DNA from: Deltaproteobacteria bacterium
Lineage (GTDB): Bacteria; UBA10199; JACPAL01
Assembly (NCBI GenBank): GCA_016180845.1
Contig: JACPAK010000001.1
Span: 225,707-289,706 of the forward strand
Reading direction: 5' to 3'
DNA length: 64,000 bases
Shown: piece after piece, positions 1 through 64,000 of the stretch
Layout of the letters: every line of letters begins with the position of its first letter
Position numbering within the stretch: the stretch's first letter is position 1
Position numbers and translations under genes: made by a program
Notes under the pieces: model-generated
Told to the model about the DNA's origin: nothing
The model's input: only the letters and a program-made list of their open reading frames with translations
Database searches by the model: none

Positions 1-565
1 CATCCACTGGATCCGCGTCCTTCCAACCTTCGAGGGGACATTTCCCCATTTCCGGATGAGGCTCTTCCCGTTGCCCTGTCTTCACTGTGATAACCCCCCC
101 TGCACGAAGGTCTGTCCCGTGAGTGCAACGTATAAGAGTGAGGAGGGAATTGTCGGTCAGATTTTTGCCCGCTGTATCGGCTGTCGCTACTGCACGACCG
201 CCTGCCCCTATACCGTACGCGAGTTTAACTGGCGAAAACCGGTCTGGCCGGAGGAGATGAAACCAATCCGGAATCGGGATGTGTCGGTTCGTCCCAAGGG
301 GGTCGTCGAAAAGTGTACACTCTGCACCCACCGCCTCCAAAAGGGACGTGAAAAGGCCCGCGTGGAAAGGCGCGAAATGATCCCGGAGGACTACATACCT
401 GCTTGCGTGGAAATCTGTCCTTCACAGGCGATGATCTTCGGAGACCTCGACGATCCCGAGAGCGAGGTCTCAAAGCTGGTTCGAAGCCGTCGTGCCTTTC
501 GCCTGATGGAGGATCTCGGCACGGAACCCAAGGTGATCTATCTTTCGGAAGGAGGAGGCGACTAA
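1..565 (+). CDS. 4Fe-4S ferredoxin-type subunit of a molybdopterin-oxidoreductase-like complex (NrfC/PsrB/ActB family). C-terminal part only; the reading frame is open to the window edge.
   Basis: Several CxxCxxCxxxCP ferredoxin motifs (CLHCDNPPCTKVCP, CIGCRYCTTACP, CTLCTHR..., CVEICP). No stop codon upstream in frame back to position 2. An NrfD-like gene follows with a 1-nt gap. Confidence 0.7.
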   Translation, partial: IHWIRVLPTFEGTFPHFRMRLFPLPCLHCDNPPCTKVCPVSATYKSEEGIVGQIFARCIGCRYCTTACPYTVREFNWRKPVWPEEMKPIRNRDVSVRPKGVVEKCTLCTHRLQKGREKARVERREMIPEDYIPACVEICPSQAMIFGDLDDPESEVSKLVRSRRAFRLMEDLGTEPKVIYLSEGGGD

Positions 566-1894
566 ATGAAGGTCAGCGAACAGGATAGAATTCTTCTCAA
601 ACCTGTGGAACAGACCACAAAGCGATTTTGGATCACCGCCGGAATCCTCTTTTCCATCTGGTTTATCGGCTTCCTGGCCTATCTGAAACAATTCTACGGC
701 GGTCTTGGAGTCACCGGCCTTTCGCGACCAACCTATTGGGGGATCTATATTACCAATTTTGTTTTCTTCATCGGTATATCCCACGCAGGGACACTCATCT
801 CGGCAATCCTCCGAATTTCCCAAGCGGAGTGGAGACGGGCCATCACTCGATCGGCCGAGGTCATCACTGTCATGGTCCTCCTTTTTGGTGTGGGTAATAT
901 CCTAATCGATTTGGGTCGGCCGGATCGGATGCTGAACGTGCTCAAACATCCGCACTTCACCTCCCCCCTCCTGTGGGATGTCACAAGCATCACCTGCTAT
1001 CTGACCGCTTCGACGATCTATCTCTATCTCCCGCTGATCCCCGACATTGCACGACTCCGTGACCATGGAACCAAGTGGAAAGGATTTTATCGCCTGCTCG
1101 CCCTCGGCTGGCAAGAAACACCCCGGCAGAAGAAAATCCTTGAAAGATTGATTTCGATTATGGCGATTGTTGTCATCCCGATCGCGGTCTCCGTCCACAC
1201 TGTGGTGAGCTACGTCTTTTCCATGACGATTCAGCCGATGTGGCACTCTGCCATCTTTGGCCCCTACTTCGTCGTTGGGGCGATCTTCTCCGGAATCGCC
1301 GCCCTCATGATTGCGATGGCAATCATCCGCAAGGTCTACCATCTGGAGGAGTACTTGAAGGAGATCCATTTTAATTACCTCGGCATCCTCCTCCTTGTGA
1401 TGGCGCTCCTCTGGTTTTACTTCACCTTTTGCGAGTATCTGACCGTCTTCTACGGCAGTGAACCTCTGGAGATGCAGATCTTCATGTCCAAGATCACCGG
1501 CCCCTACGCCCTCTATTTCTGGACGATGGTCGCCTGCTGTTTCGTGATCCCGTTTGTGATCCTTGCCAACCGGAGGACGCGCACGGTCAAGGGGACGGTC
1601 ATTGCCTCCATTGCCGTAACGATCGGAATGTGGCTGGAGCGTTTCACGATCGTCGTCCCATCGCTCGTCAACCCACGTCTCCCTTATGCGAGGGGGACCT
1701 ATTATCCAACGCTCACTGAACTCGCAATCACCGCCGGATGTTTTGCCGCCTTTATCCTCCTGTATATGACCTTTACGAAGATCTTCCCGATCGTTTCTAT
1801 CTGGGAGATCGAGGAAGGGCGCGAGTCCTCTCTTCGAGAAGTTCATGAGAGGGTTAAGGGGTATCTTCCAGGAATGGGAGGGAAATCGGAATGA
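566..1894 (+). CDS. NrfD/PsrC/ActC-family polytopic membrane quinone-interacting subunit, about 10 TM helices
   Basis: 442-aa hydrophobic protein with an NrfD-like pattern, translationally coupled to the Fe-S subunit. Its length and roughly 10 helices resemble ACIII ActC/ActF. Confidence 0.7.
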   Translation: MKVSEQDRILLKPVEQTTKRFWITAGILFSIWFIGFLAYLKQFYGGLGVTGLSRPTYWGIYITNFVFFIGISHAGTLISAILRISQAEWRRAITRSAEVITVMVLLFGVGNILIDLGRPDRMLNVLKHPHFTSPLLWDVTSITCYLTASTIYLYLPLIPDIARLRDHGTKWKGFYRLLALGWQETPRQKKILERLISIMAIVVIPIAVSVHTVVSYVFSMTIQPMWHSAIFGPYFVVGAIFSGIAALMIAMAIIRKVYHLEEYLKEIHFNYLGILLLVMALLWFYFTFCEYLTVFYGSEPLEMQIFMSKITGPYALYFWTMVACCFVIPFVILANRRTRTVKGTVIASIAVTIGMWLERFTIVVPSLVNPRLPYARGTYYPTLTELAITAGCFAAFILLYMTFTKIFPIVSIWEIEEGRESSLREVHERVKGYLPGMGGKSE

Positions 1895-3024
1895 GGATTT
1901 TTCTCGTCAGCATGTTTTTTATTGTGGCATCTCACGGATTGGTGTCTGCACAACAAAATTTCCCGCAGTCTCCCGTGCAGGGAGACCGGCTCTTTTCTGA
2001 AAAAGGATGTTCGAAATGTCACTCAATCCTCGGTCAAGGAGGTCGTGTCGGTCATGACCTGGGGAAGATCAACTTGAAAGGCTCGCGTTTGGATGTTGCG
2101 AGCGCGATGTTAAACAACGCCCAAACGATGGGAAACAAGATGCGGGAGATGAAGATCATTCGACCCCATCTGACCGGCACCGAGATTGAGAGCCTGATCG
2201 CCTTTCTCTATTATGTAAACTATTTCGATGAACCGGGAAACTCGACAAGCGGAAAGAGTCTCTTCAAGGATCGCCAATGTATCCGTTGCCATACCGATCC
2301 CTCTTCATTCCCGCGAGGGATGACGCCGATTTATCTTGCCAAGACACTCTGGAATCACGGCCCCCGGATGTGGACGCAGATGTCACGGCAAGGAATCCCT
2401 TGGCCACGGTTTGAGGGAATGGAGATGATGGACCTCGTCGCCTTCCTGAGGGAAACGGCACGGACTGAGTCAGTGGCGATGTATGGATCCCCCGGAAACC
2501 CGAATGAGGGGAAAAAGGTCTTTCGGAGCAAGGGGTGCCCCCAGTGCCACGGCGGTCATGACGACAGAACCGTACCGAATTTGGCGGATCCAACCCTTGG
2601 ACTGCAGGTGAGCCTTACTCAAACAGTCTCCCGACTCTGGAACCATGCCCCGCAAATGTTCTCACGTTTCAGTGAAAAGGGTCTGGAGGCGCCTCACTTC
2701 ACCGAAAGGGAGATCGCCGACCTCGTCGCCTATATCTACTTTCTCAACTATTTTGATTCCCCGCCAGATTTAACAGCCGGGCGAAAGCTCTTTGCAGAAA
2801 AACAATGCAGTACCTGTCACTCGCTCGGTGGAGGAATCCAGGGGGCTGGTCCCGATCTTTCGGTCAGTCAAAAATCCTCCTCGTCAATCGATATGGTGGC
2901 AGCGATGTGGAATCACACCCCCTTCATGCATTCAGTCATGCAGGAAAAAGAGATCCCCTGGCCTCGATTTGACAGGGGGGAACTAAATAATCTTTTGGGC
3001 TATATTCAGTCCCTGAAAAAATAA
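1891..3024 (+). CDS. Tetraheme cytochrome c made of four tandem class-I mono-heme domains, with a signal peptide
   Basis: Four CxxCH motifs (CSKCH, CIRCH, CPQCH, CSTCH), each followed by a conserved WNH.P.M / EI..L.A(Y/F) repeat about 90 aa long. N-terminal signal peptide. ATGA start/stop overlap with the upstream gene. Confidence 0.75.
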   Translation: MRIFLVSMFFIVASHGLVSAQQNFPQSPVQGDRLFSEKGCSKCHSILGQGGRVGHDLGKINLKGSRLDVASAMLNNAQTMGNKMREMKIIRPHLTGTEIESLIAFLYYVNYFDEPGNSTSGKSLFKDRQCIRCHTDPSSFPRGMTPIYLAKTLWNHGPRMWTQMSRQGIPWPRFEGMEMMDLVAFLRETARTESVAMYGSPGNPNEGKKVFRSKGCPQCHGGHDDRTVPNLADPTLGLQVSLTQTVSRLWNHAPQMFSRFSEKGLEAPHFTEREIADLVAYIYFLNYFDSPPDLTAGRKLFAEKQCSTCHSLGGGIQGAGPDLSVSQKSSSSIDMVAAMWNHTPFMHSVMQEKEIPWPRFDRGELNNLLGYIQSLKK

Positions 3025-3032
3025 TGGCTGAA

Positions 3033-3329
3033 TTATTGTGCTGGCGTTCCTGGCTCCGCAGGAGCTTCAATCACCGGATGATGCCACCCCTTCATCTTAT
3101 CGCGATCGCAGCAACCTTTGATCCCCAGATAGGCGCTGCAGAGGATCGAAAGAATCGAGGCGATGGTCACAAGACCACCGATGATCTTTCCAGTTTTTTT
3201 ACAGAAAAACCCTTCGCCACAGGCCTTGTTCAGGAGCAGGACACCTGAGACCAAGGCGATGAACTGAAGGGCCAAAGCGGCATGCAGATGAAGATGCGAA
3301 CCGTGCATACAAGCCATATGTTCCATCAT
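3033..3329 (-). CDS. Small His/Cys-rich two-TM membrane protein; last gene of the cytochrome operon
   Basis: ATG at 3329 preceded by an AAAGGGGGA Shine-Dalgarno. Sequence MMEHMACMHGSHLHLH followed by two hydrophobic helices. The ORF-track start is an upstream GTG. Confidence 0.45.
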   Translation of the reverse strand: MMEHMACMHGSHLHLHAALALQFIALVSGVLLLNKACGEGFFCKKTGKIIGGLVTIASILSILCSAYLGIKGCCDRDKMKGWHHPVIEAPAEPGTPAQ

Positions 3330-3389
3330 AGATTGTCCCCCTTTTGGTTTGGATTCTATTATCACAAATATTAAAGGAGTCGACAGAAT

Positions 3390-3677
3390 TTATGGCGCCC
3401 CATTCGTTCCATGACAAGCGGCACAACCAGAAACCCCTTCTTGAAGGGCATGATCGTGTACCACCTCAATATCCACAAGCCCGCCGGTACGATCGATCAA
3501 GTGGATGTTATCCAGATTATGACAGGTGGTGCAGTCGCTCCGTCCCCAACCGATCTCATGCTCCGATTCTGTAAGAGCAAGCCCTTCCGGTGAATCCAAC
3601 AGGTTTCCGTAATTTTCCCCCTGATTGACGACACTCCCGCAGGAGATGAAGAACAACAAACCGAAGATTATTATCAT
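3390..3677 (-). CDS. Diheme cytochrome c lipoprotein
   Basis: Signal peptide with an LFFISC lipobox-like Cys, then CTTCH and CAACH heme motifs. ATGA overlap with the upstream heptaheme gene. Confidence 0.7.
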   Translation of the reverse strand: MIIIFGLLFFISCGSVVNQGENYGNLLDSPEGLALTESEHEIGWGRSDCTTCHNLDNIHLIDRTGGLVDIEVVHDHALQEGVSGCAACHGTNGAP

Positions 3678-4228
3678 CGTTTAGAACTCCCTCTTCCTGA
3701 ATGACACTCCTGACAGTAATTGATTGTATGACAGGCATCACACTTCCTCGGATTCGCGCGCGCCTCGACCGAATGAAAAAAACGGAAGTTTCGACGATGC
3801 ATCCGTTGCTGAACGGTATCCCGTCGGCTGTGACAGTCGACACAAAACCGTTTATTTGTGTGACAGGTTTCACACTCCTTCGGATTCTGTTTGGCAGAGA
3901 TCTGGTGTCTCGCCTTCCAATCGAGCCGATGACTCTTCGGCTTCGGTGGTCCCTCGAGATGACAGGTCACGCACGGCTTTTTGACATCGAGGATTGGCTT
4001 CGGGCTGTTGTGGCAAAGATGACATCCTTCCTTGTTGACCTTGTTCCGATCACCAAAGGACTCTGGATCGGCATGGCAGGTCTCGCAGGCAACCGACGCC
4101 GCCTCAAAAATCCCGGTATGCATCTCGTGATCGTAGAGATCAAAGGGGTGTTTTTTCTTCGCCTCAACCTTCATCGGAATCAAAAACAGGAGGCTTAGCG
4201 CAAAAATGATTTTATAGGATCGACCCAT
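3674..4228 (-). CDS. Periplasmic heptaheme cytochrome c
   Basis: Signal peptide followed by seven CxxCH motifs (CETCH, CHLCH, CVTCH, CETCH, CVDCH, CDACH, CQECH) in about 160 mature residues. Confidence 0.8.
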   Translation of the reverse strand: MGRSYKIIFALSLLFLIPMKVEAKKKHPFDLYDHEMHTGIFEAASVACETCHADPESFGDRNKVNKEGCHLCHNSPKPILDVKKPCVTCHLEGPPKPKSHRLDWKARHQISAKQNPKECETCHTNKRFCVDCHSRRDTVQQRMHRRNFRFFHSVEARANPRKCDACHTINYCQECHSGRGSSKR

Positions 4229-5489
4229 AGCGGTACTCCAATTTTAGTGATCCCCTCACATCCCGTTCCAAAAGATTGTTCCGATTGTACTCCCCACCGA
4301 TAGAAAGCCGGAGGTTGTGCGGAAACTCATAACCTGTCCAGACAATCGTCGAAAAGGCGCTGTCATTATCACTCGTAATCTTGTCGTACGTGGCATAATC
4401 AAACGACAATTCTCCGTATCCCTTTTTCAGGAGTGTCTTGTAGACAAAAAAACGGATCCCATGGACATCGCCACCGAAACTCTTTGCAAAAGAATATTGA
4501 GGGCCAAAATCGAGCTCAAGATTTTCAAGAGAAAAAGGGAAACCTATTTCGAGCAGATGGGCCCGCCGATGATCCGCCTCGCGAACCTCCATCCATTGGT
4601 AGGAATAACTTTGGGTAAGGTCGAGAAAATTTTTAATGAGTATCCAGTTCGAAGAAAACCGACCGGTGATTAGTTCCCCTTCGGAAAAAAGACTCAAGAT
4701 CGACCGCCGTGTCGACTCCCGATTCGCATTGAAATAATTCCCTTCGATCCCGATCGAAACAATAGAGAAAGGAGCCATATCAACGCCAAGGGTCCCCGTC
4801 TCTAGTGTCTTCGATCCGGTCTCATACTCAACAAGTCCTGAAATGAGCGGCCTCATCGATCCGGAAAAGAGGTAGGAGAGTGATGAACCGACCCGGATCT
4901 CGTCGTTTCTCCCCAGATCGGTCTCTCCCCAATCATTTTTCTGCCAGGCGGTTGATAATCGCGCCTGAAATCCTGATCCATTTTGCCAATCCAGAAAAAG
5001 CCCGGAGAGGAGTTGGTCATGATGGTGAAAATCCCCCTCTTCCACGCGTCTCGGAATTCCACCGTAGGTTCCGATACGAAAATTCTCTGTCGGATTGAGT
5101 GTTAACTGCAACCCATCGATAATCCCTGTCGAAAAACCGGGATTTAAAAATTGTCGACCAAAATCGATCTGAAACGATTCACGAGGCCTGACATGGAGAA
5201 CTGTTTGATAGAGATCATAATCATCCAAGGAACGATCGAGATCCCGGAAGAAGCGCATATCTGATTCGCCAGAAAATCTTCCGTCCGGCCTTCTCAGTCC
5301 CATACCCAGATAGCCATTGAGGGGGATCTCCGTCTCGTTTTTATCATTCTGACGAACTTGACTCAAAAGAGTTGTATTCAGATGGAACGGACTTCCCCAA
5401 ACAGGGGCTGAGAAGAGAAAAAGGGAGATGAATAATAAGGCACGCTCAACCACGTTATTCAAACCCCTCTGTCGTGAATGTCCATACAT
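4212..5489 (-). CDS. Outer-membrane beta-barrel protein, a candidate porin of a porin-cytochrome complex
   Basis: A signal peptide (RALLFISLFLFSAPVWG) follows an internal ATG (M53 of the ORF). About 420 residues of alternating amphipathic beta-strand pattern, and the protein ends in Y-R-Y-G-S-I-L. It sits between the giant and the heptaheme cytochromes. The start could instead be the M40 ATG at 5528. Confidence 0.6.
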   Translation of the reverse strand: MYGHSRQRGLNNVVERALLFISLFLFSAPVWGSPFHLNTTLLSQVRQNDKNETEIPLNGYLGMGLRRPDGRFSGESDMRFFRDLDRSLDDYDLYQTVLHVRPRESFQIDFGRQFLNPGFSTGIIDGLQLTLNPTENFRIGTYGGIPRRVEEGDFHHHDQLLSGLFLDWQNGSGFQARLSTAWQKNDWGETDLGRNDEIRVGSSLSYLFSGSMRPLISGLVEYETGSKTLETGTLGVDMAPFSIVSIGIEGNYFNANRESTRRSILSLFSEGELITGRFSSNWILIKNFLDLTQSYSYQWMEVREADHRRAHLLEIGFPFSLENLELDFGPQYSFAKSFGGDVHGIRFFVYKTLLKKGYGELSFDYATYDKITSDNDSAFSTIVWTGYEFPHNLRLSIGGEYNRNNLLERDVRGSLKLEYRYGSIL

Positions 5490-8400
5490 GATTTGTCGCC
5501 AATCGATTTCCGGCAAGATCTTGTGCATTCGTTGTGACTGTTGCCCGATAGACCGTCTCCTCACGAAGTGGCCGGGCATTGGTGGCAATCGTAAAATCAA
5601 CCGCCTGGCATGTCGCCGTCCGGCAATGGACGTTTCCACTGACACTTAACCACTCCCATCTCCGGGTTCTACTATTCCAATTCCTTCTTGAAAGGGTGAA
5701 GACGCCGGAAGACTCGACACTCGCCCGAATCATCGCCTCATTAAAATTAACTGTGATGATTGTGGTCGATGTCAAAACATCAGTCGCGCCGTTCGTGGGT
5801 ACCGTCGAATTCACAATCGGCCGAGTCGTGTCTGGGGTCAGGGTCGTAAAGGTCCAGCGATAATCTGTCGCTAGCGGCGTGCCGCCCCAGTCTGTCACCA
5901 CCGTGGTAATCCTTCCTCGATATTGGGTGTTCGGTTGCAGCGGGGTCTCCGGTGAAAAGGTCGCCGTCAGACACCAGTCGGCACTGCAAGCGACACGCCC
6001 TGCCACCCGACTTCCATCCGAAACCTTTTCCACAACAAAACTGTTTTCGACTGGAGGCGCTATTGTGCTGCGCAACATCGGCTCACTGAATGTAATTCTG
6101 ATGGTTGTCGGCGAGAAGGGTGTTCCCAACGCAACTCCCGTCGCCCCATTCGTCGGTATCGTTGAGGAAACGGCCGGTGGACCACTAGCAACCTGGTCAT
6201 TCCCAGGGGGATTGCAGTCAGGGAGTTCCGGTGGGAAGGGACGACTGCTGCTGTGACAGACACCGCCACATGTGCTCTCTGTTCGATAAGAGCGGTTCCC
6301 ATTGGTATGGCAGGAACCGTCGCTCCCACAGCCGCCTCTGGCAACGCTATCAATATTGTTATCGAGTAAGTAGAGCACGTGACCGAAGTTGGCAGCCGTT
6401 CGGGAACCACAGGTCGAACTGACGACCGGTTCCCAATTGTAAGAAGTGGTCCGTGCCGTTGGCGGATCTCCGCTTGTGACGATTTGCTCATAACCGACAT
6501 GGGGATAGTTCTGGTGACACATATAACAATAGGATCGGGAGACGAGTGTCGCACGTGTCTGTGTCTCATTGAAGGCAGTGGGAGAACCGTCATGACATCC
6601 GCCGCAATCCGCCTCACCCCAAGTGGCTGACGTGAAGCGACTTGAATAGGACACACCATGCCCCGATCCCCGCCACCACGTTGATGATGAATGGGGATAA
6701 CTCGGGTGACAGGTGTAACAGGAGATTGTCGAGATCCCCCCTCCGTAATCGTCCCCGTGACAACTTCGACACCCAACCCGGCTGGCATTGAACCTATCTC
6801 CGTGACGGGCGCTACTACTGCCCGTAACCCAATCCTGATCCTCAGAAACATCAGGCGACCGCAGATGCGGGTAGTTCGGATGGCAGGCAGCAGAACCGCA
6901 GGAGGTTGCGCGTCCATCGGGGCCTGCACCGAAATTCAAATGACACCGTGTGCAGCTACTCCTTAAACCCCGAACACCGTCCAAATAGGCGGTCGTATGC
7001 TCCCCTCCCTGATCGGTCTTCCAGTCCGTAACAAGTTGATGCGGATAGTTTTCGTGACACCCTGAACCGGAACAGGATCGGCCGGAATTACCACCGGCAT
7101 AGTTGGTTCCATGACAGAGCGAGCACCTGTTAAACGAATCGGGGAAATCATTATCCTGTTGTTCCAGATACTCCGCCGCATGGGGGCTTGGAAAATTTGC
7201 TGCCCGGCTCCGCTCAACATCCCAACAAGTCGGTTCATCAGCGCCGTCACACTCCTGCTCCGTCCAGGTCTCTGTCCCCACCTCATATTCCGTCCAGCCG
7301 GACCGATGCGGGAAATTGGTATGACAGGAATAGCAATTACGCCCATCAAATTCCCTCTGAAAATCGGTCCCATGACAGCCGGCACAACGCAACTGACGAT
7401 TCGCATCGCTGATCGCGAACGGCCCGTGCTCCGTCGTTTCCCAGTTCGGCAATAATTCATGCGGGTAGAGATGGCACTGCAGGCAGGGACGCGCCGCAGC
7501 GGTCCCCGCTATCTCCCGGTTATGACAGGTCATACAATTGTTAAACCCATCCCTCAAGACAACAGCACCATGTCCTGCGGCCCCACGCCAGTTGTCCTGA
7601 CTGTGGGTCTCCGGGAAGCCACTGTGGCATTCATTACAATTCGCCCCACGTGTCCGCTGAAGGTCCGGGATCAGATTCACCCCGTGACACCGCGCAGTCC
7701 CGCAGGTTGCACGTCCGTTTTCCTGGACAAAGTCGCCATGGAGTTGCGGCTGCCCTTGCTCACGACGCCATCCCTCAGGATGCGGAAAGGGGTTATGGCA
7801 CTCCCCGCAGCGTCGATTCCCTCGTGGAGACGAATCAGAGGTCAGGGAATGACAAGTCCTGCATTCGTTACGCATCAGGACAGGAAGCGCATAGGATCCA
7901 TGTCCTTCAAATTCACGCCATCCGGAGGGATGAGAACCGGCAAATGAGGGATGGCAGGAGAAACAGTTTTGTCCCTTGAGAACCTTTTTGAGATCGGCTC
8001 CATGACAGAGCTGGCATTTTTCTGTCTCCCCCTGATAGGTCACACGAACACGCTCTCCATGCCCTCCTGAAAAAGGGATCCAAGTAGCACTCGCCGGATG
8101 GGGATAATCGGCATGACAGGTGGTGCAATTTTTCCCGGCAACTAGTCTCTCTCCCCGCTCTCCATGACACCCCTGACAGGCGGTGCGACCAAGCTCCAAT
8201 GAGGTGGGACCATGCTGCGTCTGCCACCCTTCCCCATGCGGATAGAGGGTATGACAACGATTGCAGGCGATCTGCGAAAGTCCTCCATTCAGATCAGCTC
8301 CATGGCATTGTGTCGTACATCCTTCCCTCCCATTATCCAGAACATAAGGGGCATGCTTGGTCTTTTCTCCCCAACCGACTTCATGGGGATAGATCGCATG

Positions 8401-9009
8401 ACACTTGAAACAACTGGTCCCGCTCGACCCCCCTTTCAGATCCTCTCCATGACAAGACCGGCAGAGATCCTTCCCTTCCCCTTTCGCAAACTCTCCGTGA
8501 AAATTAGCCCCCTTCCATTCGGAAGAATGGGGATAGACTTCGTGACACTTTGTGCAGGAAACCTTGGTCAATCCGCCCGAGAGATCGGTCCCGTGACATT
8601 GAGTCGCACATGAAAGGCGGTCATTGGTTCTGACCCAAGTCCCGTGTCTCTCTTTCGATTTCCAGTCAGCCTCATGCGGGTAAAGGGGATGACAGCCCTG
8701 ACATGTCGGTGTTCTCTCGTTGGTCGTCGAACTGACCTTATGACACTTGAGACAGGCCGGAAGTCCGTACCGCTCCTTGCCACTCCCATGAGAGGCTGGT
8801 TCTTTCCACCCCTGCGGATGGGGAAAAAGGGGAAGAGGTTCTGCGATATTTCCGTCCGGAGAAATGCTGGGGGTAAGATCAGAAACATCACGGGAATGGG
8901 GCTTCTTTTTGGCACATCCAAAAAGAAGAAAAAGAAGAAAAAAAAAGACTAACCCTCTGAAAAAGACACCCTGACGCCAAGATCGTGGCAAGCGAAGACC
9001 CTCCATCAA
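5455..9009 (-). CDS. Giant multiheme cytochrome c lipoprotein, about 1184 aa and roughly 30 heme sites, with two C-terminal bacterial Ig-like domains
   Basis: Lipoprotein signal peptide (…FLLFLLFGC). About 23 canonical CxxCH motifs plus about 7 CX3-5CH variants. Recurring CxxCHxxYPHxxxW module. The C-terminal 230 aa contain two TxPTNGATxV…F(S/N)EPM Ig-like repeats. Confidence 0.85.
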   Translation of the reverse strand: MMEGLRLPRSWRQGVFFRGLVFFFLLFLLFGCAKKKPHSRDVSDLTPSISPDGNIAEPLPLFPHPQGWKEPASHGSGKERYGLPACLKCHKVSSTTNERTPTCQGCHPLYPHEADWKSKERHGTWVRTNDRLSCATQCHGTDLSGGLTKVSCTKCHEVYPHSSEWKGANFHGEFAKGEGKDLCRSCHGEDLKGGSSGTSCFKCHAIYPHEVGWGEKTKHAPYVLDNGREGCTTQCHGADLNGGLSQIACNRCHTLYPHGEGWQTQHGPTSLELGRTACQGCHGERGERLVAGKNCTTCHADYPHPASATWIPFSGGHGERVRVTYQGETEKCQLCHGADLKKVLKGQNCFSCHPSFAGSHPSGWREFEGHGSYALPVLMRNECRTCHSLTSDSSPRGNRRCGECHNPFPHPEGWRREQGQPQLHGDFVQENGRATCGTARCHGVNLIPDLQRTRGANCNECHSGFPETHSQDNWRGAAGHGAVVLRDGFNNCMTCHNREIAGTAAARPCLQCHLYPHELLPNWETTEHGPFAISDANRQLRCAGCHGTDFQREFDGRNCYSCHTNFPHRSGWTEYEVGTETWTEQECDGADEPTCWDVERSRAANFPSPHAAEYLEQQDNDFPDSFNRCSLCHGTNYAGGNSGRSCSGSGCHENYPHQLVTDWKTDQGGEHTTAYLDGVRGLRSSCTRCHLNFGAGPDGRATSCGSAACHPNYPHLRSPDVSEDQDWVTGSSSARHGDRFNASRVGCRSCHGDDYGGGISTISCYTCHPSYPHSSSTWWRGSGHGVSYSSRFTSATWGEADCGGCHDGSPTAFNETQTRATLVSRSYCYMCHQNYPHVGYEQIVTSGDPPTARTTSYNWEPVVSSTCGSRTAANFGHVLYLLDNNIDSVARGGCGSDGSCHTNGNRSYRTESTCGGVCHSSSRPFPPELPDCNPPGNDQVASGPPAVSSTIPTNGATGVALGTPFSPTTIRITFSEPMLRSTIAPPVENSFVVEKVSDGSRVAGRVACSADWCLTATFSPETPLQPNTQYRGRITTVVTDWGGTPLATDYRWTFTTLTPDTTRPIVNSTVPTNGATDVLTSTTIITVNFNEAMIRASVESSGVFTLSRRNWNSRTRRWEWLSVSGNVHCRTATCQAVDFTIATNARPLREETVYRATVTTNAQDLAGNRLATNHVWTFTTEGFE

Positions 9010-9099
9010 TATTATCGTCCAATAAGGCCTTAGGTAGATATGATACAGATCATCCCTTCGTAGGGCAAAAAGGTTTACTTATCAAAAGGGGGTGATTTT

Positions 9100-9351
9100 A
9101 TGCCGGGCCTCCACGTCAAATTCGAGATCTCGCCAGAGGAGTTTCTCTCACATCTGGCCGATGCCGCCTATCAGGTCGCCTTGAAACAAGGTTTTCGGGG
9201 TTCCTTCATCGATCTCCGATTGGGCCTTCAGAGGGCACTTCATGAAATGATCCGGAAAGATATGTTCGTCACCGATCTCTGCGGTCTCTACACCATCTGC
9301 CAGGAGGCAGAAAAAATCGAGCCCTGGTCGGAAAAGGCAGAGGAAGTGTGA
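9100..9351 (+). CDS. Hypothetical small protein (83 aa)
   Basis: ATG with a strong GGGGGTGA Shine-Dalgarno. No recognisable motif. Confidence 0.4.
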   Translation: MPGLHVKFEISPEEFLSHLADAAYQVALKQGFRGSFIDLRLGLQRALHEMIRKDMFVTDLCGLYTICQEAEKIEPWSEKAEEV

Positions 9352-9419
9352 CCTTGCGCAGTCCGAAACCTGATACCGATCATACCTCTTTTCCCTGAAT
9401 ACGCTGAGTATCCTCATTG

Positions 9420-10274
9420 ATGTATACAATATTGAAAAAAGAGGTCTTTTCCCCAACAACATTCCTTTGGGAGGTCTTGGCACCTGATATTGCTCATGCG
9501 GCAAGGGCAGGCCAGTTTGTCATGGTCCACCTCAACTCCTATGGGGAAAGGATCCCGCTCACCATCGCGGATTTTGATCGGGAAAAAGGAACGATCACGC
9601 TTGTCGTCAAGGTAGTCGGAAAAACGACCGAGGAGATGTCGACCTATGCTGAAGGAGCGACCTTTCTTGATCTGGTCGGACCGTTGGGGACACCAAGCCT
9701 GGTCGAGCCACTCAACCATGTCGTCCTCGTCGGGGGAGGGATCGGCATCGCCCCACTTTTGCCTATCCTGAGGGAATTCCGAGAGACCGGAAGTTATGTC
9801 ACCGTCATCGTCGGTTTCAGGACAATGGGAGAGATTTTCTGGAAAGCTCGATTTGAAAAACTCGCCCACCAACTCGTTTTGATGACCGAAGACGGTTCCT
9901 CAGGAGAAAAGGGGACGGTGATTGATGGTCTGAAAAAAATCCTTTCCGAGGAAACCCCGATTGAAGAGGTCCTCGCGATCGGCCCGATCGGAATGATGCA
10001 GGCGGTCGCCGAAACAACCCGCCCCTGGGAAATACCGACGTTCGTCTCGATGAATCCGATCATGGTGGATGGGATCGGAATGTGTGGTTCGTGTCGTGTG
10101 AAGGTTGGCGACAAAATTCTTTTTGCCTGTGTCGATGGACCGGACATGAATGGTCACCTGGTTGATTTCAAAGAACTGAAGACCCGGCAAATCCGATTCT
10201 TCAATGAAGAGCAAAGATGCCTGAAGGCCTATCATGAGAGGCAGCCTCCGCTCACCCAAGGAGGGTCGAGATGA
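9420..10274 (+). CDS. PyrK-like FAD/NAD(P)-binding 2Fe-2S oxidoreductase subunit (NfnA / sulfide dehydrogenase SudB family)
   Basis: Ferredoxin-NADP reductase fold with the C-terminal GMCGSCRV…FACVDGP 2Fe-2S motif. ATGA coupling to the downstream GltD-like gene. Confidence 0.75.
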   Translation: MYTILKKEVFSPTTFLWEVLAPDIAHAARAGQFVMVHLNSYGERIPLTIADFDREKGTITLVVKVVGKTTEEMSTYAEGATFLDLVGPLGTPSLVEPLNHVVLVGGGIGIAPLLPILREFRETGSYVTVIVGFRTMGEIFWKARFEKLAHQLVLMTEDGSSGEKGTVIDGLKKILSEETPIEEVLAIGPIGMMQAVAETTRPWEIPTFVSMNPIMVDGIGMCGSCRVKVGDKILFACVDGPDMNGHLVDFKELKTRQIRFFNEEQRCLKAYHERQPPLTQGGSR

Positions 10275-11845
10275 ATCGGGAAACAAAAAAATTAAACCCG
10301 AACCGGATCCCGATGCCGGAACTCCCGATCGATGCCCGACGTCTCCTCTTTGAAGAGGTCAACTGCGGTTATACGTTCGAAGAGGCCCAGGAAGAGGCGA
10401 CGCGGTGTCTCTTCTGCAAAAAACCGTTTTGTATCCAGGGCTGTCCCGTTGAGATTGATATCCCCGGCTTTATCAAAAAGATCGTCGAGGGGGATCTTCA
10501 TAGGGCCTATTCGATTCTCAGGGAATCCAACCCCCTGCCTGCCGTCTGCGGCCGTGTCTGTCCTCAAGAGACCCAATGCGAGGCACGATGTGTCGTTGGC
10601 AAGAAAGGAACTCCCGTAGCGATCGGGTGGCTCGAGCGATTTGTCGGAGATTGGGCGCTCCAGCAAGGCGAAGCACTCTCTGGTTTTTCTGCGTCGTCAG
10701 GTGCCTCCGCGGCGACCTTTAGGGCGCTAGCAGCCAATGAACCTTCTCGCACAAAACGCGAGTTTTCATTGTCTTCTAGCACTCCTAAAGGGCCCGCCGC
10801 TCCTGGCAATGCCGACTCGAAAATTCCAGAGAGTGCTTCGCCGCTGAAAATTGCCATCATCGGCTCCGGTCCCTCCGGTCTTGCCTGCGCCCAGGATCTG
10901 GCAACAGCCGGCATCGATGTCACTATTTTTGAGGCACTGCATGAAGCGGGTGGCGTCCTCTCCTATGGAATCCCCCCCTTTCGACTCCCGCGTTCGATCG
11001 TCGCGAAGGAGATCGATCAGCTCAAACATCTGGGAGTTCATTTTGAACTTAACAAGGTCATCGGAAAAATTTTCACGATTGAAGAACTTCTTCGGGAAAA
11101 AGATTTTCAGGCAGTCTTTATCGGCACCGGCGCCGGTCTCCCCAAATTTTTAGGGCTCCCGGGAGAACAACTGAATGGGGTGATGAGCGCTAATGAATTC
11201 CTGACGCGTCTTAACCTGATGGGGGGATATCGGAAGGCCGATACGCCGGTCGGGATGGGGAATCAGGTCACCGTCATCGGGGCCGGCAATACCGCCCTCG
11301 ACTCTGCGAGGATCGCCCTGAGACTCGGTGCTACAGTCACTGTCGTTTATCGCCGGACAGAGAGTGAGTCCCCTGCCCGTGCGGAGGAGCTCCGCCATGC
11401 GAAGGAGGAGGGGGTCCGGTTCGAATGGCTCACCAATCCTTTAGGATATCTCGGTGACGATCATCACTGTGTGCGAACGATGCGTTGCCTCCGAATGGCC
11501 TTGGGAGAACCGGATGAATCGGGCCGACGTTCCCCCCATCCTCTCCCCGGCACGGAATTTGAGATCCCCACAGATACCGTGATCTACGCCTTGGGAACCG
11601 TCGCCAATCCGATCATCGGCCGAAGCACCTTGGGCCTTAAAACAAACCGCTGGGGGTATATCGAAGTCGATCCGGAAACCGGCATGACCTCTCTTCCCGG
11701 TGTCTTTGCGGGTGGTGATATTGTGACCGGAGCGGCGACAGTCATCCAGGCGCTTGGAGCCGGAAGAAAGGCGGCGCGGGGAATTTTGCGTTACCTGAAT
11801 AAAGAGAATGTGAAGGAGGTGAGTTATGCCGTCGCAATGCCCTAA
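10271..11845 (+). CDS. Glutamate-synthase-small-subunit-like NAD(P)H oxidoreductase (NfnB/SudA/GltD family), carrying a roughly 60-aa low-complexity in-frame insertion
   Basis: N-terminal 2x[4Fe-4S] Cys motifs (CLFCKKPFCIQGCP, CGRVCPQETQCEARC). IAIIGSGPSGLACA dinucleotide-binding fold. C-terminal GGDIVTGAATVI. Confidence 0.8.
   Translation: MNRETKKLNPNRIPMPELPIDARRLLFEEVNCGYTFEEAQEEATRCLFCKKPFCIQGCPVEIDIPGFIKKIVEGDLHRAYSILRESNPLPAVCGRVCPQETQCEARCVVGKKGTPVAIGWLERFVGDWALQQGEALSGFSASSGASAATFRALAANEPSRTKREFSLSSSTPKGPAAPGNADSKIPESASPLKIAIIGSGPSGLACAQDLATAGIDVTIFEALHEAGGVLSYGIPPFRLPRSIVAKEIDQLKHLGVHFELNKVIGKIFTIEELLREKDFQAVFIGTGAGLPKFLGLPGEQLNGVMSANEFLTRLNLMGGYRKADTPVGMGNQVTVIGAGNTALDSARIALRLGATVTVVYRRTESESPARAEELRHAKEEGVRFEWLTNPLGYLGDDHHCVRTMRCLRMALGEPDESGRRSPHPLPGTEFEIPTDTVIYALGTVANPIIGRSTLGLKTNRWGYIEVDPETGMTSLPGVFAGGDIVTGAATVIQALGAGRKAARGILRYLNKENVKEVSYAVAMP
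10667..10842. repeat. A 176-bp imperfect palindrome inserted in frame into the NfnB-like gene
   Basis: Perfect 17-bp terminal inverted repeats: ggcgaagcactctctgg … ccagagagtgcttcgcc. Internal arms are also reverse-complementary (tttagggcgctagcagccaatgaa vs ttcattgtcttctagcactcctaaa). It encodes an S/A/P-rich linker absent from homologues. Confidence 0.7.
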
Positions 11846-12443
11846 ATGCCGGCAAGTCCTCGATGAAGATTATATCTGTTGCGCCGACATCCAGCTCCAG
11901 TGGAAATGTGTTGATTGTCATAAGCGTTCGATCGGCTTCGCCTTCCCCTTCGGTCGCTGTTCCCTCTGCGGCGGCAATCTGACACGCGTTGAACCTGTGA
12001 AAGAATTATCCAGAAATATCCAGCTCCTTCAGGAGGCGCTCCAGATTGAAATCACGAGCTCTCTTTTCTATCGTCGTCTCTCGGAAGCGGTCGACGATCC
12101 TGAAATCAGCGATTTTTTTGAGACCATGTCCGATTGGGAAAAGGAACATGCGCGTGAACTAAGTCAGAAATACCACCTGCATCTCGGCGAAGAGATGTTT
12201 CAGGACGACAACCTCCCACTGCCGTTTCCTTTTTTCGACGATCTTTCATTTTTCGCGGCAACAGGCAATCTCCGTCGTCTCTATGATTGTGGGATCTCTC
12301 TTGAGAAAAAAACGCTTCGTTTTTTTGAGGAAAAGGCACGCCAGATGCCAATGAGTCGTGAGAAAGAGCTGTATCAAGAACTCGCCGCTGAGGAGAGAGA
12401 CCATATCGCGCTTCTCGAATCAGAAAGGGACAAGAGGTGTTAA
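11826..12443 (+). CDS. Rubrerythrin/ferritin-like diiron protein with an N-terminal zinc-ribbon
   Basis: CPKC…C…CHK…CSLC zinc-ribbon, then ExxH motifs (EKEHAREL, ERDHIALL) typical of rubrerythrin-like four-helix-bundle diiron sites. Confidence 0.6.
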   Translation: MPSQCPKCRQVLDEDYICCADIQLQWKCVDCHKRSIGFAFPFGRCSLCGGNLTRVEPVKELSRNIQLLQEALQIEITSSLFYRRLSEAVDDPEISDFFETMSDWEKEHARELSQKYHLHLGEEMFQDDNLPLPFPFFDDLSFFAATGNLRRLYDCGISLEKKTLRFFEEKARQMPMSREKELYQELAAEERDHIALLESERDKRC

Positions 12444-13381
12444 TGTCAAAAGAACTCTTAAAAAAATTGGGAGCTGGGGAGACGATCGATGTTCGGGCTG
12501 ACGGGAAGGCAGGGAGTGGACTCGTGATGATCCTCCAGACCTTCGCCGAGGCGGTTTCCCTCAAGGGAGACTATCAGGTCCAGGAGTGGCCCTTTTTCAG
12601 TTCGGCCCGAAAAGGGGCGAATGTCCGCGGCTATCTCCGGATCGGGAAGGGACCAACATTTATCTCCTGCAAGGTGGATAAACCCCACCTCGCCCTGCTC
12701 GTTAGCGAAAAAACGGGGGAAGAACTCGACTTTGCGAGCGGCATGAATGAAGGAATCTATCTCATCAATAGTCCACGAAGCCCGGCAGAGACGGCAGACA
12801 GCTTCCACCTTCGAGGCCTCGTTTACACCATCCCGGGAGATCAGTTGGGGGAAAAATATCTCGGTCGCCCGCTCCCGAACATCCCGCTCTTAGCCGCCAT
12901 GCAGACGGCGCTCCCGCTCGTCTCCTCGACAGAGATACTCAAGGCCCTCGAAGATATCGGAAGGAAGAGGCGGCTCCCTGAGAAGATGATCGAGGCCAAC
13001 AAGACCTGTTTTCTCGAATCCCTTAAACTGATCCGGAGGGAGGAGATCCCGGGAGACCCTTCATGGAAACATCCACTCCCCCCGTTTGAGGGGTATCTCG
13101 ATTATCCGACAGGGGCCCAGAGCCGGCTTCGGACAAGTCTTTCAAACCAGACAGCGAACTACGCCCGGCCCGGGAGAAGGCTGGTCTTCCACGATCCGGA
13201 AAATCGCTGTAACGGCTGTAGTCTCTGCATCGTCAATTGTCCGGAGGGGATTATTCAATTTGAAAAGGATGAAAAGCAGGGTGTTCGCGTCACGGGAGCG
13301 AACATCGACCAATTCTGCAAACTTTGCCGTGAGTGTATTGAGGTCTGTCCCATCGATCTTTTTGAGGAGGTTGGATGCTGA
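12443..13381 (+). CDS. 2-oxoacid:ferredoxin oxidoreductase gamma-delta fusion subunit (POR/KOR/VOR family)
   Basis: N-terminal gamma-type domain, then C-terminal 2x[4Fe-4S] motifs (CNGCSLCIVNCP, CKLCRECIEVCP). Confidence 0.75.
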   Translation: MSKELLKKLGAGETIDVRADGKAGSGLVMILQTFAEAVSLKGDYQVQEWPFFSSARKGANVRGYLRIGKGPTFISCKVDKPHLALLVSEKTGEELDFASGMNEGIYLINSPRSPAETADSFHLRGLVYTIPGDQLGEKYLGRPLPNIPLLAAMQTALPLVSSTEILKALEDIGRKRRLPEKMIEANKTCFLESLKLIRREEIPGDPSWKHPLPPFEGYLDYPTGAQSRLRTSLSNQTANYARPGRRLVFHDPENRCNGCSLCIVNCPEGIIQFEKDEKQGVRVTGANIDQFCKLCRECIEVCPIDLFEEVGC

Positions 13382-13448
13382 TAAAGGCCCATCTGCTGCG
13401 TTACCTTGCATCTGGGACCTTTCTCAACATCCTTTTGGAGTGCCCAAG

Positions 13449-14759
13449 ATGACAAACCCAGCCGAAAAACTTTACGGTCGCTCCTTTCCAGGGATCATTG
13501 ATCTGGAAATGATTCGCAAATTACATCGACCTCTTTACCGGGAACGTCAAAGGGTCCAGAAGGATGGCAACGAGGCGGCAGCAATCGCGTCGCTCCAGTT
13601 CTGGAGGTCACCGATCTACGCTGGTTTTCCGATCACCCCCTCGACGAAATGGCTCGAGACGATCGCTGCCTCTGTAAACGGCGGTCGTTTTGTCATTGAA
13701 AGAAATGGCCAAAAGATCAGCACGAAACGGGTGAAACTCCTCGAGGCGGAGCATGCGGTTGCCGATTATCTCGCAGGGGCTGCTGCCGCCTGTCGCGAGC
13801 TGATCTTCATGACTGCCACTTCTTCTGTCGGTCTGGATCATATGACCGAGACGACACGTTCGCTTGGGGCCAGTGGGCTTGGAAATATCATGCTCATCAA
13901 TGTCTATCGAGCCACCGCCAATTATCCCCTCTGCATCGAAGGAGACCCTTCGGATACGCTGGCCCATCGGGATGACGGCTGGATCCAGGTGGTCTGCCGC
14001 GGGAAACAACAAATCTACGACACACTTCTCCAGCTTCCCTGCATCGGGATGCACCCTGATATCCTGATCCCGACAATGCCCGGCTTCTACGGAATCAAGG
14101 ACAGCCATCGCAGCGAACCGTTTTTTGTCGAACCGGATGAAAAGATCCATTCCTTTCAGGACAGTCTTTTGCCCGATCATTGCCATCTTCCCGGACTCAT
14201 CACAGGTGACACCTCCATGGGCAATTGTGTGACGAGCCCCTATTTTCAGGGATTCAAATGGGAACAGAGGCAGAGACTCGATCGTGTCTTTCACATCTTA
14301 AAAAGGACCTCAGCTGAATTTCAGCGGGAATTTGGTCGGCCGGGGATTGAACCGATCGAGACCTATTCCCTGGACGACTCCCCTCCGGTCATCCTCGTCG
14401 CCATGGGACCCGATACCACCACTGCATGGGAGGTACTTCGCCAGAAACGACAGGAGGGACAAAAAATCGGCCTCGTCGTGATCCGACTCCTCACTCCTTT
14501 TCCCCTCAATCTCGTCCGGCAGGCGCTTCGCTCCGCAGAAGCGGTGGGGGTTGTAAACAACGCCTTTCAATCAGAACGCGGGCATCTCACGGCGCTCGTG
14601 AGCGAGGCGGTCAACAATCTCCCGATAAAAACGGTCGGGTTCTTTACCGGCCTCGGCGCCGCCGACATCTCGACAGACTCATGGGAAAAGATGATCCGGC
14701 TGACGACGACCCTGAAAGAAGGGGGAAGCTGCTTCATCTATCGGGGGGAGGCGCTATGA
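13449..14759 (+). CDS. 2-oxoacid:ferredoxin oxidoreductase alpha subunit
   Basis: PorA/KorA-like sequence (YAGFPITPSTKWLE…). The ATG at 13449 follows the gamma-delta gene. The ORF-track N-terminal extension overlaps the upstream gene and is rejected. Confidence 0.75.
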   Translation: MTNPAEKLYGRSFPGIIDLEMIRKLHRPLYRERQRVQKDGNEAAAIASLQFWRSPIYAGFPITPSTKWLETIAASVNGGRFVIERNGQKISTKRVKLLEAEHAVADYLAGAAAACRELIFMTATSSVGLDHMTETTRSLGASGLGNIMLINVYRATANYPLCIEGDPSDTLAHRDDGWIQVVCRGKQQIYDTLLQLPCIGMHPDILIPTMPGFYGIKDSHRSEPFFVEPDEKIHSFQDSLLPDHCHLPGLITGDTSMGNCVTSPYFQGFKWEQRQRLDRVFHILKRTSAEFQREFGRPGIEPIETYSLDDSPPVILVAMGPDTTTAWEVLRQKRQEGQKIGLVVIRLLTPFPLNLVRQALRSAEAVGVVNNAFQSERGHLTALVSEAVNNLPIKTVGFFTGLGAADISTDSWEKMIRLTTTLKEGGSCFIYRGEAL

Positions 14760-15784
14760 CGATCCGACAACTTCCTCCGTATAAGGAAATGGCCAGAAAG
14801 GACTCCTGCTTCCGACCCGGCTCGACCTTGTGTGTCGGATGCATGGAATCGATCGCATTCCAGAATTTCGGGCGAGTGACGGACAACGGGACCAAAACCA
14901 TCTACACGATGGGGACCTTCTGCGGCGAGGTGTCGACACTCTTCTGGCCTGGGGTAATCTCCTGGGGGCGTGGAGAGACGGAACCAGCAGCTTTTGAAAA
15001 ATCATTTTCCATTATTCATAACGTTTTTGAATCCGCCCCGACAGTCGCCGAGGGGATCCGGGATACCGCCGATATCCTGACCGAACTGGGGGCGCTTCAG
15101 AAACCGATTCAGGTTGTTTCGAACTCCGGAGATGGGGGCGCGCTCGTCATCGGGCTTCGATCACTGCTGCATACGATTCAACGAAAGACACGCATCACGG
15201 TTGTCGTCATGATCAACGAATTTTTTGCGAACACCGGCTTTCAATTCGCCTCAACAACAACCCCCTATTCGGAAACCTCCACAACCCCCCCAGGGGAATT
15301 TATCCCCGGAAATCTCTCGGAACCGATGAATCATATCGGACTTGTCTTGATGGCAGGGGCCGGTTACGTCGCCCAAGTCTCACCGGCATTTCCGAAGGAG
15401 TTCACGGAGGCGTGTGAAAAGGCGCTTGCCTGTCCGGAAACATCGGTCCTCTTCGTCCCCTCCCCTTGCATCGCGGGGTGGAAGTATGAAGAGGGGAAGA
15501 CGATTGAGCTTGCCAAGCTCGCCTCCGAATCAGGTCTCTTCCCAACCTTCCTAAAGGAAAAAGGAAAGGAAGGAATCATGAAATATGTCGCGCCTGATTC
15601 GACCCGATCCCAAAAACTGCTAAACTTTCTCAGTGAGCAGAGGCGATTTAATCACCTCGTCCGAAAAAACAAAGAGGATCTCCCTTCCGTCGTGTCAGGA
15701 CGGGAAAAAGAATTGAAAACAATCGAGGAATGGATCGCTAAGAACCTGAAGAACTTGAACGCCCTCTCGAAATGGGATCAGTGA
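14756..15784 (+). CDS. 2-oxoacid:ferredoxin oxidoreductase beta subunit (TPP-binding)
   Basis: ATGA overlap with alpha. CVGCMES Cys motif and a TPP-binding GDGG region (SNSGDGGALVIG). Confidence 0.75.
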   Translation: MTIRQLPPYKEMARKDSCFRPGSTLCVGCMESIAFQNFGRVTDNGTKTIYTMGTFCGEVSTLFWPGVISWGRGETEPAAFEKSFSIIHNVFESAPTVAEGIRDTADILTELGALQKPIQVVSNSGDGGALVIGLRSLLHTIQRKTRITVVVMINEFFANTGFQFASTTTPYSETSTTPPGEFIPGNLSEPMNHIGLVLMAGAGYVAQVSPAFPKEFTEACEKALACPETSVLFVPSPCIAGWKYEEGKTIELAKLASESGLFPTFLKEKGKEGIMKYVAPDSTRSQKLLNFLSEQRRFNHLVRKNKEDLPSVVSGREKELKTIEEWIAKNLKNLNALSKWDQ

Positions 15785-15872
15785 CCTGATCCTCGTCATA
15801 CCCTCTTGTCCATGATTCACTCATAATGTTAAAGTTAAGTTTTGAAGAATACTGAAAAAAGGGAGGTGTCTT

Positions 15873-16475
15873 ATGGTGAAAGAAACCATTGTCGAACCGA
15901 CCGATGCCCTCATCCTAATCGACATCCAGAAAGACTTCTTTGAAGGGGGATTCTTCCCGGTCAAGGGGGCCGATGAGATCCTGAAGCCATTGCTCTCCGT
16001 CATGAGTCTCTTCCCTCTGATCGTCGCCACGCAGGACTGGCATTATATTGAACAGTTCACCCACCAGAAGGAGGGGGTTTACGAAACTGGACACTGCATT
16101 GAAAGGACCCCCGGGGCTGATCTCCATCCCCTCCTCGCCAATCAACATCTCGACCTCACGATTCGGAGGGGACCAAAAAAGGATGGGGAGTCATTCTCGG
16201 TCTTTGAACAAAGCGAGCTTGCAACCTGGCTGCTTCGAAAGAGGTGCCGCCGGATCTTCGTGATGGGATTCACGACCGAGTATGGTGTGAAAGAAACCGT
16301 TCTTGACGGTCTCAAACGGGGATTCAAGGTCTTCGTCATTGAGGAAGGGGTAAAATCCCGAGGCTCCGCTACAGAAGGAGCTAAGGCGCTGGACGAGATG
16401 AAACGGGCCGGGGCTCATCTGGTCTCCGAGGAAGAGCTTGTCCCGGAAAAGGGTCGCGTGACTGTCGGGGAATAG
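15873..16475 (+). CDS. Isochorismatase-family cysteine hydrolase (nicotinamidase PncA-like)
   Basis: ALILIDIQKDF motif and a catalytic Cys in the RIFVMGFTTEYGV region. Confidence 0.65.
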   Translation: MVKETIVEPTDALILIDIQKDFFEGGFFPVKGADEILKPLLSVMSLFPLIVATQDWHYIEQFTHQKEGVYETGHCIERTPGADLHPLLANQHLDLTIRRGPKKDGESFSVFEQSELATWLLRKRCRRIFVMGFTTEYGVKETVLDGLKRGFKVFVIEEGVKSRGSATEGAKALDEMKRAGAHLVSEEELVPEKGRVTVGE

Positions 16476-16477
16476 AT

Positions 16478-16870
16478 TCAGATCTGATCGATCGTCGTTC
16501 CTTCCGCCCACTTCCGGAAGGCTGACTTGACCTCTTTCCAGGAAGAATGGAGGGGACAGTGGTGGGCCCCTCCGCACCGCTTCCAGCCAAAAATGCAATG
16601 TCCGTCCCCTGATGGATAACCGATGGCCCTTAAAATATCATCGATCCGGATTGATTCCGGGGGAGAGGCGAGTCGGTATCCGCCATCAGGCCCCTTGCGG
16701 GAGAGAAGAAGTCTCTTGCGAACGAGCGATCTCAAGACTTTAAAGAGAAAAGGAAGGGGAACATGGGTTAATCGGGCGAGGTCGCTGGCGTTAATCCCTC
16801 GATCAACACCCTGTCTCATGATCTCAACCATCACTCGCAACGCATATTCTGCTGTCTTCGGAAGCTGCAT
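16478..16870 (-). CDS. Rrf2-family transcriptional regulator (IscR/NsrR-like) with three Fe-S ligand cysteines
   Basis: N-terminal MQLPKTAEYALRVM HTH. C-terminal C-x6-C-x5-C cluster (CIFGWKRCGGAHHC). Divergent from the nxr-like operon. Confidence 0.7.
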   Translation of the reverse strand: MQLPKTAEYALRVMVEIMRQGVDRGINASDLARLTHVPLPFLFKVLRSLVRKRLLLSRKGPDGGYRLASPPESIRIDDILRAIGYPSGDGHCIFGWKRCGGAHHCPLHSSWKEVKSAFRKWAEGTTIDQI

Positions 16871-16976
16871 AAAAAATATTCTAAGATGAACCATACCGAA
16901 ATCACCTGACCACAATCATGTGATCGGCTGATTCGAATCATTCTCTCGAGACACGACTTCTCGATAATGGACCTTG

Positions 16977-19900
16977 ATGTCCAAAATACATCCCCTTTCT
17001 CGGCGTGAGTTCTTAAAAAAGGCAGGGCTAGGTGCAGGGGCTTATGCACTTTTATCGTCCAGCACCTACGCCTATTTAAAACCGATTGTCGGGGTTGATA
17101 ACCCGCTCGAATTTTATCCTTCACGCGACTGGGAAAAGGTCTACCGGGATCAATATCGATACGATTCTTCCTTCACGTTTGTCTGTTCCCCGAATGACAC
17201 CCATGCCTGTCGCGTGCGGGCCTTTGTCCGCAATGGGATCCTGGTCCGGACAGAGCAGAACTATGATGTCCAGAGATATTCCGATCTTTACGGCAACAAG
17301 GCCTCCCCGAACTGGAATCCACGCATGTGTCCGAAGGGGTATACCCTGGCACAACGGATGTACGGTCCGAATCGGCTCAAGGATCCCGTGGTGCGCAAGG
17401 GATGGCGTGCGTGGGTCAAGGATGGCTGTCCCTATCTGACCCCGGAACTCAAAAAGAAATACAAGTTTGACAGTCGCGGAAGCGACGAACTCCAATTCAT
17501 CGCATGGGACGAGGCGTATGATCTGGCCGCTCGGGCGATGATTGCGATTGCCACTATGTACAATGGTGACGAGGGGGCCAAACGGCTTGCCGAAGAGGGA
17601 TACGTTCCCGAGATGATCCAGCGGATGGAGGGATCGGGGATGCGCACCCTGAAATACCGCGGTGGGATGGGACTCCTCGGGGTCATCGGAAAGTTCGGGA
17701 TGTATCGCTTCTCGAACATGATGGCGCTGGTCGACAGCCACCTCCGTGGCGTAGAAGAAAAAGAGGCGAAGGGGGGGCGGAGTTGGGACAACTACACCGA
17801 ACATGGGGACCAAGCCCCCGGCTATCCTTTTGTCCACGGACTCCAGACCTCCGATTGCGATTTTAATGACCTCCGCTTTACGAAGCTTCATATCCAATGC
17901 GGCAAGAACCTCGTCGAGAACAAGATGCCGGAGTCCCACTGGTTTATCGAATCAATTGAGCGAGGGGCGAAGGTCGTCACAATCACGCCGGAATACAGCC
18001 CACCCGCAACCAAATCGGATTACTGGATCCCGGTCCGACCCGCCTCCGATGCGGCAATTTTTCTTGGGATTGCGAAGATCCTGATCGACCGGAAGTGGTA
18101 CGATGCCGAGTTCGTCAAAAAATTTACCGATCTCCCGCTTCTGGTCCGGACGGACAACCTCAAACGCCTGCATGCCGCCGAGGTTTTCCCCGGATACCAG
18201 CCGGGGTTGAGTCCCGAGGGGGCAAGCCTCAAGGAGCAAGGTCTTACGAAGGAACAATACGGGCAGTTGGGAGATTTTGTCGTGCGAGACACCGTCTCCG
18301 GCGATTTCAAGGCGGTCACGCGTGACGACGTCGGAAACCATCTGAAGGAAAAAGGGATCGATCCGGTTCTCGAATGGAGAGGCATGGTCAAAATGGCCGA
18401 TGGAACCACTGTCGAGACAACGACACTATGGGAGGCGTACAAGATCCACCTCAAGGACTACGACCTCGACACCGTCGCCGAAGTCACTCAGGCACCGAAA
18501 GGGTTGATCGAACAGCTGGCGAAGGACCTTGCAACAATCAAACCGGCCGCGATCCATATGGGTGAGGGGATCAATCACTGGTTCCATGCGACCGAGGTGA
18601 ATCGAGCGACGCTGCTCCCGCTCATGCTGACCGGAAACATCGGGCAGCAGGGGGCTGGCTCATTCACCTGGGCGGGCAATTATAAATCGGCCAATTTTCA
18701 GGCGGCTCCGGGTGTCGGCGCTGGCTTGGGTGTCTGGGTCGCCGAGGACCCGTTTCATCCCACGCTTGATTCCAAAACTCCCGGCAAGGACGTGCAGGTT
18801 AAAAACTACGCCCTCGAGGAAGGGGCCTCTTATTGGGCGCACGGAGATCATCCGCTGATCGTTGAAACCCCAAAGTTTGGTCGGAAGATGTTTACCGGAA
18901 AGACCCACATGCCCTCTCCGACGAAGGGGATGTGGTTCACCAACGTGAATCACATTAATAATTCGAAGTGGGCCTACCAGGTGATCAAGAACGTCTTGCC
19001 GACCTGCAACATGATCGCCGTGACGGATGTCGAACTGAACGGAACGATCGAATATGCCGACATCGCCTTCCCGGCCAGTTGGTGGGCGGAAATCGAAAAC
19101 TACGAGGTCACCAGCTCCTGCTCCAATCCGTTCCTCCAGATCTGGAAGGGATCGCTCAAGCCTCCTCTCAATACAAAAGACGACGTCCAGATCCTCGCGG
19201 GAGTTGCGAAGCGGTTGGGGGAAATTTTGGGCGACCGGCGGTTTGAGGATTATTGGAAATTTGTCCACCAGAAAAAGACAGAGGTTTATATCCAGAGACT
19301 CCTCGATGCCTCGATGACACTCCACGGTTACCGTTTCGATGACATTATCACAGGGAAATATGGGGAACCGGGGGCTGCCCTGATGCTCTACAGGACCTAT
19401 CCCCGCATCCCCTTCTGGGAACAGGTCCACGAGGACAAGCCTTTCTTTACCGATACCGGCAGACTCAACAGTTATTGCGACATCCCGGAGGCGATCGAAT
19501 ACGGGGAAAATTTTATTGTCCACCGCGAGGGACCGGAGGCGACCCCTTACCTCCCCAACGCCATCCTTTCCACCAATCCCCTGGTTCGCCCGGAAGATTA
19601 TGGAATCCCACCGGACGATATGGAGGCGGAGGCGCGTCACGTCCGCAATATCAAGATGTCCTGGCAACAACTCAAGGGGACCGAAAATCCGCTCTGGAGG
19701 CAGGGGTTTCAGTTTTACTGTGTCACCCCGAAGACGCGGCACACCGTCCATTCGCAGTGGTCCAATGTCACCTGGAATCGTGTCTGGGCAAGCAACTTCG
19801 CCGACCAGTTGCGTGAGGACAAGCGGCAACCGGACGCTGCCGATCATCAAGTCCATATCAATCCGCAGGCGGCGAAGGACCTTGGGATCAACGACGGTGA

Positions 19901-20426
19901 TTATGTCTATGTCGACGCCAACCCTGCAGACCGACCCTACATTGGTTGGAAGCCGGACGACCCCTTTTATAAGGTGGCGCGTCTCATGCTCCGCGCGAAG
20001 TACAATCCGGCCTATCCCTATCACGTGATAATGATCAAACATGGGACATGGATCGCGACGGAAAAGACCGTCAAGGCCCACGAAACCCGTCCTGACGGCC
20101 GGGCGCTTTCGGAGACCGGCTACCAGGCAAATTTCCGGTACGGTTCCCAGCAAAGCATCACGCGCGAATGGGCGATGCCGATGCACCAAACCGACACCCT
20201 CTTTCACAAGGCAAGATTGGGGCAGAGGTTTCTCTTCGGCGGCGAGGCGGACAACCACATGATCAATACCGTCCCGAAGGAAACGCTGGTTCGCGTGGTC
20301 AAGGCGGAGGATGGCGGGCTCGGAGGCAAGGGAAAGTGGGAGGGTGCGACGACGGGCCACACGCCCGGAGATGAAAACAGAGAGATGCAGATCTATCTCG
20401 CAGGAAGGTTTATCAAAAATGGCTGA
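16977..20426 (+). CDS. nxrA: TAT-exported molybdopterin oxidoreductase alpha subunit, type II DMSO reductase family, nitrite oxidoreductase/nitrate reductase-like (NxrA/NarG family, periplasmic type)
   Basis: Twin-arginine signal (SRREFLKKAGLGAGA). FTFVCSPNDTHACRVRAF Fe-S/His motif of NarG-like enzymes. About 1150 aa, matching periplasmic NxrA. Confidence 0.75.
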   Translation: MSKIHPLSRREFLKKAGLGAGAYALLSSSTYAYLKPIVGVDNPLEFYPSRDWEKVYRDQYRYDSSFTFVCSPNDTHACRVRAFVRNGILVRTEQNYDVQRYSDLYGNKASPNWNPRMCPKGYTLAQRMYGPNRLKDPVVRKGWRAWVKDGCPYLTPELKKKYKFDSRGSDELQFIAWDEAYDLAARAMIAIATMYNGDEGAKRLAEEGYVPEMIQRMEGSGMRTLKYRGGMGLLGVIGKFGMYRFSNMMALVDSHLRGVEEKEAKGGRSWDNYTEHGDQAPGYPFVHGLQTSDCDFNDLRFTKLHIQCGKNLVENKMPESHWFIESIERGAKVVTITPEYSPPATKSDYWIPVRPASDAAIFLGIAKILIDRKWYDAEFVKKFTDLPLLVRTDNLKRLHAAEVFPGYQPGLSPEGASLKEQGLTKEQYGQLGDFVVRDTVSGDFKAVTRDDVGNHLKEKGIDPVLEWRGMVKMADGTTVETTTLWEAYKIHLKDYDLDTVAEVTQAPKGLIEQLAKDLATIKPAAIHMGEGINHWFHATEVNRATLLPLMLTGNIGQQGAGSFTWAGNYKSANFQAAPGVGAGLGVWVAEDPFHPTLDSKTPGKDVQVKNYALEEGASYWAHGDHPLIVETPKFGRKMFTGKTHMPSPTKGMWFTNVNHINNSKWAYQVIKNVLPTCNMIAVTDVELNGTIEYADIAFPASWWAEIENYEVTSSCSNPFLQIWKGSLKPPLNTKDDVQILAGVAKRLGEILGDRRFEDYWKFVHQKKTEVYIQRLLDASMTLHGYRFDDIITGKYGEPGAALMLYRTYPRIPFWEQVHEDKPFFTDTGRLNSYCDIPEAIEYGENFIVHREGPEATPYLPNAILSTNPLVRPEDYGIPPDDMEAEARHVRNIKMSWQQLKGTENPLWRQGFQFYCVTPKTRHTVHSQWSNVTWNRVWASNFADQLREDKRQPDAADHQVHINPQAAKDLGINDGDYVYVDANPADRPYIGWKPDDPFYKVARLMLRAKYNPAYPYHVIMIKHGTWIATEKTVKAHETRPDGRALSETGYQANFRYGSQQSITREWAMPMHQTDTLFHKARLGQRFLFGGEADNHMINTVPKETLVRVVKAEDGGLGGKGKWEGATTGHTPGDENREMQIYLAGRFIKNG

Positions 20427-20772
20427 AGAGGAAAACAAAGTGTCGGCGAGTGCAGGATCTGGCTTTGCCAGTCCGGAGCGAGAGGGGACCGGGGGGAAGG
20501 GGCCCTCTTCCGCTTGCGGAAGGGGCAGCGTTCCCCCCGATCCAGAAGACCCGTTTGAGATGGTCCAGCAGTTTATCGACGTGCCGGCGGATGACCGGTT
20601 CTACGATCAGATGGCCCGGACGTTCATCGAGGAATATTTAATGATGGGATGGAGTGACGAAGAAATCTTCAGTCTCTTTCAGGAACCTTTTTACAGAGGC
20701 ACGCATGATATTTTGCAAAAGAAGGGTGAGGCCTTCGTGAAGAGCCTGATCCATGAGGTGAGACATGGCTAA
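20419..20772 (+). CDS. Small hypothetical protein encoded between the alpha and beta subunits; low-complexity N-terminus
   Basis: The ATG overlaps the alpha stop codon. G/S/P-rich N-terminus, then a conserved-looking acidic helical segment. The ORF ends where the beta gene starts. Confidence 0.4.
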   Translation: MAEEENKVSASAGSGFASPEREGTGGKGPSSACGRGSVPPDPEDPFEMVQQFIDVPADDRFYDQMARTFIEEYLMMGWSDEEIFSLFQEPFYRGTHDILQKKGEAFVKSLIHEVRHG

Positions 20773-21964
20773 GGTGTACAACTGGCAGATCGGGCGCGAG
20801 ATGGATTATCCGTATGACGAGATCCATCCGAAACGGCAATTCGCCGCCGTTTTTAACACGAATCGTTGCATCGCCTGCCAGACCTGTTCGATGGCCTGCA
20901 AGTCGACCTGGACCTTCTCGAAGGGGCAGGAATATATGTGGTGGAATAACGTCGAGACAAAGCCTTACGGAGGGTATCCACGCAACTGGGATCTGAAAAT
21001 CCTCTCTCTCCTGGCCAAGGCGGATCCGACCGGAGAAAAAACGATCTTTGAGGCGGCTCCCAGCGGAGAGAGGGTCTTGGGTTATCTGCCGGACGATCAG
21101 GAATGGAAGGCACCGAATCTCTACGAAGATACCTCCACAAAATACGATTCCGGTTCTGCCTTGGGCCTTTCCGGAAAAGGGGTCAGTCTCCCCGAGCATA
21201 AGGCCTGGTTCTTCTACCTCCAGAGAATTTGTAACCACTGCACCTACCCTGCCTGCCTGGCCGCTTGTCCGCGCAAGGCGATCTATAAACGGCCGGAAGA
21301 TGGGATCGTCCTGATCGATCAAGAGCGTTGTCGAGGTTACCGAAAATGTATGGAGGCCTGCCCTTACAAGAAACCGATGTTCAATGCCGAGACGCGCGTC
21401 TCGGAAAAATGCATCGCCTGTTACCCAAGGATCGAGGGAAAAGACCCCCTCCTCAAGGGAAGGCGGATGGAGACCCGCTGCATGTCGGCCTGTGTCGGAC
21501 AGATTCGTTTGCAGGGACTGGTCGATATCAACAAGGACGGCAGCTGGACCGAAAACCAAAAAAGTCCGCTCTACTATCTCATCAAGAAAACGAAGATCGC
21601 CCTCCCGCTCTATCCGCAGTTCGGGACGGAACCGAATATTTACTACATCCCGCCACGTTGGGTTCCGAAATCCTACCTCCATCAGATGTTTGGACAGGGC
21701 GTCGATGAGGCGATCGACAGATACCTGGCACCCGATCGCGAATTGCTGGCGGTCCTTCAACTCTTCCGGCGGAGTCAGGAGATCATCTTCCGCTATGAGA
21801 TTGAAGAAGGGCCGAAGGTCTTTGAGACGACTGTTCATGGGAAGCCGTTTTCTCTCTACAACGACACGATCATCGCCTTCGCAGAGGATGGGAAAGAAAT
21901 CTTCCGAACGACGGTAGAGGAGCCGGTTCATATCCGACCCAAGGAGCGAACCAATGCTGTTTAA
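20765..21964 (+). CDS. nxrB: Fe-S beta subunit of the NXR/NAR-like enzyme (NxrB/NarH family, four Fe-S clusters)
   Basis: MAKVYNWQIGREMDYPYDE…CIACQTCSMACK…EYMWWNNVETKPYGGYP. Multiple ferredoxin-type Cys motifs. Confidence 0.8.
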   Translation: MAKVYNWQIGREMDYPYDEIHPKRQFAAVFNTNRCIACQTCSMACKSTWTFSKGQEYMWWNNVETKPYGGYPRNWDLKILSLLAKADPTGEKTIFEAAPSGERVLGYLPDDQEWKAPNLYEDTSTKYDSGSALGLSGKGVSLPEHKAWFFYLQRICNHCTYPACLAACPRKAIYKRPEDGIVLIDQERCRGYRKCMEACPYKKPMFNAETRVSEKCIACYPRIEGKDPLLKGRRMETRCMSACVGQIRLQGLVDINKDGSWTENQKSPLYYLIKKTKIALPLYPQFGTEPNIYYIPPRWVPKSYLHQMFGQGVDEAIDRYLAPDRELLAVLQLFRRSQEIIFRYEIEEGPKVFETTVHGKPFSLYNDTIIAFAEDGKEIFRTTVEEPVHIRPKERTNAV

Positions 21965-23135
21965 GTTGTTTCTCCCCCTTATTGCCTTCGTTTTTGGCTG
22001 TGCGGCTGGAGCCAAAACAGATCCGATGGCGGAGGAGCTTTTGTCCAAGCTCTCTCAAGAGGGGAACCTGATCACCGTCGCTCAAGCAAAAGGGGAAATC
22101 CCTACCGACCCCACAGATCCCGCATGGCAAACAACACCGGAATCAATAATTCCACTCGTCTCACAAACCTCTCTCTCCCCCAAAACCCCCGTCTTTCAAA
22201 GAACCGATATCTCCGTTCGTGTGCTTTATGCCGGCAAAGAGATCGGTTTCCTGATCTCCTGGAGTGACCCGACCCGGAGTGAGAGCGAGGCAGGTGTCAC
22301 AAAATTTCGCGATGCGGTCGCGATCGGGTTTGCGCCGAACCTCAAAAATGCCGATTCGCTTCCTTACATCGGAATGGGAAACAAGGGGCGTCCGATGGCT
22401 ATCTGGCACTGGAAGGCAAGCTGGCAAGAGGATGTCAACCACGGCTATCAAGGGGTCGGCGAAGCTCATGCAGGGATGGTACCGAATATTTCTCCTATCC
22501 CCCATCGAACCGCTGACGAGGCCGGCTCCCCGATGGCACAGATGAAACGAACAAGTCCCGTTGAAAACCTTCTCGCTGAGGGGTTCGGAACGCTCACGTC
22601 GATACCGGGCAAGAATTTAACCGGAAATGGGATCTGGAATCAGGGACGATGGCATGTCGTGGTCAAGGGGGTACGACGCGCCGGTGGGAAAGGGATAGAT
22701 CCGGTCACCTTCGCCATCTGGGATGGGGCGAAGGAGAATCGAAACGGAATGAAGGGTCTGACCCGGTGGCGATTTCTCCGTTTTGAAGGAGAACCGGTCC
22801 CGCCAGACCTGCTCAACTCATTGATCATCGGCCCCCTGCCAGGTGCCGATCCGAAGAGAGGCAAACAACTCGTCACAGAAATGGGCTGCGTCTCCTGCCA
22901 CAACTTTCCGAACAACCCGACAGCCAATGACGTCGGCCCGGATCTGGCACATGCCGGCTCGATCCATCGTCCGGAGTATCTCCTCGAGTCGATCAAAGAT
23001 CCGAACGCCGTTATTGTCCCGGCGCCCGGTTACTTCGACCCAGAGACCTGGACCTCGACGATGCCGTCCTTCGGCGATCAGATCCCAGAAAAGGATTACA
23101 ACGATGTCGTCGAATACTTGAGGAGTCTGCAATGA
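21954..23135 (+). CDS. Gamma subunit: EbdC/DMSO-reductase-type-II heme-b domain fused to a C-terminal class-I cytochrome c domain; lipoprotein
   Basis: Lipobox (LIAFVFGC). Ethylbenzene-dehydrogenase-gamma-like domain (IWHWKASWQED…). C-terminal CVSCHN with a downstream Met-containing segment. Confidence 0.65.
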   Translation: MLFKLFLPLIAFVFGCAAGAKTDPMAEELLSKLSQEGNLITVAQAKGEIPTDPTDPAWQTTPESIIPLVSQTSLSPKTPVFQRTDISVRVLYAGKEIGFLISWSDPTRSESEAGVTKFRDAVAIGFAPNLKNADSLPYIGMGNKGRPMAIWHWKASWQEDVNHGYQGVGEAHAGMVPNISPIPHRTADEAGSPMAQMKRTSPVENLLAEGFGTLTSIPGKNLTGNGIWNQGRWHVVVKGVRRAGGKGIDPVTFAIWDGAKENRNGMKGLTRWRFLRFEGEPVPPDLLNSLIIGPLPGADPKRGKQLVTEMGCVSCHNFPNNPTANDVGPDLAHAGSIHRPEYLLESIKDPNAVIVPAPGYFDPETWTSTMPSFGDQIPEKDYNDVVEYLRSLQ

Positions 23136-23782
23136 ACCATCCATCGGACCTCTATAAAATTCTTGCCATCTGCTTTCGTCGCCCGGATGAGCCTCTCTTC
23201 GAGATATTTCGAAAAACAGACTCCTTTCGGGACATCCTCAAGGGCACCTCATTAGAAGGACTGCTTTCGGAACATACGCGGCTTTTTTCCTTAAGCGTGG
23301 CGGGCGGGATTCCTCCCTATGAAACCGAATATGGGCATAAAGATATCTTCTTCAAGACACAGCGTATGGCAGACATCGCCGGCTTTTGTCATGCCTTTGG
23401 GGTTGAGACGACAGACACGCCCCCTGAACGAATAGACTTTATCGGGTCCGAGCTGGAATTGATGTATTGGATCACCCTTAAGGAACAAAGAGCCATGGAT
23501 GCGGGAAAGACCGAACAAGCCGAGATCTGCCGGGATGCCGCAGCCAAATTTCTTCAGGACCACCTGGGACGCTGGGGCTCTTATTTCGGAGATCAGATCG
23601 CAAAATCGGCACACCTTCCTTTTTACAAACAAGTTGGTCAATCGCTTTTTGAATTGATTGAATCCGAATGCGAGCGTCTGAACGTGCAACCGGAAAGGGT
23701 CACCGGATGGAATCCGGAGCCGCTTTCTGCCACGGAGTTTGAGTGTGGGAGTGAGACAGGGTGTAAAGGAGAACTTTCATGA
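23132..23782 (+). CDS. TorD/NarJ/DmsD-family cytoplasmic chaperone (delta subunit)
   Basis: ATGA coupling. E(Y)xxLF-type TorD signature (EHTRLFSL…). Redox-enzyme maturation protein context. Confidence 0.65.
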   Translation: MNHPSDLYKILAICFRRPDEPLFEIFRKTDSFRDILKGTSLEGLLSEHTRLFSLSVAGGIPPYETEYGHKDIFFKTQRMADIAGFCHAFGVETTDTPPERIDFIGSELELMYWITLKEQRAMDAGKTEQAEICRDAAAKFLQDHLGRWGSYFGDQIAKSAHLPFYKQVGQSLFELIESECERLNVQPERVTGWNPEPLSATEFECGSETGCKGELS

Positions 23783-24240
23783 CAAGTATCACCGACTATT
23801 ACGCAAAAGACCATGACCGACTGGACGGTCTCTTCAAGACCTTCCAGTCAACCAAGAGAACTGATTTCGGGAGGGCGAAGGTGGCATTCGTTGAATTTAA
23901 ATTTGGTCTCCAGAGACATATCATCTGGGAGGAGGATATCCTCTTCCCCTTCTTTGAACAAAAGACGGGGATGAGGGATGGTAGCCCGACCGCTGTCATG
24001 CGAATGGAGCATCGTGAGATCCGTGACGCGCTCGAAAGCATCCACGCGAAGGTCGCCAAAAAAGACCCGAACTCCGATGAGTCAGAGGAGAGACTCGTCA
24101 CCGTCCTGACACAACATAACGTGAAGGAGGAGGAGATCCTCTATCCGGCTATCGATCGCTTGCTAACAGATCAAGAGAAGGAAACTGTTTTCAAGAGGAT
24201 GGAAGACATACCCCCGGAACGCTATGAAACCTGTTGCTGA
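23779..24240 (+). CDS. Hemerythrin-like (HHE cation-binding) domain protein
   Basis: H…HxxxE spacing (HREIRDALE, HNVKEEEILYP, DHDRL). Confidence 0.6.
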   Translation: MTSITDYYAKDHDRLDGLFKTFQSTKRTDFGRAKVAFVEFKFGLQRHIIWEEDILFPFFEQKTGMRDGSPTAVMRMEHREIRDALESIHAKVAKKDPNSDESEERLVTVLTQHNVKEEEILYPAIDRLLTDQEKETVFKRMEDIPPERYETCC

Positions 24241-24324
24241 CGAAGATCATGTTGACAGCTGTCTGCAGTCATTTCTGTGGCTCCCCCTTCTTTGGATAAT
24301 CGTCATTAATTGGAGGAGGTTTTT

Positions 24325-24501
24325 ATGCGTCTTGGACCTTGGGAAATAGCAGCGATTGTTGTTGTGGCCCTCTTGATCTTCGGCCCCTCGAAACTCCCGA
24401 AGCTTGGTCAGAGTTTGGCGGAGTTTTTCAGGAATTTCAAAAAAGGGGTCAAGGAGGTCGAGAAGGAAGGAGAAGAGATCAAGAAGAGTCTGACGCCCTG
24501 A
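24325..24501 (+). CDS. tatA: Twin-arginine translocase subunit TatA/E
   Basis: MRLGPWEIAAIVVVALLIFGPSKLPKLGQSLAEFFRNFKK. GGAGGAGG Shine-Dalgarno at the correct spacing. The ORF-track TTG start lies upstream. Confidence 0.8.
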   Translation: MRLGPWEIAAIVVVALLIFGPSKLPKLGQSLAEFFRNFKKGVKEVEKEGEEIKKSLTP

Positions 24502-24628
24502 ACTCTAGAATCCGATCCCTCCGACCTAAACCCCTCGAAGGGCATGGTCGCAGGGACGGGGTAGCGCGGGAAACGGCGCTGCCTCCCGATTCCCGCTTGC
24601 TGCGGGATGAATTGGAAAGGAGCCCGGT

Positions 24629-25846
24629 GTGATTTCCGCTCATGAAGCGCAAAACATTATCCTCGAAAAAACAAGCCGGCTTGGAAACGAAGAGGTCCCC
24701 CTGTCCCTGTCGCTGCACCGATACCTCGCAGAGCCGATCACTGCCCCGATCGATCTTCCACCCTTTGACAACGCCGCTATGGATGGCTTTGCAATTCAAA
24801 GTGGCGATACGAAAACTGCCTCGGCCCAAAACCCGGTCACATTAAAAGTTGTTGGGACAATCGCTGCTGGAGATGCTCCCTCTCAAGCCGTTCTCAAATC
24901 AGGCGAATATTTCCGAATCATGACGGGGGCTCCCGTTCCGGATGGTGCCGATGCCGTCGTGCCCTTTGAAGAGGCTGTTCACACCCCCCTTGAGGTAAGA
25001 ATCATAAAACCAGTTCCCTCAGGTTCCAATATCCGCCTTGCCGGTGAGGATGTAAAAAAGGATCAAAGGATTCTCGATGTCGGAGAAAAGATCACCTCTC
25101 GTACGATTGCGCTCCTGGCGGCATTAGGTGTTTATCGAATCCCGGTTTTCAGGCATCCGAACATCAAGATCCTCGTAACCGGAAGCGAACTCACCGCCGT
25201 CGGACACCCTCTGCACGATGGAAAGATCTATAACAGCAATGGCCCTGCACTGACGGCCGCGTTACAAGAAATCGATATTATCCCTCAAATAGTCGTCTCC
25301 TCCGCGGATGTCGTCTCTGATCTCAAAACCTTCTTCACAGCCTCAGAAGAGGCGGATGCGCTGATAACAATCGGGGCGGTTTCCACCGGCGATTTTGATT
25401 TTATCCCTCAGGTCCTGAAGGGGATCGGTGCCGAAATAGCCTTTCACAAGGTCTCCATAAAACCAGGCAAGCCGCTCCTCTTCGCCACTTGGAAAGGGAA
25501 ACCGATCTTTGGGCTCCCAGGGAATCCGGTCTCCGCCCTAATGGTTTTTGAGCGCTTTGTCCGACCGGCACTCCTCAAGATGATGGGGGCAAATAATTTT
25601 TTACGAAGACGAGGGATCGCGGTCGCTACCGAAACTCTGTCTGGGAGCTTGGGCAAGGAAAACTATCTCCGAGGAATCGTTGAATCGTCTGGCAATGGAT
25701 CCCATGCCCGCTCCGCCGGGAAGCAAGGATCAGCCCATCTTCTTCCACTCGCTCGAGCTAATGCGATCTTGATCGTCCCTCCTGAAAAAGAGGAGATCCG
25801 CGCCGGAGAAACAGTCGAATTCGAAACATTTTTGGAGGAACTATGA
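24629..25846 (+). CDS. moeA: Molybdopterin molybdotransferase MoeA
   Basis: MoeA N-terminal domain (…PFDNAAMDGFA…) and MoCF-binding region (GGVSTGDFD-like). GTG start with a GGAAAGGAG Shine-Dalgarno. Confidence 0.8.
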   Translation: MISAHEAQNIILEKTSRLGNEEVPLSLSLHRYLAEPITAPIDLPPFDNAAMDGFAIQSGDTKTASAQNPVTLKVVGTIAAGDAPSQAVLKSGEYFRIMTGAPVPDGADAVVPFEEAVHTPLEVRIIKPVPSGSNIRLAGEDVKKDQRILDVGEKITSRTIALLAALGVYRIPVFRHPNIKILVTGSELTAVGHPLHDGKIYNSNGPALTAALQEIDIIPQIVVSSADVVSDLKTFFTASEEADALITIGAVSTGDFDFIPQVLKGIGAEIAFHKVSIKPGKPLLFATWKGKPIFGLPGNPVSALMVFERFVRPALLKMMGANNFLRRRGIAVATETLSGSLGKENYLRGIVESSGNGSHARSAGKQGSAHLLPLARANAILIVPPEKEEIRAGETVEFETFLEEL

Positions 25847-26088
25847 AGATAAAACTCCGTTTTTTCTCACTGCTTCATCATTACTTTGGCACCGGAGAAA
25901 TGGAAACCAATCTTGATTCTCCAAAAACCGTTCAAGAAGTTTTTTTTGATCTGTTTGAGGACAAGGAACTCGCGGAGAAACTAGCGCGATCGATCCGGTT
26001 TGCCGTGAACTGGGAATATGTCGAGCCGGAGATGGTCGTCCACGAAGGTGACGAAGTCGCATTTATACCACCTGTTAGCGGAGGATAG
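25843..26088 (+). CDS. moaD: Molybdopterin synthase sulfur-carrier subunit MoaD
   Basis: 81 aa ending in GG. ATGA overlap with moeA. Confidence 0.75.
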   Translation: MKIKLRFFSLLHHYFGTGEMETNLDSPKTVQEVFFDLFEDKELAEKLARSIRFAVNWEYVEPEMVVHEGDEVAFIPPVSGG

Positions 26089-26090
26089 AG

Positions 26091-26495
26091 ATGATTGAAA
26101 TAACCGAAAGGGCAATCAACGTTTCGAAAGTTCTTCAATCAATCCTTGCGAAAGAGGCAGGGGCCCTCGCTCATTTCATTGGAACGATTCGAAAAGAGGA
26201 AGAGATTTCTGGACTTTTCTACGAATGCTATCCGGGGATGGCCCAAAAGACCCTCGAAAAAATTTCGACAGAAGCAAAAAAGAAATGGCCTCTTTTCAAA
26301 ATCTCCATTGTCCATCGTTATGGCTGGGTCGGTCTCGGCGAGCCGTCTGTTGTGATTGCCGTCTCAAGCGCGCATCGAAAAGAGGCGTTCGAGGCCTGCC
26401 AGTTTATCATCGATCAGATCAAAGAGAGGGTGCCGATCTGGAAGCGTGGGTTGCCGGCCAGAGAAGAGAGGTTTGCCTATGCCGAAAATCAATGA
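26091..26495 (+). CDS. moaE: Molybdopterin synthase catalytic subunit MoaE
   Basis: 134-aa MoaE-like protein immediately after moaD. Confidence 0.75.
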   Translation: MIEITERAINVSKVLQSILAKEAGALAHFIGTIRKEEEISGLFYECYPGMAQKTLEKISTEAKKKWPLFKISIVHRYGWVGLGEPSVVIAVSSAHRKEAFEACQFIIDQIKERVPIWKRGLPAREERFAYAENQ

Positions 26496-27057
26496 TGTGA
26501 CCGGCGTTATTTTAGCGGGCGGGAGATCAAGCCGTTTCGGAACCAACAAGGCGCTCGCCCTTTTCCAGGGGATCCCCCTGATCGATCGGGTTCTGAATGT
26601 CATGAGTCCGCTCTTCCATGACCTGATGATCGTCACCAACACGCCGGAGATTTACGAACGCCTGCATCTCCCCCTTGTGAAAGATTTCGAACCCTACTTA
26701 GGACCGTTGGGAGGAATTTACACCGCCCTCCGAGAGACGAGAAACGATCGAATCTTTGTTGTCGGCTGCGACATGCCACTGCTGGATCCAAAAGTCATCT
26801 CGGGAATCATCCAGAAGTCAGAGGAAGCGGATGCGGTTGTACCGATTCACGACGGCATCCGTGAGTTCCTGATGGCAGTCTATTCCCGCAAACTCCTCCC
26901 GGAGATCTGCAAGAGCCTTGGCGAAGGAAGGCTTTCCGTAAAGGAGCTCTGTTTTCATATACCGTGTATCGAATGGATCCCGGTCAAGGGGGATTCCTGG
27001 ACCGCGATCAATACCGCTGAGGAACTCAAAAAATTGGAGGAGAGGTATGCTCGTTGA
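26478..27057 (+). CDS. mobA: Molybdenum cofactor guanylyltransferase MobA
   Basis: GVILAGGRSSRFG…NKAL motif. Internal ATG at 26478; the longer track ORF overlaps moaE out of frame. Confidence 0.75.
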
Positions 27058-28033
27058 TGGTTTTCAAAGACAGATCGACTACCTCCGCCTCTCTGTAACC
27101 GATCTATGTAATCTCCGCTGTCAGTACTGTATGCCGTTCGAGGGAGTTCCCAGGATGGGGAAGGAAAACATCCTGACCTTTGAAGAGATCACTCGGCTCG
27201 TTCAGATCCTCGTCCCTCTCGGGATCCGTCGTGTCCGGCTCACAGGGGGCGAACCCCTCGTTCGAAGGGACGTCCCAAGCCTGGTAAAAAGACTGAAGGA
27301 AATTCCAGGTCTTCAAGAGGTGCTGATGACCACAAACGCCATCCTTTTGAAACCGGTGGCGCAGGAACTGAAAAATGCCGGCCTCGAAAAGATCAACATC
27401 CACCTGGATACCCTCTCTCCGGAAAAATTCAGGAAGATTACACGTTGGGGAGAATTCCAGAATGTCCTCGATGGAATCGAAGAGGCCAAGAAGGCAGGCC
27501 TAAAACCGATCAAACTGAATGCCGTCATTCAAAAGGGGATCAATGACGATGAGGTTGAGGGACTCCTGCTCTTCGCTGCCGAGAAGGGACTGGTCCTTCG
27601 ATTGATTGAACTAATGCCGATCGGACCGGCACACGAGATGATGGGGAAGCGATTCATCCCGATAGAGAGCTTGAGATCCCGACTGGAAGAAAAATATTCG
27701 CTCCTGCCGGCCCGTCTGGAGATCGGGAGCGGACCGGCTGTCTATTATAAGGTCAGGGAGCTGGGAACCCTCATTGGATTTATCAGCCCGGTCTCTCAAC
27801 CGTTTTGCAAGAGCTGTAATCGAATTCGGATCGGAAGCGACGGGCGATTTCAGGATTGTCTGGCGTACGATGGAAGTTTTTCTCTGAGGGACCTTCTTCG
27901 GAATCCGAATTATTCCGATAAAATGGTCGCTGAAGAGATTGTTCATCTGCTGCAGGGGAAGCGAGAGAGTCACAAGAATTTCATACAGGATGAAACCATT
28001 CAAACCCCCTGTATGTATGGGATTGGAGGATAA
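27047..28033 (+). CDS. moaA: GTP 3-prime,8-cyclase MoaA (radical SAM)
   Basis: LRLSVTDLCNLRCQYC radical-SAM motif and the C-terminal MoaA CxxC…C region. Confidence 0.85.
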   Translation: MLVDGFQRQIDYLRLSVTDLCNLRCQYCMPFEGVPRMGKENILTFEEITRLVQILVPLGIRRVRLTGGEPLVRRDVPSLVKRLKEIPGLQEVLMTTNAILLKPVAQELKNAGLEKINIHLDTLSPEKFRKITRWGEFQNVLDGIEEAKKAGLKPIKLNAVIQKGINDDEVEGLLLFAAEKGLVLRLIELMPIGPAHEMMGKRFIPIESLRSRLEEKYSLLPARLEIGSGPAVYYKVRELGTLIGFISPVSQPFCKSCNRIRIGSDGRFQDCLAYDGSFSLRDLLRNPNYSDKMVAEEIVHLLQGKRESHKNFIQDETIQTPCMYGIGG

Positions 28034-28035
28034 AC

Positions 28036-28941
28036 ATGATCGACATCTCGGATAAAATCGAAACCCTTCGAACCGCTGTCGCCGAGTCAAAGGTGATTGC
28101 CAAAAAAGAGACAATCGACAGGGCAGTTCGTGGTGAGACTCCTAAAGGAGAGGTTCTTCCGATTGCTCGAGCCGCAGCGGTACTGGCGGCAAAAAAGACA
28201 TCGGAACTGATTCCCTATTGCCACCCACTTCCTCTGGATTCTGTCACTATTTCATTTGAACCTGAAAATTCGCGAATTCTCATCCGCTCTGAAGTGAAGA
28301 CAGTTGGAAGGACTGGTGTTGAGATGGAGGCGTTAACAGCAGCTTCTATTGCTGCCCTCACGATTTACGACATGGTCAAGGGAATCGATAAAGAAGTGGC
28401 CATCGGCGAAACGAGACTTGTCGAAAAACATGGAGGGAAGAGCGATTTTGAGGAAAAATTTCTCACCCCTCTTCGAACCGCTGTCCTCGTCACCTCGGAC
28501 TCTGTCTCAGAGGGAAAGAAGACGGACAAATCGGGCAAATTCATTGTGGACGAGATGAAGAAATTTCCCGTCGTAGTCCAGCATTATGAGATCGTCCCCG
28601 ATGAGAAGGAAAAAATTCGCCAAAAGATAGTGTCCTGGATCGAAGAGGGAATTCAACTCATCCTAACCACAGGGGGCACAGGGCTAGGGCCCAGAGATGT
28701 CACCGTAGAGACGGTCCGGGAGATAAGCGAGCGGGAGGTGCCAGGCATCGCCGAGGCAATGCGAGTCTTCGGCCAAAGACGAACACCGTACGCAATGCTC
28801 TCACGTGGAGTTGTGGGCGTCAGGAGAAACACACTCATCGTTACATTCCCCGGCTCTTCCAATGGTGTCAGAGAATCGATACGAGCAATCTTTCCGAATG
28901 TGCTGCATGCCTTCAATATGATGACGGGGGGAAGACATTAA
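28036..28941 (+). CDS. Bifunctional MoaC (cPMP synthase) / MogA-MoaB-like molybdopterin adenylyltransferase fusion
   Basis: N-terminal MoaC (…IPYCHPLPLDSV…). C-terminal MoCF-biosynthesis domain with TTGGTGLGPRD. Confidence 0.75.
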   Translation: MIDISDKIETLRTAVAESKVIAKKETIDRAVRGETPKGEVLPIARAAAVLAAKKTSELIPYCHPLPLDSVTISFEPENSRILIRSEVKTVGRTGVEMEALTAASIAALTIYDMVKGIDKEVAIGETRLVEKHGGKSDFEEKFLTPLRTAVLVTSDSVSEGKKTDKSGKFIVDEMKKFPVVVQHYEIVPDEKEKIRQKIVSWIEEGIQLILTTGGTGLGPRDVTVETVREISEREVPGIAEAMRVFGQRRTPYAMLSRGVVGVRRNTLIVTFPGSSNGVRESIRAIFPNVLHAFNMMTGGRH

Positions 28942-28944
28942 AAT

Positions 28945-29703
28945 ATGCCAGACCCGATTTTTTATTTGATGCCGCTATTTTTTTTAACGGCCCTCATCTA
29001 CTCAACAGTCGGACTTGGAGGCGGATCAACGTATCTCGCCCTGCTGGTTCTCTTTTCAATCCCCTACCAGGCGATCCCGAAGATCGGCCTCATCTGTAAC
29101 CTGATTGTCGTGACGGGGGGATGTTTCTTCTATATAAAGGAAGGGCACTTCTCCTTCAAAAAAACAGTTCCATTTGTCCTAACCTCGATCCCCTTCGCCT
29201 ACCTCGGAGGACGGATTCCGATTCAGAAGGAATTTTTTCAACTTCTCTTAGGTTTTTCCCTTCTCGCCGCCGCCGTCAGGATGCTCCTCGCAGAAAAGGC
29301 CTACTCCGCCTCAGGTTCCATCGGATGGAAGAAATCTCTTCTGATCGGGTTGCCCATCGGCGCCCTTCTTGGTCTTCTCTCGGGGCTTGTCGGGATCGGT
29401 GGAGGAATCTTTCTCTCTCCCCTCCTCTGTCTCCTTCACTGGACAGATGCGAAAGGGGCCGCTGCCTCAGCCAGTTTCTTCATCCTCGTAAATTCCCTGG
29501 CAGGGTTGTCAGGACAGATCATGAAAAGTGGCGTTCTTCCGGAGATGATCTTCATCATTCCTCTGGGTGTGGCAGCATTGTTAGGGGGTCAGATCGGAAG
29601 TCGGCTCGGATCCCGCGAGATCCCAAAACTTGCCGTTCAGAGGATCACATCAATTCTGATCTTTTTTGTGGCAGGCCGCCTTCTCTGGAACGGATTTTTA
29701 TGA
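28945..29703 (+). CDS. TSUP/TauE-SafE-family (DUF81) membrane exporter
   Basis: Two-repeat polytopic protein with GLGGG…G motifs. Confidence 0.6.
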   Translation: MPDPIFYLMPLFFLTALIYSTVGLGGGSTYLALLVLFSIPYQAIPKIGLICNLIVVTGGCFFYIKEGHFSFKKTVPFVLTSIPFAYLGGRIPIQKEFFQLLLGFSLLAAAVRMLLAEKAYSASGSIGWKKSLLIGLPIGALLGLLSGLVGIGGGIFLSPLLCLLHWTDAKGAAASASFFILVNSLAGLSGQIMKSGVLPEMIFIIPLGVAALLGGQIGSRLGSREIPKLAVQRITSILIFFVAGRLLWNGFL

Positions 29704-30773
29704 TCATCAAGCCCTCACTCAGACTCCTCTTCTGGGAAACAACGACGGGATGCAATCTCGCCTGTATCCACTGCCGCCGTTTGGATGTCGCCACGGAGAT
29801 GATGCGAGATGACTTAAGCCTCGCCGAATCCTTCACCTTTATTCAGCAATTAAGAGAAGTGGGTCATTGCATTCTCGTCCTCTCCGGCGGTGAACCTCTG
29901 ATTCGAAAAGATATCTTCGATATCGCGCAGTATGCCAACTGGCAGGGACTCACCGTTGCGCTCGCGACAAACGGGACCCTGATTGATCGCGATGTCGCTT
30001 CCAAAATCCGAAAATCGGGAATCCATCGTGTCGCAATCAGCATTGATGGAAGTGATCCAAGCACGCATGATGATTTTCGCAAACAACCTGGCTCTCTCGC
30101 CGGAGCCCTTCAGGGAATGACCTTCTGTCGGCAGGAAGGGATCAGTCTGCAGATCAACTGCACGATCACTCAGCATAACGTCCATCAACTGGATCCGCTT
30201 TATCAATTGGCCCTCGAGCACCAGGCGGATGCGTTTCACCTCTTCATGTTGGTCCCGGTCGGCTGCGGGATGTCAATCGCCGATAGCCACATGCTCTCAG
30301 CCGAGAAGTATGAGGAGGTTCTAAATTGGATCTATGATCGGGCTCAGGAAAAAAAGATGTTTGTAAAGGCGACCTGCGCGCCGCACTATTTTCGGGTAGT
30401 GAATCAACGAGCTAAAAAAGAGCACCGCCCAATCGGGGGGGAGAAACAGGGGATGCATGCCTTTACCCGTGGTTGTTTGGCCGGCACCGACATCTGTTTC
30501 GTCTCGCACAAGGGCGACGTCTTCCCGTGTGGCTACCTTCCAGTTCCAGCTGGGAATATCCGTCATCAATCGTTCCGTGAGATCTGGGAAAAATCACCCG
30601 TCTGGGAAGGCTTCCGAAACACCGATCTTCTCGAAGGAAAGTGTGGGCTCTGCGAGTTCAAGAATATCTGTCTAGGCTGCCGGGCCCGCGCCTATTACGC
30701 CACAGGAAATTTTCTCGCGGAGGAGCCGTACTGTGCCTATGAACCGGTTGCCATGAGAAGGAGGGCCCGATGA
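29700..30773 (+). CDS. Radical SAM/SPASM-domain protein, AhbD/NirJ-like (heme synthase family)
   Basis: CNLACIHC radical-SAM motif. C-terminal SPASM Cys cluster (CAPHYF…CLAGTDICFVSHKGDVFPCGYLP…CGLCEF…CLGCRARAY). Confidence 0.6.
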   Translation: MIIKPSLRLLFWETTTGCNLACIHCRRLDVATEMMRDDLSLAESFTFIQQLREVGHCILVLSGGEPLIRKDIFDIAQYANWQGLTVALATNGTLIDRDVASKIRKSGIHRVAISIDGSDPSTHDDFRKQPGSLAGALQGMTFCRQEGISLQINCTITQHNVHQLDPLYQLALEHQADAFHLFMLVPVGCGMSIADSHMLSAEKYEEVLNWIYDRAQEKKMFVKATCAPHYFRVVNQRAKKEHRPIGGEKQGMHAFTRGCLAGTDICFVSHKGDVFPCGYLPVPAGNIRHQSFREIWEKSPVWEGFRNTDLLEGKCGLCEFKNICLGCRARAYYATGNFLAEEPYCAYEPVAMRRRAR

Positions 30774-31948
30774 TCAACGTGTCCAAACTCTACTGCGGAC
30801 ATGAGACGGAAAGTGATCGACTTCGTTATGGGGCCCACAAACAAACGAAATTAAGCGAGATCCGGCCGGTCGTAGTCTGGAATACCACCCGAAGGTGCAA
30901 TCTCAATTGCCTGCATTGTTACAGCGATTCTGAAAATAAAAACTACACCGGTGAGCTCACGACGGAAGAGGGGAAAAGACTGCTAAATGATTTAGCCGGC
31001 TTCAAGGCCCCCGCTGTTTTGCTCTCCGGCGGAGAACCCTTGATGAGGGGCGATCTTTTTGAACTTGTCGCGCATGGTCGTTCCTTGGGTCTCCGATTTA
31101 CCCTTTCGACGAATGGGACACTGATCAATCATTCAATGGCAAAAAAGATCTATGACAGTGGATTCGCCTATGTCGGGATCAGTCTGGACGGAATCGGTCC
31201 TACCAATGACCTCTTTCGTGGGAAGCTCGGTGCCTTCGAGGGGGCGCTTCGGGCGTTCCGAAATCTGAAATCGATCGGTCAAAAGGTCGGCCTCAGGATG
31301 ACGCTGACACGACACAATATCTCCGAACTCTCACGGATCTTCGACTTGATCGAAGAGGAGAAGATCGACCGCGCCTGTTTTTACCACCTCGTTCCTTCCG
31401 GGCGAGGCCGAATGATGGCCGATGACCTCCCGACATCCGAGGAGATACGACAGGCGGTTGAATTGATCTGCGAGAAGACGAAGAAGTGGTTTCAACGAGG
31501 GACTCCAAAGGAGATCTTGACGGTCGACAATCATGTCGATGGGATCTTCGTCTACCTGAAACTCCTCCGGGAAGACCCTGCACGGGCGGCAAAGATTTAC
31601 GAACTCCTCAAGATCAATGGAGGGGCGCTCAAGAGTTCTGGCGTTGGAATTGGCTGTATCGATTTTCTTGGGCATGTCCACGCCGACCAGTTCTGGATGC
31701 ACTACTCCCTCGGCAATGTCCGCAAACGTCCCTTCTCTGAAATCTGGCGTGATGAGCGCGAACCGCTTCTCGCGGGTCTCAGGAATCGAAAATCATTTCT
31801 GACAGGACGTTGCGCGAGTTGTCCCTATCTTGACCTTTGTGGTGGATCCCTCCGCGTTCGGGCAGAGCTACTGACCGGCGACCGCTGGGCGACTGATCCA
31901 GCCTGTTACCTTACAGGTGAAGAATTTGGTCGGGGCGCAGGGATTTGA
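30770..31948 (+). CDS. Radical SAM/SPASM-domain protein, AhbC/NirJ-like
   Basis: LYCGHE…RLRYG N-terminus. CNLNCLHC motif. C-terminal CASCPYLDLCGG…CYLTGEE. The 3-prime end overlaps the tRNA-Pro on the opposite strand by about 22 nt. Confidence 0.55.
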   Translation: MINVSKLYCGHETESDRLRYGAHKQTKLSEIRPVVVWNTTRRCNLNCLHCYSDSENKNYTGELTTEEGKRLLNDLAGFKAPAVLLSGGEPLMRGDLFELVAHGRSLGLRFTLSTNGTLINHSMAKKIYDSGFAYVGISLDGIGPTNDLFRGKLGAFEGALRAFRNLKSIGQKVGLRMTLTRHNISELSRIFDLIEEEKIDRACFYHLVPSGRGRMMADDLPTSEEIRQAVELICEKTKKWFQRGTPKEILTVDNHVDGIFVYLKLLREDPARAAKIYELLKINGGALKSSGVGIGCIDFLGHVHADQFWMHYSLGNVRKRPFSEIWRDEREPLLAGLRNRKSFLTGRCASCPYLDLCGGSLRVRAELLTGDRWATDPACYLTGEEFGRGAGI

Positions 31949-32003
31949 ACCCTGGACCTCTTGGTCCCGAACCAAGCGCTCTACCAGGCTGAGCTACGCC
32001 CCG
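31927..32003 (-). tRNA. tRNA-Pro (anticodon CGG), CCA encoded
   Basis: Cloverleaf reconstructed by hand. 7-bp acceptor stem CGGGGCG/CGCCCCG, anticodon loop UUCGGGA, T-loop UUCAAAU, 3-prime ACCA. Confidence 0.85.
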
Positions 32004-32047
32004 ATTTGCTGAGGTTATCATCTGAACTCCGAGGAGCAAGTCAAAAT

Positions 32048-34855
32048 TTAGAAAAGAGACCCCCAAATAAGTTCCTCAATCTGGGCAATCGGAAAGGCAC
32101 CGGAGAATGGACCCAAATTGGGTAATTTTTCCGGAAGGGCTTTAGGTTCATAATAGCCGATCTCTGGATCATAATAACTCTGAGGGTAGTGCCCAAATCG
32201 ATTCCCGTCTTCTGTAACAATCTCTGTCCGCTCATGAAAGATCCCATGAGGAAAATGATGTGGGCTTGCATCAGGGTGGACAAAAGGGACGTAGGCAGGT
32301 GACATCCAGAAGGCAAGATTGCGGGCAAGTCGCTGCCAATCCCCGCGCTGCTGAAGGACGCTTCTTGCCTTCTCCGAAGAAATTCCCATGAGCGTCGAAT
32401 ACCCCTCGGCATGAAGTTCAAGGAGCCGATCGGCATAGAGGGCAAGCCGGCGATCCTCTTTCCAGAGCTCGCGTCCGTCGTGTTGGGTCACCATCCGCTG
32501 TCCAACAAGGAGATGGAGGGCAAAATAACTCTCAAAGAGGAGAAGAGCCCGAGCCATCGGGGAACTGTTCGCCCTTTCTACAAAATCGGCATGGCTCAAG
32601 TGAGGTCTCTCCCAGGCATGTTCGCTGACCGAGACATAATGATCTTTTGTCATCTTGCCTGGGATTTGAATCTCAGAGAGATTAGCCAACTCTTCAAAAT
32701 CCCTTAAGCCAGTGACCCCGAGATTGGCATATTTCAGGACGCCACGCCAATCCGAGAGCTTCCCCATCCCAAAGGCCATCGTCGGGAAAACAATATCGGG
32801 CGAAGGGATATAACGCCCATCATCCCTGGCCCTTTGGTAAGTGCCACCGTAGTGTATTGTCTGGGCATGAAACGCAACGAGAGGCGCTGTATGAAAAACA
32901 CCGTGACGCGCCAAGAGAGCAGCATCGTGGATCGCCATCCTAAGCCCTTTGAAAAAATCCTCATCCGAAGTGGAAGGATCGGCAAGCTGACGATAGTAGT
33001 CCCTCTCTGTTCGAAAGGCGATCGCCTCCCGACCATTGATTGTCAGAAGAAGAGGTCGACCCGCCTCGTCTCTGATAGGCTCCGGTAAATGGCTCTGTAA
33101 TCCCAAATTCTTCGTCACCTCTAACCATTGAAGCTCACGAACGAGATCTTCTCCCGACTGAGGCTTTCCACCCAAATGGACGGTGTGTGCATACTTAATC
33201 GCAAGAAACCCTCCCGTGCGGGGATCGGCATAGAGATCTGTCCGACCACTCTTCTGGGGTGTTTTCTCCCGAATCCCCTCTCGAGCCAAAAAGTCATCCA
33301 AAGTCATCACCTCCCTTGAGAAAGAGAGATCCCGTATCGTCACGGTCTGCGGCTCTTGAGGGAAGTGATGCAGAAAAGTCTTCATGAACCGTGGGACAGT
33401 GGAGGTCCGATGGCCCTGCATTGGGCCGAATCCAATCCGTCGAATTCTCAAGTCTCTCCAAATCGAATCGGCCAGATGTCGGAATCTTTTTTCTTTCAAG
33501 GCACACCCCAACCCCTCCGCGGCCAGGAGCGCAATGGAGTGATCGGGATGCCGAACCCCTGCCATCAGCAGATCAACAGCGACAGGGTTCAGCTGCTCCG
33601 GAACCACCTGACTTATATAGGCAAGCGCGCGGTAGGCATTGCGGAGCGAACTCACCTCAACTGAACCGTTCGTCCCATGGGCATTCAGATAGACAACCCA
33701 CTCATGCCACTTCCTTGACACCGCAAAGCCACACCGATGAGTATAGTCACCTTCATTCCCAAAGAGCATCGCACGACCTTCAGAATCTTTTATGATTTCT
33801 GGCGAATCAATTGGGAACGGCAGTCCTTTCAATCTCTCCATCCATTCAATCTCGGCGAAAAGGTTAACAATCCTCGTGTCCATCGCTCCCCGTGGATTTC
33901 TGAGAACAACGCACCGGTCGGGATTTGAAGGATCCTCGAAGAACTTGGAATAATGAATGCCCCCAAGCTCCTTACCCGAACTCAAGGGAACCCCTCGTGC
34001 TGCTAAAAATGCCTCCCCCACTTGCCCCGTTTCCACAAAAGAAGCTTTGATATCTTCAAAGAGGCGGAGCGGCCAAAAATCCGCCTGATCCCCAAACTCC
34101 GAGACAGCAGCCTGAATCTTCGTTAAATCAGGATCCCTCGTAAGGAACTGGGTTAAGCGAGATCGATTAACAATACTGTTGCCAACCTGATCTGGATCAA
34201 AACCGAGACGTCGTTCGAGAGATCTTGAACCTCGGCCAAAGAGCATTGTCACCTGCGAGTCAACACAACGAAAATAGAAACTCTCAAGGGTCCATGGGGT
34301 CGCCTGAATCTGGGAACCAAGTATCGATGTCGTAAGTCCCTCTCCCAGTATCCCTCCTCCCGTCATGACAACGCCCTGAGATATCGAACCGATCAAGTAA
34401 CCCAGCGGACCCATCAATTTCTCAAACATTTTTCCAACACCCATTAAGAGGAACCGGGCGGGGAGCCCTTCCGTCAGCTCGCAAACGACACGTTCTCCAT
34501 AATTACCATCTTTTTCAATTTGCCCTGTTTCCGAATCACGATATTCGCGGAAATTTGCCGACACAAGGCTCGTACCGATCTCATCCGCAAATATGGCTGG
34601 GAGCAAAAGAGACTTTTTTGATCGAAAACGAACGGAACGGGTGAGAAGATATTGTGTCCCATAAAAGAGGAATTCTCCCCAATGGGAAATCACGAATTGA
34701 TAGGCAAGGCTGAAAGGGTCTTTGAAATGATCTGCAATTCTTGAAAAAGTCCTTTCAGCGTCAACCCCGGACTGAGGATGCCTTTCATGATACAATCTCT
34801 CAGCGGCTGCGTAACCGGAATCGGCCTTAGGTATGCTTCTCAGTGCCTCTGACAT
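32048..34855 (-). CDS. Large hypothetical cytoplasmic protein (935 aa) with no recognisable motifs
   Basis: Long uninterrupted ORF next to the tRNA-Pro. No signal peptide. Lower GC than the surrounding genes. Confidence 0.5.
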   Translation of the reverse strand: MSEALRSIPKADSGYAAAERLYHERHPQSGVDAERTFSRIADHFKDPFSLAYQFVISHWGEFLFYGTQYLLTRSVRFRSKKSLLLPAIFADEIGTSLVSANFREYRDSETGQIEKDGNYGERVVCELTEGLPARFLLMGVGKMFEKLMGPLGYLIGSISQGVVMTGGGILGEGLTTSILGSQIQATPWTLESFYFRCVDSQVTMLFGRGSRSLERRLGFDPDQVGNSIVNRSRLTQFLTRDPDLTKIQAAVSEFGDQADFWPLRLFEDIKASFVETGQVGEAFLAARGVPLSSGKELGGIHYSKFFEDPSNPDRCVVLRNPRGAMDTRIVNLFAEIEWMERLKGLPFPIDSPEIIKDSEGRAMLFGNEGDYTHRCGFAVSRKWHEWVVYLNAHGTNGSVEVSSLRNAYRALAYISQVVPEQLNPVAVDLLMAGVRHPDHSIALLAAEGLGCALKEKRFRHLADSIWRDLRIRRIGFGPMQGHRTSTVPRFMKTFLHHFPQEPQTVTIRDLSFSREVMTLDDFLAREGIREKTPQKSGRTDLYADPRTGGFLAIKYAHTVHLGGKPQSGEDLVRELQWLEVTKNLGLQSHLPEPIRDEAGRPLLLTINGREAIAFRTERDYYRQLADPSTSDEDFFKGLRMAIHDAALLARHGVFHTAPLVAFHAQTIHYGGTYQRARDDGRYIPSPDIVFPTMAFGMGKLSDWRGVLKYANLGVTGLRDFEELANLSEIQIPGKMTKDHYVSVSEHAWERPHLSHADFVERANSSPMARALLLFESYFALHLLVGQRMVTQHDGRELWKEDRRLALYADRLLELHAEGYSTLMGISSEKARSVLQQRGDWQRLARNLAFWMSPAYVPFVHPDASPHHFPHGIFHERTEIVTEDGNRFGHYPQSYYDPEIGYYEPKALPEKLPNLGPFSGAFPIAQIEELIWGSLF

Positions 34856-35004
34856 TTATCTCTGTGTCGTCTGACTTCGATGTTTGTTTCGGCTAAATCG
34901 GCTGCTTTTCCAATCGATTCAGATTTTTTGTACCCCCTAAAAGTACGAGACCCAAAAAAACCCACAATTGATTTCCCTCTATCATTAATATAGCGTCTCT
35001 CCCC

Positions 35005-35141
35005 ATGACCAAGTCCGGGTACCCGCCTGCGGCGGGTGGATTGCGGCGACCGAACCGGGGCGCCCGCTAAGGTGGGCCGGTGAGGAAGTACCCGAAGGCA
35101 AGAGCCGGAGGGTAAAATGGTTGGAAACGGAGTCGGAAACC
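35005..35141 (+). promoter_or_regulatory. GC-rich structured 5-prime leader upstream of the M20/AstA cluster; candidate riboswitch-like element
   Basis: Perfect hairpin ACCCGCC-UGC-GGCGGGU. Repeated ACCGAA/CCCGAAGG and GGAAAC motifs. GGAGGGUAAAAUGG resembles the guanidine-I (ykkC) conserved region. The class is not assignable without a covariance model. Confidence 0.3.
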
Positions 35142-36530
35142 ATGTCATGGAACCTCATCGAAGAAGCCAAAAAAATCATCGGGATCCGATCCTTGACCAA
35201 TGAGGGAACTCGAGCATTGGCCGAGCACCTTGTCCCCCTTTGCCGACAGGCAGGCCTCCAGATAACCCTTCGGCCCCCTTCCAAACCAACCGGTTTTGAT
35301 GAGCTGAATCTGATCGCACATACAGTACCGGACGGATCGGAAGATCTCTGTCCAAATGGGCTCTTGATGGTCACCCACCTCGATACCGTCCCGGCCGGAG
35401 ACCCTGCCTTATGGACAGAGACGTCAGGGAAACCTTTTCAGGCAACAATCAAAGGGGATAAAATCTATGGCCTCGGAAGTGCCGATACGAAGCTTGATTT
35501 TCTCTGCAAGCTAAAGGCGATCGAAGAGGTCGGCGTCAAAAACATCAAGATCCCCCTCTGCCTCGTCGGTTCCTACGGGGAAGAACGGGCGCTCGCCGGG
35601 ATTAAAGAACTGCGTCTTTCGGGGAGGGTCAAACCCCGTTTTGCATTAATCGGGGAGCCATCTGAATTAAAGCCGGTGCTGAAGCATAAGGGGATTTTGT
35701 ATATGCAAGCTTGTTTTGATTTGAAGGGCGGGTGGCTCGGGTCGGGCGCCCGCCCGCGCGCAACGGGTGAGCACGGGTGGGCGGAACCCGAGACAGGACC
35801 CGCCCTTGTGAAAACCAACATTTTTCATGGCCGCGCTGCGCATGGCTCGACCCCCCACCTCGGTGAAAACGCGATCTTTAAGGCGTTCGAGTGGCTCTTC
35901 GAGGAACAGAAAAAAAATCCGCTCATTCAATTGGCCGAAATCAACGGCGGGACGGTACATAATATTGTCCCTGAAACCTGTATGCTGAAAACTACTAGCG
36001 GAGAAAAACCATGCCCACGGATCGAATTCCTGAAGACCTTTTGGGGCCTTTATCAGACAGCGCAGGAAAGATTAGGAGAAAACACCGACTCGCTTTTTGA
36101 TCCACCAATCACCACGGGCAACGTCGGCGTCTTAAAGACAAAAGAAGATCGGATAGAGATGGAATTTGATTTTCGGTTAATCCCCGCCACGAATGGGAAT
36201 GAACTGTTCGAGATCTTTCAAAAAATTTCCCATCTTTCGGGTGCCTCACTTGAGGTAATCTCCTCAAATCCGCCGATGGATACTTCGGAGAGGTCGGAAA
36301 TTGTCCGGCATGTCTCTTCTTCATTAAAAGAGATCGGTCTTCCCGTGGAGTTTCATGCGAAGGCGGGGAATACAGAAGGGGCGATCGTGAGTCAGATGGG
36401 GGCTGAGGCGATCGTGATTGGCCCGGGACGTTCTACGGGAAACATCCATAAGCCGAATGAGTCGAATGAAATCTCGCAATTGAAAAAGGCGGTTGAGTTC
36501 TATGGGGTCCTTTTGAGGAGGTTTTGCTAA
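35142..36530 (+). CDS. M20-family metallopeptidase/deacylase (ArgE/DapE/ACY1-like desuccinylase or deacetylase)
   Basis: Metal-binding motifs HLDTVPAGD and GSADTK. Contains an 84-bp in-frame palindromic insertion. Confidence 0.7.
   Translation: MSWNLIEEAKKIIGIRSLTNEGTRALAEHLVPLCRQAGLQITLRPPSKPTGFDELNLIAHTVPDGSEDLCPNGLLMVTHLDTVPAGDPALWTETSGKPFQATIKGDKIYGLGSADTKLDFLCKLKAIEEVGVKNIKIPLCLVGSYGEERALAGIKELRLSGRVKPRFALIGEPSELKPVLKHKGILYMQACFDLKGGWLGSGARPRATGEHGWAEPETGPALVKTNIFHGRAAHGSTPHLGENAIFKAFEWLFEEQKKNPLIQLAEINGGTVHNIVPETCMLKTTSGEKPCPRIEFLKTFWGLYQTAQERLGENTDSLFDPPITTGNVGVLKTKEDRIEMEFDFRLIPATNGNELFEIFQKISHLSGASLEVISSNPPMDTSERSEIVRHVSSSLKEIGLPVEFHAKAGNTEGAIVSQMGAEAIVIGPGRSTGNIHKPNESNEISQLKKAVEFYGVLLRRFC
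35724..35807. repeat. An 84-bp GC-rich imperfect palindrome inserted in frame into the M20 peptidase gene
   Basis: Terminal inverted repeats aagggcgggt … acccgccctt, with inner arms sharing ctcgggt and ccgccc. It encodes GGWLGSGARPRATGEHGWAEPETGPAL, a sequence not seen in M20 enzymes. Confidence 0.6.
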
Positions 36531-36531
36531 T

Positions 36532-37404
36532 ATGAGCTTTCTCATCCGACCTGCCAGCTTGCCAGATACCGGGGATCTTCTCCGTCTCTCGTCATCCCTC
36601 TCAGCCAGAGGTTTCCTGACCCTCCCTGCGGATACGAAGGGGATTGAACATCTGATCAAGCTTTCCAGCCGATCCTTTTCCAACCAGTTGGATGACAGAG
36701 ATGAAGGGGAATACCTTTTTGTTTTGCGAGATAAAGATCAGGAAAAGATTATCGGATGCTCACTGATCATTGCCCGTCATGGAACTCCGGAGTCACCCCA
36801 CAACTATTTTGAGGTGCTCAAGGTTCAGAAGGCATATCGACGTCTGAACAAGGTCTTCAAGCACCAAATCTTGCGACTCCGCCTCGATGCGGAGGGGAGT
36901 ACCGAGCTGGGTGGCTTGATCCTCGATCCCGCCTATCGGGGCCACCCCGAAAAATTGGGGAAACAGATCTCTTTCGTAAGATTTCTGTACATTCATCGTC
37001 ACCCCGAAAAATTTATGGATCGTCTGCTCGTCGAACTCCTCCCTCCACTCACGCCGGATGGGAAGTCACTTTTTTGGGAATCACTTGGCAGGAAGTTTAC
37101 GGAAGTCGATTATCATGAAGCGGACCGTATTTCTCGAGAGGACAAAAGCTTCATCACCTCTCTCTTTCCTGAAGGAGATCTCTACGCTAACTTTTTGCCG
37201 GATGAGGCTCGTGCACTGATCGGTGAAGTCGGCCCAGAAACAAAACCGGTAGCCAAGATGTTAGAGGAGATCGGATTCACCTATCTTAGTCAGATCGATC
37301 CGTTTGATGGAGGTCCACATTACGGCGCGATGAAACAGTCGATCAAGATCGACAAGGTTGAATCCCTTTTTAACAAAAGTTCACTGAAGATAGAAATCGA
37401 TTAA
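36532..37404 (+). CDS. astA: Arginine N-succinyltransferase (AstA) family acyltransferase
   Basis: Block-wise match to E. coli AstA: IRP…, VLRDKDQEKIIGCSLII, LILDPAYRGHPEKLGKQISFVRFLYI, LFWESLGRKF, IDPFDGGPH. Confidence 0.7.
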   Translation: MSFLIRPASLPDTGDLLRLSSSLSARGFLTLPADTKGIEHLIKLSSRSFSNQLDDRDEGEYLFVLRDKDQEKIIGCSLIIARHGTPESPHNYFEVLKVQKAYRRLNKVFKHQILRLRLDAEGSTELGGLILDPAYRGHPEKLGKQISFVRFLYIHRHPEKFMDRLLVELLPPLTPDGKSLFWESLGRKFTEVDYHEADRISREDKSFITSLFPEGDLYANFLPDEARALIGEVGPETKPVAKMLEEIGFTYLSQIDPFDGGPHYGAMKQSIKIDKVESLFNKSSLKIEID

Positions 37405-37412
37405 GGAAACCT

Positions 37413-38399
37413 ATGTCACACGCGATCCTGATGGGCGACCCAACACATTTTCATATCTCAGGAGGGGCGAATCCTTTCACGAGAGACTGGTGGGGCCGCA
37501 GAAAGTTTGTTGATCAGACGAAGGCAGCCGAGCAGTGGAGACAACTCGCTCGAGTTTTGACCGACTTCGGCATCCAGGTCTTTGTCATCCCCTCTTCTCC
37601 GAATAATCCTGGCCTCGTCTACCCTGCCAATGCCGGTTTTTTGAGTCAGCTTGAGGAAAAAATTCCGATCCAAAAAAAGAAATTCATCCTCTCCAATCTC
37701 CTCCCCTCCAGGGCGGGGGAATGCCCGATCTATCGCGACTTTTTAAGAGGGCTCGGCTTCGCCGTCGTCACGATTAAACACCGCTTCGAAGGAGAGGCGG
37801 AACTTTTCCCCGTCGGTTCGGAACATATTTTTACCTACGGAGGGGTTGTGAAACAACGTTTCACCCCAAAACTTGGACTCCCCCCCTGGAAACGGGTCTA
37901 TGGCTTTCGCACGGAACGGGACGCCCTTCAGGAGCTCCGTCCCTATCTCGGTGTTTCCGCAGTCCATGATTTTGAATTGCTGCAGGAGTCCCACTATCAC
38001 GGCGACACTATCTTTTGTTCTTTTGGTGAAAAACGGGAATTCTTGCTCGTCTATCTGGAAGGACTCGCCCCCGAATCCCGCGAGAGGTGCGTCAAGATCT
38101 TCGGGGATCGACTAATCCCTCTCTCCACACGAGATGCCTTTTTCTATGCGACAAACTCCTTTCAGGTTCGAACCAAGGAAGGTTTGAAACTGATTGTCCC
38201 TGAAGGAGCCAGTCATATTCTTTTGAAAGAAATTGAAACGCGTGGTGTTCAACCTTTCCCGATCAATGTCTCCGAATTTTTAAAAAAGGGGGGCGGTGCA
38301 GTGAAATGTATGATCGGAGATTTGGGGGAGTTGATCGATGAGACGAGTCAAGTGACTCCATCGATACAAAAATTTCGAGAAGAACACCTATTTCGTTGA
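37413..38399 (+). CDS. Amidinotransferase-superfamily hydrolase (AstB/arginine-deiminase/DDAH-like) with a C-terminal catalytic Cys
   Basis: C-terminal GGGAVKCM catalytic-Cys motif characteristic of guanidino-group-modifying enzymes. 328 aa. Confidence 0.55.
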   Translation: MSHAILMGDPTHFHISGGANPFTRDWWGRRKFVDQTKAAEQWRQLARVLTDFGIQVFVIPSSPNNPGLVYPANAGFLSQLEEKIPIQKKKFILSNLLPSRAGECPIYRDFLRGLGFAVVTIKHRFEGEAELFPVGSEHIFTYGGVVKQRFTPKLGLPPWKRVYGFRTERDALQELRPYLGVSAVHDFELLQESHYHGDTIFCSFGEKREFLLVYLEGLAPESRERCVKIFGDRLIPLSTRDAFFYATNSFQVRTKEGLKLIVPEGASHILLKEIETRGVQPFPINVSEFLKKGGGAVKCMIGDLGELIDETSQVTPSIQKFREEHLFR

Positions 38400-38430
38400 C
38401 AATAGCTCACCAGAAAATCAATAATAAATC

Positions 38431-39549
38431 ATGTCGCGAAACGGCACAGCACCTGAGATAGAAAGTTTACCGCTGATTCATCTCAAAGATCCCATCAAGA
38501 AGAAGGAAAAGAAAAATATCCTCTCGGAAGAGATTCGACCGATCGATCTTGAAAAAACAAAAACGATCGCCGATCTGATCGAGGCGTTCGGAGGGATGTC
38601 GATCCAGGCGAGGCGGATCGGTCAGTGTGCGGAGGTGCTGCGGAATCTCTATGCCGACAAGGATCGGCCCACTGTCTTTCTGGGACTTGCGGGTCCCTTG
38701 ATCGCTGCCGGTTTAAGAAAAGTGATCCGTGACATGATTGCGTATGGTCTCGTCGATGTCGTCGTCTCTACAGGGGCGATCATCTATCAGGATGTTTATC
38801 AGGCGCGTGGTTACCGTCATTATAAAGGATCCCCAAACGCTGACGACGCCAAGCTGCGGGATCATTATATTGACCGCATTTACGACACCTACGTCGATGA
38901 GGAAAAATTTTGGGAGACCGATTGTTGGGTCGGGAAATTTGCCGACACACTTCCTCCGGGCAATTACTCCTCACGAGCCTTCCTGGAAAAGCTTGGTTCC
39001 GTCTTGAAAGACGAGGACTCTTTCTTGGCAACCGCTGTCAAAAAAGGAGTTCCCGTTTTTGCGCCGGCCATCAATGATTCCTCGATCGGGATCGGACTGA
39101 CCGAACATTACCATCGTTGTTCTCAAGAGGGGCGCAAGGGACTTTCGATTGATTCGATTCGTGATAACTACGAACTCACCCAGATTGTTGAGAAATCCAA
39201 AAAGACCGCCGCCTTTTATGTCGCCGGGGGGGTCCCGAAGAACTATATTAATGATAGCGTCGTCATGTGCTACATCTTTGGCCGTGAGACTGGAGGTCAT
39301 ACCTATGCCCTCCAAATCACGACCGATGTCCCACATTGGGGTGGGCTCTCTGGAAGCACACTCGAAGAGGCGACCTCGTGGGGAAAGATCAATGCGAAAT
39401 CAACCCGCGCGATGGCGTTTGTGGAACCGTCCGTCGCCCTCCCCCTGCTGGTCGGATATTGCCTCCAAAAAGAGCTGACCAAAAATCGAAAATCGCTCCT
39501 GCTGCAGTGGGAAAAAGACAGGCTAAATACCTTGAAAGTTTCTCCTTAA
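38431..39549 (+). CDS. Deoxyhypusine synthase-like protein (DHS/homospermidine synthase family)
   Basis: DHS-family blocks STGAIIYQDV, VFAPAINDSSIG and AGGVPKNYI (NAD-binding). Confidence 0.7.
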   Translation: MSRNGTAPEIESLPLIHLKDPIKKKEKKNILSEEIRPIDLEKTKTIADLIEAFGGMSIQARRIGQCAEVLRNLYADKDRPTVFLGLAGPLIAAGLRKVIRDMIAYGLVDVVVSTGAIIYQDVYQARGYRHYKGSPNADDAKLRDHYIDRIYDTYVDEEKFWETDCWVGKFADTLPPGNYSSRAFLEKLGSVLKDEDSFLATAVKKGVPVFAPAINDSSIGIGLTEHYHRCSQEGRKGLSIDSIRDNYELTQIVEKSKKTAAFYVAGGVPKNYINDSVVMCYIFGRETGGHTYALQITTDVPHWGGLSGSTLEEATSWGKINAKSTRAMAFVEPSVALPLLVGYCLQKELTKNRKSLLLQWEKDRLNTLKVSP

Positions 39550-39971
39550 TGCATTGGAAGTTTCGTCCGTGCCCATTGATAAAACGAATGAAATTTTTTT
39601 GAGGAGAGCATCGCTTCGTTTTCTGCGAGTTTTCGTCCCTCCCAGCCGGCAAGAATTTTCAAGTCAAAAAGCTCTGCGAGCCAGCGGATCGCTTGCCCAT
39701 CCTCTGAGAGTGAATAGAGCCGAAGAAGAAGATAGCATAGCTCTCCATGTCTTTCGCTCGCCGTCCGAATCCCGCTGACATGGGCCAGGACCGCTTCTCC
39801 CAGCAAATAACCGGCCTGTATCCATGAAAGGGTTGCCTGATGAAAATCTCCTCGCCTGAGATAATGTTCTGCCATCCTGGAATGATCGATAGCGGTCTTG
39901 ATGAGGGTTTTCCATTCTTCAGGCGAAACAGGTCTCTGGTGTGATTTTCTTCTAAGAACGGGCCGTATCAT
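39546..39971 (-). CDS. HEPN-domain protein (toxin component of a HEPN/MNT pair)
   Basis: HEPN helical N-terminus and an Rx4-6H motif (RTASERH). Overlaps the upstream MNT gene. Confidence 0.65.
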   Translation of the reverse strand: MIRPVLRRKSHQRPVSPEEWKTLIKTAIDHSRMAEHYLRRGDFHQATLSWIQAGYLLGEAVLAHVSGIRTASERHGELCYLLLRLYSLSEDGQAIRWLAELFDLKILAGWEGRKLAENEAMLSSKKFHSFYQWARTKLPMH

Positions 39972-40581
39972 TTCTGTATTCCTCTATTCCCCTCCCAAAA
40001 AGGAGTTTCCCTTCACTATATATTTTGCCCATAAGGGGGTGATTTTGGGAGATCTTGTTTCTTAATTCAGAAACGCTCAGAACATAAGGGACAAGGAGAT
40101 TCCCTCCAAATTCCGTCAGGAGGGGAAGCCTTTTTTGGGCCAGGATCCGCTGAACATCGCTCTTCCCCTCTTCGTCTGAGACAACCACCAAAATATCGAT
40201 GCCGGAAAAAGTGGTCTCGTTACCCCTGGCGACACTCCCAAAGAGGATCACCGATTCGGCAAGAGGTTTGAGCGGATGAAGAATCTTCTCCATGAAGTGA
40301 TGAAAGGCATCTTTCTCTTTTTGAAAAAGTGGGACCAGGATCTCTCGAACAAGGTAGGAACCCTTATTCATTTTATAGAGAAAACTCTTGCCAGCATGCG
40401 TGAGTTCAAGAACCCCTGTGTTCAGGAGTTCTTTCAGAGCCTGATGACAGGACCACACCCCCATCCCTATCTGGATCGCAATCTGACGCCCCGAGAGGGG
40501 GTTGCCAGCAGCAAGCTTCCTCAAGATATTGACCTTCATCTTTGTTCCCAAAATCTCATCGAGGAAATTCGAGAAGATCAT
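39952..40581 (-). CDS. Minimal nucleotidyltransferase (MNT) with an N-terminal winged HTH (antitoxin component)
   Basis: LFGSVARG…GIDILVV nucleotidyltransferase motif. N-terminal wHTH. Confidence 0.7.
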   Translation of the reverse strand: MIFSNFLDEILGTKMKVNILRKLAAGNPLSGRQIAIQIGMGVWSCHQALKELLNTGVLELTHAGKSFLYKMNKGSYLVREILVPLFQKEKDAFHHFMEKILHPLKPLAESVILFGSVARGNETTFSGIDILVVVSDEEGKSDVQRILAQKRLPLLTEFGGNLLVPYVLSVSELRNKISQNHPLMGKIYSEGKLLFGRGIEEYRNDTARS

Positions 40582-40589
40582 ACTTTTAT

Positions 40590-40605
40590 TAGTATATATA
40601 TACTA
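40590..40605. promoter_or_regulatory. A 16-bp perfect palindrome, TAGTATATATATACTA, in the MNT-HEPN promoter region (candidate operator)
   Basis: Perfect dyad located 9 bp upstream of the MNT start codon, within an AT-rich divergent intergenic region. Confidence 0.4.
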
Positions 40606-40714
40606 AATTAATTATACAATGAGATTTTATTTGACCTATAAACAAATTGTGCTACCTGTATCTTAAATAGAATCTTTAATTTCATAAACCAAACTTAAAC
40701 AGGAGGAGACGACT

Positions 40715-41860
40715 ATGGGGAGATCTATAAAAACAATGGGATGGGGATTCATGCTCTTGGTAAGCGTGGTCCTTCTAACACCGGCTTTCGCTGCTGATGA
40801 AGGCTCGACCTCATTCTGGGAAAAGACGAAGGTGATGGGGTCGGTTGATGTGAATTATAACTACAATTTTAACCGTCCAACCACCACGGCGGCCGCTGCC
40901 GCAGCCAACGGATATCGCGTCTTTGATGTAAATCCCAATACCTTTAATATAGGTCTCGTTGACATCGCGTTGGAAAATTCCCCGGCCGATTGGGTCACCT
41001 TCCGAACCGATCTCGATTTTGGGCGTAATGCCACCTTCTTCCATGCTGCCGGCTTTGGGGCAGCGACCGATGTCTTTGATCTCCAACAGGCTTATGTAGC
41101 GCTCAAGGCTAACCAGGTCGGAAATGGACTTGGGTTTAAGATCGGGAAGTTTGTGACCCTGCATGGGATGGAGGTGATCGAGGCCGCTTCAAATTACAAT
41201 ATTTCACGAGGCCTGCTCTTTAATTACGCGATCCCATTTACACACACAGGGGTCGTCGCGACTTATCCTTTCTCCGATATGGTCTCCCTCGATCTCGGTA
41301 TTGTTAATGGGTGGAACAATGTCCTCGATAACAACAACGGAAAGACCGCCCACGGGATGCTGACCGTAAAACCAAATGATGAGTGGACATTTCTCTTGGG
41401 TGGAACGTTTGGGCCAGAGACTGCCGGAAATGACAGGACGATTAGATCTCTTCTGGATACCTCGCTGATCTACAAACCGATGGAGGATTGGACACTGGCC
41501 TTAAATTACAACTGGGCCCGTGACGGTGGCTTCGCGGCAGGGGGTAGTAATGGAGCTGCCGATTGGCAGGGTCTCGCTGCCTACGCCGACTGGAAGGCGA
41601 CTGATATGTTCGGCTTAACACTACGCACAGAATACTTTGATGACGACGTCGGTGCCCTTGGAGCTGTCGGTGCCGGCGCAACCGCCTCGGGAAAACTTTT
41701 TGAGGGGACCCTTACCTCTCATACTTATCTGATGGAAGGACTCGATCTCCGGTTTGAGTTCCGCCATGATCAGGGGAACAACAATTCCTTCCTGAGAGGA
41801 ACAGGGGCGGTCCGAAAATTCCAGGATACGATCGCAAGTCAATTGGTCTACTCATTTTAG
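40715..41860 (+). CDS. Outer-membrane porin (beta-barrel, C-terminal Phe)
   Basis: Signal peptide, alternating amphipathic strands and a terminal …LVYSF. Located upstream of amtB. Confidence 0.65.
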   Translation: MGRSIKTMGWGFMLLVSVVLLTPAFAADEGSTSFWEKTKVMGSVDVNYNYNFNRPTTTAAAAAANGYRVFDVNPNTFNIGLVDIALENSPADWVTFRTDLDFGRNATFFHAAGFGAATDVFDLQQAYVALKANQVGNGLGFKIGKFVTLHGMEVIEAASNYNISRGLLFNYAIPFTHTGVVATYPFSDMVSLDLGIVNGWNNVLDNNNGKTAHGMLTVKPNDEWTFLLGGTFGPETAGNDRTIRSLLDTSLIYKPMEDWTLALNYNWARDGGFAAGGSNGAADWQGLAAYADWKATDMFGLTLRTEYFDDDVGALGAVGAGATASGKLFEGTLTSHTYLMEGLDLRFEFRHDQGNNNSFLRGTGAVRKFQDTIASQLVYSF

Positions 41861-41905
41861 GTGTAACCCCCACCTTAGGGAGGGGGTTATTCAAAGGGAG
41901 GAGAT

Positions 41906-43668
<1,763 letters not shown>

Positions 43669-43750
43669 TCCCCTCATTGACAACCTTGAAAACGGCGTGT
43701 TACGAGGCCAACTTTAAAATTTAAAAAAGATAACGAAAGGAGTAGTTTCT

Positions 43751-45172
43751 ATGACACCGAAAGAGGTTCTGGCTTTTGCCAAGGAAAACAAGGCACGAAT
43801 CGTCGATTTCAAGTTTATCGACCTTCCTGGAGTTTGGCAGCATTTTTCAGTTCCGATCAGTGAATTATCCGAATCCAGTTTTGAAAATGGATTTGGTTTT
43901 GACGGATCCTCCATTCGAGGTTGGCAACCGATTGACGCCTCGGATATGTTAATTATTCCAGATCCAAGCACTGCCGTTATTGATCCTTTCTGTCAGGTCC
44001 CAACCCTCACGATGATCGTTGATGTCGTCGATCCGATCACGAAAGAACCTTATAGTCGTGATCCGCGTTATGTCGCCCGCAAGGCAGAGGCCTACGTAAA
44101 ATCAACCGGAATTGGAGATCGAATATTTTTTGGTCCTGAGGCTGAGTTTTTTGTCTTTGATTCGGTTCGGTTTGATCAGAACTCCCAGAGCGGCTTCTAT
44201 TTCATCGATTCGGTAGAGGGTAAGTGGAATTCCGGTCAGGAAAAGCTTACAAATGGGCAGACCAATCTCGGTTATCAACCCCGCTTCAAGGAAGGCTATT
44301 TCCCGGTTCCCCCGACCGACACCCTTCAAGATATCCGCTCAGAAATGGTCCTGGAGCTGGAGAAGCTGGGAATCGTCGTTGAATGCCAGCACCATGAGGT
44401 CGCTACTGCGGGTCAGTGTGAAATTGACATGCGGTTTGATGCCTTGACCCCCATGGCGGACAAGCTGATGTGGTTCAAGTATGTCCTCAAAAATGTCGCA
44501 CGCCGGCATGGCAAGACAGTCACCTTCATGCCGAAGCCGATTTTCGGCGACAATGGATCCGGAATGCACTGCCATCAATCGATCTGGAAAGGGGATAAAC
44601 CACTGTTTGCCGGTGACAAATACGGTGGTCTCTCAGAGATGGGACTTCATTATCTGGGCGGTATCCTGAAACATGCCAAGGCGTTGGCTGGCTTTACGAA
44701 TCCAACCACAAACTCCTACCGTCGGCTCGTCCCTGGTTTTGAGGCGCCCGTCAATCTGGCCTACTCAGCCCGGAACCGTTCTGCAGCGATTCGTATCCCG
44801 ATCGTCAACTCGCCCAAGGCAAAGCGAATCGAGGTTCGTTTCCCAGATCCATCCTGCAATGGTTATTTGGCCTTTGCCGCACTTTGCATGGCTGGCATCG
44901 ACGGGATCCAGAACCGGATCGACCCCGGAAAGCCACTTGATAAGGACCTTTTTAGCCTCTCTCCTGAAGAGCTCGCTACGGTCCCTCATATGCCGGGTGG
45001 GCTTGAGGAGTCGCTCAAGGCGCTCGAGGAAGATCAATCCTTCCTGCTCAAGGGAGATGTCTTCACGAAGGATCTCATCGAGAAGTGGATCGAGTATAAA
45101 GTAGAGAATGAATTGAATCCTGTAAGACTTCGTCCGGTTCCGTACGAGTTTGCGTTGTACTTCGACATATAG
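43751..45172 (+). CDS. glnA: Glutamine synthetase type I (GlnA)
   Basis: GS-I N-terminal beta-grasp and catalytic domain motifs. 473 aa. Confidence 0.9.
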
Positions 45173-45184
45173 ATTCCCTGTCGT

Positions 45185-45215
45185 AGGGGCATCCCGCGTC
45201 GCGGGATGCCCCAAT
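45185..45215 (+). terminator. Rho-independent terminator after glnA
   Basis: Perfect hairpin GGGGCATCCCGCG/CGCGGGATGCCCC followed by a U-rich stretch. Confidence 0.6.
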
Positions 45216-45297
45216 CTCTCTTCTGATATCTTTATTTACTTTTATTCGTAATTCTCTTACACTTACGTCTCATTTATTTTAAAAAGGAGATTCCGTC

Positions 45298-46329
45298 ATG
45301 AAAACAATCGTTCTTGGCATTCTATGCGCCCTTCTCGTTTCATGCAATCAGATGAAGAAAGAACCATCGGCGGACGCCTCATCCAACGCAGTCGTTCCGG
45401 GGACAGGCGCACCGCTTGCCAAACTCAACAACGAAGTCATTACAGAGGATCAGATCCGAAAGATTGCCGGAACGAGACTCGTGATGGCGGAGATTGATCT
45501 CTACGACGCACGCAAAGAAGCGATCGATCAACTCGTTCAGGAAAAACTTCTCGAAGAGGAATCAAAAAAGCAGGGGGTCCCTGCACCCGAACTGATCAAG
45601 AAGAATGTAACGGACAAGACAAATGTGACCGATAAAGAGGTCGAGAAATTTTATAACGACAACAAGGATCGATTTGGCGGGAAGGGAATTGATGAAATGA
45701 AGCCCCGGATCAAGGCGATGCTGATGGGCCAGAAAAATCAGGAAAAGATGCAGGCCTATGTCGAGCAACTCAAGAAAAAGGCGAAGGTGGAGTACCTTAT
45801 TGCAGCTCCGAAGCTTGAAATCCCGGAGGGGGATGCCCCGGCCCTTGGACCAAAAGACGCCCCAATTCGTCTCGTGGAATATACCGACTATGAGTGTCCC
45901 TTTTGCGGTCGAGCGCGCGACGCCGTCAACCAGGTCTTAAAGGAATATAAGGGGAAGGTTCGCTACGTCATTAAGGACTTCCCCCTCTCCTTCCACAAAA
46001 ACGCCTTCAAGGCGCATGAAGCGGCTCACTGCGCGGGGGATCAGGGGAAGTATTGGGAGATGAATAAAAAGATCTGGGGAAATCAAAGGGCGATCACCGA
46101 AGAGGATCTCAAAAAATATGCCTCTGAGATTCAGTTAAAAACAAATAATTTTGAGGAATGTATGAGCTCAGGCAAATTTGCCTCCCTTATTCGACAGAAT
46201 GTTCAAGAGGGGCAGGATGTCGGTGTCTCAGGGACGCCAGCCTTTTTTATTAACGGCCGGCCACTGTCCGGGGCACGGCCGTTCGAGGCGTTTAAGGAAA
46301 TTATTGACGGGCAGCTCTCGCAGCAATAA
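45298..46329 (+). CDS. Lipoprotein with a SurA-like N-terminal chaperone domain and a DsbA-like thioredoxin domain (CPFC)
   Basis: Lipobox LLVSC. CPFC active site in a DsbA-fold C-terminal half. Confidence 0.65.
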   Translation: MKTIVLGILCALLVSCNQMKKEPSADASSNAVVPGTGAPLAKLNNEVITEDQIRKIAGTRLVMAEIDLYDARKEAIDQLVQEKLLEEESKKQGVPAPELIKKNVTDKTNVTDKEVEKFYNDNKDRFGGKGIDEMKPRIKAMLMGQKNQEKMQAYVEQLKKKAKVEYLIAAPKLEIPEGDAPALGPKDAPIRLVEYTDYECPFCGRARDAVNQVLKEYKGKVRYVIKDFPLSFHKNAFKAHEAAHCAGDQGKYWEMNKKIWGNQRAITEEDLKKYASEIQLKTNNFEECMSSGKFASLIRQNVQEGQDVGVSGTPAFFINGRPLSGARPFEAFKEIIDGQLSQQ

Positions 46330-46338
46330 CTGTTTCTT

Positions 46339-47613
46339 GTGCTCGATATTCGATTCGTCCTCGAAAACATCCCGAAGGTTCGTGAGTCTTTGGCCAAGAA
46401 GGGGTTCCGGTTTGACCCCTCTGATCTTGAGCACCTAAACGATCAAAGGAAAAAACTCCAAAAAGAATTCGACGACCTTCGATTTGAGCAGAATCAGGTT
46501 TCGAAGGAGGTCCCCCTTCGTAAAAAAGAGAAAAAACCGGTCGATGACCTGATGGAAAAGATGAAGGTCGTTGCCGACCGCGTGAAAAAGATCGGAGAAG
46601 AGTCGTCCCGGATCGAGGGGAAAATTAATGAAATTCTTCTGACCCTCCCCAATCTTCCCCATCCTTCCGTTCCGGTTGGAACGGATGCCTCGTTCAACAA
46701 AGAAGTCCGAAAGTGGGGGGAGATCCGAAAGTTTTCCTTTAAACCTCGTGAGCATTGGGAGATCGGTGAGACCCTCAAAATTCTAGATTTTAACGCGGCG
46801 TCGAAGATAGCGGGGAGTCGGTTTGTTGTTTATCGAGGTCTTGGGGCACGGCTCGAGCGGGCCTTGATTAATTTCATGCTCGACCTCCACACCCAGAAGC
46901 ATGGCTACGAAGAGATCTGGCCTCCCTCCATGGCAAATACCCGCTCCCTGACCGGCACTGCCAACCTCCCAAAATTCGAGGCGGATCTCTACAAGACGAC
47001 CGAAGGGCTCTATCTGATCCCGACGGCAGAGGTTCCCCTCACGAATCTCTATCAGGATGAAGTTTTGAAGGAAGAAGGGCTTCCGATCTCTGTCACCGCC
47101 TTTACCCCCTGTTTTCGGAGTGAGGCAGGGGCCGCCGGCAAGGACACGCAGGGGTTGATTCGCCAGCATCAGTTTAACAAGGTAGAGCTCATGAAGTTTG
47201 CCACCCCGGAGACCTCTTATGAGGAGCTTGAGAAATTACTGTCCCACGCCGAAAAGGTTTTGCAACTTCTGGAGATCCCGTACCGTGTTGTGACCCTTTG
47301 CTCCGGTGATATGAGTTTCGCCTCGGCGAAGACCTATGACATCGAGGTCTGGCTCCCGGGGCAAAATGAAGGGAAGGGGGCGTATCGGGAAATCTCCTCC
47401 TGTTCCAATTTCGAAGACTTTCAGGCACGACGCGTGAATACGCGCTACAAACCAAAGGATGGCGGCAAACCGCGTCTCGTTCATACGTTAAATGGCTCCG
47501 GCCTCGCAATCGGCCGGACCGTCGCCGCAATCCTGGAAAATTTTCAGGATGAAAAAGGATTCAAAATTCCTAAGACACTTCAGCCGTACCTCGGCGTTGA
47601 GAGAATTGGTTAA
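46339..47613 (+). CDS. serS: Seryl-tRNA synthetase
   Basis: N-terminal coiled-coil arm and class II motifs. 424 aa. Confidence 0.9.
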
Positions 47614-47886
47614 CTTCAAGGCGTTCGGTGTTTTTGGGATGGTTTGTTTGGAATAAGCCAGACAATGAGGAGAGAGAGAGCGCCCAAGATAGCTAAACCA
47701 AGGAAAAGAATGTCAATGTCAGTCATTTCTGTCTCCCTTCTCGTCTGCTACGAAACCAGCTCCCAGAAAGAATAACCCGGAAATAGCTCCCAAAGCAACT
47801 GGATACCATTTAATAGAGGACTCAGCATCCCAGAATTTGGGGGCAACTCCCATTGAGGACCAGTCGAGCTATACAGCGTCGACACT

Positions 47887-49374
47887 ATGGGGGTCTCATC
47901 AATCATTCGACCATCTTTCGGAGTTCCCTTTTCATTGAGGGATTTTTCTCTCTTGGGCCCATCGACTTCTCTCCCAGCCTCTCAATTCTCAATTATTTCT
48001 GGAATTAAGAAGATCTGGAAAGTTTATACAACCCAAAGAATCCCGATCTCTCGTTCTCACCCTTCACTGACAGTACCGGTTCACATTTTAATCCGTCTCT
48101 TGGGAGGGATTGCCTTTCTTCGGGACCTGACTCTGACCGAATCCTCTCGATCCTCACTGGTTGAGTTAAACCACGAAAAACAGGAATCACTGCAAAAAGG
48201 ATCACTCGACCACTGGTGGGGTTTCTATGGTGGACTGATTGCGACGAACCTTCTCTTTACCCGGTTCTTCGGTCTCAGCACCTTTGGCCGAGATCTTGCG
48301 ATCCCGTTTAGTATCGGGACCTATCATCTCTTCCGGCTCCTTGCCGGTTCTCGGTGGGGGGACAAGGTCGAGATGGATTACAATGAGGCGTTTCGGTATC
48401 ACTTCGTGACCTCCTTTGGAGACTGGATCTCGCACTCTGTAATCCACGGCCGGAGATTCTGGAGACCTGACCTTGGAACCAAAATCGCCGGATCGCTTGG
48501 ATTGAATTACAAGGCGCAATTTTCCCCAAGCCCATTCGGCTACTTCATTGACAAGACAATCGGCGCTGGTTACAGACGCTTCATCCCCGGTTGGCTGAAG
48601 ACCGTCATTCGCCCCCTCGCCTGCTTTCAGAATCCGACGATCGTGAAAGGGTTTAGCGAGGGGAATCTCATAAAACCGATTTTTGGCATTGGAGGGTCAG
48701 CGCTGAGACTGATCTGGCTCACCCCTTATTATCTCTACCAGATCGGAATCGCCCACTTTATCGGAATGGATCGAGGAAACTGGGGGCCCCATCGTCTCTG
48801 GAAGGTAGGGGCGTATAACTTTGTTGGGTGGCCCATCCGGATGATGAAGGGGGGAGAGGGGCCTGCAGCCGAATTCTACGCCTGGATCATCGGAATGGCA
48901 GTTGACGCTGCCGGAACACTCTTCTGGAATCCGCGTTACAAACAGAAACATTGGGAGGAAGATTTGTTCGATTCATTAGATCAGTTCCAGGGGACATGTG
49001 GCTCTCCTCAGGATCAAAAAATCGCGCATCATATCTTCCGCGAAATCTTTGTCCGACAGATGACCGACTGGTGGAACCCGTGGCAGATGGATCGCGGGAA
49101 TCAGTTTTATCTCTACAACGAAAAATATCTGAGGACGTTTGAAGAAACCGTCAGAAATTTGAGTGAAGAACGTCTCGCAGCACTTCAATTTGTCATACAG
49201 ATTCAAGAGGAACAGGAAAGACTTGGGAATCTCTCTGACTATCAGAAGAGGGGGCTTATTTTATTCAAGGCGATTGTTGAAAAGAAGGAATGGGAGAGGA
49301 GTTTAAAATGGTTAAATTATGGATTCACACAGTCCGTTCATGGTTTGAACGTAAAAGTGAGCGCCCCTTCATAA
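47887..49374 (+). CDS. Hypothetical protein (495 aa), membrane-associated, unknown family
   Basis: Long ORF with W/Y-rich hydrophobic segments. No known motif. The start is uncertain. Confidence 0.4.
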   Translation: MGVSSIIRPSFGVPFSLRDFSLLGPSTSLPASQFSIISGIKKIWKVYTTQRIPISRSHPSLTVPVHILIRLLGGIAFLRDLTLTESSRSSLVELNHEKQESLQKGSLDHWWGFYGGLIATNLLFTRFFGLSTFGRDLAIPFSIGTYHLFRLLAGSRWGDKVEMDYNEAFRYHFVTSFGDWISHSVIHGRRFWRPDLGTKIAGSLGLNYKAQFSPSPFGYFIDKTIGAGYRRFIPGWLKTVIRPLACFQNPTIVKGFSEGNLIKPIFGIGGSALRLIWLTPYYLYQIGIAHFIGMDRGNWGPHRLWKVGAYNFVGWPIRMMKGGEGPAAEFYAWIIGMAVDAAGTLFWNPRYKQKHWEEDLFDSLDQFQGTCGSPQDQKIAHHIFREIFVRQMTDWWNPWQMDRGNQFYLYNEKYLRTFEETVRNLSEERLAALQFVIQIQEEQERLGNLSDYQKRGLILFKAIVEKKEWERSLKWLNYGFTQSVHGLNVKVSAPS

Positions 49375-49443
49375 AAAGGTTGTCAGGGTTATCCACACCA
49401 ACTAAGAAGGCGGCTGGGGAAAAAACTACGGGGAGTATCGTAA

Positions 49444-51972
49444 GTGACTGTTAGAACTCCTTTAGATTCGCATTTTAAGGAGCGATTCCCCGGAGATGAC
49501 TATACATTTCACACCGCTGGTTTAGAACCAAGACTTGATGTCCTACACAGGCAGGATCCTGAATCCTCAACCTTTTTATATCTCTCAACTGCAGCCACAG
49601 TCACCGCATTAACGTACCTCCTCCTCAGAAGAAAAGGGGCAGGCTCGGTCCTGGAAGGTACACGCTATTTTGCGAAGGCGTTTCGACAGGAATGTGGCCT
49701 CAGTCCCTCAATCACAAAAAGTATAGTGCCTGGAACAGAATCGGCCCGCATCGATAAGCTTCTTGATACCCTCCTCGATGAATCACCCAGCTACGATTCG
49801 CTACTTGAGGCAATCAGGGGGGGTTCGACGAGGGAAGAGATTGCAAGCGCTATTCGAAAAAGTGGTGGTGTTCCAGACGAAAAATTCCTTGGGGGCCTCC
49901 TGACAAACTCCGCCAAGCGAAGGGTTATTGAAGAAGCTTCAGGGCGCGAGACGGTTAAAGAGGCTCTAAGACCAATCCTGCTGGAATGGCACAGAACCGC
50001 CTTTTCTGAAATCGCTGACGTCGCGGCCCGGGCTGATCGGCGTGTTGCGAGGCAAGTTTTAAATAGGGCAATGACCTTGGTCGATGGTGAAGGAGATGAA
50101 TTCTGTGACGAGCTTTTAGGACTCCTTTCACCGGGTGAACGAGCAGCCCTCGATGGAGCACAGATCGGACGGGCGATTGAGATGTGGAAGCGAGAAAGCC
50201 GGAGAGAGCTTGTTGGCCAACTGAAACAGGCGCTCCATTACAAGCCGGAAAAAGGGGTGCTCGATGCCCTCTGCCGTCCCCTCAACGCCGCCTACGATTT
50301 TACGGCCCGTCCGATCGATCGAGGGATCGCACGAGGTCTTGAATCGATCGGGCAAGATTTTGCTGATTTGGGCGCGGTCTCCCTCGATCAGCACCCACTC
50401 CTCTGGTTAAAGCGCTTTCGAAGACATCTCTATCTCGCCTCACAGTCGGAGTCAGTTCGCAAGAGGGCCGACAAGCCTTTGGGGCCTTTCTTAAGGAAAA
50501 TCCTCCAGGCTACCGAATTCTTGAGCCAGCGATTTGGTACCGAGGAGTTTCGTCTCGCCCATCGCCCATTCTTCTGGATCGGTCTCGGCCTCTTTAAGTT
50601 GAGTGATGAGGATTCGACCACCCATGAGGTGGGGATGGTCTCAATGATCATCGGCACTAACTACTACGTCCAAAAGCTCGGTATCGGTCAGACCTATGCG
50701 ATGGATATCATCATGATCCAGAAACTGATCCAGACAGGGATCAGCAAGTGGGATGCCGACTCCGATGATCTCCTTGATATCCAGAGGACGGTGGGGGCAT
50801 ATGAAGATGTTGTCTTAAGTCTCTTCATCCAGTCTTACTGGACCTATGGTCTCAATTACGCCGAGCGTTCCCCACTGGGACAGATTATTGGTCATATTCC
50901 ATTTCTTCGTCGCCTTCCCTTCTCCATGAATGGCCAACCGTTCTTTGGTTTCTATCGCGGCGGTCTCGCAAAACCGGATTTTCTGCGAGGGGCCGGAGTT
51001 TGGGGAGGGATCAAGGGGCTTGGTTTTGCCACCTGTATCTCTGCCGTGATGAGTTACGGGATCGGGCTCCTGTTCAAGGACGAGCGACTCTTCAATGCGA
51101 GTGAGGACTACGCCCTCCAGAAGGCGGTCTATTATGGACTCAATGGGGCGTTCACGAATGTCCCCGGTTTCCTGATCAGTGCCTATCTCGAACCACGAAG
51201 CGCCGGCGGGGCGCTTGGGACGACATTTCGCCAGTTTGTTGAAAGGGTATTGGGTATTGGCACAAATTATCTGAGTCTTCAGGTGACGGACATCTTCGCT
51301 GGCAAGGGAGATTACAAGGGGAAAGAAAACCGGCTGCTTGCCGAGGCGGCTCGTGGAAGTCGTGAATCCGCCCGAGAGGCGTGGGATGTTTTTGTTGATC
51401 GCTGCTCTTATGACTTTGGTGGTTTGTGGTATCGATACAATTTCTTCTGGCCTCCTGCACCGGAACCGGGACGAACCCCCGGATTCCATCTCGGCCCGAC
51501 GTATCATACCCTCCAAAGAAAGAGCTGGTACTCGGAAAGTCCCATGGAGTTCTCTGACGAAAAAGAGCACCAAGGCTACTTTGTTGAACTTGCCAAAAAT
51601 CACCCGAAGCGCCTCGCCGCCTTTTTAGCAGAATTTGAACGGCAACTCGGAGCGGAGGATGCCGAATGGAGGACCAGTCGTTGGACCTGGGACCGAGAGA
51701 AGCAACAAAAGTCGATTTACCACTTTTCGCTGATGGTGAAATCGTTTGCCTACCGATCAAAGGACCATGCCGAATACAAACCCTTTGCCGATTTTCTCGC
51801 CAGATCCTCTTTCAAGGATTACTGGGATCAGATCGAACTCTGTGAAACCGATACGAAGCTTGAGAAGGCAATCATCCGGCTCGAAGACCTCAAGAAAATC
51901 CGAACTCCTGCTGATAAAAACCTTGGATTAGTTGAATTGTTCAGTAAACTTGAGCATCCGGAAGCAACCTAG
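49444..51972 (+). CDS. Hypothetical protein (842 aa), unknown family
   Basis: Long ORF with no identifiable domain. A few hydrophobic segments. Confidence 0.45.
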   Translation: MTVRTPLDSHFKERFPGDDYTFHTAGLEPRLDVLHRQDPESSTFLYLSTAATVTALTYLLLRRKGAGSVLEGTRYFAKAFRQECGLSPSITKSIVPGTESARIDKLLDTLLDESPSYDSLLEAIRGGSTREEIASAIRKSGGVPDEKFLGGLLTNSAKRRVIEEASGRETVKEALRPILLEWHRTAFSEIADVAARADRRVARQVLNRAMTLVDGEGDEFCDELLGLLSPGERAALDGAQIGRAIEMWKRESRRELVGQLKQALHYKPEKGVLDALCRPLNAAYDFTARPIDRGIARGLESIGQDFADLGAVSLDQHPLLWLKRFRRHLYLASQSESVRKRADKPLGPFLRKILQATEFLSQRFGTEEFRLAHRPFFWIGLGLFKLSDEDSTTHEVGMVSMIIGTNYYVQKLGIGQTYAMDIIMIQKLIQTGISKWDADSDDLLDIQRTVGAYEDVVLSLFIQSYWTYGLNYAERSPLGQIIGHIPFLRRLPFSMNGQPFFGFYRGGLAKPDFLRGAGVWGGIKGLGFATCISAVMSYGIGLLFKDERLFNASEDYALQKAVYYGLNGAFTNVPGFLISAYLEPRSAGGALGTTFRQFVERVLGIGTNYLSLQVTDIFAGKGDYKGKENRLLAEAARGSRESAREAWDVFVDRCSYDFGGLWYRYNFFWPPAPEPGRTPGFHLGPTYHTLQRKSWYSESPMEFSDEKEHQGYFVELAKNHPKRLAAFLAEFERQLGAEDAEWRTSRWTWDREKQQKSIYHFSLMVKSFAYRSKDHAEYKPFADFLARSSFKDYWDQIELCETDTKLEKAIIRLEDLKKIRTPADKNLGLVELFSKLEHPEAT

Positions 51973-53318
51973 GCCGGTTTTCGATTATTTTTCATCTGTG
52001 GCTTCGAATTCCAGAGAAAGGCCATCAAAACAGCAGCGATCAGGGCTGAGGAGACCCAGAAGATAAATCCACCTTTCCACCCGTAATTGTCTGCAAGCCA
52101 TCCACTCAAGTAACCTGTCATCGTCGCCCCAAGGTAACTCATAAAGCCAGTCAACCCGACTGCAGTTGCCGCCGCCTTTCGGGAGGCGTAATCAATCGCA
52201 GCTAATCCAGGGACAAGCATCTGAGGTCCATAGGTAAAAAACCCAGCCAGCCCGAGTGTCAAGGCATGGAGAACACCGTGCCCCGGCGGGATAAAATAAA
52301 GTGCCGTCGCTGAGGCCGCAACACCGATCAGAAAGATCACTGCCACCGGTGCCCGACGGGCACCAAACAACTTATCTGACATAAATCCGGCGGCGATTCC
52401 GCCCGGTATCCCAAAGAGCTCGAGTGCACTCGCTTTGAGCCCCGCAAATCCGACACTCGATCCTTTTGCCTCAACAAGATACAGAGGGGACCAATCGAGA
52501 AGTCCATAACGAATAATATAGACAAAGAGGCTTGCAAAAGAGAGGAGCCAGATCCTCGGATTTTTTAAAACATAATGCCATGCGGTATGCCAGATCGTCT
52601 CTCCTTCCGCGTAGTCCTTTTCTCCGGGGGAACGTTCTCCATGGTATTCCTCAATTGGGGGGAGTCCGACCGACTCCGGACGGTCGGGAAGACGCTTCAT
52701 GATAAAAAAGGCACCAAGTACGCAGAAAAGGCCCGGCACAACAAATCCATACCGCCAACCCCAATGTTCCACCATAAATCCCCCGGCAAAGAGGATCGCA
52801 AAGGCCCCGACGGAATGACAAGTATTGTAGACACCGTAGTAGGACCCTCGTTCTGAAATGGAATACCAGTTTGACATTGTTTTCGGACCACTCGGAGACC
52901 CCATCGTCTGGACCCACCCATTGAGCGCCCAGAAAAGGGTAAAGAAAAAGACGGTGCTGGAAAAACCGAAGAAGATATTTGCGATCGCCCCGAGGAGGAG
53001 ACCGATTCCCATGAAGTAGCGTGGATTGGAGCGGTCGCAGAGGGGACCGTTAATCAATTTGGAGAAGGCATAGATGATATAGAAGGTCGATGTGATCGCC
53101 CCAAGCTGTGTCTTAGTGTAACCAAGATCCTGTCTCAAGATCGGCATCGCGACCGAGAGATTGCTTCGACAGACGTAGTAGAAGGCATAACCAAAAAAAA
53201 CGGCGTAGAAGGCTCGAATCCGCCAATAACGATAGATTTTTGCGATTTGTTCTGATGTGCCGGAGAGACGCGGAATAGCCGGCGCCAGCTTCATGAAGGA
53301 GAAGGCCTTACGGAGCAT
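51969..53318 (-). CDS. MFS transporter, organophosphate:Pi antiporter family (GlpT/UhpT-like)
   Basis: YRYWRIRAF…GYAFYYVCRSN N-terminal motif like GlpT. 12 TM helices. Start assigned to an internal ATG. Confidence 0.65.
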   Translation of the reverse strand: MLRKAFSFMKLAPAIPRLSGTSEQIAKIYRYWRIRAFYAVFFGYAFYYVCRSNLSVAMPILRQDLGYTKTQLGAITSTFYIIYAFSKLINGPLCDRSNPRYFMGIGLLLGAIANIFFGFSSTVFFFTLFWALNGWVQTMGSPSGPKTMSNWYSISERGSYYGVYNTCHSVGAFAILFAGGFMVEHWGWRYGFVVPGLFCVLGAFFIMKRLPDRPESVGLPPIEEYHGERSPGEKDYAEGETIWHTAWHYVLKNPRIWLLSFASLFVYIIRYGLLDWSPLYLVEAKGSSVGFAGLKASALELFGIPGGIAAGFMSDKLFGARRAPVAVIFLIGVAASATALYFIPPGHGVLHALTLGLAGFFTYGPQMLVPGLAAIDYASRKAAATAVGLTGFMSYLGATMTGYLSGWLADNYGWKGGFIFWVSSALIAAVLMAFLWNSKPQMKNNRKPA

Positions 53319-53411
53319 AGAGCCTTGTACTTTATGGAGTTTTGAGAAGCAACTTTTTTTGTTGGCACACGAATGATGCGGTGTTAGGGGACCCTCAGCT
53401 TTTTTGTCAAC

Positions 53412-55835
53412 TTGGGAGGTGGAGTGGCTGTCAGAGGCCCAGGAGAGACCTATTATCAAACCCCTACCCTTGCTCGGCCTGAATATTTTGGGACCCCTTT
53501 CACAACCGGCGAACTGCTTCGTTGGCCTCCCTCACAGCTCCTCGACGTACCATTAAGTACGCCTGCGTCGCGTTCGGTCGGCCTGCCTCGCATTTCATCC
53601 GGTTTTGAAAGTTATCCTTTTACGCATCCTCAAGAGACTCCACCAGCATTACCAGTAAAAACCCTCTCCGCAGGAGAAACCCTCGGCATCGCCCTCTCAG
53701 TGGGGGCCCTCGCCACGACATTTGTTGCCCCTCGCTACGGAACCCCACTCATGATCGGGGCGATGGTTTTTCAATTCTTCTGGCCGGCGCAGGCGGAGGC
53801 GCAAGAAAGAGAGAAACAGTGGCGACCTGCCTCCTGTGAAAAAGAGAAAACGATCAAGGAAGAACCTTATTGGGTTCATATTGCGATCGGTTCCGTGGTC
53901 GGAGGGATTGCGATCCGCTTTGGGCTTGTCCCACACACAAAGTTTTTCCAGGGACTTTTCAAGGACCGCCAGAGAGTTAAGACGCTTCTTTTTGGAAAGG
54001 AATGGGAAGTCAAGCCGTATCATAACGGTTTTTGGAATAAAAATCCGGCGATGAGGTTTTTGAACTGGCTGGCCCACCACTGGGGCGCTATTGCCCTCCC
54101 GACTGTTGCGATCGAGATCGCCGCCCGAAAGGCGGTTGGGTATGAACATGAACTCTCACCTCTCGGAGGACTCACGCTGATGCTCTTTTGGAATCGGATC
54201 GGGACACAGCACCTCGGTGCCGATAAGTCAGGAAGCCACATGCTTCTGATTATTGATCGTCTCTACGACGTGATGATCCAGCACCAGTCGAGCCAGCCAT
54301 TGAACGATACAAACTGGTGGTATGTGGCGAATCGTTACGGGGCGATCAGTCTCGTCTGTGGCAGTTACCGTGCCCGCCACCTTCGTGACTGGCTCTCGAA
54401 GAGACGGAGTCAAAAATTCCTCAGGTCGGTCTGGGTTGAATCAGGCGAGGGGCGGTCCCCCACACTCGTTTATGAAGGAGGTCTTCACAAGGTCTCTCTC
54501 TGGGGCCACCAAAGACGGGCCAAGGATTATCAGTGGTGGATGAAGACACTCGATTGGGTATCAGAAACTCGGGTTGGAAAGTTCCTCAGAATCAAAGGAG
54601 CCCCCCATCCAAATCTGGAGCGACGGCTCCGGGACAACCAGGCCCGTCTGATTTCTGAAGATGAGAGTCAGCTTGTCAAAAAACTTCTGGCTTCGAGCAA
54701 CCAGAACAACACCGTTTGGGTCGATGAAATGGGTCGTCTTTGTGAGAGAGATACTGGAAGAGTTCTTGGGGATCTCCTTCTCTCGGAACGAAGGGCAAGG
54801 CTCACGAAGCTCATGGGTGGACCCGATTTCGCCTCTCTAAAAGCCTTAGGAAGTGATCTTTCCCCCAAACAGAGGGACATGCTCACAACAATGATGGGCG
54901 GGACTGAATTCTCATCATTATTTACAGAAGGGGTCGGGACAGGGGTTGTCAGGCTTGGTGCGCAAAGATTCCGTCAAGTGAAGATTGGCAGTCAATTCGG
55001 CGGAGGGGGATTCATGCTCTACTGGTTCTTGCAGGAGGTGGCGACAGCACCGGTCGTCATCGGTGCCGCCTGGCTGCTCTGCGGAGAGGATTTGTGGCAG
55101 AATGCGCAATTTTCAATCATCAGGGCCCCTCTGACGATTCCCAGACTCTTCCTCCGTTACCGGTTGGGAGTTGACACCGCACCCGCGATGATTTTTGACC
55201 GTGTCTGGAAATATGCGACAGAACCGTACATCTCGAAGATGTTTCCACTCCTCGCGAGTCAGGGACTTTTCCGAAAGAAATATCACGCTGAGGCGATCTG
55301 TGCCGATTCGCTTGATCAGTTTGCCAATTACCATATCGGCCCCCATGTCGTACATGGCGGTCTTGGGAGTTACAACCGTCATGTCGCTAATCTCGACCAT
55401 CTGGCGGAGACGGTCGCCCCTCTCTTGAAACGGGTCGATTTCTCCGGTCCTTCCCCCTACTCGCCTGTTGGCATCTCGTATCAATTGCTCGCAAAATATT
55501 ATGTGGGCGAACAGGACGGCGATTACACAGGATTAAGCCTGGAGGAGGTGGGCGGGGTCGAACATCATTTGGGAGAACTCATTGAAGAGGCGAAACGACG
55601 ACTTCGAGGTGAGGTGCGCAGGGAGTTATTGACGTACCAAGATAGCACCGTCATCGAGCTCGCGATGGCCTTGTCTGTCGCCGCCTATTATGCCAATTAC
55701 CAGGACCACAAGAGGTTTGAGAGGCTCGTACAGGAACATCAGGACTGGTTCCGGCAGTTTGAGTCGGTTGGAAAGGATCTGGACACGCTTGAAGACTATG
55801 TCGATTCTATCTCTTCCACTCAAGCTTCGCTTTAA
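53412..55835 (+). CDS. Hypothetical protein (about 700-800 aa), unknown family; start uncertain
   Basis: Long ORF with no identifiable domain. Possible true start at the ATG near 53751. Confidence 0.4.
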   Translation: MGGGVAVRGPGETYYQTPTLARPEYFGTPFTTGELLRWPPSQLLDVPLSTPASRSVGLPRISSGFESYPFTHPQETPPALPVKTLSAGETLGIALSVGALATTFVAPRYGTPLMIGAMVFQFFWPAQAEAQEREKQWRPASCEKEKTIKEEPYWVHIAIGSVVGGIAIRFGLVPHTKFFQGLFKDRQRVKTLLFGKEWEVKPYHNGFWNKNPAMRFLNWLAHHWGAIALPTVAIEIAARKAVGYEHELSPLGGLTLMLFWNRIGTQHLGADKSGSHMLLIIDRLYDVMIQHQSSQPLNDTNWWYVANRYGAISLVCGSYRARHLRDWLSKRRSQKFLRSVWVESGEGRSPTLVYEGGLHKVSLWGHQRRAKDYQWWMKTLDWVSETRVGKFLRIKGAPHPNLERRLRDNQARLISEDESQLVKKLLASSNQNNTVWVDEMGRLCERDTGRVLGDLLLSERRARLTKLMGGPDFASLKALGSDLSPKQRDMLTTMMGGTEFSSLFTEGVGTGVVRLGAQRFRQVKIGSQFGGGGFMLYWFLQEVATAPVVIGAAWLLCGEDLWQNAQFSIIRAPLTIPRLFLRYRLGVDTAPAMIFDRVWKYATEPYISKMFPLLASQGLFRKKYHAEAICADSLDQFANYHIGPHVVHGGLGSYNRHVANLDHLAETVAPLLKRVDFSGPSPYSPVGISYQLLAKYYVGEQDGDYTGLSLEEVGGVEHHLGELIEEAKRRLRGEVRRELLTYQDSTVIELAMALSVAAYYANYQDHKRFERLVQEHQDWFRQFESVGKDLDTLEDYVDSISSTQASL

Positions 55836-56838
55836 CAATTTCACCTCCCCACAAAGAACCCCTTGGGGAGGGACCCGAATCGCCGATCTCAAAAATCATC
55901 TAGGAGTCGCCGAGGGAACCATCATCGGCGAGTCGTGGGAGATCTCTGGACACCCAGAACTTCCAAGCCATGTTGGCATGACTTCATTGAACGAGCTGAT
56001 ACGACAAGATCCGATCTCCTTATTAGGGCAAAGGATTGTTGATCGCTTCGGCCCCGAACTTCCGTTTTTGGTCAAACTGCTGGACACCCGAGATTGGCTC
56101 TCGGTCCAGGTCCACCCAAAGGCCGATTATCCCGGTCTGAAACCTGGCGAGCATTCCAAAAATGAGGCGTGGGTTATTCTCGAAACTTCACAAAATCCCC
56201 CCAATCCCCCTTTGTCAAAGGGGGGCAAAGGGGGATTTTCCCCATCGGGTATCTATTTTGGCTTTAAAGAAGGCGTTACTCGAAAAGATGCCCAATCGGC
56301 ATTAGAGGATGGGAGCGACCTGACCCGATTTTTGAATTTTGTTCCCGTTCAGCCAGGCGATGTCTACTTCGTCCAGGCCGGTGTCCCGCATGCGATCGGA
56401 CCTGGACTTTTTCTCTACGAAATTCAAGAGACCTCTTCAACGACCTACCGCTATTTTGATTTCAATCGGAGAGATAAAAATGGGAACCCGCGTCAGCTCC
56501 ACAAAGAAGACGCCGTCGCCGCAACCGACTGGAATCTTCCTTGGGGAGGGAAACTCCTCTCGCAGTTAAAAATTGAGCCTTATGGAAATCGCCTCTTATC
56601 GACCCCGTATTTTGAGGTCTCAAAGATCGAATTGAAAAGGGGGGCGACTGCCACAGGGGATTCTTCGGGAGGATTTCATGGAATCACCGTTCTCAAGGGT
56701 GAGCTGAGAATTAAAACTACCTCTTCCCAAATCCAGATGAACCAGGGGGAATCAGCGATCATCCCAGCCGCTGTGGGGCGCTACAGCATCATTTCGTCAA
56801 CTCCAGAGTCATTTACCCTCCTGGCCAAGATTCCTTAA
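55798..56838 (+). CDS. manA: Mannose-6-phosphate isomerase, class I (cupin), carrying a 51-bp in-frame palindromic insertion
   Basis: Aligns block-wise with B. subtilis ManA: WGG, ESWEISGHP, LSVQVHP, NEAWVILE, PGDVYFVQAGVPHAIG, YRYFDFNRRDKNGNPRQLH. Confidence 0.8.
   Translation: MSILSLPLKLRFNNFTSPQRTPWGGTRIADLKNHLGVAEGTIIGESWEISGHPELPSHVGMTSLNELIRQDPISLLGQRIVDRFGPELPFLVKLLDTRDWLSVQVHPKADYPGLKPGEHSKNEAWVILETSQNPPNPPLSKGGKGGFSPSGIYFGFKEGVTRKDAQSALEDGSDLTRFLNFVPVQPGDVYFVQAGVPHAIGPGLFLYEIQETSSTTYRYFDFNRRDKNGNPRQLHKEDAVAATDWNLPWGGKLLSQLKIEPYGNRLLSTPYFEVSKIELKRGATATGDSSGGFHGITVLKGELRIKTTSSQIQMNQGESAIIPAAVGRYSIISSTPESFTLLAKIP
56191..56240. repeat. A 50-bp nested hairpin (palindrome) inserted in frame into manA
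   Basis: aaaatccccc…ccccctttg-t-caaaggggg…gggggatttt. It encodes NPPNPPLSKGGKGGFSP, which is absent from homologues. Confidence 0.6.
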
Positions 56839-56898
56839 TTTATCTTTGTCTTTTCCCCTATCTGGAGTAAACTACAGCCTTAGTTAGGAGCTTCTTTA

Positions 56899-57954
56899 AT
56901 GAAGATTTTGCGCCACGACGACAAGCTCCCCGAGACCCCCCTAAAAGAGTTTAACGACGCTTATCATTTCCAACTCACCCGAAAGATCGCCGAAGGGGGG
57001 ATGGGAATCGTCTACGAAGCGCGACTCTTCGGCGCGGAGGGGTTCGAGAAACAGGTCGCGATCAAGACAATCCGGGAAGATATCTCCGACTCAAAAAACT
57101 TTGTTGAGCTTTTTATCGGCGAGGCGAAACTCGCGGCACGTCTGGTTCATCAAAACATTGTCCAAATATACCGGCTCGGAAAGATTGAAAACACCTACTA
57201 CGTCGCGATGGAGTACGTGCGGGGAATCGACCTCAGGGACTTCATTATCAAACACTATGAAAAAGGAAAAAAGATCCCGATAGAGGTAGCGACCTTCATC
57301 GCAAGCCGTGTCTGCCGTGGACTTGAATATGCGCATTCCAGAACCGATGATAAGGGGCGTCCTCTGCAGGTCGTTCACTGCGATATCAGTCCAAAAAATC
57401 TGATGATCTCGACAGAGGGAGAGGTCAAGATTACCGACTTTGGAATTTCGAAGGCGAAGGGTCTGATCCGCGGGGATCTCGTCGAAGGGCTGGGGAAGGC
57501 AGCTTACGTCTCCCCGGAACAGATCAAGGGGGATGCGATCGATTGCCGGTCGGATCTTTTTTCATTGGGAACCGTCCTCTTCGAGCTCCTCTCGGGAGAG
57601 CGGGCCTTCCAGGGACGGAATCGCGAAGCGATTCTGGACAAGGTCGTCAATCAACCGATTTTATCGGTCAGGACATTGAATGAAGAGGTCCCCAAAGAGC
57701 TCGAGGCGATCGTCCTCAAGGCACTGAAGATCGATCGAAACCAGCGTTATCAGGAAGCAGCCGACATGGGGTATGATCTGGAATATCACCTATACCACAA
57801 GGGGTATGGACCAACGAACCAAACCTTGAGGAATTACCTCCAGCAGCTCTCTCCGGAACTCTACGCCTCAGACTTCAAGCCCAAGCAGGCGGAGAAACCG
57901 CTCCCTGGAGATCTTTCAATATCGCTCCACTCTCCTGCGTCGCGTTATTCTTAA
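56899..57954 (+). CDS. Hanks-type Ser/Thr protein kinase
   Basis: GxGxxG-like EGGMGIVYEA. VAIK. Divergent catalytic loop HCDISPKN. DFG. Confidence 0.7.
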   Translation: MKILRHDDKLPETPLKEFNDAYHFQLTRKIAEGGMGIVYEARLFGAEGFEKQVAIKTIREDISDSKNFVELFIGEAKLAARLVHQNIVQIYRLGKIENTYYVAMEYVRGIDLRDFIIKHYEKGKKIPIEVATFIASRVCRGLEYAHSRTDDKGRPLQVVHCDISPKNLMISTEGEVKITDFGISKAKGLIRGDLVEGLGKAAYVSPEQIKGDAIDCRSDLFSLGTVLFELLSGERAFQGRNREAILDKVVNQPILSVRTLNEEVPKELEAIVLKALKIDRNQRYQEAADMGYDLEYHLYHKGYGPTNQTLRNYLQQLSPELYASDFKPKQAEKPLPGDLSISLHSPASRYS

Positions 57955-58169
57955 CCCGCTTGGCACTTCGGGCAGACTTTGAAAAAGCTAACCAGCAACA
58001 TCACCCCTGAGAGTCCCACAATTCCATAGACAACCCGAGAGACGGTTGACATCTCGCCGAAGATCATGGCGATCAAGTCAACATCGAAGAGTCCGACCAA
58101 GCCCCAATTTAAGGCCCCGATGGCAGCGATCGCCCCGACGATTTTACAGACCTTGCAGAGTTTTTTCAT
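57951..58169 (-). CDS. DUF378-family small membrane protein
   Basis: IGALNWGLVGLF…VYGIVGLSGV pattern. Confidence 0.55.
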   Translation of the reverse strand: MKKLCKVCKIVGAIAAIGALNWGLVGLFDVDLIAMIFGEMSTVSRVVYGIVGLSGVMLLVSFFKVCPKCQAG

Positions 58170-58269
58170 ACGATGCCCCCCTTTGGATTGAATTTATAGC
58201 GCTATTAAGCCCAAAAGAGAATAAGAATTTTGTCCCTTCCTCTCGAAAAAGTGTTAAAATTCCACTCCT

Positions 58270-59250
58270 ATGTTGACCCCTGTTCATATTCTGATGGTCG
58301 AGGATAACAATGACTTCGTCTATCTCGTAAGAGAGTCTTTTGAAGGAGACAAAGATCAATGGCAGATCGAGGTCGCTCAGAGCCTCTCAGAGGCAACCCA
58401 AAAACTCGAGAAAGAGATGTATGACCTGATTCTCCTCGACCTCTCCCTCCCAGACAGCAAGGGGTTTGATACCTTTTCAGGCATCAAAAAAACGGCACCG
58501 AAAACAGCGATTGTTGTCTTGACCGGTCTTAATGACGAAAACATCGCGCTTCAGACATTGAAAGAAGGGGCACAAGACTACATTATCAAGGGGAACCTCA
58601 ATAACCAGGCCCTGAAAAGGACAGCCCTATTCGCCATTGAACGTCAAAGCATCGTGGAGAAATGGGAAAAGGCATGGGAGGAAAAAAAGACCCTCGCCAT
58701 GCATGACCCCCTGACAGGCCTTCCGAATCGGCTTCTCCTGAAGGATCGACTCCATCAGTCCCTCTCCCTTGCGAAGCGGCAAGGCCAGATTGTTGCCGCC
58801 CTTTTCATCGATCTGGATCGCTTCAAAGAGATCAATGATACGATGGGCCATGAGGTGGGTGATCAGTTTCTGAAAGAAGTTGCCCAAAGGCTTCAAACCT
58901 CGGTCCGACAGGAAGACACGATTGCACGCCTCGGTGGCGACGAGTTTATCGTCCTCCTCTACGGGCCGAAGACACAAACCGATATACAGCATGTGGCAAC
59001 ACGTATTCTTGGTAAAATTGAAGAGCCTTACCGCCTCTATGACAGGAGATACCGACTCACCGCAAGTATCGGTATCGCCTTGTTCCCTGATTCGGCCCAG
59101 GATTCCAAAGAGCTTTTAAGAAATGCCGATTTTGCAATGTATCTGGCCAAAAACGAGGGGGGTAATCGCTACACCTTCTTCTCCGAGTCAGAGACTGATT
59201 TTTCTTTGAGCCACCCTCATCTAAAACTCCTGCAAAAAACACACGTCTAG
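58270..59250 (+). CDS. Response regulator receiver fused to a GGDEF diguanylate cyclase
   Basis: REC domain (DLILLDLSLPD phospho-acceptor region) and a GGDEF motif (RLGGDEFIVLL). Confidence 0.8.
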   Translation: MLTPVHILMVEDNNDFVYLVRESFEGDKDQWQIEVAQSLSEATQKLEKEMYDLILLDLSLPDSKGFDTFSGIKKTAPKTAIVVLTGLNDENIALQTLKEGAQDYIIKGNLNNQALKRTALFAIERQSIVEKWEKAWEEKKTLAMHDPLTGLPNRLLLKDRLHQSLSLAKRQGQIVAALFIDLDRFKEINDTMGHEVGDQFLKEVAQRLQTSVRQEDTIARLGGDEFIVLLYGPKTQTDIQHVATRILGKIEEPYRLYDRRYRLTASIGIALFPDSAQDSKELLRNADFAMYLAKNEGGNRYTFFSESETDFSLSHPHLKLLQKTHV

Positions 59251-59288
59251 CGACCTCTTCTGCACCTTATCTTGCATAGGGGGTTCGT

Positions 59289-60713
59289 ATGTCTTTTTTA
59301 TCGAATTGGAGGCGGTTTTTTGTCATTCTTTTAGTCATCAGTGCCTTGCCTGTTAACTATCTTTACAGCCAAGAGACCCTCCCCTTTATCTTCCACTACG
59401 CCTCTGAAATTTCTACGATCGGCGAGCCTCCTCCCTATGAAGGGGCTGCGCCGATCAGAAGCAGCTCGGAATCGCTTCAAAATTATTTTACGCTCGAGAT
59501 CGATTCCCAACAGGTCGAGGCGATGCTTCAAAGGTTTCAGGGAGATCCTTCCATCCTCCAGTTCGAACCCAATTATCCGATTGAAAGTTCCTCGCTTCCT
59601 GCTGATCCCTTATTCCTGCGGTGGGAAAGCTTCTACAACTATGACCTCATGGAGATGGATCAGGCGTGGGAACTCTCAAACAGTTGCGAAGAGGTTCTTG
59701 TTGCTGTTTTGGATTCAGGAATCGAGCAAGATCATCCGGATCTCATAGAAACGATCTGGCACAATCCGAACGAGATCGCCGATAACGGACGTGATGACGA
59801 TGACAACGGATACATCGATGACGTCCAAGGGTATGACTTTTACAGCGATGACGCTGATCCAAACGATCTCACAGGACATGGGACAGAGGTCTCCGGAATC
59901 ATCGGTGCTGTTGCGGGCAATGACACCGGCCTCTCCGGAATTTGCTGGAAGGCGCAGATCCTCCCTCTGAAGATCTTTGGGAAAAATGGTGAAGGCCCCC
60001 TCTCAGCGGCGCTCGAGGCGATCGACTATGCAATCGCACGCAAGGTTCGGATCATTAATATGAGCTGGGCCCTCAAGTCAGGGGGACGAAGCGAAATCCT
60101 CGAGAAGGTAATCAAAAAAGGAAAAGAGAAGGGGATTTTTTTTGTCACCGCCGCCGGCAATGACGGTAAAAATCTGGATCAGGATCCTGTCTATCCGGCC
60201 AGCTATGACCTGCCGAATCTGATTGCTGTCGCCGCCCATGATGAGGAGGGTCGACTTGCCGATTTTTCAAATTATGGAAACTCCTCCGTCCTGATCGCTG
60301 CCCCTGGTGTGGATGTCCTCACGACAGGTCTTGGGAATCGTTATGTCAAATTCAGTGGGACAAGCGCCGCCACACCGCATGCGAGTGGTGTTGCCGCGTT
60401 ACTACTGGCCCTCAACCCGAACCTCTCTCCCTCAAGATTGAAAACCCTTTTTCTCGATCAGGCACTGCCAGAGGAAAACCTCTCCGGACAGATCCACTCC
60501 GGTGGCCGATTGAGTGCCTTGAAGCTTCTTCAGGCCTTGAACGTCGATTCCGATTCTCAAGAGGAAGGATTGCTTTCTGCCGATCCTGCCAATGAAGAGG
60601 ATGATGATAATAACCCCCCGGACACCCTTGCTGCCGGGGGTGGGGGAGGGTGCTCGCTGGTTCATGCGAAAACAAGAAATGTTTCAGCCCCCTCTCCCCA
60701 ACTTGATGTTTGA
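59289..60713 (+). CDS. Secreted subtilisin-like serine protease (peptidase S8)
   Basis: Signal peptide and a D/H/S triad in VAVLDSG, HGTEVSG and GTSAATPHASG. Pro-domain-like N-terminus. Confidence 0.8.
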   Translation: MSFLSNWRRFFVILLVISALPVNYLYSQETLPFIFHYASEISTIGEPPPYEGAAPIRSSSESLQNYFTLEIDSQQVEAMLQRFQGDPSILQFEPNYPIESSSLPADPLFLRWESFYNYDLMEMDQAWELSNSCEEVLVAVLDSGIEQDHPDLIETIWHNPNEIADNGRDDDDNGYIDDVQGYDFYSDDADPNDLTGHGTEVSGIIGAVAGNDTGLSGICWKAQILPLKIFGKNGEGPLSAALEAIDYAIARKVRIINMSWALKSGGRSEILEKVIKKGKEKGIFFVTAAGNDGKNLDQDPVYPASYDLPNLIAVAAHDEEGRLADFSNYGNSSVLIAAPGVDVLTTGLGNRYVKFSGTSAATPHASGVAALLLALNPNLSPSRLKTLFLDQALPEENLSGQIHSGGRLSALKLLQALNVDSDSQEEGLLSADPANEEDDDNNPPDTLAAGGGGGCSLVHAKTRNVSAPSPQLDV

Positions 60714-60864
60714 TATCCCCAGTTTTGAGGGCGGAGAGATTGCCTCATTCCGATGAATCATGAATAAAACCATATGGAATTCAGTAACTTGCTGGAAATG
60801 CCTCGTCTTGTTTTTGGTCTGGTCACGATCTTGCAGAATCTCTAGCCAACCGTAAGGAGGCGCC

Positions 60865-61446
60865 ATGAAAATATTGATTGGGATATTATCGATTCTATTA
60901 GTAACCACCTCTATCCAGATCGCCTATGGTGATCATGGTGGTGGCATAGAGCTAGAGAGTGATCGATTCGACTCGGATACCGATACGGATGGTCTCGTGG
61001 ATGATGCCGATCGATCTTCGCCCCTCGATTCAATCGATGAAAGATCATTAATGGAATATATAACGAGTTGTGAGTATCGTGCCTGGATCACGAGGCAGTT
61101 TTGTGAGGCGAATCATGCCATCTTGTTAGCCAAGGATCCTAATTACTGCAACCGAAGGGCAGAAAGAGTTTTGGATCGATGCCAAGGGAATCGTGACGCG
61201 CCATATGACTCTGATTTTGATGAGGATCGTTATTCAGAGGGTGACACCGATCATGATGGACTGGTGGATGGATCGAATGGGCTCAATGGTGAAGGGATTG
61301 CTGTTGGACTCTACCATTGCGAGCAGGATGCACATCGCCGACACAAACTTTGTCTGTTGCGAAGTGGTGATCGGGGGAGTTGCAACCGACGTCTTGCCTT
61401 GCAGTTAGATGGCTGCCGGGCTCGTCGAGCCGGACGATTCGATTAA
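60865..61446 (+). CDS. Secreted Cys-rich protein with two thrombospondin-type-3-like Ca-binding motifs
   Basis: Signal peptide. DTDTDGLVDD and DTDHDGLVDG motifs. 8 Cys. Confidence 0.45.
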   Translation: MKILIGILSILLVTTSIQIAYGDHGGGIELESDRFDSDTDTDGLVDDADRSSPLDSIDERSLMEYITSCEYRAWITRQFCEANHAILLAKDPNYCNRRAERVLDRCQGNRDAPYDSDFDEDRYSEGDTDHDGLVDGSNGLNGEGIAVGLYHCEQDAHRRHKLCLLRSGDRGSCNRRLALQLDGCRARRAGRFD

Positions 61447-61538
61447 TTTTAGCTGCGAAGGGGGAAGAGGGTGTTAGCTAGTTCCTGCGAAGTCGTAGAC
61501 AATCCTATCTCAACAGGTTAATAAAAAACCACGTTTTC

Positions 61539-61629
61539 GGAAGGGTGGCCGAGTGGTTGAAGGCGGCGGTTTGCTAAACCGTTATACGGGTGAAAACCTG
61601 TATCGAGGGTTCGAATCCCTCCCCTTCCG
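61539..61629 (+). tRNA. tRNA-Ser (anticodon GCT)
   Basis: 91-nt cloverleaf with a long variable arm. Anticodon loop UUGCUAA. T-loop UUCGAAU. Acceptor GGAAGGG/CCCUUCC. Confidence 0.85.
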
Positions 61630-61637
61630 CAATCTTT

Positions 61638-62306
61638 TTATTTCACATCAAATCTCAAAACTGGCCACCCACGCTCCTTTGCGATTTTTTCCAGATCCTT
61701 GTGGGGATTGACAGCACAAGGGTACTTCACCTTTTCGAGAAGCTTCAAATCAGTTATATCGTTAGAATAAAAAGTGCATGCCGAGAGAGGAATATTGTAC
61801 TTGCGGCAGCTCTCCTCGGCATAGTGAAGCTTGTCCTCTCCGTAACAAAGTGGTAGCTGAAGTTCATTGATCAAGATTCCATTTTCAATCTTCGGTCCTG
61901 AGGCATGAAAACCATCGACGCCTAAATATTCGGAAAGCGGTTGGATCGTCATATAGGGGCCAGAGGTCAAGAGAATAACGACATCACCCGCTTCTTTATG
62001 CTGTCGAATCTGTTCGATCCCTTTTGAATAGAGCCGCGGTTTAATATCCTTCTCTAAACATTCACGCCCGATCTCAAAGGCATGTTCGAGCGTCATCCCG
62101 GCCATGTCAGCGATGGCGATCCGATAGATCTTATGGACATCCTGATGTGAAAAAAGATTGGCCAGAGAATAATAGATCGCTTGAAAAAGACGCCGTTTCT
62201 TCAAGATCCCGTGCCGGACCAGTCGAAGGGTCGTGTAATAACCCGAATTCCCATCGACCAATGTTTCATCGACATCAAAAAAGGCGATGGACTTCTTTGC
62301 CACCAT
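61638..62306 (-). CDS. HAD-superfamily hydrolase (subfamily IB, phosphoserine-phosphatase-like)
   Basis: FFDVDETL motif I. 222 aa. Confidence 0.65.
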   Translation of the reverse strand: MVAKKSIAFFDVDETLVDGNSGYYTTLRLVRHGILKKRRLFQAIYYSLANLFSHQDVHKIYRIAIADMAGMTLEHAFEIGRECLEKDIKPRLYSKGIEQIRQHKEAGDVVILLTSGPYMTIQPLSEYLGVDGFHASGPKIENGILINELQLPLCYGEDKLHYAEESCRKYNIPLSACTFYSNDITDLKLLEKVKYPCAVNPHKDLEKIAKERGWPVLRFDVK

Positions 62307-62504
62307 AGTTTCATTTATCAGGCCGGTCTCTCCATACTGCCTTCCTCGACACGCGTCGTTCGCCCTCTTTGGCCGGGCTCACGCGCTCCCTCTCGGCCAT
62401 CGCAGAATCATAGGCCATTGAGACGATGGCCTCCGAGAGGTCTCGTCGGTCAGCAGAAGAGACCGCCCTGTATAGAAAATCTATCAAGCCCCACCTGTCA
62501 ATAT

Positions 62505-63059
62505 TTAAGATGCTTTAGAATACTTTGAAAAAAGGAACCAACAGAAGAATGCCGCTGCCGACTTCAGAAGGTCACCGAAGAGGAAGGGATAAAGTCCCTT
62601 CGCCAAAGTCTCTTGCCAGGCACCCCCCAGAAACTGGTGGAGCCAAAAAATACCCGGGACAAAGAGAATCGTATGCGCGAGGAGAAAGAGAAAGAACTGG
62701 CCTATAGGATTCCGAAAGGAAAAAAATCCCAAGAGCGAGGCGGCGAGGACAAATCCCAGAAGATAACCACCCGTCGGTCCCAAGAGATAGGCAAATCCGG
62801 CCGACTGATTCGCAAAGAGTGGAAAACCGACAAATCCCAACAAGAGATACCACGCGATCATCTGCAACGAATAGTATCTCCGAAGATACGCGGCACCGAC
62901 TAACAGAAAAAAGGTCTGAAAGGTCATCGGAACCGGGGTGAAGGGGAGATAAATTTTAATATGGGCGCCGAGGCCGATCAGGAGGGCGAAGCCGAGGGCA
63001 AGGAGTGAGCGGGTCAGTGTGACTGAGCACGTGGAGTGAGAAATAGAAGAAACCTGCAT
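62505..63059 (-). CDS. bioY: Biotin transporter BioY (ECF S-component)
   Basis: LPFTPVPMTFQTFFLLVGAAYL… typical BioY sequence. 5-6 TM helices. Confidence 0.75.
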   Translation of the reverse strand: MQVSSISHSTCSVTLTRSLLALGFALLIGLGAHIKIYLPFTPVPMTFQTFFLLVGAAYLRRYYSLQMIAWYLLLGFVGFPLFANQSAGFAYLLGPTGGYLLGFVLAASLLGFFSFRNPIGQFFLFLLAHTILFVPGIFWLHQFLGGAWQETLAKGLYPFLFGDLLKSAAAFFCWFLFSKYSKAS

Positions 63060-63115
63060 GAGCCCTCTCTTATCTTTCTTGCTACAAATGTGTCAATTCC
63101 CTATAACTTCCCTCG

Positions 63116-64000
63116 ATGGCAAAGGAAGAAGCCCCGAAAAGAAAACCTCTCTGGCAAAACCGTTGGTTTTGGGTGATCACCCTTATTTTCTCGATGGGGC
63201 TTTATCTTTTCTATCTCGACCTCACGATCCGTGGAAAATTTGAGGCGCGGCGATGGAATCTCCCCTCTCGAGTCTATTCCGATGCCACGTATCTCTTCCC
63301 CGGACAGCGGATCTCTCCTGTTCGCGTCGAGGAAAAACTGAAACGGCTTGCCTACAAAAGGGTGAATCGGATGATCATGGATGTCGGCGAGTTTTATCGC
63401 CAGGGACGCGAACTTTTTGTTTTTTTGCATAATTTTTCGTACCCCTCCGAGGAGTTTACAGGATTCCCGGTGAGACTCGAGTTTGATTCAGATTCCCTGA
63501 GTGAAATTGTGAATCTCCAATCCAGCAAAGAACTGAAAACCCTGAAACTGGAACCAGAGCTGATCGCCTCGATCTTCGATGAAAAAATGGAGGATCGTAC
63601 CGTTATCACACTTTCAGAAATCCCTGAGGAATTGATCGCAGCGGTTATCGCGATCGAGGATGAGCGATTTTACTCCCATCATGGAGTCGACCCGCTCGCG
63701 ATCCTGCGCGCCCTTCTGACCGATATCCTGCATCTGAAACTGGTCCAGGGGGGGAGCACGCTAACCCAGCAACTGGTCAAAAATTATTTCCTCACCTCCA
63801 AAAAAAGCTTCGTTCGAAAATTCAATGAGATGTTGATGGCTGTTATTCTCGAGCAGCGATATTCCAAGGAGGAAATCATAGAGGCCTACCTCAATGAAAT
63901 CTATCTGGGGCAGAGAGGACCTGTCTCCGTCGCCGGTGTGGAGGAGGCCTCACGCCTCTATTTTTCAAAAAGGGTGAGTCAACTGACCCTCGGTGAGTCA
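63116..64000 (+). CDS. Class A penicillin-binding protein / peptidoglycan glycosyltransferase (GT51); N-terminal part, runs off the window
   Basis: Signal anchor, then transglycosylase motifs EDERFYSHHGVD and GGSTLTQQLVKN. No stop before the window end. Confidence 0.75.
   Translation, partial: MAKEEAPKRKPLWQNRWFWVITLIFSMGLYLFYLDLTIRGKFEARRWNLPSRVYSDATYLFPGQRISPVRVEEKLKRLAYKRVNRMIMDVGEFYRQGRELFVFLHNFSYPSEEFTGFPVRLEFDSDSLSEIVNLQSSKELKTLKLEPELIASIFDEKMEDRTVITLSEIPEELIAAVIAIEDERFYSHHGVDPLAILRALLTDILHLKLVQGGSTLTQQLVKNYFLTSKKSFVRKFNEMLMAVILEQRYSKEEIIEAYLNEIYLGQRGPVSVAGVEEASRLYFSKRVSQLTLGES

Follow-up and report, generated by a model that had tools for sequence, protein, structure and literature searches.

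The question raised by this locus is which pathway, if any single one, is encoded by an M20-family deacylase gene, an AstA-like succinyltransferase gene, a gene for a guanidino-modifying enzyme (GME) and a deoxyhypusine synthase (DHS)-family gene, which follow one another in a 64 kb stretch of DNA (referred to below as the window). The open reading frames of the four closely spaced genes were confirmed, all on one strand as originally predicted (the forward strand), with intergenic gaps of 1, 8 and 31 nt (M20/AstA, AstA/GME and GME/DHS, respectively). The gene after the DHS-family gene is on the reverse strand and is convergent. The original prediction took the four genes to be compatible with a succinyl-protected route from arginine to ornithine or citrulline, or to a polyamine. 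The interpretation that we favour, at slightly better than even chances, is that the first three genes (the trio) form one operon, which supplies some of the enzymes of a variant arginine succinyltransferase (AST) pathway for arginine breakdown, and that the DHS-family gene is an independently promoted synteny neighbour. Family-specific NCBIfam equivalog scores were below the cut-off in every case.

The second gene (positions 36532-37404, forward strand) encodes a protein of 290 aa that is assigned by its sequence to the AstA-family N-succinyltransferases. The protein covers positions 2-268 of the 337 in the Pfam AstA profile (PF04958) with a score of 270.3 bits (cut-off 29.4), is 33% identical to AstA of E. 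coli, and matches PDB entry 1yle with an E value of 1e-30. It is a short form, which by alignment ends ~55-90 residues before the C-terminus of canonical AstA, and falls under the NCBIfam AstA/AOST cut-offs (TIGR03244, 176.8 vs 391; TIGR03243, 191 vs 284). The start codon lies 1 nt past the M20 stop codon and has GAGGAGG upstream.

The product of the first gene (35142-36530, forward strand) is 462 aa long and includes Pfam Peptidase_M20 (84.9 bits) and M20_dimer (40.2 bits) domains. The open reading frame opens with TTG at position 35121, and the ATG at 35142 aligns with the start in the relatives L086/L087. The best NCBIfam matches are models for acetylornithine deacetylase (ArgE), all below cut-off; the scores on the curated ArgE and DapE models are 140.7 vs 297.7 (TIGR01892) and 105.6 vs 217.6 (TIGR01910). 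Alignment to E. coli ArgE (7rsf) revealed conservation of the residues in the HxDTVP, GxADxK, EE, GEP and H-x-P-x-E motifs, which we take to be metal-binding ligands. It is proposed that this ArgE/DapE-like metallo-deacylase is a desuccinylase and a functional replacement for AstE. A search with E. coli AstE was empty and the M20 gene is found in the operon instead, as had been supposed from the sequence of the window. The M20 proteins from different lineages are mutually only 25-36% identical, and thus need not share a substrate.

The third gene (37413-38399, forward strand) encodes the GME, a single-domain protein of 328 aa that matches Pfam DDAH_eukar (36.8 bits). It had been described as an AstB-like hydrolase. 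However, membership of the AstB family was rejected, as BLAST to E. coli AstB was empty and hhalign gave a probability of 0.35%, and no match to AstB (PF04996) was found in the Pfam or NCBIfam searches. The closest relatives are the arginine dihydrolases ArgZ and AgrE, which were matched by phmmer with an E value of 6e-15. In a Foldseek ranking for the AlphaFold model of GME (pLDDT 91.6), ArgZ/AgrE came first (TM 0.74/0.89), AstB second and DDAH third. GME is most similar to the two known guanidino dihydrolases, ArgZ/AgrE and AstB, and its scores on the NCBIfam arginine dihydrolase models are low (NF052232, 78.8 vs 450; NF052231, 74.6 vs 1025).

Residues Cys299, His196, Asp198 and Asn73 of GME are invariant in 33 sequences. 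Asn73 corresponds to Asn71 of ArgZ, and PDB entry 6juz, an ArgZ N71S mutant in which a covalent intermediate was trapped, suggests that Asn71 has a part in the reaction. Gly67, also invariant, stands at the position of Asp65 in AgrE and Asp73 in human DDAH1; this placement comes from a profile alignment of low probability (19%), with which an independent phmmer alignment to AgrE agrees at that point. Arg100, the equivalent of DDAH1 Arg98, is kept. In DDAH1, Asp73 presumably binds the α-amino group of the substrate and Arg98 the carboxylate, and hence Gly at the former position together with the kept Arg would fit an N-acylated substrate. The ArgZ/AgrE-like GME is proposed to be an N2-succinylarginine dihydrolase that functionally replaces AstB.

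The M20-AstA-GME order is not due to chance and recurs in every locus with a close GME homologue, so the synteny check suggested in the original prediction gave a positive result for these three genes. In all placeable GME homologues with at least 57% identity, the gene immediately follows one for a short AstA and an M20 gene lies upstream, and GME was never found without an adjoining AstA among the loci examined. These homologues are in the window, L083, L084, L086/87, L088, L089, L090-L097 and L118. AstA is directly preceded by an M20 gene in 59 of 80 genome loci, and in all first-tier trio loci for which upstream sequence is available. The gaps of 1 and 8 nt and the RBS-like motifs between the trio genes indicate translational coupling.

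In other phyla, the AstA-GME pair is accompanied by either an M20 or an AstC-type transaminase gene in the same slot. The Methylomirabilota loci L121-123 have the order transaminase-AstA-GME, and loci L124/125 from a sister lineage have M20-AstA-GME in the same position after prkA-yeaH-spoVR, with AstA and GME 66% and 71% identical, respectively, to those of L121. The Bdellovibrionota loci have either transaminase-M20-AstA-AstD or M20-AstA-AstD. The product of the gene in the AstD position reaches 472 bits with the model for succinylglutamate-semialdehyde dehydrogenase, and the transaminase shares 43% identity (363 bits) with the AstC-type transaminase of L121-123. Homologues of AstB and AstE were not found by tblastn with E. 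coli queries in the window or in the trio, Bdellovibrionota or L121-125 loci. This mosaic of M20, AstC, AstD and GME around AstA suggests a single pathway that is a variant of AST.

The window further includes amtB-glnK-glnA as neighbours of the trio. The ast genes of E. coli are nitrogen-regulated, and a nitrogen-assimilation neighbourhood fits an arginine catabolism module. The variable segment that includes the trio is bounded by a conserved landmark, a tRNA-Pro(CGG) gene (31927..32003, reverse strand; detected using ARAGORN). This tRNA gene also precedes M20 in L084 and L092, at a distance of 80 nt in the latter, and in L116, where the trio is absent, it precedes the DHS-family gene by 108 nt.

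The fourth gene (38431-39549, forward strand) encodes the DHS-family product of 372 aa (Pfam DS, PF01916, 293.9 bits). The catalytic Lys (SWGK; human K329) and the equivalents of E323 and W327 are conserved, and the position of human His288 is occupied by Asn, as in SpeY-type proteins. An assignment as DHS proper, which modifies eIF5A/aIF5A, was rejected from the scores (TIGR00321, 252.8 vs 304; NF002006, 343 vs 434) and the His288 to Asn replacement. On the NCBIfam SpeY model NF002699 (cut-off 500) the protein scores 319.6 and two relatives from its clade (P0148 and P0149) reach 322 and 327, whereas SpeY proteins defined by context in L119 and L120 score 564 and 592. Homologues across several phyla are 65-80% identical.

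A sigma-70-type promoter-like element, TTGACA-18-AATAAT (38396..38425, forward strand), ends 5 nt before the DHS start codon and, with 11 of 12 positions matched, is the best match in the region. An exact TTGACA is found upstream of the DHS start in the window, L086, L088, L118 and L116, within about 20-45 nt of it, and L092 has TTGACC. In L116 and L118 the -35 sequence is kept although the GME gene does not precede the DHS-family gene. No terminator was predicted between GME and DHS, and read-through co-transcription is therefore possible. Five distinct loci have the DHS-family gene next to the trio or a short distance from it (<4 kb away in L092 and L118), and this proximity could reflect a functional link. 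However, the DHS-linked cases all share the downstream porin-amt-glnA-dsbA-serS synteny, L116 and L117 have the DHS-family gene but not the trio, and this gene is missing beside the trio in L089, L083, L084 and L093 and beside the AstA-GME pair in L121-125. Given its own promoter-like element, the separate occurrence of DHS and trio, and the single synteny lineage, the DHS-family gene is probably a separate transcription unit outside the arginine module. Thus, the four-gene unit originally predicted stands for the trio, which is co-conserved and translationally coupled, and fails for the DHS-family gene, which has its own -35/-10 promoter-like element and occurs apart. Separate transcription and a lack of co-conservation, named at the outset as findings that would count against the unit, apply for the most part to this gene.

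The results above establish the families of the genes, the integrity of the catalytic residues, the layout of the operon and the patterns of co-conservation, whereas every substrate and reaction of the variant AST pathway is assigned provisionally as follows. The AstA-like enzyme would transfer a succinyl group from succinyl-CoA to the α-amino group of arginine. GME would then convert N2-succinylarginine to N2-succinylornithine, CO2 and 2 NH3, filling the role of AstB with a different family of the same superfamily. Steps catalysed by an AstC-type transaminase and an AstD-type dehydrogenase, assumed to be encoded elsewhere, would precede the final removal of succinyl by the M20 enzyme in place of AstE, most likely from N-succinylglutamate, and the pathway would yield nitrogen. 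The SpeY-like DHS would be the product of a polyamine-type gene that lies next to the trio by lineage-specific synteny and not by shared function. The reported lack of a transaminase or dehydrogenase gene agrees with tblastn of the 64 kb window, where no AstC- or AstD-type gene was detected using E. coli and Bdellovibrionota references (E ≤ 1e-3), nor were such genes present in the flanks of any first-tier trio locus. Hence, completion of the pathway to glutamate is assumed rather than seen. The pathway genes are evidently dispersed, and absence from the operon thus says little about absence from the genome. The original view that a variant of known pathways is encoded holds for the trio as an AST variant.

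The trio might instead be a self-contained shunt, in which arginine is succinylated, GME forms N2-succinylornithine (or N2-succinylcitrulline), and the M20 enzyme desuccinylates the product at once, so that arginine is converted to ornithine (or citrulline) and ammonia with neither transaminase nor dehydrogenase. This would be consistent with a complete and compact trio, with the lack of AstC and AstD near any first-tier locus, and with the best M20 matches being to ArgE models, i.e. N-acyl-ornithine hydrolases. It is nevertheless unlikely, as a succinyl-CoA thioester would be spent on a conversion that ArgZ-type enzymes carry out on arginine itself. In addition, the same position next to the AstA-GME pair is taken by an AstC-type transaminase in L121 and by M20 in L124, and Bdellovibrionota combine M20 with AstC and AstD, which indicates that the succinylated intermediate continues to transamination. 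The same observations weaken the route to ornithine or citrulline in the original prediction. The order of reactions could also be reversed, with GME as a free-arginine dihydrolase producing ornithine, the AstA-like enzyme as an ornithine succinyltransferase at the entry to an ornithine-succinyl pathway, and M20 as the final desuccinylase. Pseudomonas AOST accepts ornithine, the nearest characterised relatives of GME (ArgZ and AgrE) use free L-arginine, and the AST-like operons of Bdellovibrionota have neither AstB nor GME nearby, so AstA may start from ornithine there. This order is made quite improbable by the invariant Gly at the position of the presumed α-amino-binding Asp of DDAH1 (AgrE Asp65), and by the constant association of GME with AstA in the loci examined, which a free-arginine enzyme would not need.

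Bacterial SpeY requires a guanidino-hydrolysing partner, and one partner type, agmatine iminohydrolase, belongs to the GME superfamily (PMC13625781). Together with the short distance from the DHS-family gene to GME here and to the trio in L092 and L118, this could be taken to favour a four-gene polyamine pathway, in which DHS as SpeY would make bis(guanidino)homospermidine (G44G) from two agmatines, GME would act as a novel kind of diagmatine hydrolase that strips off the guanidino groups, and M20 and AstA would process carbamoyl or acyl intermediates. However, the constant partner of GME is AstA and not DHS, some phyla and loci have AstA-GME but lack DHS in the neighbourhood, and DHS exists without the trio and has a conserved promoter-like element of its own. 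Genes for arginine decarboxylase, agmatinase and agmatine iminohydrolase were absent from the window and from the flanks of L116, L117 and L118, and an arginine-type succinyltransferase would have no role. We therefore consider this pathway very improbable, and the homospermidine-type route of the original prediction is not supported, given that GME is tied to AstA and DHS is independent. Hardly better prospects are given to an arginine-decarboxylase-independent polyamine route served by all four genes, or to the related idea that GME represents a novel diagmatine (G44G) dihydrolase class partnering the DHS clade. In that route, AstA would provide succinyl protection and GME would deguanidinate, and the resulting intermediate would be coupled by the DHS clade, which falls outside the curated SpeY family, into a homospermidine-type product and deprotected by M20.

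The variant AST pathway, as the preferred reading, suggests that lineages outside Pseudomonadota, among them groundwater 'Deltaproteobacteria' MAGs and Methylomirabilota, and Bdellovibrionota for the M20 part, use a pathway of the AST type in which an ArgZ-like dihydrolase and an M20 desuccinylase stand in for the usual enzymes. If so, a function would be given to a large block of proteins annotated as 'arginine deiminase-related' or 'hypothetical' (at least 120 clusters at ≥50% identity), and metabolic reconstructions in which such organisms are scored as unable to catabolise arginine would have to be revised. GME would also be a natural example of how recognition in this superfamily might shift between free and N-acylated arginine via an Asp-to-Gly replacement. 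The highly conserved DHS clade is a candidate for asking whether diagmatine synthesis is the activity of every bacterial DHS homologue.

The DHS-family product resembles the SpeY/CdmS diagmatine (G44G) synthases (PMC13625781, PMC10981699) in its DHS fold and catalytic Lys, in the bacterial-type motifs IDRIYDTYxDE and PKN[YF] (the latter with the Asn that replaces human His288), and in being 37-42% identical to context-defined SpeY. It differs in forming a separate clade under the equivalog cut-off that true SpeY proteins pass, and in having no arginine decarboxylase, agmatinase or agmatine iminohydrolase partner nearby. The M20 enzyme shares with ArgE/DapE the M20 fold, the dimerisation domain and the residues aligned with metal-binding and catalytic motifs, but is ~60-80 residues longer, scores far under the cut-offs of the curated ArgE and DapE models, and is encoded with AstA and not with arg or dap genes.

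For GME, cyanobacterial ArgZ/AgrE (PDB 6juy, 6lrf) is the best match in both sequence and fold, with the same Cys-His-Asp catalytic set and the Asn71 equivalent. The identity is only 23-25%, however, and GME has no ornithine cyclodeaminase fusion, has Gly in place of Asp65, includes a 3-residue insertion with an invariant Arg (NPFTRxWWG motif), and is always encoded beside AstA. These closest characterised relatives use free arginine and not succinylarginine.

AstB is found mainly in Pseudomonadota (PMC11659421). In comparison with the AST operon (astCADBE in E. coli, aruCFGDBE in Pseudomonas), the hosts here (uncultured MAGs labelled 'Deltaproteobacteria', Methylomirabilota and others) have an ArgZ/DDAH-like GME instead of AstB (PF04996) and an ArgE/DapE-like M20 enzyme instead of AstE, AstA is without its C-terminal segment, and the transaminase and dehydrogenase are outside the operon. 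Common to both are an AstA-family succinyltransferase at the core, the guanidino dihydrolase and final desuccinylase steps, and a nitrogen-assimilation context, and related lineages join the module to an AstC-type transaminase and an AstD-type dehydrogenase.

The original prediction placed four open reading frames in the same direction in the window, and these were found. They encode an M20 peptidase-family protein (35142–36530, +; Pfam 84.9 bits), an AstA-family protein of 290 aa (36532–37404, +; 270.3 bits), a 328-aa protein from the superfamily of guanidino-group-modifying enzymes (GME) with the amidinotransferase fold (37413–38399, +; 36.8 bits), and a 372-aa member of the deoxyhypusine-synthase (DHS) family (38431–39549, +; 293.9 bits). 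Close spacing on one strand was also seen, with intergenic gaps of 1, 8 and 31 nt, and RBS-like motifs are present at the M20/AstA and AstA/GME junctions. The M20 frame is open from a TTG at 35121, and the start codon in relatives corresponds to the ATG at 35142. As expected, no transaminase or dehydrogenase accompanies these genes; homologues of AstC and AstD were absent from the 64-kb window in homology searches, as were those of AstB and AstE, which speaks against any of the four being concealed elsewhere in the window.

The AstA-like protein shares 33% identity with AstA of E. coli and, unlike canonical AstA, lacks the C-terminal segment. ArgE was the best alignment partner of the M20 protein, which keeps the residues matching the ArgE motifs that we take to be metal-binding and catalytic. 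The description of the third protein as an AstB-like hydrolase did not hold, given that the GME shows no BLAST similarity to E. coli AstB and the hhalign probability was 0.35%; it is outside the AstB family. By sequence, the solved structures that match it best are those of the cyanobacterial arginine dihydrolases AgrE and ArgZ (E 6e-15). The AlphaFold model of the GME is confident (pLDDT 91.6), and Foldseek ranked ArgZ/AgrE first (TM 0.74/0.89), AstB second and DDAH third. Structurally, then, the GME comes closest to the two guanidino dihydrolases that are known.

Cys299, His196, Asp198 and Asn73 (corresponding to ArgZ Asn71) are invariant in 33 members of the GME family. The family also has an invariant Gly where AgrE has Asp65 and human DDAH1 has Asp73, and retains the equivalent of DDAH1 Arg98. 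In DDAH1, Asp73 presumably holds the free α-amino group of the substrate, with Arg98 binding the carboxylate, in which case the Gly/Arg pattern would fit a substrate with an acylated α-amino group. The family includes at least 120 clusters at ≥50% identity, some of which (in Methylomirabilota and Spirochaetota) are annotated as "arginine deiminase-related protein". Annotated plasmids gave no close GME homologue, only distant actinobacterial DDAH-like matches with 24–28% identity.

Loci with GME genes were gathered by a GME search and contig look-up for individual proteins. All placed GME homologues with at least 57% identity lie directly after a short AstA gene, with an M20 gene upstream wherever the contig reaches; hence the proposed check of synteny revealed a co-conserved M20-AstA-GME trio. 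MAGs with the trio include GCA_016193425.1, GCA_036274695.1 and GCA_964637745.1. A scan of species-representative genomes with the AstA profile gave 80 loci, mainly from Bdellovibrionota and Myxococcota, with an M20 gene immediately upstream of AstA in 59 and no AstB or AstE gene within 10 kb in any. The usual operon in Bdellovibrionota is class-III transaminase-M20-AstA-aldehyde dehydrogenase, and its dehydrogenase reaches 472 bits with the model for succinylglutamate-semialdehyde dehydrogenase.

In two other lineages, which belong to the wider GME family (L121–L125; for example L124 1–8020), prkA-yeaH(DUF444)-spoVR stands immediately ahead of the AstA-GME module. The order is prkA-yeaH-spoVR-M20-AstA-GME in L124/L125, and prkA-yeaH-spoVR-transaminase-AstA-GME in the closely related L121–L123 of Methylomirabilota; between the two, AstA is 66% and GME 71% identical. 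The L121 transaminase shares 43% identity (363 bits) with that of the Bdellovibrionota operon; the AstA-associated transaminase has 450–460 aa. Five gene types (transaminase, M20, AstA, AstD and GME) are therefore reshuffled around AstA between lineages, as one would expect of genes that serve a single pathway. In E. coli, the homologues of prkA-yeaH-spoVR have been connected with nitrogen starvation and the stationary phase, and this adjacency may hint at regulation in common with AstA-GME.

The DHS gene directly follows GME in the window, L086/L087 and L088, and is one gene away from GME in L092 and two genes away in L118. These loci represent one lineage, because each shows porin-(amt)-glnA-dsbA-serS synteny downstream or has a tRNA-Pro(CGG) gene close by. 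No DHS gene was found near the trio in the more distant loci L083, L084 and L093 or near AstA-GME in L121–L125. The 75% identical DHS gene of Margulisbacteria (L117) is preceded by methionine-pathway genes and followed by amidohydrolase and PNP/MTAP-type genes. The strongest σ70-like match of the region, TTGACA-18-AATAAT (11/12), is in the 31-nt gap, with 5 nt between its end and the DHS start. Five of six loci have an exact TTGACA upstream of this start codon and L092 has TTGACC; the six include L116 and L118, where the upstream gene is not GME.

The view of DHS as the fourth member of the unit is disfavoured by this promoter-like element and by the occurrence of either part alone within the same lineage: in L089 the porin gene directly follows the trio and DHS is missing, and in L116, from a complete 2.7-Mb genome, tRNA-Pro, DHS and porin genes lie in this order and the trio is missing. 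CP064976.1 is an example of a sequence with DHS and no adjoining trio. The 1.7-kb uncalled gap before DHS in L116 contains no trio remnants, only tRNA-Pro and a degraded gene unrelated to the trio. In the window, DHS has no predicted terminator ahead of it; hence read-through is possible. The sequence evidence favours independent transcription of a DHS gene held beside the trio by ancestry, and the linkage is probably incidental. Downstream of DHS, a convergent nucleotidyltransferase/HEPN-like pair is followed by porin, amtB, glnK and glnA genes. The pair (39546–40581, −), an MNT-like nucleotidyltransferase carrying an HTH at its N-terminus and, overlapping it by 20 nt, a HEPN-like partner of 141 aa, is likely a toxin-antitoxin insertion between the DHS and porin genes; it is also present in L088 and missing from L116 and L118.

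DHS homologues from diverse bacteria (SpeY) join two agmatines to give N1,N9-bis(guanidino)homospermidine, which is then converted by agmatinase-type or agmatine-iminohydrolase-type partners (2026 study, PMC13625781; PMC10981699). In the window protein the catalytic lysine is retained, and SpeY-type motifs, including Asn for human His288, are shared with a Sphingomonas SpeY recognised as such from the ODC-like gene upstream of it. On the curated SpeY model (cut-off 500), however, the window protein reaches 320, compared with passing scores of 564 for the Sphingomonas SpeY and 592 for a Nostoc homologue. The window protein belongs to a distinct clade (P0121–P0240), found with 65–80% identity in "Deltaproteobacteria" MAGs, Margulisbacteria, Planctomycetota and Omnitrophota, that scores below both the curated SpeY and the curated DHS cut-offs. 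Pfam scans covering 40 ORFs of the window, and the gene tables of the loci, showed neither arginine decarboxylase nor agmatinase near DHS. SpeY-like chemistry would be the default guess.

A tRNA-Pro(CGG) gene (31927–32003, −) is a conserved landmark, found also in L092 (5662–5737), L084 (7098–7173) and L116 (7819–7892). It adjoins the trio, or DHS where the trio is missing; thus the trio lies in a variable segment beside the tRNA gene. Between tRNA-Pro and the trio, the window genome alone has a 935-aa ORF (32048–34855, −) with no Pfam domain and weak NCBIfam similarity (E about 1e-10, far below cut-off) to SidJ-family polyglutamylase/pseudokinase effectors. The GC-rich region before M20 is a single-copy insertion of 137 bp (35005–35141, +), exactly between a conserved block upstream and the start codon of M20, that is missing from the 89%-related L086/L087 and every other locus compared. 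A riboswitch or structured leader was rejected there, with no Rfam match at E ≤ 10 and an ordinary fold energy (z = −0.33), and no TGGCAC-N5-TTGC-like σ54 site was seen in 11 upstream regions.

Just upstream of tRNA-Pro are two adjoining radical SAM/SPASM-domain proteins of 550 and 392 aa (29121–31948, +), pairs of which are typical of peptide-maturation systems. Further away, a molybdenum-cofactor riboswitch (24500–24636, +; RF01055, 51.8 bits) immediately precedes moeA and other genes of Moco biosynthesis (moaA, moaC/mog, mobA-like). At 16974–24240 (+) and 3674–9009 (−) lie a gene cluster for a type II molybdoenzyme of the DMSO-reductase family (the large, Fe-S and EB_dh/cytochrome c subunits, a NarJ-like chaperone and hemerythrin) and genes for large multihaem cytochromes, among them one with Ig-like domains and a length of 1184 aa; together these suggest an anaerobic respiratory lifestyle.

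The best-supported reading, to which we give somewhat better than even chances, is that the trio is a variant of the arginine succinyltransferase (AST) pathway. The gene pattern is that expected if, in the AstA-centred pathway, GME took the AstB step and M20 the AstE step. The AstA-like protein would succinylate arginine, and the ArgZ-like GME would convert N2-succinylarginine to N2-succinylornithine, CO2 and 2 NH3. Transamination and oxidation would be carried out by enzymes encoded outside the trio, and M20 would release glutamate and succinate. The resemblance of M20 to ArgE and the lack of AstC and AstD nearby would instead suit a self-contained shunt ending in ornithine or citrulline. This is unlikely, as transaminase and M20 alternate beside AstA-GME, the Bdellovibrionota operons argue against it and a thioester would be wasted. 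A reverse order, in which free arginine is the substrate of GME and ornithine that of AstA, is still less probable, and a polyamine pathway of all four genes, with GME serving as diagmatine hydrolase, is very improbable.

No publication on this gene combination came up in literature searches. According to one recent survey (PMC11659421), AstB occurs mainly in proteobacteria, and the enzymes of the ArgZ type fall together with a large group that is uncharacterised. What is new would be a known pathway with two steps replaced at the family level: compared with the AST pathway (astCADBE), the AstB and AstE steps are predicted to be filled in the trio by other families.

Follow-up and report, generated by a model that had tools for sequence, protein, structure and literature searches.

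The manA locus

The stretch of DNA analyzed here (64 kb, hereafter the window) carries a manA gene at positions 55798 to 56838 of the forward strand, which codes for a class I mannose-6-phosphate isomerase of 346 amino acids. This assignment comes from Pfam, the PDB, Foldseek and comparison with homologues: matches above threshold were obtained for PMI_typeI_cat (PF20511) and MPI_cupin_dom (PF21621), the best PDB match was the B. subtilis enzyme 1qwr (E = 2e-26), 1zx5 was also found, and an NCBI protein from a MAG (Deltaproteobacteria bacterium), 100% identical to ManA, is named class I mannose-6-phosphate isomerase. The plausible start codon is the ATG at 55798 (MSILSLPLKLRFNNFTSPQRTPWGG...), which gives a 38-nt overlap with the end of the upstream ORF.

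The residues Q104, H106, K121, E123 and H198 of ManA were invariant among 18 homologues, and the protein has both the catalytic and cupin domains and the conserved Q, H, E and H positions of class I phosphomannose isomerases. The role of these four positions as metal ligands comes from the Salmonella and Candida enzymes. Mutant entries of the Salmonella enzyme were among the PDB and Foldseek matches. We take Gln97, His99, Glu134 and His255 of the Salmonella enzyme to be the catalytic or metal positions and the invariant residues of ManA to be their equivalents; E123 presumably occupies the position of the Salmonella zinc ligand Glu134.

Sequence and fold of the hairpin

A nested-hairpin element of 48 nt lies within manA at positions 56192 to 56239 and reads AAAATCCCCC-CAAT-CCCCCTTTG-T-CAAAGGGGG-GCAAA-GGGGGATTTT; no strand is assigned to the element or to its parts. 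It corresponds to a net insertion of 16 codons, N133 to S148 in the reading register. In the DNA fold the left outer arm AAAATCCCCC (56192-56201) pairs with the right outer arm GGGGGATTTT (56230-56239). The left linker CAAT (56202-56205), which differs among the copies described below, and the right linker GCAAA (56225-56229) are unpaired and form an internal loop. Between them the DNA folds into a core hairpin, CCCCCTTTG-T-CAAAGGGGG (56206-56224), which reads CCCCCTTTGTCAAAGGGGG, matches the pattern C5-6 TTTG-N-CAAA G5-6 and recurs exactly in other genomes and in viruses. The ends of the element are AAAAT/ATTTT; other copies end in AAGT or (G)AAAT.

Folding of the 48-nt element as DNA gave a 10-bp outer stem, a 4x5-nt internal loop, an 8-bp inner stem and a 3-nt loop; the inner stem measures 9 bp if a G-C pair closes a 1-nt loop. 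The folding energy of the single-stranded DNA was -18.2 kcal/mol (z = -4.0), a value reached by none of 200 dinucleotide shuffles, and that of the RNA was -29.9 kcal/mol. A sequence-only reading of this DNA had described a 50-bp, perfect two-stem hairpin at 56191-56240. The nested hairpin is present and each of its stems is perfect, but it extends over 48 nt (56192-56239), and the stems are split by the internal loop instead of forming one perfect hairpin.

In a sliding scan of 60-nt folds the manA hairpin ranked fifth in the window. Five loci reached -18 kcal/mol or less, versus 0-1 in each of six whole-window dinucleotide shuffles. Two more strong palindromes were located within ORFs, at 20486-20543 and 35736-35795, in agreement with the claim that other genes of the window also contain such structures.

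A terminator scan of positions 54000 to 59000 called no intrinsic terminator at the hairpin, whose stem is followed by CCCCATCG, with no T-run. No direct target-site duplication was visible flanking the manA element or the other copies. The arms of the manA element hold 9-nt tandem duplications (AATCCCCCY twice and CAAAGGGGG twice).

In-frame insertion in manA

The insert is read in the frame Q132-N133-PPNPPLSKGGKGGFSP-S150-G151, flanked by KNEAWVILE and IYFGF, and encodes the peptide NPPNPPLSKGGKGGF. Both the frame and the peptide, placed between NEAWVILE and IYFGF, had been read correctly from the letters of the DNA. The predicted tryptic peptide from this region is GGFSPSGIYFGFK.

Alignment with class I enzymes, the check proposed with the sequence-only reading, showed a clean 16-column gap opposite PPNPPLSKGGKGGFSP in 17 of 17 homologues. 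The spacing between the motifs KxE[AS]W and [IL]Y[LF]G was exactly 10 residues in 111 of the 112 homologues in which both motifs could be found, and 26 residues in the ManA studied here. Both PDB relatives, 1qwr and 1zx5, are without the insert, in line with the short loop that had been expected of B. subtilis ManA. Judged from these alignments, the hairpin is a lineage-specific in-frame insertion of 16 codons in manA.

The nearest non-identical ManA among 5.8 billion proteins was 48% identical and had no insert. With a nearest relative at this distance, and no close genome with an empty site, we infer the insertion event, its age and its exact junctions. Excision of exactly 56192-56239 would restore the sequence ...VILETSPPSG-IYFGF, with a turn of 10 residues and no target-site duplication; the proline of VILETSPPSG falls where the consensus of the enzyme family (xEPGAG) has a proline. 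The excision of these exact 48 nt is better than other cuts, which suggests that the insertion produced no target duplication.

The structure of ManA was predicted from the alignment with AlphaFold2, the second check proposed with the sequence-only reading. The mean pLDDT was 93.1 and the sole weak stretch comprised residues ~131-150, with values under 50 at residues 141-145. This low-confidence loop, which holds the insert, sits between the beta-strands 123-130 and 151-156. The model superposed on 1qwr with TM scores of 0.76-0.83 (Foldseek), and the fold also matched 3h1m. If E123 is the Glu ligand, the insert would occupy the turn distal to the strand that bears this ligand. The insert is thus predicted to be a floppy, disordered Pro/Gly-rich loop in a surface beta-turn, and the enzyme presumably stays active despite it.

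A dispersed family of mini-palindromes

The 19-mer core CCCCCTTTGNCAAAGGGGG was searched for in 596 Gb of reference genomes, where ~8.7 occurrences are expected by chance (18 fixed bases, self-complementary pattern). It was found in at least 120 stretches from many phyla. In the flanks, outside the query, outer arms (AAATC5-6 on the left, G5-6ATTT on the right) were present at the same distance in 91 of the 131 matches listed; by a strict test 14 of these matches have both arms, 77 have one and 40 have none. The one-armed copies correspond to a single asymmetric unit met in either orientation. The manA copy has both outer arms, with linkers of 4 nt and 5 nt.

The taxa of the core matches were read from record titles, and several isolates are among them. 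The matches listed cover Nitrospirota, Nitrospinota, Methylomirabilota, Desulfobacterota (Geobacter, Syntrophaceae, Desulfarculaceae), Myxococcota, all classes of Proteobacteria, Bacteroidota (Alistipes, Tidjanibacter, Ignavibacteria, Kapaibacterium) and Chloroflexota, together with Omnitrophota, Glassbacteria, Binatia, Dependentiae and Planctomycetota. The core was also found in 49 viral stretches, and 45 of the 51 viral matches carry the canonical arms.

A metagenome scan was performed with the right arm of the manA copy alone (CAAAGGGGGGCAAAGGGGGATT). It yielded 18 contigs with unrelated flanks, 15 of which contain the complete two-block left arm. The CAAA of the right linker is common to the manA copy and to this metagenome subfamily, and one metagenome copy (L175) agrees with the manA copy in 45 of its 48 nt.

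A covariance model was derived from 14 aligned full-length copies, 13 from other genomes and the manA copy itself. With filters off, it scored the manA copy of the window at 63 bits (E ~1e-18) on both strands; the runner-up scored 14 bits. Mismatch patterns, regular expressions and this model found no second copy in the window. Dispersed copies thus occur across public genomes, viral contigs and metagenomes, with one in the 64-kb window. Dense clusters were seen in some genomes, such as a Nitrospinota contig with 16 core-like hairpins in 4 kb and a Nitrospirae contig with 18 in 8 kb, both of them composite arrays that include cousin hairpins such as CCCCTCTTT..AAAGAGGGG.

The copies were collected with exact-match patterns, so that their uniformity is overstated. 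The family architecture is (G)AAATC5-6, a linker of 3-5 nt, C5-6 TTTG-N-CAAA G5-6, a second linker of 3-5 nt and G5-6ATTT(C). The repeat measures ~33-49 nt and also occurs in an asymmetric form with a single outer arm. Going by its sequence, the manA hairpin belongs to this dispersed family of mini-palindromes, which spans many phyla.

An Rfam search of the region at E <= 10 returned chance hairpin matches only and no such family. The element had no match in 5,426 complete E. coli genomes, and just a few weak matches were obtained by BLAST in the plasmid and cultured-phage collections. Literature searches by sequence or peptide yielded nothing beyond primers and unrelated matches, and searches by concept led to reviews of RPE, REP and MITE repeats and to the Geobacter genome papers; the HUH phylogenomics paper contains no repeat matching the family; and no description of the cross-phylum and viral spread, or of the in-gene copies, was found in the searchable literature, whose coverage leaves out most subscription journals.

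Copies within genes

About one quarter of the genome matches listed lie well inside long ORFs and the remainder between genes or at gene ends. Relative to the flanking genes, copies were found 11 and 11 times in the two co-directional contexts, 11 times between convergent genes and six times between divergent genes. In-gene copies occur in either orientation. The absence of an orientation bias argues for a DNA-level element over a strand-specific RNA signal.

In genes confirmed by Pfam, in-frame copies were identified in the RecJ DHH domain, an N6/N4 methylase, an Eco57I-like methylase, a histidine kinase, the interdomain linker of CobQ, a solute-binding protein, an SMC-like ATPase, a linker of MetRS and PolB. 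Further in-frame copies occur in the linker of PurL just before the glutaminase domain, in RsmG/GidB, in a GT4 glycosyltransferase and in portal genes of Mu-like phages, and a NuoL gene contains two adjacent ones.

The peptides of other in-gene copies, NPPSPPFVKGGMGGF, NPPSPPFDKGGMGGF, NPPIPPLSKGGKGGF and SNPPTPPLSKGGKGGL, are nearly that of manA, on the pattern NPPxPPLSKGGKGGF. Different peptides, such as PLCQRG and PFVKGG, result from the other frames, and all three frames are used among the in-gene copies. The blocks of the family are stop-free in all frames of both strands, except that an A as loop base creates a TGA in one frame, which none of the in-gene copies uses.

In contigs of Mu-like phages, the portal genes of at least five phages contain the element at the homologous position. 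Two of the portal proteins are only 29% identical, yet the exact 19-nt core is common to both genes at that site. Either the element has inserted repeatedly at one permissive site, or the hairpin has been conserved. Given the identical core of the two portals, part of the identity across phyla may be due to selection on a functional hairpin and not to mobility.

Comparison with known repeats

In Geobacter bemidjiensis an uncharacterized multicopy sequence, AAGTCCCCCTTTGCGAAGGGGGATTAGGGGGATTTC, has been listed as six intergenic copies, Gbem_R5001-R5006 (Aklujkar et al. 2010, PMC2996986, Table S6). It resembles the manA family in its core hairpin (C5TTTG..AAG5), short linker and G5ATTT, in being multicopy and in having no function characterized. 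Its consensus is the asymmetric form, the one that dominates the genome matches listed (77 of 131): the Gbem copies have one outer arm and are intergenic, whereas the manA copy is symmetric, two-armed and inside a gene. The same paper describes another repeat family inserted in genes, in all frames and without frameshifts; the cross-phylum and viral distribution of the present family is not in it (PMC2996986).

In-frame insertions in genes have been described for RPE, BRE, RUP and others (review PMC3184786). The Rickettsia palindromic elements (RPE), as that review summarizes the original report, measure 105-146 bp and are confined to Rickettsia (Ogata et al. 2000, cited in PMC3184786). As far as described there, they resemble the manA element in being palindromic selfish repeats that insert in frame in coding genes, including those of housekeeping enzymes, in surface segments and with function kept. 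The manA element is nevertheless unrelated to them in sequence: RPE-1 to RPE-8 are elements of 100-150 bp from Rickettsia, the manA element has 48 nt and comes from a MAG labelled Deltaproteobacteria, and only the in-frame behavior is common. The manA family is 33-49 nt long, is built of C and G homopolymer blocks and occurs in many phyla and phage contigs.

MITEs (Correia, RUP, BRE and Chunjie; PMC3184786) share with the element terminal inverted repeats, a stable fold and non-coding nature, and some are gene-internal or fused to genes. They are typically 100-400 bp long, with target-site duplications and a parent IS, whereas the manA element has 48 nt, no duplication and no recognized parent element. 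The combination that defines a MITE, terminal inverted repeats with a direct target-site duplication, is represented here by the inverted arms only.

REP and REPIN sequences are likewise GC-rich imperfect palindromes of 20-40 nt, mostly extragenic, often clustered, found in both orientations and without target duplications. Unlike the present family, REPs are lineage-specific, extragenic by definition and associated with a RAYT (Y1 HUH), and no cognate RAYT was found in the window. The terminal GTAG or CGTC tetranucleotide of REP/REPIN is absent from the family, which has AAGT or AAAT instead.

Mobile inserts of 27-55 nt in coding genes are also known among organellar hairpin elements, such as the mitochondrial 'byps' of Magnusiomyces, the double-hairpin elements and the GC clusters. 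Another organellar hairpin element is the RHE of sponges. The ribosome skips byps, which are therefore free to break the reading frame. In contrast, the manA insert keeps the frame and contains no stop codon, so that ordinary translation suffices, and there is no sign of take-off and landing codons. Byp-like translational bypassing was set aside on these grounds, and no frame-breaking in-gene copy was seen.

Origin of the manA copy

The manA hairpin is most probably one copy of a short, non-autonomous, selfish or neutral repeat, RPE-like in behavior, that is tolerated in a permissive loop. One copy of the repeat would have become integrated into manA. The gene would tolerate it because 48 nt correspond to 16 codons, because the frame used has no stop codon, because the C-runs and G-runs are translated into a flexible peptide, Pro-rich and then Gly-rich, and because the site is a surface beta-turn distal to the strand of E123. 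At the DNA level such a repeat would behave as selfish or neutral, showing no strand preference and remaining mostly intergenic, with copies in genes only at permissive sites.

The palindrome could also have arisen locally and de novo in manA, by template switching, quasipalindrome correction and small tandem duplications, with no imported sequence. The 9-nt duplications in the arms and the missing target duplication would fit such an origin, as would the lack of sequence relationship to the two other in-ORF palindromes of the window and the finding that the same loop of an M20 peptidase bears different hairpins in different relatives. However, contigs that are unrelated, flanks included, carry nearly identical full-length copies (45/48) in which the linkers are the same, and the entire architecture is found again in different phyla and in viruses. 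One specific 48-nt sequence could not have originated independently many times, and a local origin is therefore very unlikely; the metagenome matches collected by the arm alone effectively exclude it. The source is a metagenome-assembled genome, and chimeric reads can create palindromes, so that an assembly or sequencing artefact was also considered. Three assemblies from separate runs (SRR12113431, SRR12113424 and SRR12113419) are identical to the window over 2-8 kb that include the hairpin. This identity between independent read sets indicates that the DNA is real and effectively excludes an artefact, the probability of which is negligible. The insert length, moreover, keeps the reading frame, and the family is also present in isolate genomes, including the finished genome of G. 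bemidjiensis.

Selection on the hairpin itself is an unlikely explanation, be it for attenuation or termination, mRNA processing or stabilization, pausing at PP motifs, or as a protein-binding or recombination site. In favor of such a role, both stems are perfect and the structure is highly stable, and a bidirectional terminator would look similar to the outer arms (A-tract/GC stem/T-tract); the identical core in the two divergent portals would also be accounted for, the homology of two phage contigs stops exactly at the element, and a cousin hairpin lies just 3' of gam in the cultured Haemophilus phage SuMu. Yet the copies show no orientation bias relative to transcription and are found in contexts of all kinds, the manA copy is not terminator-like, as no T-run follows it, none of 111 ManA homologues needs the element, and Rfam gave no match. 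The hairpin may have a function in some contexts. If the 16-residue Pro/Gly loop had instead been selected at the protein level, for interaction, localization or regulation, the palindrome would be incidental. The recurrence of the same peptide in several enzymes, and the position of the insert 10 residues past the putative metal ligand Glu123, are compatible with such a role. An adaptive loop is nonetheless extremely unlikely: the element is read in all three frames in other genes and gives different peptides, the loop is predicted to be disordered, and most copies are intergenic.

Candidate routes of mobilization

For the dispersed repeat, the palindromic form and the missing target duplication favor a single-strand or hairpin-dependent route over cut-and-paste DDE transposition. 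The candidate routes would be an HUH/Y1-type enzyme or template switching at replication.

In a 73%-identical relative (L124), a gene for a 293-aa Y1_Tnp protein (RAYT-like) adjoins the M20 peptidase gene. A tblastn search with this protein found no homologue in the window and one shortened ORF among the 120 loci listed; the lone Y1_Tnp match (L063) is an ORF located ~450 nt from a copy. Pfam analysis of 148 ORFs adjoining copies revealed no recurrent transposase family. Structural genes of Mu-like phages recur among these ORFs because copies lie inside portal genes.

A broader reading, which we consider plausible but hold tentatively, is that stop-free nested hairpins of 33-49 nt, pan-bacterial and phage-borne, spread horizontally and have repeatedly colonized permissive loops and linkers of housekeeping enzymes. 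Under horizontal spread, either selection or recurrent insertion at homologous sites would preserve the core. The proteins named in connection with this reading are ManA, RecJ, PurL, RsmG, MetRS, CobQ, NuoL and the phage portal proteins.

Implications

The invasion of genes in frame by palindromic repeats has been regarded as a curiosity of Rickettsia or of a few lineages, and the manA case suggests that it occurs more widely. As such, this case is a fresh instance of a known phenomenon; the interest lies in the breadth of the family, which is RPE-like in behavior, three times shorter and not limited to one lineage. Nearly one sequence is found in Nitrospirota, Desulfobacterota, Proteobacteria, Bacteroidota, Chloroflexota, candidate phyla and Mu-like phages, also inside essential enzymes. 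The case further points to a mobilization machinery of unusually broad host range.

If mobile, the family would be a general source of new Pro/Gly-rich protein loops. Its copies mark sites of enzymes that accept insertions of 16 residues. In MAG annotation the family likely yields spurious 'hypothetical proteins', and the C6 and G6 runs within genes may be hypermutable tracts.

Palindromes in the variable loop of the M20 peptidase

The M20 peptidase gene of the window (35142-36530) carries an in-frame, GC-rich nested hairpin at 35736-35795, inside a hypervariable loop of the protein. The M20 peptidase of a relative (locus L124), which is 73% identical to that of the window, is 15 aa shorter, and its matching loop contains a different palindrome (L124 3590-3625), GCCCTCTCCC-ACAAG-GGGAGAGGG, encoding the peptide PLPQGER. 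PLPQGER-like peptides are found at this position in several further homologues, which suggests that hairpin elements have landed in this loop repeatedly.

Directly upstream from its M20 peptidase gene, L124 carries a Y1_Tnp (IS200/RAYT-like) gene coding for 293 aa (2083-2964); this gene is missing from the syntenic position in the window.

Copies of the element in phage and viral sequences

The element, of which the 48-nt nested hairpin in manA (window 56192-56239) is one copy, also occurs in portal genes of Mu-like phages, at a homologous C-terminal position: in L134 (44-1165) as QIPPNPPLTKGGEGGL, in L162 (89-1531) as QIPPTPPLTKGGSVAGEI, and also in L125, L154 and L160. Two of these portal proteins are just 29% identical, yet the 19-nt core of the element, its inner hairpin, is identical in their genes.

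Comparison of two viral contigs, L125 (6973-8234) and L148 (415-1682), showed 92% nucleotide homology that ends exactly at the edge of the core of the element, perhaps because recombination took place there or because two modules meet at this point.

A cousin hairpin, related to the element, was found in the cultured Mu-like Haemophilus phage SuMu (NC_019455 5962-6017, corresponding to L192 2490-2545): AAATCTCCCCC-TAA-CCCCCTCTTTGTCAAAGAGGGGG, located in the stretch without annotation that separates gam from the gene following it.

Larger arrangements containing the element

In the recJ gene of a Nitrospirota genome (L009 6735-6767), four tandem copies of the 8-nt unit AAGTCAGA lie before the element; the composite insert made up of these copies and the element is in frame and comes directly after the DHH motif. 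A Nitrospinota MAG (L089 1-520) contains a unit of about 500 bp with inverted repeats of about 50 nt at both ends, terminating in copies of the element; this unit may represent either a composite repeat of larger size or a segment capable of inversion. One Nitrospirae MAG contains three copies (L044 7820-8000, L120 5512-5662 and L112 2623-2806) of a repeat about 150 nt long, which consists of three hairpins in succession: CCCCACAG..CTGTGGGG, the element, and the cousin CCCCTCTTT..AAAGAGGGG.

Other hairpins and ORFs of the window

The top-ranking hairpin of the window (20486-20543; -24.1 kcal/mol), with arms GGACCGGGGGGAAGGGGCCCTCTTCCGC-TT-GCGGAAGGGGCAGCGTTCCCCCCGATCC, is read in frame as part of the low-complexity N-terminal region of a 117-aa ORF (20419-20772), which is flanked by genes for a molybdopterin oxidoreductase and a 4Fe-4S protein. 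No Pfam match was obtained for this ORF, nor for an 807-aa ORF (53412-55835) located upstream from manA, the final 38 nt of which overlap the manA start.

Two strong intergenic hairpins, at 45156-45215 and 24551-24610, look like ordinary terminators. Both are located where a gene ends; GGGGCATCCCGCGTCGCGGGATGCCCC, for instance, follows the ORF whose last base is 45172.
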